Made by a program: the position numbers and the translations under genes. DNA of 64,000 nucleotides from the IMG/VR virus record IMGVR_UViG_3300031963_000006, positions 1-64,000 of that record; one strand, 5' to 3'. Shown here in pieces: positions 1-64,000 of the stretch. The notes beneath the pieces are model-generated. The model saw only the letters and a list, made by a program, of their open reading frames with translations, was not told the DNA's origin and did not search any database. Positions within the stretch are counted from its first letter, which is position 1; each line of letters opens with the position of its first letter.

Positions 1-1
1 T

Positions 2-439
2 CAAACACCTACTAATACTGCAACACAGACAAACACTCCTACTCAAACACAAACACCTAATGTAACTTCAACTCCTAACCCAACTCCAACACCTACAAAA
101 ACTCCTACAAAAACTAAAACAATGACTCCTACTGTAACTAGAACGGAGAATTATGTACCACCAACACAAACTCCAACACCAAGTAACACACCAACTAGAA
201 GCGTCACACCAACCAGAACACCAACTAAGACAAAAACACCGACTGTAACACCAACTAAGACAAAAACACCGACCGCAACAACTACTAAGACGCCAAATGT
301 GACTCCAACAAATACAAAAACACCAACTAAAACTAAGACACCAACACCAACGGCAACATCGGCGTTAGAACCACTTACAATAGTTTACACATTAACCGAC
401 CCGAATAATTTCAATTTAAAGGGTGTAATAATAAAATAA
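2..439 (+). CDS. C-terminal part of a Thr/Pro-repeat (mucin-like) putative virion protein, 5'-truncated by the window
   Basis: The frame of track ORF 122..439 is open back to base 2 ([15 protein letters not shown]...). It is TPT/TKT repeats followed by a short non-repetitive tail. Confidence 0.8.
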
Positions 440-460
440 AATAAATAAAAAACAAAAAAA

Positions 461-1333
461 ATGTCATTACTTTATACATTTAGTACGGGTTCAACTGAGG
501 TCTACTCATTACCTTCTTATAGTTCAGTAACTTCGGCTCAAACGGTTAGTCAGATTAATAATATAACTTCTGTAAACTCGGTTTATAATAGTACTTATCA
601 AAAAATATTTGCAGGACCTTCAGGTGGTAGTTCAATTACCGGTTTAACCATTTATAATTCAGGCAATACTAAAACAGTAATAAACATATCGGGAACTACT
701 TTCGGTATCGATGTTGACAATACCAATGATTTGGTTGCAATAACTAAAACAGGTCCAGGCGAAGACGTTGTTGTAGTTGTTGATGCTTCGTCAAATACCG
801 TTGTAAGTATAATTGATGTTGTTGAAAACGGTTCATACAAAGGAGGTATTGCATCAGACAATAATGGATATTGTTATGTGGTTGGTTCTTCAACCGTAAT
901 GACAAAAGTAGATATTATAAATGGAGTTACGGCGGATACAATAAATATAGGAGGAAGTGGTGAAATCAATAAAAGAGTACTTTTTGATGGTGTAAATAAT
1001 TTTATATATGTTTTGATTCCGGAATCAGGAATAAAGTCTTTTGACGCCAGCGATAATAGTCCACTTGACACACTTAGTATAACCGCAAATACAGATTTTT
1101 TTGTATTTAATCCTGATAAGGAATATATTTATCTTGGTATTGTAACAGGAGGAACTAATGATTTTACCATTACAACAATGGATAAAAATTTATCAATAAT
1201 TAGTGAAACATTCATTTATTCAGGAGCAACAACAGCTTATGACCAATCTGTTTTTGCATTTTATTCACCTGACACCCAATATTTATATGTAGGTGATGTA
1301 AACTCGGATAGTATTTTAGTGTTAACAACATAA
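461..1333 (+). CDS. YVTN-type beta-propeller repeat protein
   Basis: Repeated beta-rich blades such as GIDVDNTNDLVAIT...VVVVDASSNTVVSIIDV, YCYVVGSSTVMTKVD and FVFNPDKEYIYLG. Confidence 0.6.
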   Translation: MSLLYTFSTGSTEVYSLPSYSSVTSAQTVSQINNITSVNSVYNSTYQKIFAGPSGGSSITGLTIYNSGNTKTVINISGTTFGIDVDNTNDLVAITKTGPGEDVVVVVDASSNTVVSIIDVVENGSYKGGIASDNNGYCYVVGSSTVMTKVDIINGVTADTINIGGSGEINKRVLFDGVNNFIYVLIPESGIKSFDASDNSPLDTLSITANTDFFVFNPDKEYIYLGIVTGGTNDFTITTMDKNLSIISETFIYSGATTAYDQSVFAFYSPDTQYLYVGDVNSDSILVLTT

Positions 1334-1354
1334 AAATTAAAATAAAAAAATAAA

Positions 1355-1570
1355 ATGGCAGACATTAATCCAATATATTATTACGGTGACATAGCCGGAG
1401 CAAACGCTCCTCTATCGGCTGGAACCCCAAATGAAGTTTGTATCGCACTATGTGACCAAAGTGTGGTTACAGTTGCTCCTCCTCATCCTGTATGGACTAA
1501 CTTAGGTGGAAAAGCGGTTGTTGAGTTAAATATGGTTGCACTCGGAGGTACATTTGGTTTAAACGGATAA
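1355..1570 (+). CDS. small hypothetical protein, 71 aa
   Basis: ATG after an A-rich leader; fills the gap between co-oriented genes. Confidence 0.65.
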   Translation: MADINPIYYYGDIAGANAPLSAGTPNEVCIALCDQSVVTVAPPHPVWTNLGGKAVVELNMVALGGTFGLNG

Positions 1571-1576
1571 TTAATT

Positions 1577-2080
1577 ATGAAGAAAGTAGTAAGATTAACA
1601 GAATCAGAATTAATTAACGTTATCCAACGTATTATAAAAGAAGGTCAATCCGAAATTGATTCAATTTTGGATAAGATAAACCGTGTTGGTTTTGATGGAT
1701 TAACTCCAAAAGAACAATCATATCTCAGACATTATTCTGAAACAGGAGAATATAAAGATGATGAGGAACTTGTAACAAGGTCTCAATCATTTGACTATGA
1801 ACATAGGTTTTCAGATAACATAGGTGGAGTTGATATGACATTTAAATACGAATCAACTGAGGATACTCCTGATGAGATGATTCACAGTGGTTATTTGGAA
1901 ATTAATAACGATGAGTTCTATGGTGAAATTTATTGTGACACAGATGGAACTTACTCAACATGTAATTTTGAGGATGGTGACGGTGTAAATTTATTTGAAA
2001 AATATGAAGGTTTGGAACATGAAGTTGAGAATTTTTTAGATAACGTATGTGAAGAAATAAAAGGAAACGAAGCGGTTTAA
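1577..2080 (+). CDS. acidic phage protein with N-terminal MKKVVRLTESELINVIQRIIKE motif (putative head-packaged protein)
   Basis: The N-terminal LTE-helix-E motif is shared with several other ORFs in this window. Confidence 0.7.
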   Translation: MKKVVRLTESELINVIQRIIKEGQSEIDSILDKINRVGFDGLTPKEQSYLRHYSETGEYKDDEELVTRSQSFDYEHRFSDNIGGVDMTFKYESTEDTPDEMIHSGYLEINNDEFYGEIYCDTDGTYSTCNFEDGDGVNLFEKYEGLEHEVENFLDNVCEEIKGNEAV

Positions 2081-2081
2081 A

Positions 2082-2543
2082 ATGAAAGACAACAAACTAC
2101 AAAATCTAATTAAAAAAGTTTTAGAAGAGCAAACTTCTGATAGATACATGTTCTTTTCTAATTTAGAACAAATGAGAAGACAATGTGATATATTGTTAAG
2201 TAAAAATAGAGATGAAATTGATTCTATTTTGGACAACGGTCACGATTGGGCTCAAGACCATATTGCTGAAGCGAAGAATAATATGGACCAAGTATTTGAT
2301 TTTTTAATGAATGAAACCACCGATGAAGGTGATTTAGATGACCAATCAGATGAAGAAGAAATGGTTATGATGGAGTCAGAAATATCTGAAAAAGCAAAAA
2401 AAAATGTACCCACTAACCCTTCGTTATGGAAAAAATCATTAGATTGGGCAAGAGCTAGATATAAAGTTTGCCCAAGTGCATATTGTAATGGAGCTGCTGC
2501 GAAACATTACAAAAGTAAAGGTGGTAAGTGGAGGAGAAAATAG
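2082..2543 (+). CDS. phage protein with basic C-terminal domain (...PSAYCNGAAAKHYKSKGGKW)
   Basis: N-terminal KLQNLIKKVLEE motif, helical middle region, acidic linker and a Lys/Arg-rich tail. Confidence 0.7.
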   Translation: MKDNKLQNLIKKVLEEQTSDRYMFFSNLEQMRRQCDILLSKNRDEIDSILDNGHDWAQDHIAEAKNNMDQVFDFLMNETTDEGDLDDQSDEEEMVMMESEISEKAKKNVPTNPSLWKKSLDWARARYKVCPSAYCNGAAAKHYKSKGGKWRRK

Positions 2544-2581
2544 TCTCTTGAATTTTAACAAATTATCCTTATTATTAGATA

Positions 2582-3010
2582 ATGAATAAGAGTAAATTAA
2601 AGGATTACATCTTTATTTTTGCCATTATATTACTTTTGGCATATATTTTCTTTTTGAAAGATAATTTTAAACATGAAGTTGAGTCAACTAAGGAGGTTAA
2701 TACATCACATCAAATTAACCAATTAAGAGATTCTATTAGTATATTAAGATTATCAAATAGAGAATTATTACTTTCATTTTTACAAAGAGAACGTGATTAT
2801 CAAGATGAAACTATAATAAATTATGAGACAAATATTACAAAAGTCACTCCTTCTTTTGGTACTTATGTTGACCATGATAGGGATAAACTTTGGTCAGACC
2901 ATACGTCCCAAGAGGATAGTGTTCCAAGGGGACACTGGGATATTCTTAACCAAAAGACAGGAGGGAGAAGTATTAAAGAGATTAGCGTTGAGGGATTCTT
3001 ACAAAAGTGA
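2582..3010 (+). CDS. membrane-anchored coiled-coil protein (i-spanin-like candidate)
   Basis: N-terminal TM helix YIFIFAIILLLAYIFFL followed by a helical segment; overlaps the next ORF by 188 nt. Confidence 0.55.
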   Translation: MNKSKLKDYIFIFAIILLLAYIFFLKDNFKHEVESTKEVNTSHQINQLRDSISILRLSNRELLLSFLQRERDYQDETIINYETNITKVTPSFGTYVDHDRDKLWSDHTSQEDSVPRGHWDILNQKTGGRSIKEISVEGFLQK

Positions 3011-3350
3011 GATAGACTCAATTTTTAAATACTCAAGTGATTGTACTGATGCTCTCTTATTATCAAGAGAAGCATTTTTTGGTTTATTTGATAATTACAA
3101 AGATTTGGAGGAAGAGGCCATGAATTCTGCATTAAAAAATCAGAATTTAGAAAGTCAATTAGAGCAGGCTCAAGAAAAAATATCACAAGAACAAAAAAAG
3201 AAAGTTAGGTGGAAAAGAGCAACTGTTGGTACTAGTATTGTCGCAGTTGGAGCTGTGGCTGCGGTTGTTACAGGGGTATGGTTACCTGCTTTAGCAGTTG
3301 GTGCCGTAGTAGAATTGGGGTATATTTTAACACCTAAAAAGAATAAATAA
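2823..3350 (+). CDS. signal-peptide coiled-coil protein with C-terminal hydrophobic segment (lysis accessory/spanin-like candidate)
   Basis: Hydrophobic leader LLLLVLMLTMIGINFG-Q, heptad-like EEEAMNSALKNQNLESQLEQAQEKISQEQ, and hydrophobic C-terminus SIVAVGAVAAVVTGVWLPALAVGAVV. Confidence 0.6.
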   Translation: MRQILQKSLLLLVLMLTMIGINFGQTIRPKRIVFQGDTGIFLTKRQEGEVLKRLALRDSYKSEIDSIFKYSSDCTDALLLSREAFFGLFDNYKDLEEEAMNSALKNQNLESQLEQAQEKISQEQKKKVRWKRATVGTSIVAVGAVAAVVTGVWLPALAVGAVVELGYILTPKKNK

Positions 3351-3401
3351 TTTTTGTGGGATTAGAGTTTTGTCGTATATTTGTACCACAAAACACCTAA
3401 T

Positions 3402-3824
3402 ATGTTAAAAAAGTTAATAATCCGCTACAAGTTATTCCTTAGAAAAATTAATAAATTTACTTCTATGGAATCTGAGTTATCAAAAGTTAACACAAGTCAA
3501 TGTACCTTTATTTGTCGTAAATTAATTCATGACAAAAATTCAGAATTGTTGATTGCTCCAATCTCTGAAAAAATGTACATTAAAAATCAAGAATTAGGTA
3601 TATTCATAACTAAAGACGGACATGAGGTAACAATTACTAACCATACGTATAGTTATTTTATTAAACTCAGCCCAAATCAATCTGAAAAACTAAATAATTT
3701 CTTTTTTAAAGAAATGGAAATTAGGGCTAAGATTATGGAACGTGAGCTTGAGGGTCAAATTAAACACTCTTTAGATAAGATATTCACAACTATAAGTTCA
3801 TACGAATCAGAGACCGTTGTTTAA
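3402..3824 (+). CDS. hypothetical protein
   Basis: Track ORF starts at TTG 3381; the in-frame ATG at 3402 is preferred. Its end overlaps the convergent minus-strand gene by 18 nt. Confidence 0.65.
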   Translation: MLKKLIIRYKLFLRKINKFTSMESELSKVNTSQCTFICRKLIHDKNSELLIAPISEKMYIKNQELGIFITKDGHEVTITNHTYSYFIKLSPNQSEKLNNFFFKEMEIRAKIMERELEGQIKHSLDKIFTTISSYESETVV

Positions 3825-4526
3825 AACTGTGTCGATAAGTCTCTTTATTTGACTCTCAGTAAGTTTAATCTGTTCGTTTTGTTTTTTTGGTTTGTATGAA
3901 ACCATAGTTGGTGAATTACCCGTTCCTGATTTTGGGTTACTTTTTTCAGCTCTTCTTTTTTGTTGGCAGGCGGCTCTTTTTTGAGCGTCTGTCATTTTGG
4001 AGGCAACACCTGCTGCTCTACATTTAGGATAACCTTTTGAATCCGCCTCAGGTCTACCACAAGGAGGATGACCACCACCTTCTTTTTTTCTACATATATT
4101 AACCCATGGACCTTTTGGTTGTTTACTTCCCTTAGGTTTCTTTTTAGTACCAAACCAAACACCTAAATCCTCTAATACAGTACTTTCAGTAATCTCAATC
4201 CATTCATTAAGTTTACCAGGTGTTGGATTGATTATATCACCGTCATCGTCACTAATTGTTGGATGATTTTTTTTATAGTTCGATATTTTATTGGATTTTT
4301 TTTCCATTTTTTTAATCTTTTTTTTAGGTTCGTCCATGTGTCCGTCTAAACTATCGTAGTTTAATTCGGCATTATTATATTTTGATACTTGAATTGAAAA
4401 TGGAGATAATTGATTTTTATCAAATTTTTTTAATCCTGGTTGTATAGGAAGACTATAAGAACCTCTACTACCATTTTCAGAAGTGGCTTCGGTTAGGTAT
4501 TGTATAATTTTATTTTTTAAATCCAT
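3807..4526 (-). CDS. basic Cys-containing phage protein (WF...W..IC...PCGR...YPKCR domain) with LTE motifs
   Basis: Track ORF 3807..4532 (TTG); ATG at 4526 preferred. Lys-rich, with C-terminal IKLTESQIKRLIDTVL. Confidence 0.7.
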   Translation of the reverse strand: MDLKNKIIQYLTEATSENGSRGSYSLPIQPGLKKFDKNQLSPFSIQVSKYNNAELNYDSLDGHMDEPKKKIKKMEKKSNKISNYKKNHPTISDDDGDIINPTPGKLNEWIEITESTVLEDLGVWFGTKKKPKGSKQPKGPWVNICRKKEGGGHPPCGRPEADSKGYPKCRAAGVASKMTDAQKRAACQQKRRAEKSNPKSGTGNSPTMVSYKPKKQNEQIKLTESQIKRLIDTVLNNGL

Positions 4527-4555
4527 TAACAAAGTCTTTTTTATTGACTATAATT

Positions 4556-4564
4556 ATAAATATC
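4556..4564 (-). promoter_or_regulatory. GATATTTAT motif (putative late promoter) upstream of 3807..4526
   Basis: Plus strand ATAAATATC at 4556-4564. The same motif precedes many putative structural genes. Confidence 0.45.
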
Positions 4565-4577
4565 TAATTACGGTAAA

Positions 4578-4817
4578 ATGGAAAATATCGAAAACAAAGA
4601 ATTCGGCAAATTATTTAACTCAGTTTCATTAATAAGTGAAGAACATTTGGAGTTAATATTAACAACAATGTCTCAAAAAGAATCGATTTATTTATTGGTG
4701 CAAGCTGTTAAGCACGCTCATCATTTGGGTACTTATTCTATCGGAGAAACTGAGGTAATATCTAAAGCAATCAGAGTTATCTCTAAAATAACCGATGATG
4801 AACCAAATAATATTTAA
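4578..4817 (+). CDS. hypothetical protein, 79 aa
   Basis: ATG with A-rich leader; fills the gap between minus-strand genes. Confidence 0.6.
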   Translation: MENIENKEFGKLFNSVSLISEEHLELILTTMSQKESIYLLVQAVKHAHHLGTYSIGETEVISKAIRVISKITDDEPNNI

Positions 4818-4819
4818 AT

Positions 4820-5488
4820 TTAAGCAGTAGTTGTATTAGTTGTCTGAGTACTACCTGTTACCGGTGTTGTTTGTTTCGCGGGAAACGCACTACAACCTTC
4901 AAATACAGACTCGTCTCTAACAATAAATCCGTCAGTTATACATCTTCTTAAAGCGTTACATAAATCTTGACTTGCAACACCTTCTTTAAACGGATTTAGA
5001 GGAGTTACCGCTCTACCAATTGTCCTACACATTTCTTTAGTTAATTTGGCCTGAGTCTTTGCCCTTTCCGCTTCCATTTTGGCTTGAGTTATTGCTAAAT
5101 CCGCCAGTTCTTTTGTTTTAATATCAGCAGTTAATTGAGCTAAAGTTGAGGCGATTTTTAACTCAGGTTTTGGTGCTTCAGGTGATGAGAGTTGAGTAAC
5201 TTCTTTACTTTTAATCGGAGCCAAATTAGCCGCGGCATCCTTCATTTGTTTTCTATTTTCAATTTCACCAATAGCTTGAGTAATAGCCGAATAAGTCATT
5301 TTACCAAATTTATTATCAGCACCAGTTTTACCTAACATATCACCATAACCCAATTTAACTAATTTGTTTTGAATATCTTGTAATGTTACTGGTTTTTCGG
5401 CCGCTTGTTCTAAAACAATATTTTTTTGAGAGTATAAACTCACTATTTCATTTTTATCTTCTTCTGTTAAAATAAATCTTTTGTTCAT
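4820..5488 (-). CDS. peptidoglycan-binding (PG_binding_1-like) domain protein
   Basis: LQDIQNKLVKLGY...ADNKFGKMTYSAI matches the PGBD pattern; N-terminal FILTEEDKNEI...VLEQ motif. Confidence 0.65.
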   Translation of the reverse strand: MNKRFILTEEDKNEIVSLYSQKNIVLEQAAEKPVTLQDIQNKLVKLGYGDMLGKTGADNKFGKMTYSAITQAIGEIENRKQMKDAAANLAPIKSKEVTQLSSPEAPKPELKIASTLAQLTADIKTKELADLAITQAKMEAERAKTQAKLTKEMCRTIGRAVTPLNPFKEGVASQDLCNALRRCITDGFIVRDESVFEGCSAFPAKQTTPVTGSTQTTNTTTA

Positions 5489-5498
5489 TTTTTTTATA

Positions 5499-6371
5499 TT
5501 ATTGAGAGAGTTTATCCATTATCGCCTTTAACGTTTTTGGTCCTAAAATTCCATCATCTTTAACTCCTACCTTAGTTTGTAAATCTTTAATTCTTGTAAC
5601 ATTTGGATTTTCTTGGCCACCACTAACTACTGGTTCTGGTTTAGGTTGGACGGTTTGTAAAAATATTTTATCCTGACAACTCCAACTAGATTTTGTACCA
5701 TCAGGAGATACTTTAGTACCGTCATTATAATACCAATAATCACCAACAACATAAGCTACTTTTTCCTTATTATTACCATAATAGACTACCTCAGCTAACG
5801 GGTATTCGGTTATACAAGGATAATTTTCCTTGAATTTTTTTAATTCTGAATTTTGTTTATAAATTACATCTTCTGAAGACTTTTTAGTAGTCTTCCAAGA
5901 GTCCCATGTTCTCACAATTTCGCCGTCACGACCCCTCACTGAAATCCATTCGTTGAAAACTTTTACAGTTGTCAACCACTCTTGAATTTGAGTTTTTAAC
6001 GAATTACTTTGATTAAATTTTCCTCTGAATTCTCTACCATCAGACATTTTTATTGTTATTGTTTTTTGGTCGGTAGACCAACTTCCGGTAACAATTTTAT
6101 TTTTATAATCATTTTCAACTTTAAAATCAATATAACCATTTGGGCACACATTACAAATTAAATTATCATATTGTGGACCGTCAAAAATCATAATTTCAAC
6201 ACATCGATTTTCGAGAATTTCTTTTTTTCCTAAACCTATAGAATCAGCTACTTTAAAAGCGTCCCCTTCCGAGGTTTGTTCATTAATTAAATAATGGTTT
6301 TTTGTTGCCGATTCATGAAGACCGAGTATTCTATTTTTCTCTTCTTCAGTTAATACAAATAAATTTTTCAT
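5499..6371 (-). CDS. protein with C-terminal peptidoglycan-binding (PG_binding_1-like) domain
   Basis: C-terminal IKDLQTKVGVKDDGILGPKTLKAI. Start at ATG 6371 (MKNLFVLTEEEKNRILGLHE) preferred over track start 6407. Confidence 0.7.
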   Translation of the reverse strand: MKNLFVLTEEEKNRILGLHESATKNHYLINEQTSEGDAFKVADSIGLGKKEILENRCVEIMIFDGPQYDNLICNVCPNGYIDFKVENDYKNKIVTGSWSTDQKTITIKMSDGREFRGKFNQSNSLKTQIQEWLTTVKVFNEWISVRGRDGEIVRTWDSWKTTKKSSEDVIYKQNSELKKFKENYPCITEYPLAEVVYYGNNKEKVAYVVGDYWYYNDGTKVSPDGTKSSWSCQDKIFLQTVQPKPEPVVSGGQENPNVTRIKDLQTKVGVKDDGILGPKTLKAIMDKLSQ

Positions 6372-6386
6372 GAAAAATATTTTATT

Positions 6387-6395
6387 ATAAATATC
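6387..6395 (-). promoter_or_regulatory. GATATTTAT motif upstream of 5499..6371
   Basis: Plus strand ATAAATATC at 6387-6395, 15 nt before the ATG. Confidence 0.45.
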
Positions 6396-7857
6396 ATAAA
6401 TCCTCAAAATATTTCAAATTGACTATTTGAAATTTTATGGTTCTTTTATATGTATTTATTTCCCCACTACTTTCAACTTTCATATCGATATAATATTCAT
6501 TTGGTATTTTATCACGAGTATCAAATATGAAATAATATTCGTTTGGGGTTCTATTTAATTTTGTCCAATCCTGTACTTGAACTTCTGTTTGACCTTCTCT
6601 AACATATACTCTATAAAAAGCGTCAACATTAGGTAATAGTTTTTGAGTGGTATAGGCTTGTTTTATTATAACACCTACTTTTCTAATATCGGTGTTATAA
6701 ATCTTTTCATCTTGTTTTAATCCATAGAAATCAAATCCGTATAATTTAGGGTCTTGAGATTTTGGTCCGATTTGGATTGATTTTTTCATCGGATACACCG
6801 AAAAAGTGTTGGTTACATCACCAATATCAAATCCATTTAAAATTAGATTTGTCCATTTGTCAGTAAACATACATGGAGTTTTATATCCCGCCAAAGGAGG
6901 TAATGTGATTTCGTAAACACCCTTGGTTCTTCTACATGAAGTTAAACCTGTTAATCCGACAATACCTCTCCCATAAGCGTCCAAAATTGACACAGTTGGA
7001 TTCACATCCAAATTTATTGGGTTTCCATTATCGAATAGATAAAGGTATAGTTTATTAACTTTACCTAACACAAATTCATTCCTATCGTCTTCGATTAAAT
7101 CATCATATGTTGTTTCCAAAAATGGTTCGTAAAAAGTTTGGGTGTGTCTTGTAAAAAATTGAGTTTCGTAAGCTTCAGTTAATCCTGCTAAATTCTCAAT
7201 TTCAGGTACATATGCAATTCCCCATCCTGAAACACCACTCAACGAACCATTTAAAATTGAATTAATTTCATTGGTCATATCAAAACTAATGTTTTCATTA
7301 CCAAATTGAAAATGTTGTGTGTCAATAATGGTTAAACCACTGTAATTAACAAACCCCTGATTTTTGTTATTATAAAGTCCTGGTTCAGACCATAAATCAA
7401 TAGTAGTTCTTTGATACCAATTAGTAGGTCTTACTGAGTAAGATTCGTCAAATTCACTAAATTCGTAAACCAAATCCCCGTAATCATATCCAACACCCTC
7501 ATCCCAAATTTGGTTTGTTGGTATTCTAAATAATATTAAATCAAATGACGTTGCTCTTTTTCTGTTTTGTGATGTGTTTTGGTTTAATAAGTCATCACCA
7601 CCAAAAAAACCTGTGTTTGTCATTCTTAAAACATGTCTAACACTATCATTACAATCTAATGTAATGGTCCCATAGTCGACTTTTTCCGTTAATAAAGAAA
7701 GGTCTAAATCGAAAATGAAACGACTAAATCCTTCAGGATATTGACTAATGGTGGTTGACCCATAAAATAGTTCTGTAACAGGATTTCTTCCCGTGTTTAC
7801 ATAACTTCTATATATGATGGTGTCGTTTTTACTGAAATAAGAGTTATTTATTGACAT
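6394..7857 (-). CDS. putative structural (baseplate/tail-associated) protein
   Basis: 487 aa, beta-rich, with a C-terminal Ig-like segment; adjacent to the gp5-like gene. Confidence 0.55.
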   Translation of the reverse strand: MSINNSYFSKNDTIIYRSYVNTGRNPVTELFYGSTTISQYPEGFSRFIFDLDLSLLTEKVDYGTITLDCNDSVRHVLRMTNTGFFGGDDLLNQNTSQNRKRATSFDLILFRIPTNQIWDEGVGYDYGDLVYEFSEFDESYSVRPTNWYQRTTIDLWSEPGLYNNKNQGFVNYSGLTIIDTQHFQFGNENISFDMTNEINSILNGSLSGVSGWGIAYVPEIENLAGLTEAYETQFFTRHTQTFYEPFLETTYDDLIEDDRNEFVLGKVNKLYLYLFDNGNPINLDVNPTVSILDAYGRGIVGLTGLTSCRRTKGVYEITLPPLAGYKTPCMFTDKWTNLILNGFDIGDVTNTFSVYPMKKSIQIGPKSQDPKLYGFDFYGLKQDEKIYNTDIRKVGVIIKQAYTTQKLLPNVDAFYRVYVREGQTEVQVQDWTKLNRTPNEYYFIFDTRDKIPNEYYIDMKVESSGEINTYKRTIKFQIVNLKYFEDL

Positions 7858-7872
7858 TAAAATGTTTTATCA

Positions 7873-7881
7873 ATAAATATC
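7873..7881 (-). promoter_or_regulatory. GATATTTAT motif upstream of 6394..7857
   Basis: Plus strand ATAAATATC at 7873-7881. Confidence 0.45.
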
Positions 7882-9493
7882 AATTGATTCTGATTTCTTG
7901 ATTCAGAATAGTATTTTCAGCGTCGGCAAGTAATTGGTCTATTTCTAAAGTTGTCTGACCGTTACCTGATGAAACAGGAACTGGAGGACTTGGAGCAACT
8001 GGATGAACGTGACCTTTAACAAATTCAAATATCTTTCTAAGTAGTTTGATTAATTCATCACCTCTAACTGTTGGGTATGTTTTTTCTTGAATTCCGCCAG
8101 GTTTAGTGAATTCAATATCAGGTATACCGTATATTGTATTTGTTAAATCAATTCTTCCCTTAGGACCTGTAATATTGTGAGATAATAAATATAATTTTTG
8201 CCCGCCTAATACGGAATAAGTAACCGGACTAGAAAAAACATCAATTTTAGTATCTTGTCTCCTGTTAGTTTTAGTAGAAGGTCCTATTGTAGGTATATTA
8301 TTTGTGTTATTAGAAACTACAAAACAACCGGTTTGAAAATTGTTTGATTTGACCTTTATACCTTTTTGTAATTTGAAATAATTAACACTTTCTTGAACGT
8401 CACTTGGGTCGACATGTTCTGATAATGTTAGACCTTCTTGATATGTAATTTTAGATGGTGAAACTGCAAATGGAAACCTATCGGCATCTTGGAAATTAGA
8501 CCTACTATTCACAACACTATCATTATATAATACAGTACCATCAAATACACTATCGATAAATGTATTAAATGTATAAATTACTTCCTCAATTGTTTTATTT
8601 GAAAATCTAATACCCTCTATTTCATTTCCGTAATCGGTCCCCGAAGTTAAAGTACTAATTGACCCCAATTTAAAATTATCAGTGGTCGCACTTGTAGTCT
8701 CTAACATTCTATGGAGTGTTATACTACCTGAAAAATTATTGGCCGAGTTTCCTAATACACCACTATCAATATTCCAAATTATAATTCTTTTTAATTTAGT
8801 TATAACTTTACTAACATCAAAGTTGGTTTCAGTTTCTCCTTGGACCGTGGACGATAAAAAATTAGATAATTGCAAAAAAGCCCTACTAGTTTTTGATTTA
8901 GGATAATCTTGGGGAGTTAAATCACTAGTTACTGTTTTACCCGCCCTTATTAGAACTTCTTCAGGTTTAACAATAACATCGGCACTACCTCTACCTAACA
9001 GAGCGTTATCACCCGGCTCGGGAAATATTCCAGAACTAACATCATCGTTATATACATTAAAATTATCTTTTAAATTTATACCTAATTTATATCTATCACC
9101 AGCCGATAAAATAGATTCAGATGACGGTCTCGTTTCAAAATCAGAATTCATCGGGGACGAGAAAGGCCCTTGGATATAGAACTGATTACCAAACAAAAAC
9201 TTTTTATTTTGATAAATTATATGGACATATTCCCCTTCATCAGGGACTTGACTTATATAAAAAGGTAATAAAGGTAGAAATACAAAAATATCATTCTCAC
9301 CCCACCAAAATTCTGGTTTTAAATCCCTTTCATCATCACGTAAATATGTTTTGTTAACAGATTTCAACATCTCAGAAACATACTCACTATAAATAGGTTT
9401 CGCTCTAACCCTACCTAACATTTTAGGGTCATATCTACTTATTACTTCACCAGGAAATATTATTTGATGTTCATTATTTTTATTTATGTTCAT
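7880..9493 (-). CDS. baseplate hub / central spike protein (T4 gp5/VgrG-like OB fold)
   Basis: N-terminal GEVISRYDPKMLGRVR matches the gp5 OB motif G.V....DP...GR.R. C-terminal PTVRGDELIKLL...GHVHP resembles a spike tip with an HxH motif. Confidence 0.7.
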   Translation of the reverse strand: MNINKNNEHQIIFPGEVISRYDPKMLGRVRAKPIYSEYVSEMLKSVNKTYLRDDERDLKPEFWWGENDIFVFLPLLPFYISQVPDEGEYVHIIYQNKKFLFGNQFYIQGPFSSPMNSDFETRPSSESILSAGDRYKLGINLKDNFNVYNDDVSSGIFPEPGDNALLGRGSADVIVKPEEVLIRAGKTVTSDLTPQDYPKSKTSRAFLQLSNFLSSTVQGETETNFDVSKVITKLKRIIIWNIDSGVLGNSANNFSGSITLHRMLETTSATTDNFKLGSISTLTSGTDYGNEIEGIRFSNKTIEEVIYTFNTFIDSVFDGTVLYNDSVVNSRSNFQDADRFPFAVSPSKITYQEGLTLSEHVDPSDVQESVNYFKLQKGIKVKSNNFQTGCFVVSNNTNNIPTIGPSTKTNRRQDTKIDVFSSPVTYSVLGGQKLYLLSHNITGPKGRIDLTNTIYGIPDIEFTKPGGIQEKTYPTVRGDELIKLLRKIFEFVKGHVHPVAPSPPVPVSSGNGQTTLEIDQLLADAENTILNQEIRIN

Positions 9494-9705
9494 TTTGTTT
9501 TGGTTCTATCTTGATATTCTGATAAAAGTTTGTTGTATAAAACTTCTAATTTATCTAAATGATTAGTTAAATCAATAATTCTTTCTTTAGTAAAATTAAA
9601 GTCTTTTTGAATAAAATCCATCGCAAAAGTTAAATCCTTATTTGACGATGATTTATATTCTTTTATTATCCTACTAGTTTTTTCCGAATCTTTTATATCA
9701 ATCAT
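9490..9705 (-). CDS. small coiled-coil protein
   Basis: 71 aa, helical; 4-nt overlap with the next gene suggests translational coupling. Confidence 0.7.
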   Translation of the reverse strand: MIDIKDSEKTSRIIKEYKSSSNKDLTFAMDFIQKDFNFTKERIIDLTNHLDKLEVLYNKLLSEYQDRTKTK

Positions 9706-9707
9706 AG

Positions 9708-11621
9708 TTATATTTTTTTACCAAATGCGGATGATGGAACAGTTAATCCGGCCGGAGTTATTGCCAAAGAACCTATTGCTATTTGAACTTTACCATTTTC
9801 TGCCTCCTCAACTGACATGGCTTTCATTTGACCCAACATACTTAAAACGGTTAGATTAGGACTACCATCAGGCATGGGACCAGTGGGTATCCCTAACTTT
9901 TGTAACTCCTCTATAGTTCCGATAAAGGCTCTTGTTGCCGAATAACCATCCAAAAGTCTACTAGCAAGTGCTAATGGTAAAGGAATTTCCCCACCCCATC
10001 CGGTTGTTGCTATTTGTAATAAACTAAGTAATTCATCAACAACACTTTTACATTCTCTCCAATCCCTAATAAATTGAGCGACTACTATTAATAATTGAAT
10101 CAATTTCAAAATCATTATAATTCTTTTATCCGCCTTTTCTTTGGCTAAATCCAAAATAATTTGTTGAATTAAATTTTTAATATCTTTTTTAATTATATTA
10201 AATAATTCTTTCACAAAAATGGCACCTACCTTTGAAATAAAATCGATTGCTCTACTTTTAAATTCTCTTAAAAAGTCCATCAGACTATTAATTTTATCAT
10301 CAATATTATTACCTATTGATTTTAACATTATCATGATTGGGAGTAATATTTTTGGTACCATCATCCCTGAAACTAATCCTTGAGATATTAGTTGAATAAA
10401 ATTAAGATTAACAGACGCTTGAATATCTCCCCTCAATCCAATTTTTGTCCATTCAGGGTTATTAATTAAAGAATCGGTAATATTACTGGAAGCCTCTACT
10501 AAATCATCATCAGGTATGAAATTTAATTGGTCTAATGAATCAATAATAGATGAAGCGTCCACTGGAAGTTTTACCTCAGTACAATCCAAATACTCAACAA
10601 CTCCCTTTTTAACATTTTCAACCTCTTGTTCAATAGTCCTTAAATCTAAGTCAGTAAATTCAAAAAAAGATTCATCAATATTATCTAACTCACCTATTTT
10701 CGCAATTCCGCTAACATCAATCTGTTGTTTATTATCAAAACATAACCCCAAAATCCTTTGTAATATTTTCTCGAATTTTTTTTGGTCAGTTACTTCAACA
10801 ATACCGATATCGGCTTTAATACTTACGGCACCACTTAGTGAATTCATAATTTGAGCCATAGTTACATTAAAGTCAAAAATTTTAATAGACTGATAATAAT
10901 CAACCATAAATTCTTTAACTTTATTTATTGATAGATTTCTATCCTGTAAACTAACTTTAAAATATGGACCCGTCTCACCTATGGCATTAGTCTCAACATA
11001 TTGAATATCAAATAAATCCTGGCCAGATGACCCTTTATAATATGTACCATAGTCACCAAAATATGAAGACGAGCTTTGGATTCTATTCCAAAGTTCACGA
11101 TTCATAGAAAATGGATATAACTGAGGAGCACTTGCCGGCTCTCTTTCATATAAAATTTTACCAGGTTTTTCTAATGGACTATAATTAAGTAAGATTTTAC
11201 CAATGTCGACTGATTTAACCTTTATGTATATATCTTGAGGTGTGTATTCTTGGTCTTGGTTACATCCAACCATATTAAAACTCTCTTCCAAAAGTAACTC
11301 TTTGATTTGAGGTTCACAATTTTTTAAAGTCCTAATTAATTGTTTTTTTAAATAATTAATTGTGTTTGACCCATATGGTGACGACAAATTATTTATGTCT
11401 AAGAGTTGAGAAAATTGGTTTTTTACTTCTCTTTGATATCGGTTAACTTGTTTTTTTACATCATTTAAAGAAGTTGTGACATCTGACTTATTTTGTTCAA
11501 AACTATCTCCTACCTTTTTTGTTAACTTATCATAATCACCCTTTAATGAGTTATACGATTTATTAGCCTTGATTTTATCTTGAACCTTTTTATAGTCAAC
11601 ACTTACATCAACTGACGCCAT
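9708..11621 (-). CDS. large hypothetical protein, putative structural
   Basis: 637 aa ORF with helical N- and C-terminal regions, co-oriented with the gp5-like gene. Confidence 0.7.
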   Translation of the reverse strand: MASVDVSVDYKKVQDKIKANKSYNSLKGDYDKLTKKVGDSFEQNKSDVTTSLNDVKKQVNRYQREVKNQFSQLLDINNLSSPYGSNTINYLKKQLIRTLKNCEPQIKELLLEESFNMVGCNQDQEYTPQDIYIKVKSVDIGKILLNYSPLEKPGKILYEREPASAPQLYPFSMNRELWNRIQSSSSYFGDYGTYYKGSSGQDLFDIQYVETNAIGETGPYFKVSLQDRNLSINKVKEFMVDYYQSIKIFDFNVTMAQIMNSLSGAVSIKADIGIVEVTDQKKFEKILQRILGLCFDNKQQIDVSGIAKIGELDNIDESFFEFTDLDLRTIEQEVENVKKGVVEYLDCTEVKLPVDASSIIDSLDQLNFIPDDDLVEASSNITDSLINNPEWTKIGLRGDIQASVNLNFIQLISQGLVSGMMVPKILLPIMIMLKSIGNNIDDKINSLMDFLREFKSRAIDFISKVGAIFVKELFNIIKKDIKNLIQQIILDLAKEKADKRIIMILKLIQLLIVVAQFIRDWRECKSVVDELLSLLQIATTGWGGEIPLPLALASRLLDGYSATRAFIGTIEELQKLGIPTGPMPDGSPNLTVLSMLGQMKAMSVEEAENGKVQIAIGSLAITPAGLTVPSSAFGKKI

Positions 11622-11626
11622 AATTA

Positions 11627-12001
11627 TTATTTTTTCATTTTATATGATTCATCCATTTTGGATAAATCTTTCTCCATTAGACTTTGAATTACTTCATCAT
11701 CAACATTTAAGTCAGACAGTGTAAATGATTCTTTAGACGAATTACTTTTTTCCCAAATACTAGATTGGAGTTTTGATAAACTTAATTTTTTCTCAACACA
11801 ATCATTTATGATTTTTTGTTGTTCTTTGATGATAGGACCAAGAACTGTCATGTCCTCGGTCTCTTTCATTAACGAAAGCATTTTGTTTTGAATCCTAATT
11901 GCGGTATTTCTTTGTTCAACTAATTCATTGTAGATTTCCTGCATAAGAGCAAGTATCGACTCTTGAGTTAGATTAATTTCTTTTTTTTGTGGTCTGGCCA
12001 T
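11627..12001 (-). CDS. coiled-coil hypothetical protein
   Basis: 124 aa with heptad-like helices. Confidence 0.7.
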   Translation of the reverse strand: MARPQKKEINLTQESILALMQEIYNELVEQRNTAIRIQNKMLSLMKETEDMTVLGPIIKEQQKIINDCVEKKLSLSKLQSSIWEKSNSSKESFTLSDLNVDDEVIQSLMEKDLSKMDESYKMKK

Positions 12002-12005
12002 AATA

Positions 12006-12014
12006 ATAAATATC
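12006..12014 (-). promoter_or_regulatory. GATATTTAT motif upstream of 11627..12001
   Basis: Plus strand ATAAATATC at 12006-12014, only 4 nt before the ATG. Confidence 0.35.
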
Positions 12015-12026
12015 TAAACGCATTTT

Positions 12027-12779
12027 TTATTTTAACATACCTTGGACCAACCCATAATAGATAACTTTATATTTTTTCATAGAGCTTCTAATTTCTTTAG
12101 TACTCAAATTAGTCATTTCTCTCAGAGATAATAAAATAATATTTTTATTAAACTTATTATTTGAAGTCCCTATAAATATGTCATCATAATTTTGAAAAAT
12201 TTCATATAAAGCCTGTCCTAGTTTTAACTCATTTTCGTTTAATGTATCATCCTCCATTAATAACTCTATTTGAATTATAAAATTTTTAATAATTGATTCA
12301 GAATCTAGTGAATCGTTATCAATACTGTATGAAAAATCCGGATTATTTTCCAAATCAGTTGAGATGTCTTCATAAGATATTTTTCTGTTCATATCTTTTT
12401 GGTCTTTTATAATTTGACCCATAAGATAATTTTTACAGATTGTACCAAAATACGAATAAGCCTTCTTTTCTTTAGCCGGCTTAAACTTATCTATTTTGGT
12501 CATTAAAAACGAGTGAGTGTCTATATGAATTTCGTTAAAATCCATATCTTTTCTATATAGCTTATATCTTCTTATTATAGAAGATATCATCTTATCTAAA
12601 GGTTTTCTTAGGTAGTCGTTGTATATTTTGTTTTTTTCTTCAAAAGTACTGGCCGATAAGAATCTTATAACGGCCATTTCTTCTCTTACATCGAAATAAT
12701 TTGCTTGTTTTGGTTTTCTTCCTTTCTTCTTTAACTCAACATTTGTATCACCACTTCCGTTGAATTCTTCAATCATCAA
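12027..12779 (-). CDS. phage RNA polymerase sigma factor (T4 gp55-like late sigma)
   Basis: NYF...AV...N.IYN..L...L.KM.SSII.RY...FLMTKIDKF....KKAYSYFGTICKNYL resembles sigma region 2 and the gp55 NPFAYFT motif. Confidence 0.65.
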   Translation of the reverse strand: MMIEEFNGSGDTNVELKKKGRKPKQANYFDVREEMAVIRFLSASTFEEKNKIYNDYLRKPLDKMISSIIRRYKLYRKDMDFNEIHIDTHSFLMTKIDKFKPAKEKKAYSYFGTICKNYLMGQIIKDQKDMNRKISYEDISTDLENNPDFSYSIDNDSLDSESIIKNFIIQIELLMEDDTLNENELKLGQALYEIFQNYDDIFIGTSNNKFNKNIILLSLREMTNLSTKEIRSSMKKYKVIYYGLVQGMLK

Positions 12780-13579
12780 TTATTGTTTGACTCGTATTTT
12801 ATGGCTCTGTCATTAATAAAGAAATATTCTTTTTTTGCCGATTCAATCCAAAACTTAACTTCATCTTCAACCAAACTTGTCTCACCATTCTTATAGTTCC
12901 AAAATATTGAACCAGTTCTAAAATTGGTATGTTTGTATCCTATTTTAGGAATTGTCATTATTCTAACAGAATTGTATGTCATTCTTAAAAAGAATTCATA
13001 CCCAAATGTTAGTTTAAACGATGATTTCATTAACCCATAGTCGATGAACGCACTTTTACGAATCACCATTCCCGATGTTTGAAAATTTTGGAATTGATGT
13101 AGAGTTTCGTTACTTAGATAACCAATTTCTGATGTCATATTGAGAGCAAAAGTAGCTTCATTGGTAAATCCAACAAATAATCCCTTTTCATCCGTGTCAA
13201 TCACCACAGGTAAAAATGCATCAACATCTTTATAAATTTCTGAATATTTTTTTACATTTTTAAACCATATAGTTGAATATTCATCATCAAATTCAAAAAG
13301 AGATATCCATTCAGACGATGAAGCTCTTACTCCATAGTTAATTTGTTTTGCATAATTTGGTTCATCCGTCCATTTATGTTTTACAACATTTAAATCACCA
13401 AAATCAAAAGAATTCAAAAATTCAACTAGAGATGTTTCATCAGAATGAACAATTACTAATTCATTTATTCGAACTTTTTGAGTTTTGATAGATTCAATAC
13501 ATTTATTGAAATACTCTTCAAACCAAGGAGCCGAAGAAGATTTTATTGGTAAAATTACCGATACATTAAATTTTTCCAT
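12776..13579 (-). CDS. GT2-family glycosyltransferase
   Basis: VSVILPI...CIESIKTQ...ELVIV N-terminus, NYGV..S..EWISLFEFDDEY (DxD-like), and GYEFFLR. Confidence 0.8.
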   Translation of the reverse strand: MEKFNVSVILPIKSSSAPWFEEYFNKCIESIKTQKVRINELVIVHSDETSLVEFLNSFDFGDLNVVKHKWTDEPNYAKQINYGVRASSSEWISLFEFDDEYSTIWFKNVKKYSEIYKDVDAFLPVVIDTDEKGLFVGFTNEATFALNMTSEIGYLSNETLHQFQNFQTSGMVIRKSAFIDYGLMKSSFKLTFGYEFFLRMTYNSVRIMTIPKIGYKHTNFRTGSIFWNYKNGETSLVEDEVKFWIESAKKEYFFINDRAIKYESNNN

Positions 13580-13589
13580 ATTTTTAAAA

Positions 13590-14651
13590 TTATTCTACTG
13601 AAACTAATTTATTTAATTGTTCTTCAAACGAGGTTAATCTTGTATTAATGTAACCTTCAAATAATGAAACTGACTTTTCTTCAAAATATTCTTTCGTTGG
13701 TAGATTTTCTACAGCCTTTAACATCTCTTCATATAATGAATCATTAACATTATCCTCGAGCCAATTTTGTAAGAAATCTGCAACAAAATCCACCATTTGA
13801 ATTTTATTATTAACCCACAAACCATTATCAGAATTCATCCATTGTGGGACCATATTAGGAGTAAGTCCTAAAACAGGTACCCCACACTTCATAGATTCAA
13901 GAGGGAAAGTTCCATAAGAACTAGTTTCATCAATCCAAACGGATAAGAAACAATCTTGAAAAACACTTGCAAATTCTTTTTCAGATAATCCTCTCATATC
14001 TTTGAATGTAACCCATCTATATTGTGGAAACTTTACATAAAAATTCTTAATTAAATTAATACTGTCTCTTTGTTCTCTTGAATGAATTGCGATAATTGGC
14101 TTAGGAGGAAACTGTTGTTTCTCAAAATTATTTGAGATATATGGAGGTAATACATCATATGAAACGTTTCTCATAACGTTTTCTAAATATTCTTTTTGAG
14201 TATCTGAAGTCGTTATACACTTGTAAAATCCAAGTTGATTCCAATTTTCTCCGGGTTGGAGAGTTTCTAAAACATGGTCGTAAGCCTGAGATAATACAAT
14301 TTTACCACAAGGTAATTTTGTTATTTGACTCATAACAAAACCAAATAGTTCAGGAACAATTATAAAATCTTCAGGAGATACCTCCAAATTTTGACCTTCA
14401 ATTGATTTATGAGGTAATTTTTCATCATATTCAGAACCCAACCAACCTGAGACTCCTGTGTAGTCCGTTTTTTCATGAAGCATAACTGGGTTGTATCCCG
14501 AATTTAAAAGAGACATTGCAAATCTGTAAATGTAAGCAACTGATGCCTTAGCATTCCCCTTTGTGTCTTGAACAATAAAGTATATTCTTGATTTTTTATT
14601 CTTTATGTTCTCAATTGATTTTTCTAATTTTGAAATCTGTTCTTGTGTCAT
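13590..14651 (-). CDS. GT-B (GT4-like) glycosyltransferase
   Basis: C-terminal ETSSYGTFPLESMKCGVPV matches the GT4 E.FG...LEAM..G.PV motif. Confidence 0.7.
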   Translation of the reverse strand: MTQEQISKLEKSIENIKNKKSRIYFIVQDTKGNAKASVAYIYRFAMSLLNSGYNPVMLHEKTDYTGVSGWLGSEYDEKLPHKSIEGQNLEVSPEDFIIVPELFGFVMSQITKLPCGKIVLSQAYDHVLETLQPGENWNQLGFYKCITTSDTQKEYLENVMRNVSYDVLPPYISNNFEKQQFPPKPIIAIHSREQRDSINLIKNFYVKFPQYRWVTFKDMRGLSEKEFASVFQDCFLSVWIDETSSYGTFPLESMKCGVPVLGLTPNMVPQWMNSDNGLWVNNKIQMVDFVADFLQNWLEDNVNDSLYEEMLKAVENLPTKEYFEEKSVSLFEGYINTRLTSFEEQLNKLVSVE

Positions 14652-14652
14652 A

Positions 14653-14913
14653 TCAATATTTGTTTAATAATCCTTTATTTAATAATGTATTAAATGATAA
14701 TTTGAATGGAATTGATAGGTCAGAACTCTTTGGTCCCAATGTCTCATCAACTTCATCTTTTTCAGTTAATAATATCTCAGTCATTAACTTAACCATTTCG
14801 TACCTAACTACACTTATATGATTTTCTGAAGTACCAGTATCATTTGGTATACTTATGTAATTATCAATTTCATCTAAATCTAGATAATAGTTTTCATTTA
14901 GTACTTTTAACAT
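14653..14913 (-). CDS. hypothetical protein, 86 aa
   Basis: Tightly packed in the minus-strand run. Confidence 0.7.
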   Translation of the reverse strand: MLKVLNENYYLDLDEIDNYISIPNDTGTSENHISVVRYEMVKLMTEILLTEKDEVDETLGPKSSDLSIPFKLSFNTLLNKGLLNKY

Positions 14914-15509
14914 TCTGTTATTTGTTTTAATGTTTTTTCGAATTCTTTTATAGAGCGTATCATATATAAGGAGTCGATGTTTTTATTATATTCGGTTTCG
15001 AATTTTATAACTATCTTTTCTTTAGGACACTCTAATAATAAAGAAGGGTTTGATGTAAGTAAAACATCAACCTCGCTCCACATTGAGCTCATAGTAATAT
15101 TACTGTAAAATTTAATTTTCTCAACTAAACATCCAAATTTTGATAGAAAAAATAGAGTTGCCGGTTTTGATTTACTAATTTCATCGGAAACTATTAGTAA
15201 TTCGTGGTTATCCCTTAAATTAATATAAATCTCATTTAAATCATTAAACGTGTTATATTCTGATGATTGAGCGTGACCAAAAATTTCCATTGGAAATTCC
15301 TCATATAAAAAAGAATACATTTCATCATCATCTCTAAAACTAAAATGTTTTTTAATTTCCAAATCTTCGACAGGATAAGTTATTTCATATTTAAAATCAT
15401 TTTCATATTCAATACCTTCTGTCTTATCAATCATAAATTTTTGATAAGTCTGTTCTATTTTGTCCAAAGTATTTCTTAAAACTCCGTTTACCTCAATACC
15501 AATTCTCAT
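14907..15509 (-). CDS. HAD-superfamily 5'(3')-nucleotidase-like protein with degenerate motif I
   Basis: MRIGIEVNGVLRN in place of the canonical I.ID.DGVL; K..FL and DVLL motifs are present later. Confidence 0.55.
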   Translation of the reverse strand: MRIGIEVNGVLRNTLDKIEQTYQKFMIDKTEGIEYENDFKYEITYPVEDLEIKKHFSFRDDDEMYSFLYEEFPMEIFGHAQSSEYNTFNDLNEIYINLRDNHELLIVSDEISKSKPATLFFLSKFGCLVEKIKFYSNITMSSMWSEVDVLLTSNPSLLLECPKEKIVIKFETEYNKNIDSLYMIRSIKEFEKTLKQITEC

Positions 15510-16228
15510 TATTCGTATCTTTTTAGAATTTTACTAATTAATGGATTTCTAACAACATCTTTGTTATCGAATTCAAATACACCAACATCAGACAAATCTT
15601 TAAATTTTTCTATAGCGTCCCAAAGCCCCGAGTGTCTTTTATCTTTATATCTATCAGTTTGTTCTAAATCACCTGAAATAAAAAACTTACTATTGAAACC
15701 TATTCTAGTTAATAGTAGTTTCATCTGATTTGGGGTTGAATTCTGAGCCTCTTCGAAAATAAGAATTGAGTTGTCTATATTCATACCTCTCATATAGGCT
15801 AAAGCGAATACCTCAATTACATCTATTTGTTTTAATTTTTCACGAGCCTCCTTACCAATAATTTTATTCATTAGATAGTAAGATGGGAAAATGTAAGGGT
15901 CTAATTTTTCTTCAACATTACCAGGTAGAGAGCCAAGTTTTTCTTCGGCCTCAACTGCGGGTCTTACAATTATGATTTTTTCATATGGGGTTAATGGGTC
16001 TGATAATAAATCCAAAGCCGCTTTCATTGCGATATAACTTTTACCAACACCTGCGGGACCAGAACAAATTGTAATTTGATTATTTATTAATAAATCGTAA
16101 TATTTTTTTTGATTTTCAGATAAAAATTTTTCCTTTGATTTTTTCTTTATTATTTCAGTGATTTGGTCTTTCCTACTCACATTTTTCTTCGGTTCTTCTT
16201 GAACTGAAATAGGTTTTTTTCTTGTCAT
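15509..16228 (-). CDS. phoH: PhoH-like ATPase
   Basis: Walker A GPAGVGKS, IIIVRPAVE, LGSLPG..EEK.DPY, AYMRG, EEAQN, GDLEQ.D and VVR.PL, all PhoH signatures. Confidence 0.95.
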   Translation of the reverse strand: MTRKKPISVQEEPKKNVSRKDQITEIIKKKSKEKFLSENQKKYYDLLINNQITICSGPAGVGKSYIAMKAALDLLSDPLTPYEKIIIVRPAVEAEEKLGSLPGNVEEKLDPYIFPSYYLMNKIIGKEAREKLKQIDVIEVFALAYMRGMNIDNSILIFEEAQNSTPNQMKLLLTRIGFNSKFFISGDLEQTDRYKDKRHSGLWDAIEKFKDLSDVGVFEFDNKDVVRNPLISKILKRYE

Positions 16229-17202
16229 ATATTAATTTTAAAATAATTCATCCAATAGTCAATCATCTCGTCTAACATAGATTCGAATGTGTAATCATGT
16301 AACCATCCTGTAGATTTAATAAGTTTAGAACTATCTCCTTTTAAGTCATGTAATTCTTCAGGTCTCAAAAATTTTTCATCTTGTTTTACGTATTTTACCC
16401 AATCTAATTCTAGTTTACCAAAAACATATTCACATAATTCTCTAACTGAATGAGATACACCTGTTGCACACACAAAATCGTCAGGTTTATCTAACTGTAG
16501 AATTTCCCACATTGCCTTAACATAATCTTTAGCATGACCCCAATCCCGGGTGGCTTCCAAATTGCCTAATCTTAATTCATTTGATAGACCTAATTTAATT
16601 TTAACCGCTTCTTTACATACTTTATTTGTTACAAAGTTAGTTCCTCTTCTTGGTGATTCATGATTAAACAAAATACCGTTTGAGATAAACATTCCATAAG
16701 AATTACGATAATTCCTACAAATATTATAACTAAAAACTTTAGCACATCCATATGGTGAAACGGGATTCATCGGTGTGGTTTCCCTTTGAAATCCGTCAGA
16801 ATCAATAGAATTACCAAACATTTCAGATGAAGATGCTTGATATATTTTAGTATCAGGTTTAATTAGTTTAACGGTCTCCAATAAATTTAAAGTCCCTAAT
16901 CCGGTTACATTTGCGGTATATATTGGTTGGTCAAATGAAATTCTAACGTGAGATTGTGCGGCTAAATTGTATATCTCATCCGGCATTATTTTTTGGATGA
17001 CCCCAACTAAAGAAGACATATCAGTCAAATCTGCGTATTCTAGCGTTATTTTATTATAGACATTATTTAATCTAGCAGTTTGATTTTCCGCAACGGAATT
17101 CCTTTTTAAAATTCCATATACATCATAACCTTTTTCTATTAAAAATTCGGCCAAGTATGAACCATCTTGACCATTTATACCTGTAATTAATGCTTTTTTC
17201 AT
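16225..17202 (-). CDS. gmd: GDP-mannose 4,6-dehydratase
   Basis: KALITGINGQDGSYLAEFL, EIYNLAAQSHV, YQASSSEMFG, SPYGCAK, NHESPRRG..FVT.K and RDWGHAKDYV. Confidence 0.96.
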   Translation of the reverse strand: MKKALITGINGQDGSYLAEFLIEKGYDVYGILKRNSVAENQTARLNNVYNKITLEYADLTDMSSLVGVIQKIMPDEIYNLAAQSHVRISFDQPIYTANVTGLGTLNLLETVKLIKPDTKIYQASSSEMFGNSIDSDGFQRETTPMNPVSPYGCAKVFSYNICRNYRNSYGMFISNGILFNHESPRRGTNFVTNKVCKEAVKIKLGLSNELRLGNLEATRDWGHAKDYVKAMWEILQLDKPDDFVCATGVSHSVRELCEYVFGKLELDWVKYVKQDEKFLRPEELHDLKGDSSKLIKSTGWLHDYTFESMLDEMIDYWMNYFKINI

Positions 17203-18353
17203 AAATTTTTATTAACTATTTGAATTACTTTATTAATTTCATCATAAGTCATTTGATGATTATTTGGAATATATATACCAAGTTCGTGTACCAATTTTGA
17301 GTTAGGCAAATTTTGTTTACCGTATCTTTCATACCAAAATGGATGCTCGTTAATCGAACCACAAATTAAGGGCCGACATTCAATATTATTTTTGATTAAC
17401 TCTTCAGTTAATGATTTGATATTTTTAGTTATAATGGGAAATGAAAAATTTGATATAAATGAATTTTCAGGAGGGGAAATGCTCCAAAAAGTATTTTTAA
17501 TTTCATTTTTATATCTTTCATAATTTTTATTTCTATTAGTTACAATAATATCTAATTTGTCTAATTGACCTAACCCGATAAAGGCTTGTAAATCTGTTGC
17601 TCTTAAATTAAACCCTGGATAATAAAAAGTATAAAGTGACCTAAAATCATCAATATCATACTTTTTTCTTAAAGATTCTTGTTTTTCTTTAGGTAAGTCT
17701 CTGTCCCATCCGTGTGAACGTATTGATAATAAGATATGATATAAATCTTCATCATCAGTAGATATCATACCTCCCTCAATAGTTGATATATGATGTCCAA
17801 AATAAAATGAAAAAGTTGATAGGTCCCCAAAAGTACCCAATAATTTATCTTCATATTTTGAGCCCATTGATTCACAAGTATCCTCAATTAACAAAATATT
17901 ATTTTCTTCACATAATTTAATAATCTCATTCATATGATTTGGAAAACCTAAGACATGAACCAAAATAATTGCTGATGGACTATCATTTTTAATGATATTT
18001 TTTAGATGGTCAATGTCAAGTCCTAAATTATTCATGTCACATTCACACATTATTGGTTCCATACCTAATTGAATTGCTGGCGTGACGGTCGTGACCCAAG
18101 AAACCGCAGGAACCACTATTTTTTTATTCTTTAATCTACCTGATAATATTAAAGAATATATTGCAGCTAAATTAGCTGACGAACCAGAGTTAACAAATAC
18201 TGAATATTTAACCCCTAACCATTTAGACCATTTTTTTTCAAACTCCTCAGTTAATTTTCCCTTAGTTAATCTTGGATTTGTCTCTAACCAATAGATTAAT
18301 TTTTTTATGTCGTCAAAATTGATAGTATCTTTTACTAATGTAATTTTTTCCAT
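17199..18353 (-). CDS. colD: DegT/DnrJ-fold PLP enzyme, ColD-like GDP-4-keto-6-deoxy-D-mannose 3-dehydratase
   Basis: FVNSGSSANL, LIEDTCES and SFYFGHHISTIEGG (His where aminotransferases have the Schiff-base Lys), plus RSHGW and GFNLRATDLQA. It lacks the Cys-rich Fe-S loop of RfbH/E1. Confidence 0.75.
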   Translation of the reverse strand: MEKITLVKDTINFDDIKKLIYWLETNPRLTKGKLTEEFEKKWSKWLGVKYSVFVNSGSSANLAAIYSLILSGRLKNKKIVVPAVSWVTTVTPAIQLGMEPIMCECDMNNLGLDIDHLKNIIKNDSPSAIILVHVLGFPNHMNEIIKLCEENNILLIEDTCESMGSKYEDKLLGTFGDLSTFSFYFGHHISTIEGGMISTDDEDLYHILLSIRSHGWDRDLPKEKQESLRKKYDIDDFRSLYTFYYPGFNLRATDLQAFIGLGQLDKLDIIVTNRNKNYERYKNEIKNTFWSISPPENSFISNFSFPIITKNIKSLTEELIKNNIECRPLICGSINEHPFWYERYGKQNLPNSKLVHELGIYIPNNHQMTYDEINKVIQIVNKNL

Positions 18354-18354
18354 A

Positions 18355-19281
18355 TTATTTTCTTATATTTTTATAATTTTCCTGAAACCATTTAACTGTT
18401 TTTTCTATACCATCTGATAAATCCGTAAATTCAAAATTTTCCGGTACATTAGATATTGCTGGCTTACGATATTGACCCATTGGTTTAGTATTATCGAAAA
18501 TTATGTTATTAAAATCTATATCTAATTTATTACATATTATTTTAGCAATTTCTAATATAGAATGTTCTTGTTTATTAATTGCCATAAATGGTTCATCACT
18601 TTTCCAATTATCGAGTGACCACATTATTAGCCTTGCCAAATCTTCCGAATATATTACTTGACGTAAAGGACTACCATCTCCCCATATTACCATTTTTTCA
18701 GAGTTTTGTTTAGATAAATGAGCCCTATGTATCATAGCTGGAATCATGTGACCATCATCTAAATGAAAATTATCATTTATTCCATAAACATTTGTAGGGA
18801 CAACAGATACCCAATTAGCGTTTAATACTTTTTTAATAATATTTGTCTGATAACCAGATAATCTTTTCGCATATGAATACCCATGATTTGAAAAGTGAGG
18901 AGGTCCTTGGTCAATTTGATTAGGGGTCAACGGAAATGTTATGTTTTTATCAGGAAAAATACACGTTGATAATAAATTAACAAAATTAGGTATTTCATTT
19001 TTAAAACATGACTCAATAATATTATTATTGATAATAAAGTTATCAATAAAAAAACCTTTATTATTTTTCATATTGGCTTGAACTCCTCCGACCTTAGCCG
19101 CACAATGTATTACAGTGTCAATATTATTATGTTTAACATGATATGTTATATAATCAATTGTTTTTTTATTATCTAGAAGATTTATATCTTCTTTTGTGTG
19201 ATAGATTTGATTATCACCTAATATTTTTTTTAAAGCAGACCCTACCAATCCGTTAGAACCTGTCACTAAAATTTTATTCAT
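18355..19281 (-). CDS. GDP-L-fucose synthase / ColC-like epimerase-reductase (extended SDR)
   Basis: ILVTGSNGLVGSA, HCAAKVGG, STCIFP (catalytic Cys), GYSYAKR (YxxxK), PTNVYG..DNF...GHMIP (catalytic His) and WGDGSPLR. Confidence 0.9.
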   Translation of the reverse strand: MNKILVTGSNGLVGSALKKILGDNQIYHTKEDINLLDNKKTIDYITYHVKHNNIDTVIHCAAKVGGVQANMKNNKGFFIDNFIINNNIIESCFKNEIPNFVNLLSTCIFPDKNITFPLTPNQIDQGPPHFSNHGYSYAKRLSGYQTNIIKKVLNANWVSVVPTNVYGINDNFHLDDGHMIPAMIHRAHLSKQNSEKMVIWGDGSPLRQVIYSEDLARLIMWSLDNWKSDEPFMAINKQEHSILEIAKIICNKLDIDFNNIIFDNTKPMGQYRKPAISNVPENFEFTDLSDGIEKTVKWFQENYKNIRK

Positions 19282-20063
19282 AATTTAATCCAATTTTCGC
19301 ATCCTATTTCTGAAGTATCTAAAAACTGAACTCCAAACCAGTTAGATGGATATATTACTTTTTTATTATCATTATTATTTAACCAAGCTCCCCACCAACT
19401 AAAACTTGAGTTCGCAATTATATTATTCTTACACATTGACATTAGATATAAATCTTGATAGTCTATGTTTCCATTAATAAACGTTTTATTTTTAATAAAC
19501 CCTAAATTTTCTTTACACCAATCAATGTCGTCAGAAAAAATTAAGTAGTCCAAATCCTCACCAATTTTTGACACGGATTCTTTATAATAGTTTATAGTTT
19601 GTACCGGGTGAAAATGAGATTTTTGAACATAATTACCACGTCTAACATGTAGTGAACAAGTGTTTCCAGATAGAACATCTGAATATTTCATAGTAATAAA
19701 TTCATATGTTTCAGAGTCAATCTCAAATAAATTTAAAATATCTTGTCTTAAATTTTTAAAATATTTTTCATTTTGATAATAACCTTTTAATTTTAGATTA
19801 TTTTTAGGGTTTGGTATTTCAGAATATTGTATGGGTTGAATCGGTTCATGAGACGAATAGTTTGAGTACTCTGAAACAAATTTTATTTTTCTAAATATAT
19901 TATTATAGTATAAATCAATTGGGCTATGAATTATAGATATATCCGAAATATCAACAACCATTTCTCTATTATCTCTAATTGATGTGTAATATGAAGCCGC
20001 TATTTGAAATATGTAGTTTCCTAACCCCCCTTTTAATTGAGGAGACACCAATAATTTTTCCAT
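19278..20063 (-). CDS. GT11 alpha-1,2-fucosyl/colitosyltransferase
   Basis: GGLGNYIFQIA, LKGYYQNEKYF, SLHVRRGNY, YLIFSDDIDWCKENL and MCKNNIIANSSFSWWGAWL. Confidence 0.92.
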   Translation of the reverse strand: MEKLLVSPQLKGGLGNYIFQIAASYYTSIRDNREMVVDISDISIIHSPIDLYYNNIFRKIKFVSEYSNYSSHEPIQPIQYSEIPNPKNNLKLKGYYQNEKYFKNLRQDILNLFEIDSETYEFITMKYSDVLSGNTCSLHVRRGNYVQKSHFHPVQTINYYKESVSKIGEDLDYLIFSDDIDWCKENLGFIKNKTFINGNIDYQDLYLMSMCKNNIIANSSFSWWGAWLNNNDNKKVIYPSNWFGVQFLDTSEIGCENWIKL

Positions 20064-20065
20064 AA

Positions 20066-20407
20066 TTAAAATCCCTTATAATATTTAACAGAATCTTCAA
20101 TCAATGATTTATTAGTTAATATAGAATTCTCAATCATACGGTTTACCGCTTGTACATATTTAGGTCTTTTAACTTTAAAACAAATATCAATTTTACGTTT
20201 TAAATCGGCAATTTCCGAATCATTTTCCGCAACACTGATAGAGTCCTCAAGATACCACATGCGACAATGTAAAATAGCCAATTTTTCAATCACCTCTCCT
20301 ATATTGTCAGTTTCAATTAAATCATCAGGAATGGTAACATTTTTACTATTAGTTAGTATCTGATTTACTTTATTTTTAATAATTTCTTCAATTCTCTCTC
20401 CAATCAT
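20066..20407 (-). CDS. DUF4254-like helical protein (sugar-cluster associated)
   Basis: IGEVIEKLAILHCRMWYLED...LKRKID resembles the DUF4254 core. Confidence 0.5.
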   Translation of the reverse strand: MIGERIEEIIKNKVNQILTNSKNVTIPDDLIETDNIGEVIEKLAILHCRMWYLEDSISVAENDSEIADLKRKIDICFKVKRPKYVQAVNRMIENSILTNKSLIEDSVKYYKGF

Positions 20408-20408
20408 T

Positions 20409-21071
20409 TTAATATATTGTTATAAATTTATTTTTACCTTGGCTATTCAATGATTCGTTGTAACCTCTGATATATTGGTGATAATAAAATGAAGGTTTTT
20501 CAAAAACATAAGAATTAATCAAACACTTAATACTTGATTCCATTATGTGTACCTCCTTTGAATTTTCAATTATTTTAAGAATATCAAAAATTCCAAATTC
20601 AATTGGATTTTCAATTATTTTTAAATCGGTTCTAATTTTATTTTTATCCACTTTACCGTGAACAAAAATGTATTCTTCATTGTTTGGATTAACATAATTA
20701 AAGGCGTCGTCTTCTTTATTAGGGTCTCTTAAAAATAAAAATTTAGAAAAACGATATTCAAATGGCATTTCTGATATTTTATAAAATGCCTCATCAAACT
20801 TTGTCATCGGGAATTTCATTAATTTATCAAATCCAATCTTAATTACGTCATATTGAATATTATTTTCAATAATATATCTGTTAACTTCCCAGTCTTCACC
20901 GACAGGTAATACTTTAATATCTTCGTCATCTCGGTACATATATTTGACATTTTCATAGTTATGTGGTTTACAAAAAACTATCACTTTACCATAAATTTCT
21001 TTATAATGTCTGACCATACCATTACATATTATATGGTCACCTAATCCTAAATGGTGATAAATATATTTCAT
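20409..21071 (-). CDS. putative glycosyltransferase (GT-B-like, HHLGLGD motif)
   Basis: YHHLGLGDHIICNG start (compare the GT9-type xGDxx motif) and a late HIMESS motif; sits inside the sugar cluster. Confidence 0.45.
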   Translation of the reverse strand: MKYIYHHLGLGDHIICNGMVRHYKEIYGKVIVFCKPHNYENVKYMYRDDEDIKVLPVGEDWEVNRYIIENNIQYDVIKIGFDKLMKFPMTKFDEAFYKISEMPFEYRFSKFLFLRDPNKEDDAFNYVNPNNEEYIFVHGKVDKNKIRTDLKIIENPIEFGIFDILKIIENSKEVHIMESSIKCLINSYVFEKPSFYYHQYIRGYNESLNSQGKNKFITIY

Positions 21072-21694
21072 TGTGCCCTGCTAAATAAATTATTCATGTC
21101 ATTTATAGTTTTTATATAATGAAAAGTAATATAATTTGAAGTATCGTCAACAGGGATATTATAAAAACTAGGTGGTTGAGAATTAAAAAAATTATAGTCA
21201 ATTGATTTTATACCTAATTCTCTTAATAATAAACCTAGTGTAACATCTGAATAACCTGTGTTTAAAATTTTTAAGTGTCTAGTTATTTTGTGTAATAATT
21301 CTGTGTGTATTAGATATCCCGCCCCTCCTGAACAATAATTAAGACTTTTATCAACAGACCAAGTACCATTAAGAACTGAGCCGTGAACTGAATCTTTATC
21401 CAAAAGGTCCACAAAATTTTCTAATTTTTTAGTATTAACAAATGTATCATCATCACAAAAGAAAAACCATTCATAATCTTTTACATTATTTGAGACATAA
21501 TGTAAAACATTAATATGTTTATCTTCATTTGAATGATAATCTTTTCTATCCGATACCTTAATTATGTTTTTTTCAGTATCTTCGTGGTCAGAATAGAACA
21601 AACAATTAACATCTTTACCCCAAGTTTTTTTAACATTAAAATATCTATCAGGATTCATAGACCCATGTAATAATACATATAATATCTTTTTCAT
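21068..21694 (-). CDS. Fringe/GT31-like glycosyltransferase (beta-1,3-Gal/GlcNAc transferase type)
   Basis: WFFFCDDDTFVN, YCSGGAGYLI, SDVTLGLLL and ITFHYI are Fringe/C1GalT-type motifs. No TM helix. Confidence 0.8.
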   Translation of the reverse strand: MKKILYVLLHGSMNPDRYFNVKKTWGKDVNCLFYSDHEDTEKNIIKVSDRKDYHSNEDKHINVLHYVSNNVKDYEWFFFCDDDTFVNTKKLENFVDLLDKDSVHGSVLNGTWSVDKSLNYCSGGAGYLIHTELLHKITRHLKILNTGYSDVTLGLLLRELGIKSIDYNFFNSQPPSFYNIPVDDTSNYITFHYIKTINDMNNLFSRAQ

Positions 21695-22350
21695 ATTACC
21701 GACAAATAATCTTGACCGACAGGTTTATCAAACTCATCAATTCTATCCCCAATAAATCTACCCATTTCTCTTTTAATCGGAAAAGGTTTTTTTTCAAAAA
21801 ATTCATCATGGGTAATTTTATCATTTTCAAATAAAGAAAAAACAGTTTTTAGAAAAGTTTGGTCTGAACCGTATGATAAATTTTTATTTTTTACAAAATC
21901 GTTTATCATATCAGTTATAGATATAAAACCTTTTTTAATTCCCCACATTCCCCCTAAAATACCTAATCTATCACTCCCGAAAGGAATTCCATGGGCAGGA
22001 TGGTCTCTCATAACATGTAAAGATTTTCCACTATTAATCCATTCATCAACCGCCATTTTTTCTCTAACAGTTATTCTTGAATCGGCATCTCTAAAAACAC
22101 AATATTCTGAGTCAGGTAAGTCTATTGCAAAAAATCTCCAAAACATCCCATAAAGTTTTTTTTCGGTTACATCGATTGTTAAAACTCCCAAATCGTTTAA
22201 TTTATTTATAGTTTCTTTTGGTACTGTATTATCATAATAAACGACCATTTGCCAATCTGAATATATGGTTTTCCATAATTCGGCATTTCTAATTGCCCCA
22301 ACATTATATATGGGTTTATCCCCCCATAAACTAAAACTCAAATATTTCAT
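21691..22350 (-). CDS. putative GT-A glycosyltransferase
   Basis: SFSLWG start, MFWRFFAID, VFRDADSR (DxD), HVMRDHPAH and ILGGMWG. Confidence 0.55.
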   Translation of the reverse strand: MKYLSFSLWGDKPIYNVGAIRNAELWKTIYSDWQMVVYYDNTVPKETINKLNDLGVLTIDVTEKKLYGMFWRFFAIDLPDSEYCVFRDADSRITVREKMAVDEWINSGKSLHVMRDHPAHGIPFGSDRLGILGGMWGIKKGFISITDMINDFVKNKNLSYGSDQTFLKTVFSLFENDKITHDEFFEKKPFPIKREMGRFIGDRIDEFDKPVGQDYLSVI

Positions 22351-23765
22351 TAATTCTCAACTAATTCTTTTATATTTTTATCAAAATCAACATAATGGTC
22401 TTGAGTTCCATGTGAATTCATTTGATAATGCTTTATTAACCCTTGAGTAATAAACGGATTATGTTTGTACATTAAACAATAAAAAGTTGTAGACCTTTCG
22501 TGTCCGTGACCTGCTGTTTTAGAGTGTTTAATTAATTCCGACAGAGGTTCAAACCACTTCATATAATCATTAAAAAATGATACTTTCATAGTACAATTAC
22601 TAGTGGTAGACCAAACCAACTTAGGGTTTTGTCTCATATAAAACCTAATTGTTTTTTCAAGGTCGACTTTATAAACCTGTTTGATTGCTCCAAATAATTC
22701 CTCAACCCAATTTTTATTATCTATAAAATGATAATTCGAACAAGGGAATGGTATGTAACCAATCATATTTTGATTTTCATACATAAATTTATCTATGATT
22801 TGTTCTAAATTTTTATTTAAAATAACATCATACTCAAATAGATTTACATATGGAGTTTTTATTAGGTTGTTTTTCCACAACGCATACCATCCTGTGTATG
22901 CATTTATATTTGGATACTCCTCTAAATTATATGGTAAATTACGAGCAATAATAATATTTGAATTATCCTCTATTTTATCAACAGGTCTATTACCTAAAAA
23001 GACATATCTATATTTTTTTAAATTACTAAATTTACCTGATTTTTCGTAATCAATTATAATATCTTGGTCGTGACAAAATATGAAAGTTTCACAAACATTA
23101 TTGTTAGTAATATCTAAAGGTAAATTATTTTTAAATTTTTCTGAGAAAAATATTCGATTATTTTCCCATGTATCATTTGTCATACCAACAGATAAGTGAG
23201 TAACCCTAACATCTGTAACAATTCCTATTTTAACACCATCTAAATAATTTGGAACACAAAACGACAAATCGTAAAAATGGAATCCATCGAATTCCTCATC
23301 AAATTTGTGTTTGATTTTTGTTTTATCCAAAACCATAAATAATCCATCAATCAATACAACCTCTTCAACATTACTAATTGCTTTTGAATAAGTACTAGTC
23401 CATTTTTTTCCTTCATGTTTATGGTTTACAATACCATACATTGTTTGAGATACTTCCCACCATTTACCTGATTCAGGTAAGTATTTAGAACCCGCGAGAC
23501 CAATTACACCAAATTCAGGACTCTTATTAAAATGTTTTATTATTTTTTTACCCCAATTATCCGTATCAAATTCTAAATCATCGTGACACAACACTACAAT
23601 GTCATGTTGTGATTTTTCTAAAATTTCATTATAAGTTTTAGGTAGGGATTTTTCACCATTATTAACAACTTCAATAATTTCAACATTTTTCAATCCACAA
23701 GATTTTTTCAATATTTCAACATATTGTGGATTTGAGTTTCTTGTACTATATCCTATTGTAATCAT
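22350..23765 (-). CDS. two-domain glycosyltransferase (N-terminal GT2-like; second GT-like domain)
   Basis: SLPKTYNEILEKS..DIVVLCHDDL and FDEEFDGFHFYDLSFC in the first domain; YTGWYALWKN...YVNLFEYD in the second. Confidence 0.7.
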   Translation of the reverse strand: MITIGYSTRNSNPQYVEILKKSCGLKNVEIIEVVNNGEKSLPKTYNEILEKSQHDIVVLCHDDLEFDTDNWGKKIIKHFNKSPEFGVIGLAGSKYLPESGKWWEVSQTMYGIVNHKHEGKKWTSTYSKAISNVEEVVLIDGLFMVLDKTKIKHKFDEEFDGFHFYDLSFCVPNYLDGVKIGIVTDVRVTHLSVGMTNDTWENNRIFFSEKFKNNLPLDITNNNVCETFIFCHDQDIIIDYEKSGKFSNLKKYRYVFLGNRPVDKIEDNSNIIIARNLPYNLEEYPNINAYTGWYALWKNNLIKTPYVNLFEYDVILNKNLEQIIDKFMYENQNMIGYIPFPCSNYHFIDNKNWVEELFGAIKQVYKVDLEKTIRFYMRQNPKLVWSTTSNCTMKVSFFNDYMKWFEPLSELIKHSKTAGHGHERSTTFYCLMYKHNPFITQGLIKHYQMNSHGTQDHYVDFDKNIKELVEN

Positions 23766-24358
23766 ATCCCTGTACTCCCAAAACCGTTATTACCTCTATC
23801 CTTGTTTATTTCTTCTTTGGTTTCTTGTAAATTGACCCATTTTCCGTTAACGACTGGACACAAAACTGCTTGACCTATTTTTGTATCTTTATTTATTGTG
23901 TACGCATAACTATTTGTATTGAAAATAATAACTTGTATCTCACCGGTATATCCATTATCAACAGTTCCAGGGGAATTCATAACAAATAAACCTTGGTTTA
24001 TCGCCAAACCACTTTTAGACCTAACTTGTATTTCATACCCATCTTTAATATCGAATGATAAACCCGTTCTAACTAAACCCCTACCCAAAGGTTGAATAGT
24101 TGTGTCCTCCGTTGCGTATAAATCAAATCCAGAATCGGATGGATAGTTGTAAAAAGGGTCCTTTGCCTCAGGGCGTAACTTCTTATAATTTAAAGTTATC
24201 TTTGGGGTATAATTCAAGATATCATTTTCAAGTTCCTTAACATCAACCCCCGTAACTTTTAAAATCTCATCATAATCAAAATCATAACTGTTATCGGAAA
24301 GTAATTCTTTAATTTTTTCCGATTCTTCTTTTGACATTCCAAAAAAGTCTAAACTCAT
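23762..24358 (-). CDS. dut: trimeric dUTPase with acidic N-terminal extension
   Basis: SGFDL, RSKSGLA, GTVDNGYTGEI, KIGQAV and RGNNGFGSTG (motifs 1-5). Confidence 0.95.
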   Translation of the reverse strand: MSLDFFGMSKEESEKIKELLSDNSYDFDYDEILKVTGVDVKELENDILNYTPKITLNYKKLRPEAKDPFYNYPSDSGFDLYATEDTTIQPLGRGLVRTGLSFDIKDGYEIQVRSKSGLAINQGLFVMNSPGTVDNGYTGEIQVIIFNTNSYAYTINKDTKIGQAVLCPVVNGKWVNLQETKEEINKDRGNNGFGSTGI

Positions 24359-25083
24359 TTTAATTCTTTTAATTTTTTTATTATATCAATCAAAACTTGA
24401 ACATCACGTTCACAATATTCACTTATTTCTTTTAATTTTCTATCAATCCAATATGAATCATGAACCATATCTCCTGTTATCTCACCTTCTTTTGATGTTG
24501 GTATGTCCATACAAGAACAAAGCAAATCTAATGACCCTATTGAACTATACGCCCCATATTGCCAAATTTCCTTGGTATCGATTGCCTTAATCTCCCAAGG
24601 CTTTGTGTCATATGAAGGTAGAATTGATGGGGGCATTAGACCATTGATAATCATACGTTTGGCTAACATGGGTATATCAAAATTTTTAAGATTATGACCA
24701 CATAAGTGAAAATCCAATTTACCACATCTGTCCAATAATTTTTGAACATCCTTTAGTAACTCTAACTCATCGTCACCTGAAAATGTTTGCATTTTCGTTT
24801 CACCCTTGTCTGTAACAAATGCAACACTAACACAAACAATCTTTGAAAATTCTGGAACTAACGCGGCTCTTTTTGCAAATATTTTATCTCGTTTTTTTTC
24901 CTCCTGTTCTATATTACTTACCGTATTATCATCTTCAGGAAATCTTTTTAAAAACCAATCATAGTAATTTATAAATTGAGTTGCCACTTTAGGATTTAAT
25001 GCCTGACATGTAGTGAAATCAGGACATCCCCCAACCGTTTCAATATCAATGAATAATATTTTGGTGATAGGGATTTTTATCAT
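24355..25083 (-). CDS. stand-alone DnaQ/PolB-like 3'-5' exonuclease
   Basis: FIDIET (ExoI), GHNLKNFDIPML (ExoII) and EYCERDV (ExoIII). Confidence 0.85.
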   Translation of the reverse strand: MIKIPITKILFIDIETVGGCPDFTTCQALNPKVATQFINYYDWFLKRFPEDDNTVSNIEQEEKKRDKIFAKRAALVPEFSKIVCVSVAFVTDKGETKMQTFSGDDELELLKDVQKLLDRCGKLDFHLCGHNLKNFDIPMLAKRMIINGLMPPSILPSYDTKPWEIKAIDTKEIWQYGAYSSIGSLDLLCSCMDIPTSKEGEITGDMVHDSYWIDRKLKEISEYCERDVQVLIDIIKKLKELK

Positions 25084-26300
25084 TGTACCAAAGTTTTATA
25101 CCATTCAGCTCTATTTTTTGTAACGTTTCTCAAATCATAAGTGTCCTTTACAGTTTCATAAAGTCGTTCACCCATGTCGGTAATCATACTTGGATTTTGA
25201 ATGAGTTTCTTAATGTACTTAGACCAATCACTATGATTTTTATGTTCATCAACAAGTAAAGCGTTTCCATCAACAAAGTTACCATTTTTCAAACAATGTT
25301 TCAAATCTATGGTATATGGTCCAATCTCAGAAGCAATAAGTGCCTTTTTATAAAAACCCGCTTCGATAACCTTAAGTTGAGATTTCATTCTATTAAAGAT
25401 ATGGTTTTTGATTGGGGCCAACGAAATGTCCAACTTAGAGTAGTTCATTGCGTATGTAGTTACAGGTTTTGTCCAAACTCTACGATATGGTAAACTAGTT
25501 TCATTTGGGAATTCAACATCTTTAAATTCCATCAAAAATTTCTTATACTCGTCACCAACAATTTCGTACTTGTTTGTGAAAATTTCTTCATATCTAACCC
25601 AAACAGTTTCGTGAGGAAGAATATCTCTACGTTTTTCTTCTCCTGTTTTTGGATTAATTTCGGTCATTGTACCACGAGTATCAAACCCACAAATAACATA
25701 CTGAACTTTATCATTTATTTCTTTCCCATTTTTCTCAACCATTCCATCCAATAACATTAAATCATGGAGGTGTGAGGAACCACCTAGCCATCCTACTCTA
25801 ATTCTTTCGGATTCTAATGTTGGTTGTCTGAATTGAGGTTCACTTGGGTCAATGGCATTTGGGAAAATAATAACATTTTTGTTTATTTTCTTGATTTCAT
25901 CGGCAAAAATTGTTGTTGTGGTTGTTACGTAACTAGCCTCACGTAGATTGGCAACAATCTTTTCGTTCAATTTATGATTAACAATTAACTGATGAATTGG
26001 ATGTTCCTTTGTAGGTAACCAATAATCGTCAATATCCACAACAACGATAATACCTAATGATTTAAGTTGTCGGATGAGTTGGGGTACAATATCGTAGTTT
26101 TGTCCTATACTTCTGTGAGCGTGAACTATTTGGTATTGTTTCCAATAATTTACATCGTTTATTCTTGGTTCATAATCTATATCAACATGAAAATCATCAG
26201 GATATAGATTTTGTAACATGACATGAGGGTCCAATGACCTAAATTTACCAACACCTGTTCTATCCGATGGTAGAACTAAAACATTAATTTTTTCTTTCAT
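25080..26300 (-). CDS. GT-B (GT4-like) glycosyltransferase
   Basis: VVVDIDDYW, VTTTT..FA, PNAID, GWLGGSSHLHD and DISLAPI....FNRMKSQLKVIEAG. ATG at 26300 (MKEKINVL) preferred over track start 26348. Confidence 0.8.
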   Translation of the reverse strand: MKEKINVLVLPSDRTGVGKFRSLDPHVMLQNLYPDDFHVDIDYEPRINDVNYWKQYQIVHAHRSIGQNYDIVPQLIRQLKSLGIIVVVDIDDYWLPTKEHPIHQLIVNHKLNEKIVANLREASYVTTTTTIFADEIKKINKNVIIFPNAIDPSEPQFRQPTLESERIRVGWLGGSSHLHDLMLLDGMVEKNGKEINDKVQYVICGFDTRGTMTEINPKTGEEKRRDILPHETVWVRYEEIFTNKYEIVGDEYKKFLMEFKDVEFPNETSLPYRRVWTKPVTTYAMNYSKLDISLAPIKNHIFNRMKSQLKVIEAGFYKKALIASEIGPYTIDLKHCLKNGNFVDGNALLVDEHKNHSDWSKYIKKLIQNPSMITDMGERLYETVKDTYDLRNVTKNRAEWYKTLVQ

Positions 26301-26353
26301 AATTAAAAATAATAATGAAAGTATACGACGAAAATTACATTTTATCAACTATG

Positions 26354-26360
26354 ATAAATA
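26354..26360 (-). promoter_or_regulatory. TATTTAT motif just after the terminator, upstream of the sugar/DNA-metabolism run
   Basis: Plus strand ATAAATA at 26354-26360. Confidence 0.3.
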
Positions 26361-26386
26361 AAAAAACCCCCACATTTGTGAGGGTT
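26360..26386 (-). terminator. intrinsic (rho-independent) terminator
   Basis: Minus strand AACCCTCAC-AAAT-GTGGGGGTT forms a stem with one G-U pair, followed by a T-run; just downstream of the 26392..26979 stop. Confidence 0.7.
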
Positions 26387-26391
26387 AAAGA

Positions 26392-26979
26392 TTACTGTAT
26401 TTTTTTCACTTTCGTGACTTTTCCTTCGAATATATGTTTCCCTACTTTAAATGAAAATACATCGTTAGTTTTCGAAACAGATTCCGTTATCATACCATTT
26501 TCAGATAATACTTCTTGAACAACTTCTTTAAGTAGACTTCTAAGATTTTGATTATCAAGGATATTTTCTCTATGAGAGGTTGTTTCTTTAACCACGCCTT
26601 TACCTTGATATCCGTTCCCGTCTGAACCTAAACTCATAAGACGAGCCGCTTTATCAACAAGTTCGTTTGATAATGTTGGTCCGCCCATGTTGTTTGGTTG
26701 AGAAATTGGATGTTCAATCATTAATTTTTTAATTTCATCGGGCAATTTTGATGATAAAATCTTATCTTGTGTTACGGGTTGTTGTGGTTTTGGCTGGTAT
26801 GTACTTTCTTGTACTAAATCCTGTGGTAAGTTATATTTGGCCGATGGGGCGTCATATGATTCTACCATCGGAGTGTTAACGTCAGGTAAAGCGTCCGCTC
26901 TACGTGGGATTGTATTGTGTTTTTCCATTATCTTTTTGGAAATCATCAATTTTTGTATTAAGTCGTTCTCGTTTGTCAT
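26392..26979 (-). CDS. hypothetical protein, putative head-associated
   Basis: 195 aa; C-terminal LRSLLKEVVQEVLSE..MITES motif. Confidence 0.7.
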   Translation of the reverse strand: MTNENDLIQKLMISKKIMEKHNTIPRRADALPDVNTPMVESYDAPSAKYNLPQDLVQESTYQPKPQQPVTQDKILSSKLPDEIKKLMIEHPISQPNNMGGPTLSNELVDKAARLMSLGSDGNGYQGKGVVKETTSHRENILDNQNLRSLLKEVVQEVLSENGMITESVSKTNDVFSFKVGKHIFEGKVTKVKKIQ

Positions 26980-26988
26980 AATTTAAAC

Positions 26989-27390
26989 TTATTGGGTAAA
27001 TTCACTATTATCAAATATTGCGTTAACAATGACTCTTACCATACTTTTATCCCCATTTGGATTGTAGTTTGGCCTAGGGGTGTTGAACTTTTCGTTTGTA
27101 GGTTTGAAGGATAGAATTTTATCAACTCTAAACAATCTCCAACCAGGTAAGGGTTGTTCTCCTTTATATGCGGTATGTGAAGCTCCTTGATAATCCCAAG
27201 CTCTTAATACGGGGTTATCTGCTTTACTATAACCAAAACAAACAGGTTCAATCTCTCTAAGACCTCTACCACCTGGTTCATCACCATCGTAGTAAATAAC
27301 AATCTTATTTCTTTTTTTAATAGCATCAACAATAGAGTCAATTGACGCTATTTCTAAAATAAGAGACTTTGTAACGTTGTAAAGTTTCAT
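26989..27390 (-). CDS. stand-alone WYL-domain protein
   Basis: IVDAIKKRNKIVIYY...LREIEPVCFG...VLRAWD...WRLFRVDKI is the WYL SH3-like signature. Confidence 0.8.
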   Translation of the reverse strand: MKLYNVTKSLILEIASIDSIVDAIKKRNKIVIYYDGDEPGGRGLREIEPVCFGYSKADNPVLRAWDYQGASHTAYKGEQPLPGWRLFRVDKILSFKPTNEKFNTPRPNYNPNGDKSMVRVIVNAIFDNSEFTQ

Positions 27391-27683
27391 TACGCCGATG
27401 GAGTCGTGTATGGATTATTCGGTTGATATTCATTAACCTTTATTTCTGCTTTCCTTTCAACTATATCTTGAATTGCACCTGCTTGTTGATTATAAACATC
27501 TAAGAATATACCAGTTCCTTTACCTTGTTCATCACCATCAGCTAAAGCGTCAGGATTTACAGATGAATATTCATATTGTTTATTGAAATCATTTTTGGTT
27601 AATAATTTTTTTCTTTCAATGTCTGCAATTGACGACAACTCATTACTCGGTTGGTCAAAACTAAGTGGTTCTACGTTTGGCAT
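27390..27683 (-). CDS. hypothetical protein, 97 aa
   Basis: Stop/start coupled with the WYL gene; contains acidic DALADGDEQGKG. Confidence 0.7.
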   Translation of the reverse strand: MPNVEPLSFDQPSNELSSIADIERKKLLTKNDFNKQYEYSSVNPDALADGDEQGKGTGIFLDVYNQQAGAIQDIVERKAEIKVNEYQPNNPYTTPSA

Positions 27684-27687
27684 ATTA

Positions 27688-28158
27688 TTAAATTATTTTT
27701 TTTATTAAATCGTTTATTCTTTTTAGACTTTCAGTAACTTCCAAATCATAAAATTCAACATTTGACTTATGACTTTTACTAGACCTATTTGCACTGTCCA
27801 ATCCATCTTTCTCATGTGTTTGTATATATTGATTAGGTAAAACTTCAGATTTAACTTTTTTTCCCAAATCAACATCAGTTCTCATTGAGCCTAAGGTTCT
27901 ATTTACCCATTCTTTAACATAATGACCTCCATTTAATATAAATGGTAAATCATTCTCACGACCATTAAAATTATCAAAGAAGTTTTTCATTCTTTTTAAT
28001 TGTTGGTATGTAACTTCTTTTGAATCTCTTAATTCAATATTCCTACGATATCCTTCGGTTGTTTCATCAGCACCTTCAGCCGCCCCGTAACATTGTTCGA
28101 GATAACCAACCACATCCTCAGGTAGAGGTACTTTATGTCCGTATAAATCCTTATTCAT
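27688..28158 (-). CDS. hypothetical phage protein
   Basis: 156 aa with LKRMKNFFD...LNGG core and C-terminal VTESLKRINDLIKKII. Confidence 0.7.
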   Translation of the reverse strand: MNKDLYGHKVPLPEDVVGYLEQCYGAAEGADETTEGYRRNIELRDSKEVTYQQLKRMKNFFDNFNGRENDLPFILNGGHYVKEWVNRTLGSMRTDVDLGKKVKSEVLPNQYIQTHEKDGLDSANRSSKSHKSNVEFYDLEVTESLKRINDLIKKII

Positions 28159-28984
28159 TGTTCTTTAACGCCTTCATTAATTGTGTTAAACTAATTCCTT
28201 CTTTTTCAGCAAGTTTTTTAATTGATTTTAAATTATTCATTAATAATTTGCTAAGTGTTGAGTCTTTACCAACAACATCTGACTCATCTTTTGATTTTTT
28301 GGTGATGATATCCTCAACCATTTTAACCATTTTTTGTTTTTGGATTTCTGTCAGAGTATCTTTCTCAACGATTCTTTGTTTTAATTTACCGTTCTTCTTT
28401 TTTACGTTTTTAATTTTACCAAATTGTTTAGTTCTTTCAACCGCATTGTCCACTCCCATATCTTTTAGAGTTTTAACACTGTCTTTGAAATCTTTATCTT
28501 TAGTTTCTTCATATCCAAACGCATCCTCCATATTAACTTCAGAAACAACATTATCATCTTTTTCCTCACTTTCACCCCAATACACACGGTAACCTCTTGT
28601 TACAGGGTCGTTTGTTACCCTTGACATTGCAATGGTTTGGTCTGTAGTTTTTTTAGGGTGTAATGTCATATCTAATGGCGGAATCTTGGAACCCAACATT
28701 GTTCCGTCCGCATCAATAATCTCATCAATCTCACCATCTTCTTCAATCGAATTTAAAGCGTTATCGACATTTTTCTTACTCAATTTTTGTTTTGAGTTTA
28801 AAATTTTCTCGATAGTTTTTTTCAACTTATTTTCGTGTTTTTTATTGAACACTTTTTTTTCATCTTTTTTTCGTGATTCTGTCAAAGTTTCTGCAATTGT
28901 ATAATATAAAGAAATTGTCTCTCCTCTATCTTTCAAGAAGAAATAACGACCATTACTAAAATATTCGGTATTGTAATTAATCAT
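28151..28984 (-). CDS. Lys/Glu-rich hypothetical phage protein
   Basis: 277 aa; 8-nt overlap with the next gene. Confidence 0.7.
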   Translation of the reverse strand: MINYNTEYFSNGRYFFLKDRGETISLYYTIAETLTESRKKDEKKVFNKKHENKLKKTIEKILNSKQKLSKKNVDNALNSIEEDGEIDEIIDADGTMLGSKIPPLDMTLHPKKTTDQTIAMSRVTNDPVTRGYRVYWGESEEKDDNVVSEVNMEDAFGYEETKDKDFKDSVKTLKDMGVDNAVERTKQFGKIKNVKKKNGKLKQRIVEKDTLTEIQKQKMVKMVEDIITKKSKDESDVVGKDSTLSKLLMNNLKSIKKLAEKEGISLTQLMKALKNNE

Positions 28985-28995
28985 ATCTTTTTACA

Positions 28996-29022
28996 ATAAA
29001 TACTTCGTTACAATGTATTTAT
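28996..29022. promoter_or_regulatory. back-to-back GTATTTAT motifs (putative divergent late promoters)
   Basis: ATAAATAC (28996-29003), an 11-nt spacer, then GTATTTAT (29015-29022). Each ends 11-12 nt before its divergent ATG (28984 minus, 29035 plus). Confidence 0.55.
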
Positions 29023-29034
29023 CAATAAAAAAGA

Positions 29035-32000
29035 ATGGCGGGTCAGAATATTAATCAATACGTTTACCCAAATTTAAATCCGAAGTTAGCGTTAGAGAGT
29101 TATGATATGTCCTTAACCTCAGATGAGAAAGGATTTAATATGGAGGTGATATTTTCTCCGTATTTGATTGCTCAAACATATGGTAACAGACTTCCATTCT
29201 ATTTCGATATTAATAGTTCAATAACTAACCAAAAATTTACATTAAATTATAAAGAATATAACAGAAATAATATTTTTGTTTCTGAAAATTATTATAACAT
29301 AAATAATGAGGATTTAACTTGTTATTCGGCTCAGACATCTTGTGATATTGGGTTAACGGGTATCGACAATGGACTCGTTACGGGAATGACAGGATATTCG
29401 ATTACATTTACAAAGGGTTTATTCTCAGACGGATTAAAATTTGAGAGATTATATTTTGATAGGAGATTAAAGTTATTTCAAGTAACCGCCAATACCAACT
29501 CACCAAATATTAGATTTTCAGGATTTCCAAATACTGTTTTATATGAAGTTGTAAGTAAATACGGTCAAACCGAAGGATTATATCACGAATTATATGGTGG
29601 TTTTTATCAAGGTTTTTATCGTTTATTTGGGTATGATTATGATATTTTTCCTGAAAGAGTAAACAAGGGTTGGACAGTTGAATTATTATTAAGGCCAAGA
29701 TTAATAAGTGAATATTTTCCAGGACCAGGTGAAACTACATTAAATTTATTATATCCCGAAAATGCTAATACATTTTTCTATTTGGGAACAAGAGCTGAAA
29801 ATAAATTTTACCACCACGCTGACGGAACTCCAAATTGTTTTACAGGATATACTAGATTTACTTCACCATTGACGGGAATATCGACTTGTGCTTGTTGTAA
29901 CAGAACCGTAACAAATAGTAGGTGTATATATGTTTATCCACCACGTTCTAAAGACGGAGTTCATGATACTCATGTTAATTATGGATGTGATAAGTGCGGT
30001 TCGGATAAAATGGTACAGGCAACGTGTGGATGTGGTTGTGATAAAATAGCGTGTGCCACATGTGGGTGGGAATGTCAAATTCATGAATGCGCGGTTATTG
30101 TCGAAGTTACTCCAACTCCCACCCCAACACCAACCGCAACTTTAAGTAACTGTATATTACCTCCAGTTTGTACACCGACATGTAATTCATGTTCAAATTG
30201 TACTGATTGTGTTGATTGTGTTTATACAGGATTTTCGTCAATTGAAAATACTTGTGAGGTTGACCCAAAAATGGATGTGTTATCAAACAACATTTCATTT
30301 AGACTTTGTGGAGACCCTAAAAATCCGGGTATTGGAATAAGAGCAATTAAATTCACAGGTGGATGTGAAACAACGGGTTCTTGTGAAACTTCAGGAATTA
30401 CATACACCACAGGTTATACAGTACTAGATTATTGTACTCCGCCAATTTATGAATACTGTGAAAGTATTAATTATCCGTTCATTGAACAAGAACACTGGTT
30501 CCAACTCGATGCGGTTTGGGAAAGATATACATGGTTAGATACATGTGATTTATGGTATAGAGGTGGATTAGGAGATATTACAAAAAAAGTATATTTAGAA
30601 TCACTGGCAAATAATACAGTTTCTTTAATTGATACGTCATATACAAGGATGGACCCAAAGTCCACTTTGGAAATTGATATTGTAAGTTTAAACGAAAAGT
30701 GGTTACTCGAAGAAAATTTTAGAAAAGGTAGATTGAAAATCTATATTAACGGTAAACTGTTTTATACCATTGAGGATTTTGAAGAGATAATTCCTAGAGC
30801 CCTTAATACCGATAAGGAAAAACAGGTCGGAGTTCCGTTTAACGTATCATGGGGTGGTGGAACACAAGGATTGAGGGAAAATTTAACATTTAACCCTAAG
30901 CCCGCTTGTGACATTGTATTTGGTGTTGAGATTGGTTTGTTATTAATAGGGTTGATTAGTCCAGGTTCTATAAACGCACAATACACATTAACAACTGGTT
31001 TACCTTACAAGGACGAAATACAGGTGAATTTTAGAAATATCCTTAATAAAAAAGATGGTGGTCACTATGAAATTGATAGTAAAGTGATTATACCACCTTT
31101 TGGAATTTCCGGTGTTACATACGAAACATTAAATGAGAATTTTGATGATTTGGATGGAACCGGATATTATCTAAATGTTGAAGTATTTCCAAAAACAATT
31201 ATATCAAATTTTGAGGTGGATTCTAATATAATATTCCTATCACCAACCCCAACACCAACTCCACCAGTCACCCCAACAATAACACCATCGCAAACTGAAA
31301 CCCCTCAACCAACACCTACTCAGACCGAGACACCTCAACCAACACCTACAAATACCGAAACTCCTACACCAACACCAACCCCAACATTTACCCCAACTCC
31401 TGAACAAACAATAACTGATGCGATAATAACTAGTGAAATTGAATATATTTCAGTTGATGGATTATTCTATTTAAAATTTGTTGACCCCGAACAAGCAATA
31501 AACGATGCAATAATTGTTAATGGAAATGAATATATATCTGTTGGAGAAAACTTATATCTAAGTTTTGTTGACCCGATTATTACCACCCCAACACCTACTC
31601 CAACTAACACCAATACACCTACTCCAACTCCGACTTCTACTATAACTCAAACACCTACTCCTACACCTACAATATCGGTTATTTGTGATACATTTACATT
31701 TACAGGTAATAATGCCACTATAACTGTAAACAGTGCAATTAAAACATCAAACGGTGGATGGGATGGCTCTGCATACTCGGTAGAATCTTATACTTCTCCT
31801 GTATCAGTATCATTCCAAGTTTCAAGTAGTAATTTATATTTGATGGGAGGATTTTCATATAATCCAAACGCAAATCCTGGTGACACATATGTGGACATTT
31901 CTTATGGACTTTATATCCAACCTAACTTCTTGGAAATATATGAAAATGGAACTCAGGTTACAGTTCCAGGTGAGATGACAAATACAACGTCAGATGTGTG

Positions 32001-32493
32001 GAAAGTAGATTATAATGGAACGGATGTGAAATATTATAAAAACGGCGGTTTAATTTATACATCATCTAATGCGGTCACACAACCATTACATATTTATTTC
32101 CCTCTTTTAACTTTTAATGAAGGTGTTACTAATGTTTGTGTTATTGGGGACCCATTACCGTCACCTACACCAACACAGACTAACACTCAAACTCAAACTC
32201 CAACTACAACAATAACACCAACCCCAACAAAAACACCAAATTGTGTTCGTCAAATAGTTGTTCCGACATTATGGAATGGAGCAACTAGTATAAACAGCAA
32301 TACACTTCAACTAACTCAGACTTCAGAAACTTTACAAATACAAGTGAATGATGTTATAACAGATAATATTGGGGCGACAAGTTTTGTTGGAATTGTATCT
32401 TCAGACGGAACTTATACATACGTATTTACAGGACCTGGTGGTGGGGTCGCATTTGATTGTGATTTCCCATTAACATTTTCAGGAACTTGTTAA
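29035..32493 (+). CDS. large modular virion protein: incomplete LamG/ConA-like domain with Cys-rich insert, Thr/Pro linkers, C-terminal beta domains
   Basis: GWTVELLLRP, WFQLDAVW and LKIYINGKL are LamG-like strands. Many CxxC clusters at about 29880-30460; TPTP tracts at about 31240-31410, 31580-31675 and 32155-32240. Confidence 0.75.
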   Translation: MAGQNINQYVYPNLNPKLALESYDMSLTSDEKGFNMEVIFSPYLIAQTYGNRLPFYFDINSSITNQKFTLNYKEYNRNNIFVSENYYNINNEDLTCYSAQTSCDIGLTGIDNGLVTGMTGYSITFTKGLFSDGLKFERLYFDRRLKLFQVTANTNSPNIRFSGFPNTVLYEVVSKYGQTEGLYHELYGGFYQGFYRLFGYDYDIFPERVNKGWTVELLLRPRLISEYFPGPGETTLNLLYPENANTFFYLGTRAENKFYHHADGTPNCFTGYTRFTSPLTGISTCACCNRTVTNSRCIYVYPPRSKDGVHDTHVNYGCDKCGSDKMVQATCGCGCDKIACATCGWECQIHECAVIVEVTPTPTPTPTATLSNCILPPVCTPTCNSCSNCTDCVDCVYTGFSSIENTCEVDPKMDVLSNNISFRLCGDPKNPGIGIRAIKFTGGCETTGSCETSGITYTTGYTVLDYCTPPIYEYCESINYPFIEQEHWFQLDAVWERYTWLDTCDLWYRGGLGDITKKVYLESLANNTVSLIDTSYTRMDPKSTLEIDIVSLNEKWLLEENFRKGRLKIYINGKLFYTIEDFEEIIPRALNTDKEKQVGVPFNVSWGGGTQGLRENLTFNPKPACDIVFGVEIGLLLIGLISPGSINAQYTLTTGLPYKDEIQVNFRNILNKKDGGHYEIDSKVIIPPFGISGVTYETLNENFDDLDGTGYYLNVEVFPKTIISNFEVDSNIIFLSPTPTPTPPVTPTITPSQTETPQPTPTQTETPQPTPTNTETPTPTPTPTFTPTPEQTITDAIITSEIEYISVDGLFYLKFVDPEQAINDAIIVNGNEYISVGENLYLSFVDPIITTPTPTPTNTNTPTPTPTSTITQTPTPTPTISVICDTFTFTGNNATITVNSAIKTSNGGWDGSAYSVESYTSPVSVSFQVSSSNLYLMGGFSYNPNANPGDTYVDISYGLYIQPNFLEIYENGTQVTVPGEMTNTTSDVWKVDYNGTDVKYYKNGGLIYTSSNAVTQPLHIYFPLLTFNEGVTNVCVIGDPLPSPTPTQTNTQTQTPTTTITPTPTKTPNCVRQIVVPTLWNGATSINSNTLQLTQTSETLQIQVNDVITDNIGATSFVGIVSSDGTYTYVFTGPGGGVAFDCDFPLTFSGTC

Positions 32494-32512
32494 AACAACA
32501 TAATAAACTAAT

Positions 32513-32521
32513 GATATTTAT
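32513..32521 (+). promoter_or_regulatory. GATATTTAT motif upstream of 32534
   Basis: GATATTTAT ends 12 nt before the ATG. Confidence 0.45.
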
Positions 32522-32533
32522 AAAATAAAAAAC

Positions 32534-35080
32534 ATGTCACTAACAGGAAAAACCATAGGTCAATTAACCTTATTAGGAACTCCAACTGCGGATACTTTAA
32601 TTCCGGTTGAATATAATGATGCAACGTATCATATTGAGTTCTCATCAATAACTTCTAATTCAACAGTTGAGGTAACTTACTCTGAACTTGTTGATAAAAT
32701 TACTGGTGAGACATTAAACACGGGAAGTTATTATATTATAACCGACTTTAGAACTTGTTATGACCAGCCAGATTATAATAATGTAAAAGACCCAATTACT
32801 ACGGGAATATATAAAAGTGCCGATACCGTATCGCCTATTGTTGTGTTTGCAACATCTGCAAATACAATATCTATAGATGCGTTCCAACCTGAGTTTCCTT
32901 TTGATAAAATAAAATACGATTATAGTTTTAACGCAACTGAGCATACTGCAGGACCTGCATTTGGTAGAATTACAGAAAGAATTGATAATTTTAATAATAG
33001 AACGGACTATGACCACAGAACTATATTATTTAAGAGATATCGTGGATATTCATATAATGAAAACAGTCCACTGGCAGGACTTGTCGGTATAAGTGGTATA
33101 ACAGGAACCACAGGAATATTATATGGTAATACAGGTACAACATTTAACTCAAACTTATTTGTAGGAGATTATATTGCGGTAAGAAATTTAAATCCTTATC
33201 TTTTCGAGATTATTTCAGTTGAGGGTGATTCTCTTGCCACAATATCAGGCGTTACTATAAGTGAAACAACCGATTCTCCTTACTATACCGCATTCGATGA
33301 TGGTATAATGAGTTATTATCAACCAAATGTAAGAGCAAATGAAGTTTTTGAATATACAACATTTGGAGATGCATTGGTGGATAGTTCTGTAGTAAATAAC
33401 TATATCGGTGACCAAGCCAATCTATATTTAGAAGATGGTACTGGGGAGTTTTTATTAGCAAATAATGTGTTTATAAGTGGTTCATTCCTTAATAACAGAA
33501 TTGGAAATGGTTCTTATAATAACACATTTAATGATGACTGTGACAGTAATCAAATTGGAGACAGATTTTATAATAACTCAACAAATGATGATTTTGATGG
33601 TAATATAATCGGAGATTTTTTCAGTAACAATTATATCACGGCTAATTTTAACAATAATAGAATTGGTAGTGATTTTGATTTTAATATTTTAATCGGAGGG
33701 TCTTTTTACCGAAACAATATTGGAAATGACTTTGCTAGTAATGTTTGGACTAATGGTGATTTCCAAAATAATGAGATAGGAAACCAATTTAATGATAATA
33801 ATATCTATGATGATTTTTATAATAATGATATTGGTAATGGATATAATAATAATGAAAGTTATTCAGAATTTTATCGTAATTTAATTGGGAACGGATATAA
33901 TAGTAACACCGTATATTCAGATTTCTATGAAAATAATATTGGACACGTTTTTGTAGATAATACCATTGGAACCAATTTAACTATTGGGACATACGATTTT
34001 TACAGAAACATAATTGGTAGTGGATTTAACAATAACGAAATTACAAATGATTTCTATGAAAATGAAATTGGTTATGGTTTTAATGATAACACAATTAGGT
34101 CATCATTTAGTTACAATGACATTTTAAATAATTTTTATGAGAACACTATATATTCGGTTTTTGAAAAAAATAAAATAATGAATGATTTCAATACTTGTAC
34201 TATAGGTAACTCTGAGGATATCGGGGATAATGACTTCATAAGTAACGATATAATGAATAATTTTAAAGGTAACGATATTCTAAATGATTTTGAGAATAAC
34301 ACAATTAAGACCGATTTTAAGGGAAACGAGATTTTTGCGGATTTTAGCAATAATAACGTTGGATTTGCATGTGCGGTTAACGTTTTTAGTGGAGATGTGA
34401 CAAATAATATTTTTGGTGATTTTTTCACTCTGAATACTTGTGAAGGACAGTTTAGATACAACACTATTGGAATTGGTTTTTTTAGTAATGACATAGGTGA
34501 TAGTTTTGGAGTAGGAGGAGGAAACTATAGAGGTAATAGAATTGGAAATAATTTTAGTAATAATACTATTGGTGAATATTTTTACAGTAACATAATTGAA
34601 GAAAATTTTGAGAATAATACGGTAGGTTACTATTTTCAGTCCAATGATATAAAAGTTAATTATTTAAATAATATTGATTTTACAACACTTCAAGGAAACG
34701 TATTGACAATTTCTAACACAACTCCAAGCGGGGCAACAGATTCAACTTTTTCTGTAACGCAAACGACTACAACAGGTCACGGAATAGGTGCGGAATTCGA
34801 GGTAATTGTTTCGGGTAATATTGTAACTACTGTAACAATATTGTCTGCAGGAACTGAATATTTAATTGGTGACCAAATTACTGTAAGTGCGGTTCAGTTC
34901 GACGGAGCAGAGGATTTAGTAATAACAGTCGATTCTGTTTCAGATGAACCGCTTGTGTATACAACAGCAAATTGTACAATTCAAACTTCAAGAGACGGAT
35001 TTAATTTAATTACAACTTTAGACTGGAATACAGTTTCTTGGTATATTTCAGATGCAATAAACGGACCATATAATCCATAA
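32534..35080 (+). CDS. Asn-rich right-handed beta-helix protein (tailspike/fibre-like)
   Basis: Many imperfect F..N.IG..F..N repeats at about 33450-34680; N-terminal anchor-like KTIGQLTLL motif; C-terminal G.GAEFEV...TILSAGTEY..GD module. Confidence 0.75.
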   Translation: MSLTGKTIGQLTLLGTPTADTLIPVEYNDATYHIEFSSITSNSTVEVTYSELVDKITGETLNTGSYYIITDFRTCYDQPDYNNVKDPITTGIYKSADTVSPIVVFATSANTISIDAFQPEFPFDKIKYDYSFNATEHTAGPAFGRITERIDNFNNRTDYDHRTILFKRYRGYSYNENSPLAGLVGISGITGTTGILYGNTGTTFNSNLFVGDYIAVRNLNPYLFEIISVEGDSLATISGVTISETTDSPYYTAFDDGIMSYYQPNVRANEVFEYTTFGDALVDSSVVNNYIGDQANLYLEDGTGEFLLANNVFISGSFLNNRIGNGSYNNTFNDDCDSNQIGDRFYNNSTNDDFDGNIIGDFFSNNYITANFNNNRIGSDFDFNILIGGSFYRNNIGNDFASNVWTNGDFQNNEIGNQFNDNNIYDDFYNNDIGNGYNNNESYSEFYRNLIGNGYNSNTVYSDFYENNIGHVFVDNTIGTNLTIGTYDFYRNIIGSGFNNNEITNDFYENEIGYGFNDNTIRSSFSYNDILNNFYENTIYSVFEKNKIMNDFNTCTIGNSEDIGDNDFISNDIMNNFKGNDILNDFENNTIKTDFKGNEIFADFSNNNVGFACAVNVFSGDVTNNIFGDFFTLNTCEGQFRYNTIGIGFFSNDIGDSFGVGGGNYRGNRIGNNFSNNTIGEYFYSNIIEENFENNTVGYYFQSNDIKVNYLNNIDFTTLQGNVLTISNTTPSGATDSTFSVTQTTTTGHGIGAEFEVIVSGNIVTTVTILSAGTEYLIGDQITVSAVQFDGAEDLVITVDSVSDEPLVYTTANCTIQTSRDGFNLITTLDWNTVSWYISDAINGPYNP

Positions 35081-35084
35081 TAAT

Positions 35085-35333
35085 ATGAGAATTAATATTT
35101 TAACAGAAAATGATAAAGTAGAACAAGTAAGAGAAGCTTGGGTTACTAAAAACGTAATGAAAATTCCAGTATCTCCAACAGGAGAAGAACCAGCAACACA
35201 TTGGTTTTGTTCAATGGCTGGAGAGGAATCCAAAATGATGGAGATTTACAATAAAAAGAATTTATCTATAATGGAATTAGAAATAGGTCCAAAAGAGTTT
35301 CTTAACAAATGGGGTCTGAAGATTATAAAATAA
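35085..35333 (+). CDS. small hypothetical protein, 82 aa
   Basis: Starts 4 nt after the beta-helix gene stop. Confidence 0.65.
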   Translation: MRINILTENDKVEQVREAWVTKNVMKIPVSPTGEEPATHWFCSMAGEESKMMEIYNKKNLSIMELEIGPKEFLNKWGLKIIK

Positions 35334-35938
35334 TTAAAAATTTTATAAGTCATAAAGAAGTTAATGACATATTAAAATGGATTGATACTTTAAATAATCA
35401 AGAATTTAAAGCAAATCACCATTTAGCAGAACTTTCAAAAACCCTTAATGGTAATTCATATATTTTTGATATCTCTCAAACAGAATATACAAATTATATA
35501 ACAAATTTTCAGTCGGTGGGTGAGGTCAAAAAAGACCCCGTCCCAGACTTTATTATTAATATAATAGATAGAATTTCTGAAACAATTAACTTACCAAAAG
35601 AACATATGTTCTTACAGGCGGTTGATATGAATAAGGGTGGAAAAATTGACCCACATTATGACGCATCAATACAAGGGTATATCAATTACAAATGTAATGT
35701 TAGTGTTTTATCTGAAGATTATAATCTATATGTTGATAAAACATATGTCCCTGTTGAGCAGAGAGACCTTTATTGTTTTGAGGCATCTCTTTATAAACAT
35801 TGGACAAATGAATTTAACTCAAGGAGAGTTTTTTTAAGTTTTGGTTTTATTGTCCCATATAATGTCACGGGTCGAAATGAAAATGACCCAAGAGTTAGAT
35901 TAAGTCAAAGAATACAAAAGTATTTCCAACAACTTTAA
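35309..35938 (+). CDS. 2OG-Fe(II) dioxygenase (prolyl-hydroxylase-like fold)
   Basis: GGKIDPHYD (HxD), CNVSV, distal YKHW, and RRVFLSFG (2OG-binding R-x-S type). Confidence 0.8.
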   Translation: MGSEDYKIIKNFISHKEVNDILKWIDTLNNQEFKANHHLAELSKTLNGNSYIFDISQTEYTNYITNFQSVGEVKKDPVPDFIINIIDRISETINLPKEHMFLQAVDMNKGGKIDPHYDASIQGYINYKCNVSVLSEDYNLYVDKTYVPVEQRDLYCFEASLYKHWTNEFNSRRVFLSFGFIVPYNVTGRNENDPRVRLSQRIQKYFQQL

Positions 35939-35945
35939 TATTTAT
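35939..35945 (+). promoter_or_regulatory. TATTTAT motif upstream of 35962/36079
   Basis: Lies immediately after the oxygenase stop codon. Confidence 0.35.
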
Positions 35946-36078
35946 ACAATAAAGTTGTTTGATGAAAGATTTGACCTTTAAAAGTCCGTTCAATTATAAA
36001 AAAAATTCTATATTTTTTAACAATAAACGAAATCTCGAATTTACAAAAAATTCGTTAATAAATAATTCGTAAAATTGG

Positions 36079-39000
36079 ATGGCCGTTAAAGTTAAAATAG
36101 GTAGTAATAATTATAGTGGTCAAACCGCAAATATAGTATTTTATCCTGAAACGGGTGGTACTATAAATGTAGGTCAACAAATTATACCATATGATTATGT
36201 AACAGATTATTATTTTGGTACATATGAACTTATCTTTAATGCCGACCAATATACATGTAACTTTACAATATCATCCTCTAATCCATTTCCTGTTTACATA
36301 GAACCAACACCTGGTCCTAAAACGTACATATTGGATGGTACCTACAAACAGGACCCTGAAAATTTACCAACCAATGATTTAACTGGCACGTCATTTAATG
36401 GATTAGAAACAAATATACTTTTAGAAAAATATTTTGCAGGAACTTTTGATGGGGGAATATCTCAATTCAGAATGTACGTTGAGCCGTTATCGGCCCCAGA
36501 AGTGAAACATAATTTCAAGTTACTGAAGGACAGGTTTAACATGTTTAATCCTGATTGTCCTGATTGTTTGTTACCTGAATGTGAAATTACAGGGATTACT
36601 TATCAGTTGGCAACACCTGAACCTACAAGTACAAGGACTCCGACTCCAACAAATACCAAAACTCCAAGACCAACTCAAAATCCGACAAGTACACCAACCA
36701 ATACAAATAATCCAACTCAAACACCGGCCAGCACGTCATGTCCGATTGATACACCTAATGTAACCCCAACAAATACAAAAACACCAACCGTAACCAAAAC
36801 TAACATACCAACAAAAACACCTACAGTTACTCAGACAAAAACACCTGACATTACTCAAACACCAACTAAAACATCAACTCCGACTAAAACACAAACAAGA
36901 ACTAATACCTCTACCCCAACACCAACAAATATTGGTACAACAATTTATTCATCACAAACAAATTGTGATTTAACAAACAATATTACAATTGACGGCCCTT
37001 CGATTTATTATTATGAAATAGACTTAGGAAGTGATGTTGGTTTTGTTAATCTAACGTTTAATGCAACTAATATCCCTGATAGATTTAGAGTCGAATGGGA
37101 TGGTAATGTGGTTATAGATACAGGATTTAGAGGAAATCCATTATATAACACTCAATTAAATAATTTGGGTTATCCTAGTGTGTCAGGGGTTGGTAGCGGT
37201 TTTATAACATTTAATAAAACAGCACCTTCACCAACTACTGTGGTATTAATAGTCGAGTCACCGATTCAAGGGGCAATATATAGTTTTAATTTATCATGTC
37301 CTACACCTTATGTTACAACAACTCCAACAAATACTCCGACAAAAACTGAAACTCCGACTAATACTCCGACAAAAACTGAAACAAAAACTCCTACAGTTAC
37401 TAAAACTGAAACACCAACCCCTACCATTACTAAAACAGAAACCCCAACTGTTACTAAAACACCAACTGTTACTAAAACAGAAACAAGAACTCAAACCCCA
37501 ACGAAAACAGAAACACCAACGGTTACTAAGACACCAACCGTTACTAAGACGGAAACCAAAACACAAACTCCTACAAAGACACAGACGCCAACTTACACCT
37601 CAACCCCAACATCAACATATTATTCTCCAGTGAACTTATTCTTCAGCGGTTGTTGTAATCCATATTATATTTATAGAATTTTCAATGTGCCACTTGTTGT
37701 TTCTGAAACGATAGTTGACGGACAAACATATCTAATTCAAGGTGTCGGATTCTCAGGTTGTGGAACGTATTTCGAATCATTATCATCGGCCGACTTCTCA
37801 TATTCTTATATTAGTTTCTCATCAGAAACTGATTGTGAAACTTGTACAATTGGAAGTCCATGTCCTACTCCAACTCCTACCGTCACCTCAAGTAAAACTC
37901 CAACTAAAACCCCAACCACGACAAAAACACCAACACAAACTCCAACTCCAACAAAAACGGAAACTCCGACTCCGACACAAACAAAAACACCTACTAAGAC
38001 AAATACCAAAACTCCAACAGAAACACCAACTAATACTCCAACAAATACAAATACACCGACTGAAACAGTCACACCTACAGTCACTAAAACTCCAACTAAA
38101 ACAAGTACATCTACACCTACGGTCACTAAAACACAAACTCCAACAAAAACTGGAACACCAACAAATACAAAAACTCCAACTTCAACCAAAACTAATACCC
38201 CTACTAACACACCAACAAAAACTAGTACTAAAACACCAACTTCAACTCAAACTAACACCCCAACAGTTACTCAGACACCAACCACAACACCTACAAACAG
38301 TATCACACCTTCAGTAACTAAAACTAACACACCAACAAGAAGTGTTACCCCAACAGTTACTAAAACAAATACTCCTACACAGACTTATCCTAGTGGACCT
38401 GTGGTTAGTGAATGTTCTGTATTATATAATGACAGTACCCTTGTTTATTCGTACACACCACAAACTAATACAAGTGTGTTACTTCCCGTTACGGGGGCTC
38501 AAAGTGGTAATGATATTGCCCACACTACTTCAAAATTATGGATTAATCCTTCAACAAGTCAAACCATAGATGAATGGAATATATCTTTAAATCCGTTTAT
38601 TGCGGTTTATAATCAATCGATTGTATTACCTCACCCTATTGGTAATGGTTTGGCAGCGATTGATAACACAAGATTAATTTCAAGCAACATATCGGTAAAT
38701 CCTAATACAATTGTTGAATTATTAATTGTTGGAGGAAACTTTGTGTCAACACCTAAAATTACACTTCCTGATGGTAGAATCGTCTCAGGTGATTTATTAT
38801 TAACTACAAATAATAAGTTACTTGTAACAACAACTAATGGTGTAAATACCTTCTTGACTCAATATAATTATGACAACGGACAACCTGAAGTTGAAATTAC
38901 TCTAATAATTCCATTACCATGGGGTATGTTTAGTGATAATGGTAATTTATACATAATGAATGGTCAAACTCCTGGTGGAGTTTATAGGATTAACTTAGAT

Positions 39001-39372
39001 TTCCCATATAATCAAACATTTATTATTAATGCCGGAAGACGGATATCTGGAGCGTCCCAACTACCACAATGTGTTGATGTTAACATCAATCCATCCGGTC
39101 AAACATCTACACAAACCCCAACACCAACTGTTACCCCAACTATAACACCAACGTTGACTGTATACCCCCAACCTTTTGCAATATTCATAGAATGTTGTGA
39201 ACCATTTAGAAAGATAAGGGTATTCAATGTTCCCGCATTAGTATTAGCCGGACTAATATCTGACAATGTATACTATGTTGAAGCTATTGGTTTCTCAGGA
39301 TGTGCGACATATTCGCCATTCTTGACAACTTATGACTTCACTTATGAATATTTAAATATAACAACTCCATAA
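36079..39372 (+). CDS. modular Thr/Pro-repeat virion protein (LamG C-terminal strands, beta-sandwich, propeller-like domain, two CC...C modules)
   Basis: AGTFDGGISQFRMYVEPL; DTGFRG module; long TPTKT tracts; CCNPY and CCEPF modules. Confidence 0.8.
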   Translation: MAVKVKIGSNNYSGQTANIVFYPETGGTINVGQQIIPYDYVTDYYFGTYELIFNADQYTCNFTISSSNPFPVYIEPTPGPKTYILDGTYKQDPENLPTNDLTGTSFNGLETNILLEKYFAGTFDGGISQFRMYVEPLSAPEVKHNFKLLKDRFNMFNPDCPDCLLPECEITGITYQLATPEPTSTRTPTPTNTKTPRPTQNPTSTPTNTNNPTQTPASTSCPIDTPNVTPTNTKTPTVTKTNIPTKTPTVTQTKTPDITQTPTKTSTPTKTQTRTNTSTPTPTNIGTTIYSSQTNCDLTNNITIDGPSIYYYEIDLGSDVGFVNLTFNATNIPDRFRVEWDGNVVIDTGFRGNPLYNTQLNNLGYPSVSGVGSGFITFNKTAPSPTTVVLIVESPIQGAIYSFNLSCPTPYVTTTPTNTPTKTETPTNTPTKTETKTPTVTKTETPTPTITKTETPTVTKTPTVTKTETRTQTPTKTETPTVTKTPTVTKTETKTQTPTKTQTPTYTSTPTSTYYSPVNLFFSGCCNPYYIYRIFNVPLVVSETIVDGQTYLIQGVGFSGCGTYFESLSSADFSYSYISFSSETDCETCTIGSPCPTPTPTVTSSKTPTKTPTTTKTPTQTPTPTKTETPTPTQTKTPTKTNTKTPTETPTNTPTNTNTPTETVTPTVTKTPTKTSTSTPTVTKTQTPTKTGTPTNTKTPTSTKTNTPTNTPTKTSTKTPTSTQTNTPTVTQTPTTTPTNSITPSVTKTNTPTRSVTPTVTKTNTPTQTYPSGPVVSECSVLYNDSTLVYSYTPQTNTSVLLPVTGAQSGNDIAHTTSKLWINPSTSQTIDEWNISLNPFIAVYNQSIVLPHPIGNGLAAIDNTRLISSNISVNPNTIVELLIVGGNFVSTPKITLPDGRIVSGDLLLTTNNKLLVTTTNGVNTFLTQYNYDNGQPEVEITLIIPLPWGMFSDNGNLYIMNGQTPGGVYRINLDFPYNQTFIINAGRRISGASQLPQCVDVNINPSGQTSTQTPTPTVTPTITPTLTVYPQPFAIFIECCEPFRKIRVFNVPALVLAGLISDNVYYVEAIGFSGCATYSPFLTTYDFTYEYLNITTP

Positions 39373-39377
39373 TATTA

Positions 39378-41156
39378 ATGTTTAAAAGTGTAAATATATT
39401 AAAATCAGTTAGCCCCGAAGGAGTTTTTCAATTAAATAAAACTTCATTTGATGACATTTTAAAAAATTCACATTCTAAAATTACATTACAGTTACCGATT
39501 GGAAATGAACTTCATAACTTAGAATTAAACAAATCAGAATTATTTGGGTCTAATTTTTATAGAACTTATAGCTCATCTCAAATCTCACAAAGAAATTTGG
39601 GGTCTCACTATAAAGGTAAATTAAGTGGATTTGAAAATTCATCGGTTGCTGTTTCATTCACTGAATTGGGGGTTGTAGGTTTAATTTTGGATGGTGAAAA
39701 TCAATATGAAATTTCCCCATTTGGTACTGATTCATATAAAGTTTTACCAGTCGAGGGTGTACATGAATTTGAATGTGGGGCCGGTCTTTCCCCGGACTAC
39801 GACGAGGAAAAAAAGAACTCGTTAGAAAACAATCTCAGGTTAAGTTCCAATGGGGATATTTTAATGAAATCCCCAACCGCAACAACAAGATGTCTTAATG
39901 TTTATTGGGAGGCGGATACGGACATATATGACACGCTAGGAGTAAACTCAGAATCATATTTAGCATCACTATTTAACGCGGTACAATTATTATTTTCTAA
40001 TGATGGTATACAAATTTATTTATCTGATTTATTCGTAAATTCAGGAACTTCATTTTACTATCCAACCATTCCATATAATCAAATTGGTACTTTGGATATG
40101 TTATATGAATTTGAGGTGGTTAGACCGACATTTAATGGGGATGCCGCGCAACTTTTTTCATTTAACAAAGGGTATGGTGGAGGAGTTGCTTGGGTTGATG
40201 CGTTATGCGCAAGGCCATACGCTTTTTGTTGGATAACATCGTCATTCCAACAACCAATGACATATAGTTGGACCGTGGCGGCTACAACACATGAACATGG
40301 ACACACGTTCGGTTCACCACACACATTTTCTTGTAGCTGGAATACGAATAATTTTCAACCTGGAGACAATCCCCGAGGTTGCTCAAGAATTGATAGTTGT
40401 AGAATTGAATGTACCGCAATTTTGAGCTCTGGTTGCACTGTGGCTCAACAAAATCCAGGATATGGAACTTGTAGTATAACATCTTCATCAAATTGTGGAG
40501 CATGTTGCGCTCCCAATTATTGTTGTGGAGTCCCTGGAAGTCCGGCTCAAGGTGGAACAATTATGAGTTATTGTCACCAAGTTTCGGTAGGTACTAATCT
40601 GAACTTAGGTTTCGGACCACAACCTAGACAAAGAATGCTCGATGCAATCAATAGCCTACCTTCAACTTGTATAGAATGTTTGGGCCCACCACCTGAAGAA
40701 ACTCTAACACCAACACCAACTCTCACTAAAACACCCACCCCGACACCATCAATAGGTACCAGTCCTAATCCTACCCCAACTCAAACTATAACACCTACTA
40801 AAACAATAACTAACACACCAACTTTAACTAAAACTCCAACACAAACTAAAACACCAACAATAACTAAAACTTTAACACCTAGTATAACCCCAACAATAAC
40901 CAGCACACAAGTCAATAATAATTGTCAGTATTGTTTGAGTTTACATCCATGTACAGTTAATAGGTTTTTTTGGCAATGTTGTGAGCCGTATGATAGTTTT
41001 AGAGTTTATCTAATACCTTTTGATGTTTCAGAGACTCTAGTAAATGGAAATACATATTATGTAGAAGCCGTTGGTTTTTCAGGATGTGCCGTGTATGATG
41101 TAACATTAACAAATGCGGATTTTTCATATGAATATATAAACATTATAACTCCTTAA
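39378..41156 (+). CDS. reprolysin-like (M12B) zinc metalloprotease with prodomain, Thr/Pro stalk and C-terminal CC module
   Basis: HEHGHTFGSPH at 40290-40322, Met-turn GTIMSYC, GGVAWVDALC, and prodomain HYKGKLSG...VAVS and FECG. Confidence 0.88.
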   Translation: MFKSVNILKSVSPEGVFQLNKTSFDDILKNSHSKITLQLPIGNELHNLELNKSELFGSNFYRTYSSSQISQRNLGSHYKGKLSGFENSSVAVSFTELGVVGLILDGENQYEISPFGTDSYKVLPVEGVHEFECGAGLSPDYDEEKKNSLENNLRLSSNGDILMKSPTATTRCLNVYWEADTDIYDTLGVNSESYLASLFNAVQLLFSNDGIQIYLSDLFVNSGTSFYYPTIPYNQIGTLDMLYEFEVVRPTFNGDAAQLFSFNKGYGGGVAWVDALCARPYAFCWITSSFQQPMTYSWTVAATTHEHGHTFGSPHTFSCSWNTNNFQPGDNPRGCSRIDSCRIECTAILSSGCTVAQQNPGYGTCSITSSSNCGACCAPNYCCGVPGSPAQGGTIMSYCHQVSVGTNLNLGFGPQPRQRMLDAINSLPSTCIECLGPPPEETLTPTPTLTKTPTPTPSIGTSPNPTPTQTITPTKTITNTPTLTKTPTQTKTPTITKTLTPSITPTITSTQVNNNCQYCLSLHPCTVNRFFWQCCEPYDSFRVYLIPFDVSETLVNGNTYYVEAVGFSGCAVYDVTLTNADFSYEYINIITP

Positions 41157-41172
41157 AAAGTATATATAAAAT

Positions 41173-43191
41173 ATGAAACATTTAAGTCTACATAAAAGTT
41201 TTACAAATGATGGTGTTTTTGAATTAAATTTAAATACAATAACCTCACTTAAAACTCAAACTAATGAAAGAATTTATCTGTCTTTACCTATAGATGGGAT
41301 TGAAAAACAAGTTGAAATATATAGAACAAATATTGGGTCCGATGATTTTAAAGTTGTAAATGAATTAGGTCAAATTTTATCGTATGATTCAGGAATTCAC
41401 TACGGTGGTCGGGTCATTGGCTCTGAAAAATCATTTGTTGCATTATCTTTTAGTGATGACGGAATTATCGGAATAGTTCAAGATAATACTAAAGAGTATG
41501 GGTTTACCAAAATAGATGAAAATTTTCATAGACTTCATGAAACGATTAATGATAACGAAGGGTTTGAATGTGGATGTGAATTACTATCACATAATAATAA
41601 TTTACAGGAATTAAAATTATCCCCAAAAACTTTAACGTTACCATATGCTTCTAAATGTATTAATATACGATGGGAAGCGGATTATGATGTGATACAACAA
41701 TTTGGTGGAACGGGTCCGGCCATAACATGGTTGACCGCACTTTTTAATGCACAAAAACAACTTTATGCTAATGATAATATTCAGGTTAATTTAGCCTTAT
41801 TATTCTTATGGGAAAATGGTCCTTCAGGTTTTGTTGTGGGAACAACAGATGTTATACTAGATGCCTATGTAAATTATAGAAATGCAAATGGTGGCATTGC
41901 CGAGAATTGTGGTATGCTACTGAGTTTTGGAACTTCTCCAACAAGCAATTCAGGTGCGGGTATCGCATATGTGGGGGCTCTTTGTGGTCCCAACAAATAT
42001 GGTTATACACAATTAAAAAGAGGAGATTCTACAGGAACTCCTAGTTCTACTGTATATAGTAGAAGTGTTAAAGTAGTTACTCACGAGCAAGGTCACTTAT
42101 TAGGTTCAAGACATACTTTTAGATGTAATTGGAATACCGCTTGGGTATATGGAGATACTACTTTTGGTGCTGAGGCCATTGACGGGACTTCCACGGTAGA
42201 GGTACCTCCAGGAGTTCCTGCGTGTGCTCAACTACCAATACCACCCGGATTTCAAGGAACTATAATGAGTTATGGAGACAGTGCAGGAACCGCTCCGATA
42301 AATTTCGCATTAGGGTTTGGTCCAATACCTAGACAAAGAATGTATGACTTCATTAATAACAATTTTGCGTGTTTAACATGTCAGGCGGTTCCATTTGAAA
42401 CCCCAACACCAACTCCAACAACAATTACTCAAACTCCAACACCAACTCCAACCAAAACACCAACACAAACCCCCACAAAAACTCCAACTAAAACAAATAC
42501 ACCAACTGTAACTCCAACCAAAACATCTACTCCAACACCAACTAAAACTATAAACGCAACACCTGACCCCACTCAAACTCCAACTATAACTAAAACAGTA
42601 ACAAATACAAATACTCAAACCACCACCGTAACACCCACCAATTGTTGTAGTAGATTTACATTAACTTCAGGAGTAAACGACACTGGAGGTAGTACATTTA
42701 ATGTAATTTCATGTAATGGAATCCCGCAAACAACGACTGTACCTCAAGGAACTTCAATAGATATTAATTGCGCATCCACAGTAACATTAACTTCAGGAAC
42801 AGGAACATTTGTAAGATATCCTGGTTGTGTTTGCACAAGTCCAACCCCAACTAAAACTAACACCCCTACAGTAACCCCAACTACCACGATAAATCAAAGT
42901 CCTCAACCGACCCCTACACCAACAGCAACACCAACGGCTACACCTCTTAGGGGAGATTGTGCTTATTGTATAAGTATTTATCCTTGTTCCGTTAGTAAAT
43001 ATTTTACCAGTTGTTGTGAACCATTTGAAAACATTAGAATATTTTTAATACCAGCAAATGTCGCCGACACATTAATAGATGGTGAATCATACTATGTTGA
43101 GGCTGAAGGTTTTTCTAATTGTGCTATTTATAATGAAAGTATAACAACCGCTCAGAATTCGTATAAATATATAAGTATAACCCCTAATTGA
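41173..43191 (+). CDS. reprolysin-like (M12B) zinc metalloprotease paralog 2
   Basis: [11 protein letters not shown] at 42082-42114, [16 protein letters not shown], prodomain HYGGRVIG and FECG; Thr/Pro stalk; CCEPF C-terminus. Confidence 0.88.
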
Positions 43192-43202
43192 TGATTTAGT
43201 AT

Positions 43203-46200
43203 ATGAAACAATTGAATTTACTCAGAAATATTAATTTAGATAATTCATTTGAAATTGATGTGTCGGAATTAAGGACTGTATCATCACAGAAATTTGATAC
43301 AATGACTATGTCAATTCCGTTAGGGGGTATTAATAAAAACGTTATTCTAAAAAAAGTTAATATATTTTCTGAGAATTTTACGGTCACTACATCTGATGGA
43401 GAAAATATCGAATGGGATTTGGGTGAACATTATAGAGGAGAAATCGAAGGAGAAGAAAATTCTTTTTGTTCTTTAAGTTTCACAAATAATGAAATATATG
43501 GACATATCGTAACGACTGGCTCAACATATGATATAAATTTTGTCTCAGGCTCAACATACAGAACATCAAGTGTAAATGAAGAAAATCCTATAAATTTTAC
43601 ATGTCATCATGAACCTAAAGAAGGTCAAACATATTCAAATCCATATAACCCTTCTTTAAATACAAAAAAAAACACCGGTCTTAAAACATTAAATCCTTAT
43701 GTTGCAGACCAGGCAACTAAATTGGTAAAAATAGATTGGGTAGTTGATTATGACATACGACTTTTGAAAGGTGCAAATACAGTTTCGTATATAACTTCAA
43801 TTTTTAATGCAACAAAAACTTTATATGAAAACGACGGGATTTTTGTCGTACTTAATTTTTTACACATTTTTACCACATCATATTCACCGTATAGAACAAC
43901 ACCTCTCACGGTACCTATCAATGACGGGTGCGGGTATGGTTCCTGTTCTATGGTTTTATTGTTGTTTAATTTCAGATATAGTTTAGGTAACGGAATTTAT
44001 CCCGCAGGAACTAGCGCGGCTAATTTTTCCGGTGATTTAAAACATTTGTTAACCGCTACTTTTCCAACAACCTCTTTCTCAAATCCTGCTAATAAAATAC
44101 AAGGACTGGCCGATGGTATACAGGTTTTGTGTAACCCAATATCTTCTGATTATACCGTAGTAATTGATGGTCAAGAATATTTGGCGACAAGTACTAATTC
44201 ACCAGTATGTTTCAGTCAAATTGATGTAAATGCAACCGCTAACTCAACAACATATTCATCTACAGTACAAGTAATTACACACGAACAAGGTCATTTAATG
44301 GGTTCAAATCATACCCACGGATGTTACTGGAACACAACCAATTTTGTACCCGGAGGTAACCCAATTGGTTGTAACAGAATTGATAGTTGTGTTACTTTTG
44401 AAACTTATACTTTTTTAGGTTGTCCATCATCAGTTCAAACTGTTTTTGAAATTGTAAATGGTGTGTGTCCTTTTCCGGGCACCCCACCCAACAGTGGTGG
44501 TACCATAATGAGTTATTGTGGTTTAGTCGGAGGAGGAAGTCAACTTTTTACAAACGGATTCGGCCCCCAACCACAACAAAGAATTGTAAATTTCATTAAT
44601 TCATTATCTTGTTTACAGTCGCTAGACACCACACCAACCCCAACTCCTACTTTAACCTTAACCCCGACCAAAACCCCGACATCTACTCCGACTAAGACAA
44701 TCAATGCCACCCCAAACCCAACTCAAACTTCTACAATAACAAAAACATCAACTGTAACTCCCACTAAATCTGTAGGAGTTAGCCCAAACCCAACCACCAC
44801 ACCGACAATAACTCCAACAAATACCGTTACAAGAACTAAAACTAAAACACCAATTTCAACAAATACCACAACACCAACAATAACTCCCACTAATGGTGAT
44901 GATTGTAAAAACTGTACAGACCAACACCCATGTATAACACAAACTCCGACAGTAACTCCAACTCAGCCATGTGATACCGTGATATCACAACCATCAACAA
45001 GTCCATTATTTAATATTGGTTTATCTAAATATAATAACTCAGGGTATACTAACATTGGAACCAGATTTTACTCATACGGATTTCAATTAGGAGGAAGTGG
45101 TTCGACATATTATTTTTCAAACACAAATGATGTATGGAAAAGTACCGACAGTACAAATGGTCCCTTAAACAGAAGTGGTATTTGGTCATTATCTACATTT
45201 CCGTCTAATACTTGGTTGGGATTTTCTTTTTGTATTGATGTTGTTGATTTTGCTAATTTTTATTACGTTGGTTTTGGTGCGGATAATGCCTTTAGATTGA
45301 CTATAGATGGTATCGAAACTATTAACACACTGTTGGGTGGTTATAACAATAGTACTTTGACATTTAGTAATTGGCATGTATATCAGATTCCACTATACCC
45401 TGGTCATCACGTATTGAACGTTTATGGTCTAAATCTATCACAAACAACATCAGGTGTTTTTGGATGTGAAATTTATCAAAATACACTTGATGAATTAACA
45501 GGAGCAACCTCACCCAATAACTTAAACATTATTTTTTCGACTAGCTCTTATTCCGAATCAAATGCCGAAATAATACAATCATCAACTGGTTTACAATTGA
45601 ATAGTGGATATACTTGTCCTTCTGGTTTTGTTTATGAATCGTGTACGGGTGATTGTGTAAGATTCATATCATGTCCACAACCAACTTTGACTCCAACCAC
45701 AACAAACACACCAACTAAAACTAACACAATAAATTTTGTAGGTGTTACACCCACTAAGACACCTACCCCAACTAAATGTTGTTCAACATATATACTTTCA
45801 TCAAGTCCTTCAGATGTTACAGGTTCAACATTTACAATAGTACGATGCGTTGGTAATTTGTTTTTAACTCTACCAGTACCTGTTGGACAATCTCAAACTA
45901 TAACATGTTCATATAATGCAACTTTAATAAATGGATTAGGTTCGATAACACAATTACCTGGTTGTGATTGTAACACGGTTACCCCAACACCAACCCCAAC
46001 CACTATAGAAGATTTGGGCCCCTGCTTCAATCGTTGGATACCAACCTATACGTTCCCTTTTAACCAAAATCAACAAACTGTATTTACCGGTTTTACACAA
46101 GGAATTTTTGTTGAGATGGTACTTTCTGGTTCGGTTGAAATTGCAACCTACAACGGTAATCCTCCAAGTTGTGACGTTATTAGAAGTTTTAATCCTTATA

Positions 46201-49200
46201 CTTTAACCGCATTAAAGCAAGTTTATGCGGGTGGAATTGGGCAAAGTATTTTTAAACAACCAACAGCCCAAAGTGCTTTTGTTATAACATTTAATTTTGG
46301 TCAACCAATTAACGAAGTTACATTAGTTATAGGAGGTTCTGGAACATACGATTTCGGAGGTGGCAACGAAGTTTTTATAATAACAACAAATACTGAAATT
46401 CCAACAATTACATCAAGTATAAATTGTTATACCACAATTAATAACAACCAAATTCTTTCAGGTGCAAATATAGTACCACCACCTGTAGGTTCAGGTACCG
46501 GAGGTGGGTTATTCACTATAAATTGTATTACGGATTATACAACTTTAGTAATATCTGGTGCCGGTGGGTATGATGGGTCTGAAATTTCTATTTGTGAAAT
46601 TTATGTACCAGGTACAACTAGAACCCCAACCCCAACCATCACACGTACAAAAACACCAACTATAACTCCAACCACATCTTTTGGTTTTGTCCCAACTTCT
46701 ACACCCACTATAACACAAACAAAAACCAACACAAATACTTCGACACAAACAAAAACCAACACCCCGACAAAAACACAGACTAAAACACCCGGTTTACCAC
46801 AAAGTCCGACTCCAACACCAACTAATTGTTGTTCTAATTTTCAAATATCACTATTACAAGGATTTAATAGTGCGATTTACAATGTCAGCTCATGTCAAGG
46901 ACAATCAGGAACTTTTACATACACAGGTTTATCCTTTATAACAATAGAATGTGCAACAAACGTTACAAATGTAAGCGGAGCGTCTATTGTTAGGTTACCA
47001 GGATGTGGATGCCCAACACCAACCCCTACTCCAACACTAACTCCAACACCTGTTACACAATGTTCTAATTTAGTTTGGCCTGACCCAACAATAGTTGTGA
47101 ATGGAATAACAATAACTGTTAATAGAACAGGAAATACTTATTTATTAATACAACCACCATCAAATGACAGACCAATTTGTGGTACTGGAATATCAATACA
47201 ATATCCATCGTTATCTTTGGGTAGTGGGTTAAATGGGATAGGTGTTACAGGTCCTCCATCCTTTTTCTCAAATTGGACAGTTAGTTTAACTTTTAGTCAA
47301 CCAATTACAAGTATAACAATCGCATTAAGAGGTGCCGGATGTACATGTCAGTATTCACCAAATGACCCTGAAAATTTCCTATTTACCACAAATACAGGTA
47401 TACCAACAATCAACCCTATCTTAATTTGTAATGGGGTTGTTACAGGTAATGAAATTATATTACACAGTACGGCGCCAATTTGGGAAGGTGGGGTTACTGG
47501 TGACGGAATTTTTGAAATTAAGAACTGTTTAGGGTTTACAAATTTAACAATTACAGGGGACGGAGGTTATTTAGGAACTGCAATAGGAATTTGTGACACA
47601 TCAATTAACCCAAATCAATGTATTACTCCAACACCAACTCAAACAAAAACACCAACTCAAACAAAAACACCTACTGTTACACCAACTTCAGGAGGGGAAA
47701 TTAATCCTTGTCCGTCAATTTTATTACTCCAAAGACAAGAATCTTTTGGTGAATTTTATGTATCATTTTATGACTTTGATTTGAACACCACATATACTTT
47801 GGATGTGCCAAACATAGATGATTTTGTACAAGATATTGCATATACTTTCGATAAACTTTGGACAGTAAAGCCGGCAATTGCCCCTTTTGACCCAAATCCT
47901 GTTGTTGGTTTCAGAGAATGGAATATAACATGGAACCCTTTTGTTGCTACCTATAATAGAGATATACTATATCCTGGTCCGTATATTCCTGGTGATAATG
48001 TAATTTTTGGATTGGGTTTATTTGCAATTAATAATACTACTTTGATAAGCTCATCGGGTTATGATAGTTTTCCAGAGAGAATTATTGAAGTTGATATATC
48101 AACAAATCAAACGGTAATTACCCAAAAAATGGCTCTCCCATCTATGACACAAGCGAGTGGAGACATTTATCTAAGGTCGGATAATTTATTATTTGTTGGT
48201 ACCAAAAATTTCAGTACCGGAGTTTTAGGAGTCAATGTGTATAATTACCTATCAACGTCGAATACTCCCGTATATTCAATTTCGATTCCAATAGGTACTC
48301 CAGGTACGCCTTTCGGAAGCTCGATAGCGGCAATATTTGAATGGGATAATGAGATGTACGTTATGAGAACTCAATCCAATCCAGATAAAACGGAAACTTA
48401 TAGGTTAAATTTAACCCCTCCTGGTAGTGCCGAATATGTAGGTGTATTTAGTAATCTATTCAACGTATTCGGAGGTTCAAGTATAGTTAATTGCCCTACC
48501 CCAACCCCAACTCCTACACTAACATCAACCCCAACAAAAACTACTACCCCAACTCCAACACCAACTAGAACCTTACTAAGTAGTTTATGTTCCGGTCGAT
48601 TTATTGCTCCAACAACATATAACGGTGTTAATGTTACATTCGCATCAACTGGGGACATACAGACTATTTTATCTCCATCGGCGTTATTACCATCTTGTGG
48701 CCAAATGAATTGGAATGGTATACCGGCCTATCTTTGCGGGGCCTCAAGTAATTCTACTTCGACTCCTACAAGTAGTTTTTCACTAACATTTAATTTTAGT
48801 TTATCTGTTAATAACGTATCAATAGTTCTAAACGGTGCTGGATGGGGAGGAAATGAAAATTTTGTATTCACTACTGACACAGGTATCCCAACAATTTCAA
48901 GTACATTTAATTGTTATTCAACAATAATTGGAAACCAAATTATTTCAGGGGCTGGAGCTCCATCAACTCCACCTAATGGGCCTACAGGAGGCGCCGGTGT
49001 TTTCATAATAAATAATACAAACCCATATACATCACTCACAATAACAGGTGCGGGAGGTTATGACGGAACCTATTTAAATATTTGTGATTTTAATGTAGAA
49101 CAAATCACTCAAACCCCAACCCCAACTAAAACTCAAACACCAACTGTGAGTCAAACAGTAACACCTACTAAAACACAAACTCAAACTAACACTACGACTG

Positions 49201-50120
49201 TTACACCAACTAAGACAAACACTATGACACCTACGAGTTCAATTGGTGCAACACCACCTAGTACACAAACCCCTACATCAACATCAACACCAACAGTTAC
49301 CCAAACACAAACAAACACCAAAACAAATACCGTAACACAAACCAAGACTCCAACACAAACCATCGGGATTACCCCTTCAAATACTCAAACTACGACTCCT
49401 ACAGTAACTAATACAAATACAAATACTAAAACTCAAACTCCTACTAAAACTAAAACACCTACTCAAACCTCAACACCAACAACAACTTTACCAAAAACTC
49501 CTGACCAAACATTAACACCAACAACCACTCCAACTGTAACTAAAACCAAAACTCAAACACCATCTAATACAACAACTCAAACTCAGACTCCATCATCATC
49601 TGGACCTTGCCGAGCCCCTCAAGTTTTGTCAACAATCAGAACTGCCACTAGAATTTATAATGGATGCACTTGTATTGACCCAATTACAAGAGGGTGTAAT
49701 GAAACCTTCGGGAATTGTAGCAACTGTCCGGTCGGAAGTACTCAAGGGTGTTCACCTAATTGTGCTTGTTTTTCAAATTTAATAAACATCGGAACAGTTG
49801 GGAATGATTATAACGATAACGCAGGTTGTTCGTGGTATTCGGATTTTATGAATTTTACTAATAGGGCGGTACTACCTGTTGAAATTAAAGTAGAGGGTAA
49901 TATTACTAACTGGACTCAATTACAAGTCGGGATGAGAGTCTATCCAGGTAATCAATCACCTAACAACCCATGTGGTCAGGCGGCAGTTCGTAATTATTGG
50001 GTTAGTTCAAATTCGTTATTAAATTATTATAGCGATTTAGAAGGTCCTCCGGTAATTGTTCGAGTTCAAACAATCAATGGAATTAATCAAATAACATCAA
50101 TTTGGCAATGCACGGGTTAA
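43203..50120 (+). CDS. giant (2305 aa) M12B metalloprotease with PA14-like, repeated beta-sandwich, propeller-like and Cys-rich modules on Thr/Pro linkers
   Basis: HEQGHLMGSNH at 44280-44312, GTIMSYC, prodomain HYRGEIEG and FTCH; multiple TPT tracts. Confidence 0.85.
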   Translation: MKQLNLLRNINLDNSFEIDVSELRTVSSQKFDTMTMSIPLGGINKNVILKKVNIFSENFTVTTSDGENIEWDLGEHYRGEIEGEENSFCSLSFTNNEIYGHIVTTGSTYDINFVSGSTYRTSSVNEENPINFTCHHEPKEGQTYSNPYNPSLNTKKNTGLKTLNPYVADQATKLVKIDWVVDYDIRLLKGANTVSYITSIFNATKTLYENDGIFVVLNFLHIFTTSYSPYRTTPLTVPINDGCGYGSCSMVLLLFNFRYSLGNGIYPAGTSAANFSGDLKHLLTATFPTTSFSNPANKIQGLADGIQVLCNPISSDYTVVIDGQEYLATSTNSPVCFSQIDVNATANSTTYSSTVQVITHEQGHLMGSNHTHGCYWNTTNFVPGGNPIGCNRIDSCVTFETYTFLGCPSSVQTVFEIVNGVCPFPGTPPNSGGTIMSYCGLVGGGSQLFTNGFGPQPQQRIVNFINSLSCLQSLDTTPTPTPTLTLTPTKTPTSTPTKTINATPNPTQTSTITKTSTVTPTKSVGVSPNPTTTPTITPTNTVTRTKTKTPISTNTTTPTITPTNGDDCKNCTDQHPCITQTPTVTPTQPCDTVISQPSTSPLFNIGLSKYNNSGYTNIGTRFYSYGFQLGGSGSTYYFSNTNDVWKSTDSTNGPLNRSGIWSLSTFPSNTWLGFSFCIDVVDFANFYYVGFGADNAFRLTIDGIETINTLLGGYNNSTLTFSNWHVYQIPLYPGHHVLNVYGLNLSQTTSGVFGCEIYQNTLDELTGATSPNNLNIIFSTSSYSESNAEIIQSSTGLQLNSGYTCPSGFVYESCTGDCVRFISCPQPTLTPTTTNTPTKTNTINFVGVTPTKTPTPTKCCSTYILSSSPSDVTGSTFTIVRCVGNLFLTLPVPVGQSQTITCSYNATLINGLGSITQLPGCDCNTVTPTPTPTTIEDLGPCFNRWIPTYTFPFNQNQQTVFTGFTQGIFVEMVLSGSVEIATYNGNPPSCDVIRSFNPYTLTALKQVYAGGIGQSIFKQPTAQSAFVITFNFGQPINEVTLVIGGSGTYDFGGGNEVFIITTNTEIPTITSSINCYTTINNNQILSGANIVPPPVGSGTGGGLFTINCITDYTTLVISGAGGYDGSEISICEIYVPGTTRTPTPTITRTKTPTITPTTSFGFVPTSTPTITQTKTNTNTSTQTKTNTPTKTQTKTPGLPQSPTPTPTNCCSNFQISLLQGFNSAIYNVSSCQGQSGTFTYTGLSFITIECATNVTNVSGASIVRLPGCGCPTPTPTPTLTPTPVTQCSNLVWPDPTIVVNGITITVNRTGNTYLLIQPPSNDRPICGTGISIQYPSLSLGSGLNGIGVTGPPSFFSNWTVSLTFSQPITSITIALRGAGCTCQYSPNDPENFLFTTNTGIPTINPILICNGVVTGNEIILHSTAPIWEGGVTGDGIFEIKNCLGFTNLTITGDGGYLGTAIGICDTSINPNQCITPTPTQTKTPTQTKTPTVTPTSGGEINPCPSILLLQRQESFGEFYVSFYDFDLNTTYTLDVPNIDDFVQDIAYTFDKLWTVKPAIAPFDPNPVVGFREWNITWNPFVATYNRDILYPGPYIPGDNVIFGLGLFAINNTTLISSSGYDSFPERIIEVDISTNQTVITQKMALPSMTQASGDIYLRSDNLLFVGTKNFSTGVLGVNVYNYLSTSNTPVYSISIPIGTPGTPFGSSIAAIFEWDNEMYVMRTQSNPDKTETYRLNLTPPGSAEYVGVFSNLFNVFGGSSIVNCPTPTPTPTLTSTPTKTTTPTPTPTRTLLSSLCSGRFIAPTTYNGVNVTFASTGDIQTILSPSALLPSCGQMNWNGIPAYLCGASSNSTSTPTSSFSLTFNFSLSVNNVSIVLNGAGWGGNENFVFTTDTGIPTISSTFNCYSTIIGNQIISGAGAPSTPPNGPTGGAGVFIINNTNPYTSLTITGAGGYDGTYLNICDFNVEQITQTPTPTKTQTPTVSQTVTPTKTQTQTNTTTVTPTKTNTMTPTSSIGATPPSTQTPTSTSTPTVTQTQTNTKTNTVTQTKTPTQTIGITPSNTQTTTPTVTNTNTNTKTQTPTKTKTPTQTSTPTTTLPKTPDQTLTPTTTPTVTKTKTQTPSNTTTQTQTPSSSGPCRAPQVLSTIRTATRIYNGCTCIDPITRGCNETFGNCSNCPVGSTQGCSPNCACFSNLINIGTVGNDYNDNAGCSWYSDFMNFTNRAVLPVEIKVEGNITNWTQLQVGMRVYPGNQSPNNPCGQAAVRNYWVSSNSLLNYYSDLEGPPVIVRVQTINGINQITSIWQCTG

Positions 50121-50176
50121 ATGTTATTTTGTATCGTAGGTAATAAAAACTTCTTTTATTTAAATTAAATCTTATC

Positions 50177-50183
50177 TATTTAT
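50177..50183 (+). promoter_or_regulatory. TATTTAT motif upstream of 50213
   Basis: CTATTTATA ends about 29 nt before the ATG; the spacing and AAGGATGTCC start context match those at 59093. Confidence 0.4.
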
Positions 50184-50212
50184 ATTTAAAAGTATAAGAT
50201 TAATTATTAAGG

Positions 50213-53200
50213 ATGTCCCAATCAATTGTTATAGAGTATATAAATTTTAGTGGAGAGACTGCGGTAATTTTATTCACCCCATTTGGTGAAACCGATGTTA
50301 TTAATTTAGGTACCGTTATACTACCGTATGACTTTAATCCTTCATTATTAACACCCCCAAAAGATATTTATGGTTCATATAATGTTATAACTTCAGGAGG
50401 AAGTTGTTCAAATATAGTTACAATTTTACCGACCACACCAAACCAAACACGAACACCATCAAGGACCCCAACACAAACAAAAACTCAAACAATTACCCCG
50501 TCAAATACCGAAACCCCTACCGGTACCCCATGTCCGACTAAAACATCAACTCCGACTAATACCCAAACGCCAACCTTACAGCCAACTGAAACTCCAACAT
50601 CAACTTTATGTCCTACTAAAACCCCAACTGAAACTCCTAAAAGTACATTAACACCTACTAAAACGCCAACTCAAACTAAAACTCAAACGTCTACCCCAAC
50701 CAATACACCAACTAATACCAAAACACCGACCAAAACAAGTACCGAAACTCCGACTAATACTCCTACTAAAACAGAAACTCCAACCCAAACTAAAACCGAA
50801 ACACCTACAAAAACCCCTACAAAAACAAATACTCAAACACCCACTAATACTCCAACTAACACCGGAACTCCAACTCCAACTAACACCGGAACTCCAACTC
50901 AAACTAAAACGAGTACCCAGACTAATACAAGTACGCCAACTAAAACCGAAACCCCGACCCAAACTAAAACACCAACCATAACCCCAACCCAAACTAAAAC
51001 CCAAACCACGACTCCAACACAAACAAAAACCCCTACCCAAACAAAAACAGGTACTCCAACACAAACAAAAACAGGTACTCCAACAAAAACTAATACACCA
51101 ACTCAAACAGTTACACGTACAGTAACAAAAACATCATCCCAAACCCCAACTCCAACAACAACACCTCCAGGTGAGTATACAGGTACTAACGTTTGTGACC
51201 AATACATAGTAGTTTCAGATGGCTATAGAGGGACTCGTCAATTCCAAGTTGATATCGGTTCTCAGATTGGGTCATTAAATATATTTTTTAATGCCGGTAA
51301 TGTTCCTGATAGATTTTACTTCTATTACGATGGCGTATTAGAAAGAGATACAGGATTTAGAGGTGACCCGTCATTTAACCCTCAACTGAATTCCGCCGGT
51401 TATCCTTCTGTGAATGGTGCGGGAACCGGTTCTTTTGTGTTTAACAAATCCACATCTTCCCCAACAACCATTGAAGTTATCGTTTTTTCCCCATTCGAGC
51501 CTGTTGATTTTAACTTATATATCTCATGTCCTATACCTGAACCAAGTCAAACTCCGACTAAAACTCAAACACCTACTAGTACTCAAACTAAAACACCGAC
51601 AAAATCAATAACTCCAACAAAAACTTCAACTCCAACTATAAATCCATCACAAACCCCAACAAAAACCCAAACTCAAACTAAAACACCCACAAAGACATCA
51701 ACCACTACACAAACTCCTACAAAAACTTCAACACCTACACAAACACCAACATCGACGCCTCCATTTGAATTTAGTGGTACCGCAGTGTGTGACCAAAAAT
51801 TCTTTGGTTCTCCTTCAGATTATGGAACATTGTATTACACAATAGATGTTGGAAGTGAGATAGGACCTATAATTTTAAATGTAAATTCCAATTTAACCCC
51901 TGTTTGGTTTAGATTATATTGGAATTCAACATTAGTTATTGACACAGGATTTATAGGAAATCCATTGTATAATACCGAATTGAACAATTTAGGTTATCCT
52001 GATGTATCCGATACTGGTTTAGTTTCAATTTCATTTGATAAAACATTATCATCACCAACTGAAGTTATATTAGAAATAGTTGTTCCAATTTTAGGGGCGT
52101 CATGGAATGCTCTAGTTGAATGTCCGTCAGTCACTCCAACACCAACTCCAACAATGACCCAAACTAAAACCCCAACAATAACTTCAACTAATACTCCAAC
52201 AAATACCAATACTCCAACTCAAACTAAATCACAAACCCCAACAAATACAAATACACCAACTGTTACTAAAACGGTTAGGGCTACTTTAACCCCAACTCAA
52301 ACCCAAACTTCAACCATGACTCAAACTAGAACTCAAACAAAAACTCCAACAAATACTATAAGTCAAACCCCAACTCAAACCCAAACTCAAACCCCAACTA
52401 ACACTCAAACCCCAACTAACACTCAAACGGATACACCAAGGTCAACTAGAACCCCAACCGCAACTCCAACTGACCCGCCTCCAACTCCCCCATCGACAAA
52501 TACTCCAACGCAAACAAAAACAAATACTACAACTAATACCTCCACACCGTCTCAAACTGCAACACAGACTAAAACTCCTACTCAAACTACAACCCAAACT
52601 AAAACATCTACTCAGACCCCAACCCAAACTAAAACATCTACTCAGACCCCAACACCAACAAGAACTCCAGATGTATCTCCTCCATCAACACCTAGTCCAA
52701 CACCAACAAATACAGGAACTCAAACAAGTACCCCAACAAATACTCAGACTCAAACTCAAACTCCAACAAATACTCAGACTCAAACTCAAACTCCTACAAA
52801 TACGCAAACTCAAACTAATACTCCTACAAATACGCAAACTCAAACTAATACTCAGACTCCGACTAAGAGTCAGACACCAACTAACACCTCAACTAAGACA
52901 CAAACACCAACTCCGACCCAAACTTCACCAACTGCCGTTCCTTGTGCCTCTGAATGTATGATATTATTTAATACATCAACTGATTTATATGTTTATGATT
53001 TTACTGCCGATACATCAACTCAGATAACACCGGCAAACTTATTTGAAAGTGATGATATTGCTCACTATTGGAATCCAATTACAAATGATGGTAGACTTTG
53101 GATATACGGTAATCAAGGTTCGGGTAATCAATACTTTAGAGAATTTAGAATAACATCAATATGTCCATTTACTTTTGACCCTGATTATGGAGGTACAGGA

Positions 53201-55510
53201 ATTAATTATAGAAATATTCCATTCCCTGTTGGTATGCCGAGTCCTTTAGGGAATGGTTTAACCTACTTAGAAACTACCGGAGGTCAACACGTTTTAATTG
53301 GAAGTTTAACTCTAATAACCCCTAATAAGATGGTTAAGTTTTTTATAAACTCAACCGCTTTACCATATACCTCATCTTATACCGAGCTATTTGAAATATC
53401 TTCAGCGGTATTAACACCTGACATTGTTTATGGTGATGTTATTGTGACTAATAATTTGGCTGCGGGAGGACAAAAAATAGTATTTACAAAATATGACCCA
53501 TCACTTCCAGGTACTTCGTACCTAACACAATATGATTATAATGGTTTATTTTATGAATTTGACACTAATCCTATAGGACAAAATTCTCCACCATTAGCAA
53601 CTAACAATATAAATCAACCTCAAGGGTTATTCCAATGGGAGGGGTTAAATTATGTAATACAAAGTAATACCGGTGATGTTTATAACGTTAATGGTAATAT
53701 TCCATATGATAGAACTTTAGTTGGAAATGTCGGACAAATTAATGTTAGAGGTGCTTCTCAGACAATTAATTGTTTGGGTAATAATTTAAGTGGAGGGACT
53801 CCTTATTTTAGATATTCGAATAGAACCGATTTTGCCCCAATAAATAATGAATATGTACAAAGTCTTATACTGGTTAACGGTATTAAAGAATTTGATGTTG
53901 ATTTTGGCGATGGTACTATTATTAATTACAACACTACTTTAACGGATGTTACACAAACTCACGTTTATTCACCGTTAGCTCAAGTATATACCGCCACAAC
54001 ATATGGATTTAAATTAAATGGTAGTAATAACCCAAATATTATTAGTGTTGCTTCAGATATATCTATTAGATTTAGAAATATTTCAGAATTGTTAGCAGGT
54101 GACGATGACCCATATACTTTTGGTTCTTTCCCTGGAATGCTGGGCCTAAGATTTGAAAATTGTAGTTTTGCTAATTTGAACTCAGTTGAGACCTCTCCAT
54201 ATTTTACAACCATTCAATTTGACGGACATGATAACCAATTATTAGAACTTAATACTTTTAATTTAGGTTCTAAAACTAAGTTGGAACAAATTTTTATGGC
54301 TAATTGTGATATGACAGGATTTTCTCATGATTTAACATCAACTTTATTAAATCAAGGAGCGTCTGCCTTTAATTTTTTAAACAATCCACTCCTATCTGAG
54401 GTCAATATTGAATTACCAACAACAATATTAACATATTTTGGATTAAGAACTTCAAACAATATTTCCTCATTACAATCAATTAATAGTTTAAATGGTTTTG
54501 AAAATCTAACAGGATTAACCAAGATAGATGTTCAAGGTAATATTTTAACAGGGTGGACATATAATTTACCTGAAAATTTAATTGAATTTGATATTTCTGA
54601 TAATGCAAGACCTATTCTATTTGCACCAAATCAGTATGGTATAAGAGAATTAAATATTGATTTAACAAATAACGATAAATTAGAAATTTTAAATGTTTCT
54701 AGAAATAGACTTACGGCAATTACTGACACAATTATAAACTGTATAGTTTTGGATGAATTATATTTGGAAATAAATCAATTAACTACTATACCTGATTTAC
54801 CAAATTCAATTACTAGATTAGAATTACAATATAATTCTTTAGTAACTTCGTTTACATCTTACTTACCAAATAATTTACAGGTTTTCTATGGTTATAATAA
54901 TTCAAATATAACAGATTGGACTATACCTTTAACAAATACTCAGTTAACCACGTTCTATGTTTATAGTTGTAATATTTCAGGACCTTGGGATACCCAATTC
55001 CCAAGTACTATAAGAAATATTAGATTAGATGGGAATGATATTACATCGATTAATATAAACTTAGTGAATGGTGCAACCACACTTATAATGTCAGATAATA
55101 CCACATTAACACAGATGACTAATTTATCATCCAATTCTACTATCCAAACTTTAGAATTAAATAATTGTGGTTTCACAAGCTTCTCTAATTTGTTTTCAAC
55201 AAGTTTACCTTCAACTTTAAGGGTATTTAAATTTGATGAAAATCCAATAATTGGTTCGACATGGCCCACAAATGCCTTTTTGAACGCTAATATTAATAAC
55301 GTAGTTATGAGACGTTGTGGTTTAGATACGACATCAGTGAACAGAATCATAAACGACATTGCGGCAACAACTACCGCCACCAACGGTACTCTTAATTTGA
55401 GTAACCTAGGAGTTACTAATGGAACCCCTAATTCACCAAGAGATTCGGGTAGTGATGATGCATTAGCCATTTTACAAGCCGCCAATTGGACGGTTACAAC
55501 CGCACCTTAA
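50213..55510 (+). CDS. giant Thr/Pro-repeat protein with beta-sandwich modules, propeller-like domain, PKD-like domain and leucine-rich repeats
   Basis: Three long TPT tracts; two DTGF modules; FDVDFGDG (PKD-like); LRRs such as [14 protein letters not shown] and [28 protein letters not shown]. Confidence 0.82.
50852..50899 (+). repeat. perfect 24-bp tandem duplication
   Basis: CCAACTAACACCGGAACTCCAACT x2, in frame (PTNTGTPT). Confidence 0.85.
52591..52650 (+). repeat. perfect 30-bp tandem duplication
   Basis: AACCCAAACTAAAACATCTACTCAGACCCC x2. Confidence 0.85.
52741..52853 (+). repeat. 30-bp tandem repeat, about 4 imperfect copies
   Basis: TACTCAGACTCAAACTCAAACTCC(A/T)ACAAA x2, then TACGCAAACTCAAACTAATACTC... 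x2. Confidence 0.85.
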
Positions 55511-55523
55511 AAAATATAGAAGA

Positions 55524-56735
55524 ATGCAAAAGGTGGAAATAACTGATTTATGTGGAACCCCTCCTTATGTTGCTAAGGTGTGTGATTACACATACAATTA
55601 TTGTTATCCTGAAATAAGTGGTATAACAGATGTTCCTTTTTATATTGATATACCTGAAGAATTACAGGGGTCTTTTAGGGTAATAATACAATTAACAGAC
55701 ACTTCAGGATGCACCGAATTTAGATATATTGATTCAATAACTCCAACACCAACTGTAACCTTAACTCCATCTCCAACATCCACACCAACTTCAGAATGTA
55801 GATGTATCGTGTTTACTAACACATCGGCAGGAGACATTGATATCGGTTACACACAATGTGATGGTACCCCTTTTTATGGGTTATGTCCTGGCGATAACTT
55901 ATTGTATGCGTGCGGCTCGAATCCGTATGTAACAAATGATAAAGCGTATTTTAATATCTATGGTGATTGTATTAATAATTCTTGTTTTGACCCCCCGCTT
56001 CCATTTCCATTTGAGTCAACCCCTACAGTTACTCCAACACTAACTGTAACTCCGTCATATACCCCTTCGGTAACATTAACAAAAACTCCAACAGGAACAA
56101 TTACAAGTCCAACACCAACAAAAACTCAAACTAAAACACCTAGAATAACCACAACACCAACTGCCGCACCATTTGTTGCGTATTTATTCATTGAACCAAA
56201 TACAGGGTCAACCGAAATAGGTGAATGGATGTACACAGTAAACGGTCAAAATTTCTTTGGATTTAGTAACGGTAGTCAACCAACTCAAAACCAATCGGAT
56301 TTTAATAATGAATTAAATATATATGTTGATTTTTCAGGATGGACCGCAGGGACATTCCCTTCAGTAATAACACAAACAATTCCTAGAGTTTCAGGTGGAG
56401 TTGATGCATTTGGTAATTCTATAGTTGCTAATAACTTCACAACGGCTGTAGTATCAGCAAATACATTGAATGGTAGTGGATGGTTCGTTTGGATGATACC
56501 AACCGGAGCAACAAATGGTCTGTACCAATCTCAGATAGATTACAGTTTATCAAGTCCAAATCTTTTGACTCCATTATTTATGGAGTCAACAATTTATAGT
56601 TACACATTCTATTATACAGGCTCAACCATACCAAATACGACTTATCGAGTTTATACCACATTCCCAGGCGTAGATTTTAATTTATCAAACGCAGGAACGA
56701 ATATTTATTTTAGAGGTAACTCATTAAGTTCATAA
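55524..56735 (+). CDS. putative virion protein with Cys module and Thr/Pro linkers
   Basis: 403 aa; CRC...C...C module, TPTVT tracts and a beta-rich C-terminal domain. Confidence 0.75.
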   Translation: MQKVEITDLCGTPPYVAKVCDYTYNYCYPEISGITDVPFYIDIPEELQGSFRVIIQLTDTSGCTEFRYIDSITPTPTVTLTPSPTSTPTSECRCIVFTNTSAGDIDIGYTQCDGTPFYGLCPGDNLLYACGSNPYVTNDKAYFNIYGDCINNSCFDPPLPFPFESTPTVTPTLTVTPSYTPSVTLTKTPTGTITSPTPTKTQTKTPRITTTPTAAPFVAYLFIEPNTGSTEIGEWMYTVNGQNFFGFSNGSQPTQNQSDFNNELNIYVDFSGWTAGTFPSVITQTIPRVSGGVDAFGNSIVANNFTTAVVSANTLNGSGWFVWMIPTGATNGLYQSQIDYSLSSPNLLTPLFMESTIYSYTFYYTGSTIPNTTYRVYTTFPGVDFNLSNAGTNIYFRGNSLSS

Positions 56736-56736
56736 T

Positions 56737-58242
56737 ATGGCCGAACCCTTTAAACTTCCAATATCTCCCGAACAACTAAACGGAATTCAATCAGTATCGA
56801 GAACTGAGGTTTTTGGTACAAACTATTCTGTATTAGGTATTGGTGGTTATATGGAGGTATATAACATTTCGGATTTAACATTTGAAATACCTTCAGGTGT
56901 AACTGGTACAATAAGTCTGAGTTCCAATACAATACCAATTAATTTTATAAAAGGTAGTGGGTCCGCATATTCTCCTGATATTCTTGTTATGGGTTCTGAC
57001 AATCTATCTTCAGGTAGAAGAAGATTGGGTATGTTGGCCTACGTATATGAGACTGACCAAATCTACCAATATCGTATAGATAATTATGATACTCTATGGG
57101 CGGCGGCAACAGGTGCCACAGGAGTTGGTGGTGATACAGTTGTTATGTCCGATTTTGGCACAACCGTAAAGAATAACTCCGTTGCCGGTCAAAACTTTAT
57201 AAACGCGTGGACAGCAAATACCATAGAGGATGTAAGTGGTGAGACTAGTGTTACTGCCGTTTGGAAAAAACTAACAACAGGTGGTGGAGGAGGTTCAGGA
57301 ATTACTGGAGGAACATATTACCCAAACACATTAACTTTAGATTTAGAATCCACAGGTGGAACAATATCGATTGGTAATGTAACAGGTCTTTATATCTCTG
57401 CGGGAACTTATTCGTCAGGAACTTCTACTTTGGATTTATATAATTCGACAGGAGGAACAATATCAGTAACTGGTATAACGGCTGGTTCAGGAGGGGCAAC
57501 AGGACTAACTCCAAGTGATTATGTTGTACAAGGTAAGTTAAATGCAAACCAATCAATCTCGGCAAATACAGATGTAATTATACAGTTTGTAGATGACTTT
57601 GACCCACAGAATTGGTGGAACGCATCTACGTATCAACTCACCCCTACAATTGCGGGATACTATAATATTTTTGTTGGGGTATGGCTTGATAATCCGGGTG
57701 TAACAAATAATCAAGCAAATATTCAGGTTAGAAAAAATGGTAATTCATTTGTAATTGTACAAAATCCATTAAACAATGTAACGGGTCAAGCATTCGAGGC
57801 CAGTAAAATTGTCTATTTGAATGGCACGACAGATTATATCGAATTTACAATCTTTCAAGGCTCAACAGGAAGTGTCAATATATTACAAGGAACTGCAAAT
57901 GGTTCGGGAACTTGGTTTTCCGCATCATTAATTGTCGGTGGAAACTCGGCGTTCACTGGAGGGGGAACAACAAACTACATTTCAAAATGGACAAGTTCTT
58001 CTAGTTTAGGAAACAGTCAAATTTTTGATAACGGAACTTCTGTAGGTTTTGGGACATCCTCACCTAGTTCTAGTTCAATAGTTGATTTGACATCATCATC
58101 TAAAGGGTTTTTACCTCCAAGAATGACGGAAGCTCAACGAAACGCGATATCAAGTCCAACAATTGGATTAATGGTATATCAAACCAATGGAAGTGATGGA
58201 GTGTATGTTTATAAAGCTTCGGGTTGGGTTCAGATGATATAA
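56737..58242 (+). CDS. fibre-like protein with C1q/TNF-like domain and Bacteroidota-type C-terminal module
   Basis: FDPQNWWNASTYQLTPTIAGYY...GTTDYIE...WFSASLI (C1q-like); C-terminal VGFGT..P....DLTS..KGFLPPRMT..QR.AI. Confidence 0.7.
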   Translation: MAEPFKLPISPEQLNGIQSVSRTEVFGTNYSVLGIGGYMEVYNISDLTFEIPSGVTGTISLSSNTIPINFIKGSGSAYSPDILVMGSDNLSSGRRRLGMLAYVYETDQIYQYRIDNYDTLWAAATGATGVGGDTVVMSDFGTTVKNNSVAGQNFINAWTANTIEDVSGETSVTAVWKKLTTGGGGGSGITGGTYYPNTLTLDLESTGGTISIGNVTGLYISAGTYSSGTSTLDLYNSTGGTISVTGITAGSGGATGLTPSDYVVQGKLNANQSISANTDVIIQFVDDFDPQNWWNASTYQLTPTIAGYYNIFVGVWLDNPGVTNNQANIQVRKNGNSFVIVQNPLNNVTGQAFEASKIVYLNGTTDYIEFTIFQGSTGSVNILQGTANGSGTWFSASLIVGGNSAFTGGGTTNYISKWTSSSSLGNSQIFDNGTSVGFGTSSPSSSSIVDLTSSSKGFLPPRMTEAQRNAISSPTIGLMVYQTNGSDGVYVYKASGWVQMI

Positions 58243-58704
58243 TTATTTACCCATCAACCTATTGAGAATATCCTGTTTTGTAAGTTCAACTTTTCTTTTA
58301 GTTTGAACTGTTTTTGTTTCAACCACTTTTGGCTTTACAGGTTCTTCTTTTTGTTCGGCAACAATCACATTAACTTTTGGTTTGTCCTCGACTTGCTCAG
58401 CAACAACAACATTAACTTTCTTGTTTGTCTTAACACTAAAGTCAGAAGCCCATGGCTCAAAATACACATCATCGGCAATAACTTCCAATCTCATATTACC
58501 TTTTGTACCTTCAGGTAAAAAGTGCTTTGTTTTAGGAATATTAACTTCACAAATACCGGTATTTTCTATTGAACCATTAAACATGTAGGACATTTCATCG
58601 GTTTCAATAACCAATCTAACTTTAGATTTAGATAATGAAGTACCTTCAATTTCAATATTACAATTGAATTTGTTTGCTTTATCTGTATATAAATTGTATG
58701 CCAT
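58243..58704 (-). CDS. hypothetical beta-sandwich protein (possibly BppU-N/Ig-like) with basic tail
   Basis: 153 aa; alternating beta strands; its stop abuts the convergent gene's stop with no gap. Confidence 0.6.
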   Translation of the reverse strand: MAYNLYTDKANKFNCNIEIEGTSLSKSKVRLVIETDEMSYMFNGSIENTGICEVNIPKTKHFLPEGTKGNMRLEVIADDVYFEPWASDFSVKTNKKVNVVVAEQVEDKPKVNVIVAEQKEEPVKPKVVETKTVQTKRKVELTKQDILNRLMGK

Positions 58705-58709
58705 ATCTC

Positions 58710-58716
58710 ATAAATA
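58710..58716 (-). promoter_or_regulatory. TATTTAT motif upstream of 58243..58704
   Basis: Plus strand ATAAATA at 58710-58716. Confidence 0.3.
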
Positions 58717-58721
58717 TATCG

Positions 58722-59054
58722 TTAATCTATATTTTTCACATTGACATTTATAAATCTTTGTTCTTTCATTAACACCTCAACATCTTTTAATCTTATTTTT
58801 ACTTGTTTGTTTTTCCCTTTTGACATTTTTTTCTCAATAACAATTTCATCCACCTCAAGTCTCAAAAATAGATTAATTAAAACTTCTTTTTCTTCTTTAT
58901 CTAATTCTTTAAGTTTGGCCCTAAATCTCCTTATGGATTGCATACCACCGGCTCCTTGAACCAATTTTTCAATAACGCAACCTTCTTTCCAAGTGAAAGG
59001 TGTTTCATTCCAAGGAAATGGTGTATCATCCCATGCGTAACAAACGAGTGCCAT
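58722..59054 (-). CDS. hypothetical protein (N-terminal W..T...W repeats)
   Basis: ATG at 59054 (MALVCYAWDDTPFPWNETPFTW) preferred because track start 59159 overlaps the divergent gene. Confidence 0.65.
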   Translation of the reverse strand: MALVCYAWDDTPFPWNETPFTWKEGCVIEKLVQGAGGMQSIRRFRAKLKELDKEEKEVLINLFLRLEVDEIVIEKKMSKGKNKQVKIRLKDVEVLMKEQRFINVNVKNID

Positions 59055-59056
59055 AC

Positions 59057-59063
59057 TATTTAT
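59057..59063 (+). promoter_or_regulatory. TATTTAT motif upstream of 59093
   Basis: CTATTTATA ends about 29 nt before the ATG. Confidence 0.4.
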
Positions 59064-59092
59064 AAGTAGTATATTTTTAATAAAATTAAAGG

Positions 59093-59818
59093 ATGTCCGA
59101 TATATCAAATCAATTAATAAAGGATTCATACAATTATGTTCTTCAGTCTGACTTATCAAGCGGTACGGTATATCGTATAGGTGGAAGTATACCTGTTAAT
59201 CCAAAATTTTTATCAGGATTAACAATTAATGGTGATTTTATATATTCAAATGGAACGGAACAAAATGGTTATGCTCTTTTAACTGACGGAACAGGATATG
59301 CTTATTGGGGGCCTGTATCATCAGCAACACCTTCTTCAGGTGTAACATTTATTGCGGTAGGAACAGGATTATCGGCGGACTCAACAACAGGAGCTGTCAC
59401 AATAATTAATACTGCTCCTGACCAAACAGTTACAATTACAGGTGGAACCAATATTCAAATTACGGGAACATATCCTGATTTCGGTGTAAACTTTACTGGT
59501 TCAACAACAGGAGGAACCGTTAGTGGAGATTACCTTCCATTAAGCGGGGGAACCGTAACAGGAGGAACAATATTCCAAAGCGGATTAACGGCAAATACAT
59601 TTTATTCATCAGGTCAAGTTGGTATTGGAACGGCAAGTCCAAATGCTAAGGCAATAATAGAAATTGCATCAACAACCCAAGGTGTTTTATTTCCAAGAAT
59701 GACAAAAGTAGAAAGGGATGCAATTACTTCTCCACCAATTGGACTTATACTTTTTGTGACTGATGATAATGAAGGTTTGTATATTTATAAAACAAGTGGA
59801 TGGGTTCAAATAATTTAA
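59093..59818 (+). CDS. Gly/Thr-rich fibre-like protein with Bacteroidota-type C-terminal module
   Basis: C-terminal VGIGTASP..KAIIEIASTTQGVLFPRMT..ERDAI...GWVQII is paralogous to the end of 56737..58242. Confidence 0.75.
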   Translation: MSDISNQLIKDSYNYVLQSDLSSGTVYRIGGSIPVNPKFLSGLTINGDFIYSNGTEQNGYALLTDGTGYAYWGPVSSATPSSGVTFIAVGTGLSADSTTGAVTIINTAPDQTVTITGGTNIQITGTYPDFGVNFTGSTTGGTVSGDYLPLSGGTVTGGTIFQSGLTANTFYSSGQVGIGTASPNAKAIIEIASTTQGVLFPRMTKVERDAITSPPIGLILFVTDDNEGLYIYKTSGWVQII

Positions 59819-59821
59819 GAA

Positions 59822-62668
59822 ATGGCAAATAACGGAATATTTTATAGTTCGGGTAATAGTTTAAATTTTACAACAAGTGGAACAACTTGGCTTTCATTGA
59901 ACAGTCAAGGATTACTTTCAGGTTTAAATTTGTCAATGTCGGCAGTTACGGCTAATACCGTATCACAAGTTAATTATATTGATTTTACAACAGGGTCAAC
60001 AAATCCACTACAAACAGGAGGTAGAATATTTTTTGATAATGTATCAAAGGCGCTTTCTTATTATGATGTTGATAATAGTTTACTCCCAATTGCAATGGGA
60101 CAACAACTATACGCAAGAGTTTACAACGGTACAGGAGTTCAAATTGATAAGGGTAAAGTAGTTACAATTACAGGAACAACAAATGGATTACCAAGTATAA
60201 TATTGGCAGTTAATAATCACGCATTGGGTACACCAAGGCCAATTGGCGTTGCCGCTGAGAACATATCAAATGGAGGTACTGGGTTAGTTTTAAATAATGG
60301 TATTTTAAGTGGAATAACACTTAACACATTTGCAAACGGAGACATTCTATACCTTTCTGATACAACACCTGGTGGATATGTTAACTCCACAGCATCACTA
60401 GCATTTAGTGCTAGAACAAATGAAATCGGATATGTTCTACAAACGGGTTCTACAACGGGTAAGATTTATATTAATATTAATAATGAAGATAGTAACCTTA
60501 CACTAACCGATATTGAAAGAAATATCTTGGAAGGTAATGTCATTTCAAGTGGAGTATATGAATATACGGGAATGACTCAAGGAACAGGGGCAACTATTAA
60601 TGTTGCAATGGCAAGGGGATGGATAGTTAGAAATACATATGGATTTGCAACGCTACCTGATGTTGATAACATTTACTATACAGGTGGAACAAACATTCCT
60701 TTAACTAATCTTGCAACAGATGACGCAACATTTATTTTAATTAATAGTGCATCAACATTAGTTCAACAAACAACATTTCCAACACCCCAAGAAAGAAGAG
60801 AAAATATATTCTTAGGTAAAGTAGTTCACCCAAGTAGAATTTCAATTACATCAATTAACCAAACGGTTGACTTTGATGTGTCACCAATGGCCGCACTTCG
60901 AGACCTTTGGACTCCATTGAAATTGATTAATCAGGGTGTTTTAGTATCCCCAACAGGGACTGGAATGACGATTAATACATCATCGGGTGCATTGTGGGGT
61001 AATGGTATTGGATGGGTAACAAATCAACAAAATCCAGATAGTGTTACCATTTCCGGCGCATCACCAACCACATTCCAGTATAGAACACAATTAGGTCCAT
61101 TAACAGGTGGTAGTGTTACAACAGGAAATACAACAACAATAGACCCTGGTTACTATGATTTAAATGGAGTTGTTACTGCGGTAGGAGGGGGTTCAAACTC
61201 ATCAACAAATCAAAGAGTTTATTTATTTCCAACTGGTCTTGTCAGAATCCAATTGGGTCAAAAAGTATATGGAACACTTGCCGAGGCGGTTGCTGGTTCA
61301 CAAACTGAGACGTTTGTCGAATATTCTCTTAATAGAGAGAATGGTATATTAATAGGAATACTTTCACTTAACAAAAACGCATCTGTTGGTAATGGAGGTC
61401 TAGTAAACACTAACTATGCGGTGTTTAACTCAGTTTCAAAATTTGGTGAAGTATTAGGAGGAACTGGAGGTTTATCAACAACAACTCTCCAACAGGCTTA
61501 TGATAACTCCACTGAACCTGAAATTTTAATTAACTCAACATTAGATGGTTTAAGTATTAGAAATGGAACGGGTGGTGCCGATAATGTCACAAGTTTATTA
61601 CAAGGACAGAATACTGCCGGAACTACAACTTCATTTATTAGAGCTGACGGAGTATTTTCAGGAACATCAATATTTGGGACGGGTTTAACCGCTAATACAA
61701 TATCGGCATCGACATATTATAACCTTCCAGGTAGTTCATCCGCAAATTGCTTCACAGATTTTTTTGTAACTAATATAAGTGGATGTTCTCCTGTCAATAT
61801 GTTGTCACCACTTAATGTTCAAGATGGTTTATCTGTTACAGGGACTTCAACATTTACAAGTCAGGCTAATTTTACAGGAGGATTATCCGCAAATACATTT
61901 TCTGCGGGGACATATCAGAATTTACCTTCGTTTAATTCGGTACAAATTAACGGCACAACTCAGTTCTCAGGTAATACAAATAACTTTATTAATTTCAGTG
62001 GTATTAATATTACCATAACATCTGCGGCAACTAATACACTTGTATTTAGTGCGGGAACAGGTGGAGCCGGTGCCGTTAGTTCAGTTACTGCAGGCTCAGG
62101 ATTATCAGGTAATTCAACAACAGGGGCAATTACATTAATTAATACTCAAGTTCAAGGAATAACAGGAATTACCGCTGGTTCAGGTATTTCGGTTAGTACC
62201 ACCGATAATGTAACCACAATAACAAATGGAGTACAAGTTGCAATGCTGACATCCGACCAAACCAGTCTTACAACAACACTTGCGGACATTACTGATTTAT
62301 CTTTTGCGGTTGTTAGTGGGAGTATCTATAGATTTAGGTTTGTATTTCATTATGAGGCCTTTAATACCTCAACAGGTAGTAGATGGACTATTAATGGCCC
62401 TACCACCAGCATTCTGTCATATAGGTCAATGTATACTTTAGGTGTTGGAACACAAACATTAAACCCAGCCATAAATACTTATGATACACCAGCGACAGCA
62501 AACGCATCATCAACCGCAACCGCAGGAAATATTGCGATAGTTGAAGGTGTTATAAAACCTTCGGCCAATGGGACTGTTGTTGCAAGATTTGCTTCAGAGT
62601 TTCCGATTGCCGGTGCTTTTATTAGAGCAAAAGAAGGGTCATATGTTGAATATCAAAAAATTTCATAA
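59822..62668 (+). CDS. large Gly/Thr-rich tail-fibre/appendage-like protein
   Basis: 948 aa; N-terminal VYN.TG..I.KG.VV...PIGVAAE.I..G..G...LYLS module; C-terminal TNF/BclA-like beta domain (TTLADITDLSFAV...YRFRF). Confidence 0.7.
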   Translation: MANNGIFYSSGNSLNFTTSGTTWLSLNSQGLLSGLNLSMSAVTANTVSQVNYIDFTTGSTNPLQTGGRIFFDNVSKALSYYDVDNSLLPIAMGQQLYARVYNGTGVQIDKGKVVTITGTTNGLPSIILAVNNHALGTPRPIGVAAENISNGGTGLVLNNGILSGITLNTFANGDILYLSDTTPGGYVNSTASLAFSARTNEIGYVLQTGSTTGKIYININNEDSNLTLTDIERNILEGNVISSGVYEYTGMTQGTGATINVAMARGWIVRNTYGFATLPDVDNIYYTGGTNIPLTNLATDDATFILINSASTLVQQTTFPTPQERRENIFLGKVVHPSRISITSINQTVDFDVSPMAALRDLWTPLKLINQGVLVSPTGTGMTINTSSGALWGNGIGWVTNQQNPDSVTISGASPTTFQYRTQLGPLTGGSVTTGNTTTIDPGYYDLNGVVTAVGGGSNSSTNQRVYLFPTGLVRIQLGQKVYGTLAEAVAGSQTETFVEYSLNRENGILIGILSLNKNASVGNGGLVNTNYAVFNSVSKFGEVLGGTGGLSTTTLQQAYDNSTEPEILINSTLDGLSIRNGTGGADNVTSLLQGQNTAGTTTSFIRADGVFSGTSIFGTGLTANTISASTYYNLPGSSSANCFTDFFVTNISGCSPVNMLSPLNVQDGLSVTGTSTFTSQANFTGGLSANTFSAGTYQNLPSFNSVQINGTTQFSGNTNNFINFSGINITITSAATNTLVFSAGTGGAGAVSSVTAGSGLSGNSTTGAITLINTQVQGITGITAGSGISVSTTDNVTTITNGVQVAMLTSDQTSLTTTLADITDLSFAVVSGSIYRFRFVFHYEAFNTSTGSRWTINGPTTSILSYRSMYTLGVGTQTLNPAINTYDTPATANASSTATAGNIAIVEGVIKPSANGTVVARFASEFPIAGAFIRAKEGSYVEYQKIS

Positions 62669-62670
62669 GT

Positions 62671-62871
62671 ATGAAAAAATATATAATATACAATTATGTC
62701 GGGAATGGATTTTGGGGCGGGGAATCTCGAGGATTCCAAGAAGGATTTGTTTATAACGATAAAGTAGAAATATTCGAATCTAAAATTGATGCCGAAAATG
62801 AAATAACTAGCAACATCATATCTAATTATCAAGGAGTATTTGAGGTAATAGAGGTTTTCAGAAATATATAA
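62671..62871 (+). CDS. small hypothetical protein, 66 aa
   Basis: Starts 2 nt after the previous stop. Confidence 0.6.
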   Translation: MKKYIIYNYVGNGFWGGESRGFQEGFVYNDKVEIFESKIDAENEITSNIISNYQGVFEVIEVFRNI

Positions 62872-62944
62872 TCAATTTCAAAGATTTATTATTTCCTATT
62901 TAATATTCATATTTAAATTTTATTAAAAAATATAAGATTTAATT

Positions 62945-64000
62945 ATGAACAGAATATTCGTACAAATCGCAAGTTACAGAGACCCTGAGCTCGTCCCAAC
63001 AATTAAAAGTATGTTGGAAAATGCAAAAAAACCAAAAAATTTAAGATTCGGTATTGCTCGTCAATTTCACCCTGAGGACGGTTTTGATGACCTTTCAGAA
63101 TGGAAAAAAGATAAAAGATTTAGAGTTTTAGATATTCCTCATATGGATTCTGAAGGAGTTTGTTGGGCAAGAAATTTAACTCAACAATTGTACGAAGGTG
63201 AAGAATATACAATGCAAATCGATTCACATATGAGGTTTGAAAAGGATTGGGATGTTGAGTTTATTTCAATGATTAAACAACTTCAAAAAGATGGTTACCC
63301 AAAACCATTATTGACAGGTTACGTTTCATCTTTTGACCCTGATAATGACCCACAAGGTCGCGTTAGAGAACCATGGAGAATGGTATTTGACCGTTTTATT
63401 CCTGAAGGGGCAGTATTCTTTTTACCAGAATCAATTCCTGGATGGCAGATGATGACAAAACCAATTCCGGCTCGTTTCTATTCGGCTCACTTCTGTTTTA
63501 CACTAGGAGCGTTTAGTGAAGAAGTTCAACATGACCCTGATTTTTATTTCCACGGAGAAGAGATTTCGATAGCCGCAAGAGCGTATACCTGGGGTTATGA
63601 TTTATTCCACCCTCATAAAGTTCTTGTATGGCATGAATATACTCGTAAAGGTAGAGTTAAACAGTGGGATGATGTTAGAGATTGGGGTAAGAAAAATGAC
63701 TACTGTCACAAAAAGAATCGCTCATTGTTTGGAATGGATGATGAAGGAGAGATGGACCATGGTAAATATGGATTTGGTCCAATCAGAAGTTTAAGAGATT
63801 ATGAAAAATATTCAGGTTTGTTATTCTCAAAAAGAGCAGTACAACAATACACTTTAGATAAAGAATATCCACCAAATCCATATAACTACGCAAGTGAAGA
63901 AGAATGGATGAACGATTTTGCGGCAATATTCAAGCACTGTATTGATGTTGGTTATTCTCAAGTACCTGAAACTGACTATGAATTTTGGGTAGTTGCTTTC
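62945..64000 (+). CDS. GT60-family alpha-N-acetylglucosaminyltransferase (Skp1 hydroxyproline / mucin Thr GlcNAc-transferase-like), 3'-truncated
   Basis: Not in the ORF track because it has no stop in the window. Manual translation of 352 open codons: MNRIFVQIASYRDPEL...GVCWAR...MQIDSHMRF..DWD...FYFHGEEISIAARAYTWGYDLFHP...GFGPIRSLRDYEKYSG. Confidence 0.85.
   Translation, partial: MNRIFVQIASYRDPELVPTIKSMLENAKKPKNLRFGIARQFHPEDGFDDLSEWKKDKRFRVLDIPHMDSEGVCWARNLTQQLYEGEEYTMQIDSHMRFEKDWDVEFISMIKQLQKDGYPKPLLTGYVSSFDPDNDPQGRVREPWRMVFDRFIPEGAVFFLPESIPGWQMMTKPIPARFYSAHFCFTLGAFSEEVQHDPDFYFHGEEISIAARAYTWGYDLFHPHKVLVWHEYTRKGRVKQWDDVRDWGKKNDYCHKKNRSLFGMDDEGEMDHGKYGFGPIRSLRDYEKYSGLLFSKRAVQQYTLDKEYPPNPYNYASEEEWMNDFAAIFKHCIDVGYSQVPETDYEFWVVAF

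What the first reader, a model, noticed from the sequence alone, without database searches (positions are those of the whole stretch)
62945..64000. Unlisted GT60 gene directly downstream of the fibre/mucin-like gene block
Seen: a 352-codon open frame with IFVQIASYRD, QIDSHMRF (DSH metal motif), GEE and AR..T.GYD.F.P, co-oriented with the structural genes. Known: GT60 is related to the GT27 polypeptide GalNAc-transferases that initiate animal mucin O-glycans. Inference: this is the priming enzyme for the Thr/Pro substrates.
Basis: partly seen in the sequence, partly recalled or inferred. Interest (0 to 1): 0.72.

Follow-up and report, generated by a model that had tools for sequence, protein, structure and literature searches.

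The report
Phage GT60 glycosyltransferase beside mucin-like proteins
A freshwater jumbo phage carries a real GT60-family sugar-transferase gene next to its fibre genes and a dozen threonine/proline-rich "mucin-like" proteins. Comparative evidence favours, but does not prove, that this enzyme puts the first sugar on those proteins.

Summary
The frame at 62945-64000 is the first 352 codons of a 416-codon gene in a 321-kb jumbo phage with terminal repeats. It matches Pfam PF11397 (GT60) at E 2e-67. A confident model (pLDDT 95.5) is closest to Dictyostelium Gnt1 (GT60, E 2e-25), then to GT27 polypeptide GalNAc-transferases. The part beyond the window is an FN3-like β-sandwich.

The substrate claim is not shown, but several comparisons support it:
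- This genome encodes 12 Thr/Pro-rich proteins and the distant GT60-positive phage XacN1 encodes 14. Two GT60-negative jumbo relatives encode none.
- XacN1 virions hold Schiff-stained glycoproteins (published).
- An S/T/P-rich ORF lies in 12 of 39 bacterial GT60 loci and in 0 of 39 matched control loci (p = 9e-5).
- In Burkholderiales the gene sits inside type VI secretion clusters. There 9 of 10 nearby VgrG spikes carry Pro/Thr(Ser) repeat tails, against 0 of 20 distal paralogues.

The gene heads a conserved module: GT60, then variable transferase and methyltransferase genes, then an HtrL_YibB-like protein. GT60 and HtrL_YibB are fused in some relatives. The window also encodes GDP-sugar enzymes and GT11- and Fringe-like transferases.

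Verdict: a new variant of phage-encoded virion glycosylation, with the acceptor still inferred.

The parts
62945..64000 (+). GT60-family (PF11397) glycosyltransferase gene, first 352 of 416 codons. The gene continues 195 nt beyond the window.
   Evidence: The AF2 model has pLDDT 95.5. Best fold hits are Gnt1 (GT60) and then GT27.
63221..63229 (+). D93-S94-H95, a DxH-type metal/nucleotide-sugar motif
   Evidence: Read from the sequence. D, S and H are conserved in 45, 44 and 45 of 46 diverse homologues. The role is inferred from the DxH motif of GT27/GT60 enzymes (established knowledge), not measured.
63551..63634 (+). HGEE (aa 203-206) to H230. E205, E206, G217, P223 and H230 are invariant, so H230 is the candidate third metal ligand.
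   Evidence: Invariant columns of alignment A1. The functional role is inferred.
63920..64000 (+). Start of the C-terminal FN3/Ig-like β-sandwich domain (aa ~326-416, mostly beyond the window)
   Evidence: Domain model pLDDT 94. VIA-align Z 7.7 to FN3 domains, which is only a generic fold match. Foldseek gave nothing significant.
62671..62871 (+). 66-codon ORF between the fibre gene and the GT60 gene, unknown
   Evidence: No PHROG hit.
59822..62668 (+). 948-aa tail-fibre-like protein
   Evidence: phrog_16641 and phrog_5668 'tail fiber protein', E 1e-14.
56737..59818 (+). 501-aa and 241-aa fibre-like proteins that share a C-terminal ...PRMT..R.AI.SP..GL...Y.....G.Y.YK.SGWVQ.I motif. Two small minus-strand ORFs lie between them.
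   Evidence: Translations. No family hit.
29035..56735 (+). Block of Thr/Pro-rich ('mucin-like') proteins at 29035-32493, 36079-39372, 39378-41156, 41173-43191, 43203-50120, 50213-55510 and 55524-56735. These are the proposed acceptors.
   Evidence: Each has at least 60% T+P in a 60-aa window (genome coordinate = window + 132). Reprolysin-like domains were found, an LRR domain, and the shared phrog_15511 domain.
16225..19281 (-). Nucleotide-sugar genes: GDP-mannose 4,6-dehydratase (16225-17202), DegT-type aminotransferase (17199-18353) and NAD epimerase/reductase (18355-19281)
   Evidence: Pfam E 9e-116, 1e-72 and 3e-37. PHROGs.
19278..26348 (-). Further glycosyltransferases: GT11 fucosyltransferase-like (19278-20063), Fringe-like/GT31 (21068-21694), GT2-like (22350-23765) and a PHROG glycosyltransferase (25080-26348). 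A GT2 gene also lies at 12776-13579.

Best explanation
The gene encodes a soluble, cytoplasmic GT-A enzyme of family GT60. It has no signal peptide or membrane anchor, and the Rossmann strand starts at residue 3. The proposal is that it uses a UDP-HexNAc, most likely UDP-GlcNAc as in characterised GT60 enzymes, with a DxH-bound divalent metal. It would put the first sugar on Thr/Ser hydroxyls of the phage's own Thr/Pro-rich repeat proteins before or during virion assembly. The primed sugar would then be extended and O-methylated. The enzymes for that would be the conserved HtrL_YibB-like partner (789-aa protein), the variable transferase/methyltransferase genes between the two, and possibly the GT11-like and Fringe-like transferases fed by the phage's GDP-sugar genes. 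The result would be mucin-like glycoprotein fibres or decorations on the particle.

Shown here: family membership, fold, conserved motifs, gene neighbourhood, and co-occurrence with S/T/P-rich proteins. Inferred: donor sugar, acceptor residue, order of steps, and virion location of the acceptors.
For: (1) Family and fold. PF11397 scores E 2.4e-67. The model has pLDDT 95.5. The best Swiss-Prot fold hit is Dictyostelium Skp1-hydroxyproline GlcNAc-transferase Gnt1 at E 2e-25 and 25% identity over aa 2-325. The following ~30 hits, and the top PDB hits, are polypeptide GalNAc-transferases. DSH, GEE and H230 are (nearly) invariant in 46 homologues.

(2) Candidate substrates are present. The genome has 12 proteins with at least 60% T+P windows, seven of them in the block just upstream and one (704 aa) conserved just downstream. 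At least one such ORF lies within 10 kb in 67 of 80 related IMG/VR loci.

(3) Independent phage lineage. Xanthomonas phage XacN1 (GT60 46-50% identical, 50% GC) has 14 such proteins, some next to tail-sheath genes. Its virions show at least 2 Schiff-stained glycoprotein bands (PMC5852040). GT60-negative members of the same jumbo-phage group, SCTP-2 and Atu_ph07, have 0 and 0 in 400 kb each.

(4) Bacteria. An ORF with at least 65% S+T+P lies in 12 of 39 GT60 loci and in 0 of 39 control loci from the same contigs (Fisher p = 9e-5). Several of these ORFs abut the GT60 gene, and the positives come from at least 8 families in 5 phyla.

(5) T6SS clusters of Burkholderiales carry the gene after tssA. 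There 9 of 10 nearby VgrGs have Pro/Thr(Ser) repeat tails, against 0 of 20 distal paralogues in the same genomes.

(6) Pathway partners. The HtrL_YibB-like protein is a conserved neighbour in 78 of 82 phage loci and is adjacent in about 25 bacterial loci. It is fused to GT60 in P0177 and P0228. Another relative fuses GT60 to TPR repeats.

(7) No hmC-type route is evident. The only thymidylate-synthase homologue keeps the dUMP-type Asn in the motif PFNIASY.
Against: No direct evidence exists for the acceptor, donor or product. Pro/Thr linkers are common in unglycosylated proteins. The Thr/Pro-rich phage proteins are not shown to be virion parts. Twenty-seven of 39 bacterial GT60 loci have no S/T/P-rich neighbour. 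The co-occurrence tests use few independent lineages and a home-made ORF caller. The phage comparison is two genomes against two. The identity of the XacN1 glycoproteins is unpublished, and XacN1 has a second glycosyltransferase. Other GT-A enzymes that act on polysaccharide or teichoic acid (GlfT2, TarS) also appear among the fold hits at E ~1e-8. HtrL/YibB lies in an LPS-core gene cluster in E. coli (my own knowledge), which would fit a glycan made on a lipid or sugar acceptor.
Confidence: 0.55

Rival explanations
1. The enzyme glycosylates phage proteins, but not the Thr/Pro repeats. Targets would be the capsid, tail tube or fibre proteins at other sites, as in mycobacteriophages where glycans sit on C-terminal tails of capsid and tail-tube subunits.
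For: Virion glycosylation by phage transferases is known (Freeman et al. 2023, as cited in PMC12619734). The gene lies next to fibre-like genes. The XacN1 glycoprotein bands are unidentified.
Against: This does not explain the repeated, cross-phylum linkage of the family to S/T/P-rich proteins and VgrG tails. It also does not explain the all-or-none pattern among jumbo phages.
Confidence: 0.15
2. The GT60/HtrL-like module builds a non-protein glycan. This could be a polysaccharide, a lipid-linked oligosaccharide or a change to the host envelope, made during infection for example to block superinfection or alter the cell surface.
For: The window holds a large sugar-nucleotide and transferase block typical of surface-polysaccharide loci. 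HtrL_YibB is linked with LPS core genes in E. coli (my own knowledge). Fold hits include GlfT2 and TarS. Most bacterial GT60 loci have no S/T/P-rich neighbour.
Against: The closest characterised relatives by sequence and fold all act on polypeptides. The enzyme is soluble with no membrane segment. No flippase or polymerase gene was seen among the ORFs scanned (not exhaustive). The statistical link to S/T/P-rich proteins is not predicted by this reading.
Confidence: 0.15
3. The acceptor is hydroxyproline in the Pro-rich repeats, as for Gnt1 on Skp1, rather than Thr/Ser.
For: The nearest characterised fold relative, Gnt1, is a Hyp-GlcNAc-transferase. A 2461-aa relative (P0126) fuses four GT60 domains to P4H-like 2OG-Fe(II) oxygenase domains.
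Against: The phage genome has no PF13640 match. Some associated repeats, such as the S/T-rich PT stretches, are as rich in Thr/Ser as in Pro.
Confidence: 0.07
4. The enzyme glycosylates phage DNA, that is a hypermodified base, to evade restriction.
For: Phage glycosyltransferases often do this. The gene lies within 15 kb of PolB, both here and in XacN1.
Against: No GT60 or GT27 relative is known to act on DNA (my own knowledge). The single ThyA homologue looks like an ordinary dUMP enzyme. The association with S/T/P-rich proteins and T6SS clusters has no DNA logic.
Confidence: 0.03

Closest known systems
Dictyostelium Gnt1 (Skp1-hydroxyproline α-GlcNAc-transferase, CAZy GT60) and the Trypanosoma cruzi mucin pp-αGlcNAc-transferase for which PF11397 is named
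   Same: Same Pfam family (E 2e-67) and best fold match (E 2e-25, 25% identity, aa 2-325). Like Gnt1 it is soluble and cytoplasmic. It has the DxH motif and is proposed to prime a polypeptide with the first sugar.
   Different: It is prokaryotic-viral and carries an extra C-terminal FN3-like domain. No prolyl hydroxylase partner is present. The proposed acceptors are many long Thr/Pro repeats rather than one Hyp of Skp1. Activity is untested.
Animal GT27 polypeptide GalNAc-transferases (mucin-type O-glycan initiation)
   Same: GT-A catalytic fold. These are the top PDB matches, E 2e-10 to 1e-8, TM ~0.5. The logic of priming dense S/T/P repeats is the same.
   Different: Only 12-17% identity and no ricin-type lectin domain. 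It works in the cytoplasm, not the Golgi, and belongs to another CAZy family. It is not a member.
Phage- and giant-virus-encoded virion glycosylation (mycobacteriophage capsid/tail-tube O-glycans; chlorovirus and mimivirus self-encoded glycan machinery)
   Same: The virus brings its own transferases and sugar-nucleotide genes, and the target is proposed to be particle proteins. The XacN1 paper already suggested this for its ORF334, the homologue of this gene.
   Different: A different enzyme family initiates the glycan. The acceptors are multi-kilodalton mucin-like repeats in a dozen proteins. The module is shared with bacterial T6SS clusters.
Homologues in isolated phages: Xanthomonas XacN1 ORF334, Xoo-sp13 gp304, Stenotrophomonas CM1 and RAS14
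   Same: 46-51% identity over the full length, including the C-terminal domain. They are followed by sugar-tailoring genes and a homologue of the 789-aa protein. XacN1 encodes many Thr/Pro-rich proteins.
   Different: Their tailoring gene is a carbamoyltransferase instead of methyltransferases. The hosts are Proteobacteria and GC is 50%. They are annotated only as 'glycosyltransferase'.

Membership tests
CAZy GT60 / Pfam PF11397 (GlcNAc) | Sequence match to the family profile above the curated threshold | tested here: met
   228 bits against a cut-off of 21, E 2.4e-67, on the window part. The full protein scores 223 bits.
CAZy GT60 / Pfam PF11397 (GlcNAc) | GT-A fold closest to a characterised GT60 enzyme | tested here: met
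   The model (pLDDT 95.5) is nearest to Gnt1 Q8T1C6 at E 2e-25, about 14 orders better than the next family.
CAZy GT60 / Pfam PF11397 (GlcNAc) | Conserved DxH metal motif and downstream acidic and His residues | tested here: met
   D93-S94-H95, E205, E206 and H230 are present and (nearly) invariant in 46 homologues. That they bind metal or donor is inferred.
CAZy GT60 / Pfam PF11397 (GlcNAc) | UDP-GlcNAc donor, retaining α-linkage | not testable with these tools
   Needs an enzyme assay and NMR or MS of the product.
CAZy GT60 / Pfam PF11397 (GlcNAc) | Polypeptide acceptor (Thr or hydroxyproline) | tested here: inconclusive
   Only indirect evidence is available: co-occurrence with S/T/P-rich proteins. 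The complex prediction gave no answer.
Mucin-type O-glycosylation system (works-like comparison) | Tandem S/T/P-rich acceptor domains encoded with the initiating transferase | tested here: met
   12 Thr/Pro-rich proteins are in the genome, 7 of them directly upstream.
Mucin-type O-glycosylation system (works-like comparison) | Elongating transferases and donor supply | tested here: met
   Present are a Fringe-like/GT31, a GT11, GT2s, HtrL_YibB-like proteins, GDP-mannose dehydratase, an epimerase and an aminotransferase. Their link to this glycan is inferred.
Mucin-type O-glycosylation system (works-like comparison) | Glycans demonstrated on the repeats | not testable with these tools
   The only published hint is the Schiff-stained bands in XacN1 virions, whose identity is unknown.
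GT27 polypeptide GalNAc-transferases | GT27 sequence signature and C-terminal ricin-type lectin domain | tested here: not met
   No Pfam or PDB sequence match to GT27. The C-terminal domain is FN3-like, not a β-trefoil. The likeness is in fold only.

The most novel reading that the evidence does not exclude
The GT60 + HtrL_YibB-like pair may be a widespread prokaryotic cytoplasmic 'mucin-type' O-glycosylation system. It would decorate Pro/Thr/Ser repeats on parts of contractile injection machines, such as jumbo-phage fibres and decorations and the C-terminal tails of T6SS VgrG spikes. It may also share ancestry with the eukaryotic enzymes that start mucin and Skp1 glycans.
Probability: 0.35. 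Interest if true: 0.85.

Novelty: new variant of a known kind. Interest (0 to 1): 0.68.

Why it matters
If true, this phage lineage and its Xanthomonas and Stenotrophomonas relatives make their own mucin-like glycoproteins. They would do so with an enzyme family so far characterised only in protists. The lineage is common in lakes: hundreds of variants at about 77% identity, found in metagenomes from 2019 to 2025.

That would add a second, mechanistically distinct case of phage virion O-glycosylation. It would bear on adsorption, particle stability, and immune or grazer recognition. It would also assign a function to thousands of PF11397 genes of untested function in bacteria.

The same enzyme sits in T6SS clusters beside VgrG spikes that carry (TP)n tails. 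This suggests an unreported post-translational modification of the T6SS spike, and it is directly testable in culturable Paraburkholderia, Cupriavidus or Achromobacter. XacN1 is a culturable phage system for the same test.

Tried and rejected
- **PDB sequence searches.** Searches with the protein and with a 46-sequence profile found nothing. No GT60 structure is reachable by sequence.
- **Complex prediction.** GT60 with a 36-residue Thr/Pro peptide of the neighbouring 1765-aa protein gave no answer, score 0.00 with controls not run. This counts neither for nor against binding.
- **C-terminal domain as a lectin.** I folded it alone to test whether it is lectin-like as in GT27. It is only a generic FN3/Ig-like sandwich (Z 7.7, Foldseek E > 0.04), so no function follows.
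- **Hydroxyproline route.** The genome has no PF13640 match.
- **DNA-modification route.** The single thymidylate-synthase homologue looks canonical.
- **Literature.** 'GT60 + phage' and 'PF11397' gave nothing relevant. 'VgrG + glycosyltransferase + glycosylation' gave no report of VgrG-tail glycosylation.
- **Moraphages.** The 'moraphage' paper describes freshwater jumbo phages predicted to infect Bacteroidota, with core glycosyltransferases. I could not establish that this phage belongs to that lineage.
- **Metatranscriptomes.** Two runs hold a few short exact contigs in the fibre gene and one in the GT60 gene. This is too little to call transcription, and DNA carry-over is not excluded.
- **Promoter/terminator scan.** It found fewer sites than in shuffled sequence and is uninformative.
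- **Downstream genes.** PHROGs and Pfam gave nothing for the 314-, 313- and 199-aa genes. Language-model look-alikes suggest a Glyco_trans_1_2-like enzyme (314 aa, score 0.97) and HtrL-like or GT-A domains (750 aa, score 0.91). These are leads only.

Full report
**What is there.** The frame at 62945-64000 (+) is real. It is the first 352 codons of a 416-codon gene. The window is bases 133-64132 of a 321,403-bp viral record with direct terminal repeats, and the full gene is L001:1501-2751. The upstream 73 bp are AT-rich with no Shine-Dalgarno sequence. The genome is a jumbo tailed phage. It has tail-fibre PHROGs, a family-B DNA polymerase and a prohead-protease-like gene a few kb downstream. 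The locus is syntenic with Xanthomonas jumbo myophages. Near-identical DNA occurs in many lake and freshwater metagenomes from 2019 to 2025. The closest homologues in MAGs are binned as Saprospiraceae or Bacteroidia. A Bacteroidota host is therefore likely but not shown.

**Family.** Pfam PF11397 ('GlcNAc', the GT60 family) matches at E 2.4e-67, and phrog_24687 'glycosyltransferase' at E 3.9e-143. More than 7,000 homologues exist in public data. The best 120 are 76-92% identical and 414-421 aa long, several of them on contigs of 130-260 kb, so this is a conserved gene of an abundant phage lineage. A representative search found 4,534 clusters. A 46-sequence alignment gave a model with pLDDT 95.5. 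Its best Swiss-Prot fold match is Dictyostelium Gnt1, the GT60 Skp1-hydroxyproline GlcNAc-transferase, at E 2e-25 with 25% identity over aa 2-325. All following hits, and the top PDB hits, are GT27 polypeptide GalNAc-transferases at about 1e-10. D93-S94-H95, E205-E206 and H230 are invariant or nearly so. Residues ~326-416, which the window cuts off, form an FN3/Ig-like β-sandwich. That match is generic (Z 7.7), and the domain is not the ricin-type lectin of GT27 enzymes. The protein has no signal peptide or membrane segment, so it should work in the infected cell's cytoplasm.

**Neighbourhood.** In 82 related loci the conserved order is GT60, then 1-6 kb of variable genes, then a 789-aa protein, then a 704-aa Thr/Pro-rich protein, then PolB. 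The 789-aa protein combines an FtsJ-like methyltransferase with an HtrL_YibB domain. In this phage the variable stretch holds:
- a probable Glyco_trans_1_2-like enzyme (314 aa, lead only);
- a 750-aa protein with a CmcI-like sugar O-methyltransferase part;
- two unknown genes.

In XacN1 and Xoo-sp13 a carbamoyltransferase sits in that position. A hypervariable tailoring stretch between two conserved transferases is what one expects of a surface-exposed glycan under diversifying selection (inference). The fibre genes upstream are not a conserved neighbour: the 948-aa gene is found in only 10 of the 82 loci. Residues 231-789 of the 789-aa protein are encoded directly beside the GT60 homologue in about 25 bacterial loci from several phyla. 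That part is fused to GT60 in P0177 and P0228. Other relatives fuse GT60 to TPR repeats, or fuse four GT60 domains to P4H-like oxygenase domains. The minus-strand block at window 12.7-26.3 kb adds GDP-mannose 4,6-dehydratase, a DegT aminotransferase, an epimerase/reductase, a GT11 fucosyltransferase-like enzyme, a Fringe-like/GT31 enzyme and further GT2-type enzymes. The phage therefore invests heavily in glycan synthesis.

**Is the acceptor the Thr/Pro-rich proteins?** This cannot be shown with these tools, so I tested predictions of the idea.
1. *Substrates present.* The genome encodes 12 proteins with at least 60% T+P in a 60-residue window. Seven lie in the block 29-57 kb just upstream.
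2. *Independent phage lineage.* XacN1 has a GT60 only 46-50% identical, 50% GC and a proteobacterial host. It encodes 14 such proteins of the same TPTxT style, three of them next to the tail-sheath genes. Its authors saw at least two Schiff-stained glycoprotein bands in purified virions and proposed that ORF328 and ORF334 make them; ORF334 is the GT60 homologue (PMC5852040).
3. *GT60-negative relatives.* SCTP-2 and Atu_ph07 belong to the same jumbo-phage group according to that paper. They have no PF11397 match and no such protein in 400 kb each.
4. *Matched bacterial control.* Of 39 bacterial loci holding a homologue, 12 contain an ORF with at least 65% S+T+P. None of 39 control loci taken 40-50 kb away on the same contigs does (Fisher one-sided p = 9e-5). 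The positives come from Saprospiraceae, Lewinellaceae, Gemmatimonadaceae, Verrucomicrobiota, Acidobacteriota and Gammaproteobacteria as well as Burkholderiales. In several the rich ORF abuts the GT60 gene.
5. *T6SS clusters.* In Burkholderiales and a Neisseriaceae genome the homologue is the last gene of a T6SS operon: TagJ, TssE, TssF, TssG, TssA, a fimbrial-like protein, then GT60. This operon faces Rhs, VgrG and TssM genes. Nine of the ten VgrGs within ~20 kb end in long Pro/Thr(Ser) repeats such as (TP)n, (PPPTE)n, (PEPT)n and (EEPPPS)n; the tenth has (EEPAASD)n. None of 20 distal VgrG paralogues in the same genomes has such a tail (p = 8e-6 when 8 of 10 are counted).

These proximal VgrGs are orthologues, so this is few evolutionary events. 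The repeat unit differs between species while the composition is kept.

**Caveats.** All of this is association. The ORF calls are my own and simple. The lineages are few. Pro/Thr linkers exist without glycans. The Thr/Pro-rich phage proteins carry reprolysin-like protease and LRR domains but are not shown to be in the virion. The complex prediction gave no answer.

**Rivals.** Glycosylation of other virion proteins, synthesis of a non-protein glycan, a hydroxyproline acceptor and DNA glycosylation were all considered. The genome lacks a prolyl hydroxylase match. Its only thymidylate-synthase homologue keeps the dUMP-type Asn. This weakens the last two rivals.

**Verdict.** The 'priming enzyme for Thr/Pro substrates' reading is the best-supported explanation (about 0.55) but remains inferred. 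Against the literature searched, phage-encoded virion glycosylation is known and was suggested for XacN1. What I did not find reported is the GT60 family as initiator, its tie to mucin-like repeats across phages and bacteria, the GT60/HtrL-like module, and the T6SS-VgrG link. I therefore rate it a new variant of a known kind.

Noticed in passing
L128:458-17170, with L129, L137, L145, L148, L154, L158, L162 and L117 (bacterial loci): PF11397 homologues are embedded in type VI secretion clusters of Ralstonia, Paraburkholderia, Trinickia, Achromobacter, Cupriavidus and a Neisseriaceae genome, after tssE-F-G-A and a fimbrial-like gene. The neighbouring VgrG spikes end in 60-200-residue Pro/Thr(Ser) repeats, while distal VgrG paralogues do not. 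I found no report of this.
   Followed up: partly
window 12776-26348, minus strand: A sugar block holds GT2, GDP-mannose 4,6-dehydratase, DegT aminotransferase, NAD epimerase/reductase, a GT11 fucosyltransferase-like enzyme, a Fringe-like/GT31 enzyme, a GT2-like enzyme and another glycosyltransferase. PhoH, dUTPase and an exonuclease are interspersed. GT60, GT31-like and GT11-like together would fit a Fuc-Gal-HexNAc type core, but this is speculation.
   Followed up: partly
window 39378-41156, 41173-43191, 43203-50120: Three of the Thr/Pro-rich proteins carry reprolysin-like (M12B) zinc-protease domains. The 2305-aa protein shows HEQGHLMGSNH. Seven proteins share a ~80-aa domain of the unknown-function family phrog_15511.
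   Followed up: no
window 50213-55510 (aa 1479-1680): The 1765-aa Thr/Pro-rich protein ends in a leucine-rich-repeat domain. Its only PDB sequence matches are the LRR parts of SspH1/IpaH proteins, with no sign of the ligase part.
   Followed up: no
window 56737-58242 and 59093-59818: The 501-aa and 241-aa proteins share a ~45-residue C-terminal motif (…PRMT..R.AI.SP..GL…G.Y.YK.SGWVQ.I). It is probably a common fibre tip or assembly domain. No family hit.
   Followed up: no
L002:8407-8994 (minus strand; genome 71406-71993): An Endo VII/HNH-like endonuclease gene lies in the opposite orientation inside the glycosylation cluster. It is present in only 5 of 82 related loci, so it is probably a mobile homing endonuclease.
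   Followed up: no
L002:9243-11357 (genome 72242-74356): The 704-aa protein has a P-domain (proprotein-convertase type) and four Thr/Pro stretches. It is conserved directly after the glyco-module in 66 of 82 loci at 55-80% identity, which makes it a candidate conserved acceptor.
   Followed up: partly
P0126 (2461 aa, public protein cluster representative): A giant relative has four GT60 domains fused to P4H-like 2OG-Fe(II) oxygenase and AhpC/TSA domains. This would put a hydroxylase and a glycosyltransferase in one chain, echoing the Skp1 pathway.
   Followed up: no
L085:1480-2583 (genome 240231-241334): The thymidylate synthase homologue (E 1e-96) has a ~60-residue insertion. It keeps the catalytic Cys and the dUMP-type Asn, so it looks like an ordinary ThyA.
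   Followed up: partly
window 58001-64000: Near-identical DNA (80-99% of sampled words) is found in about 18 lake or freshwater runs from 2019-2025, some labelled 'fungus metagenome'. Two lake metatranscriptomes contain a few exact short contigs in the fibre and GT60 genes.
   Followed up: partly
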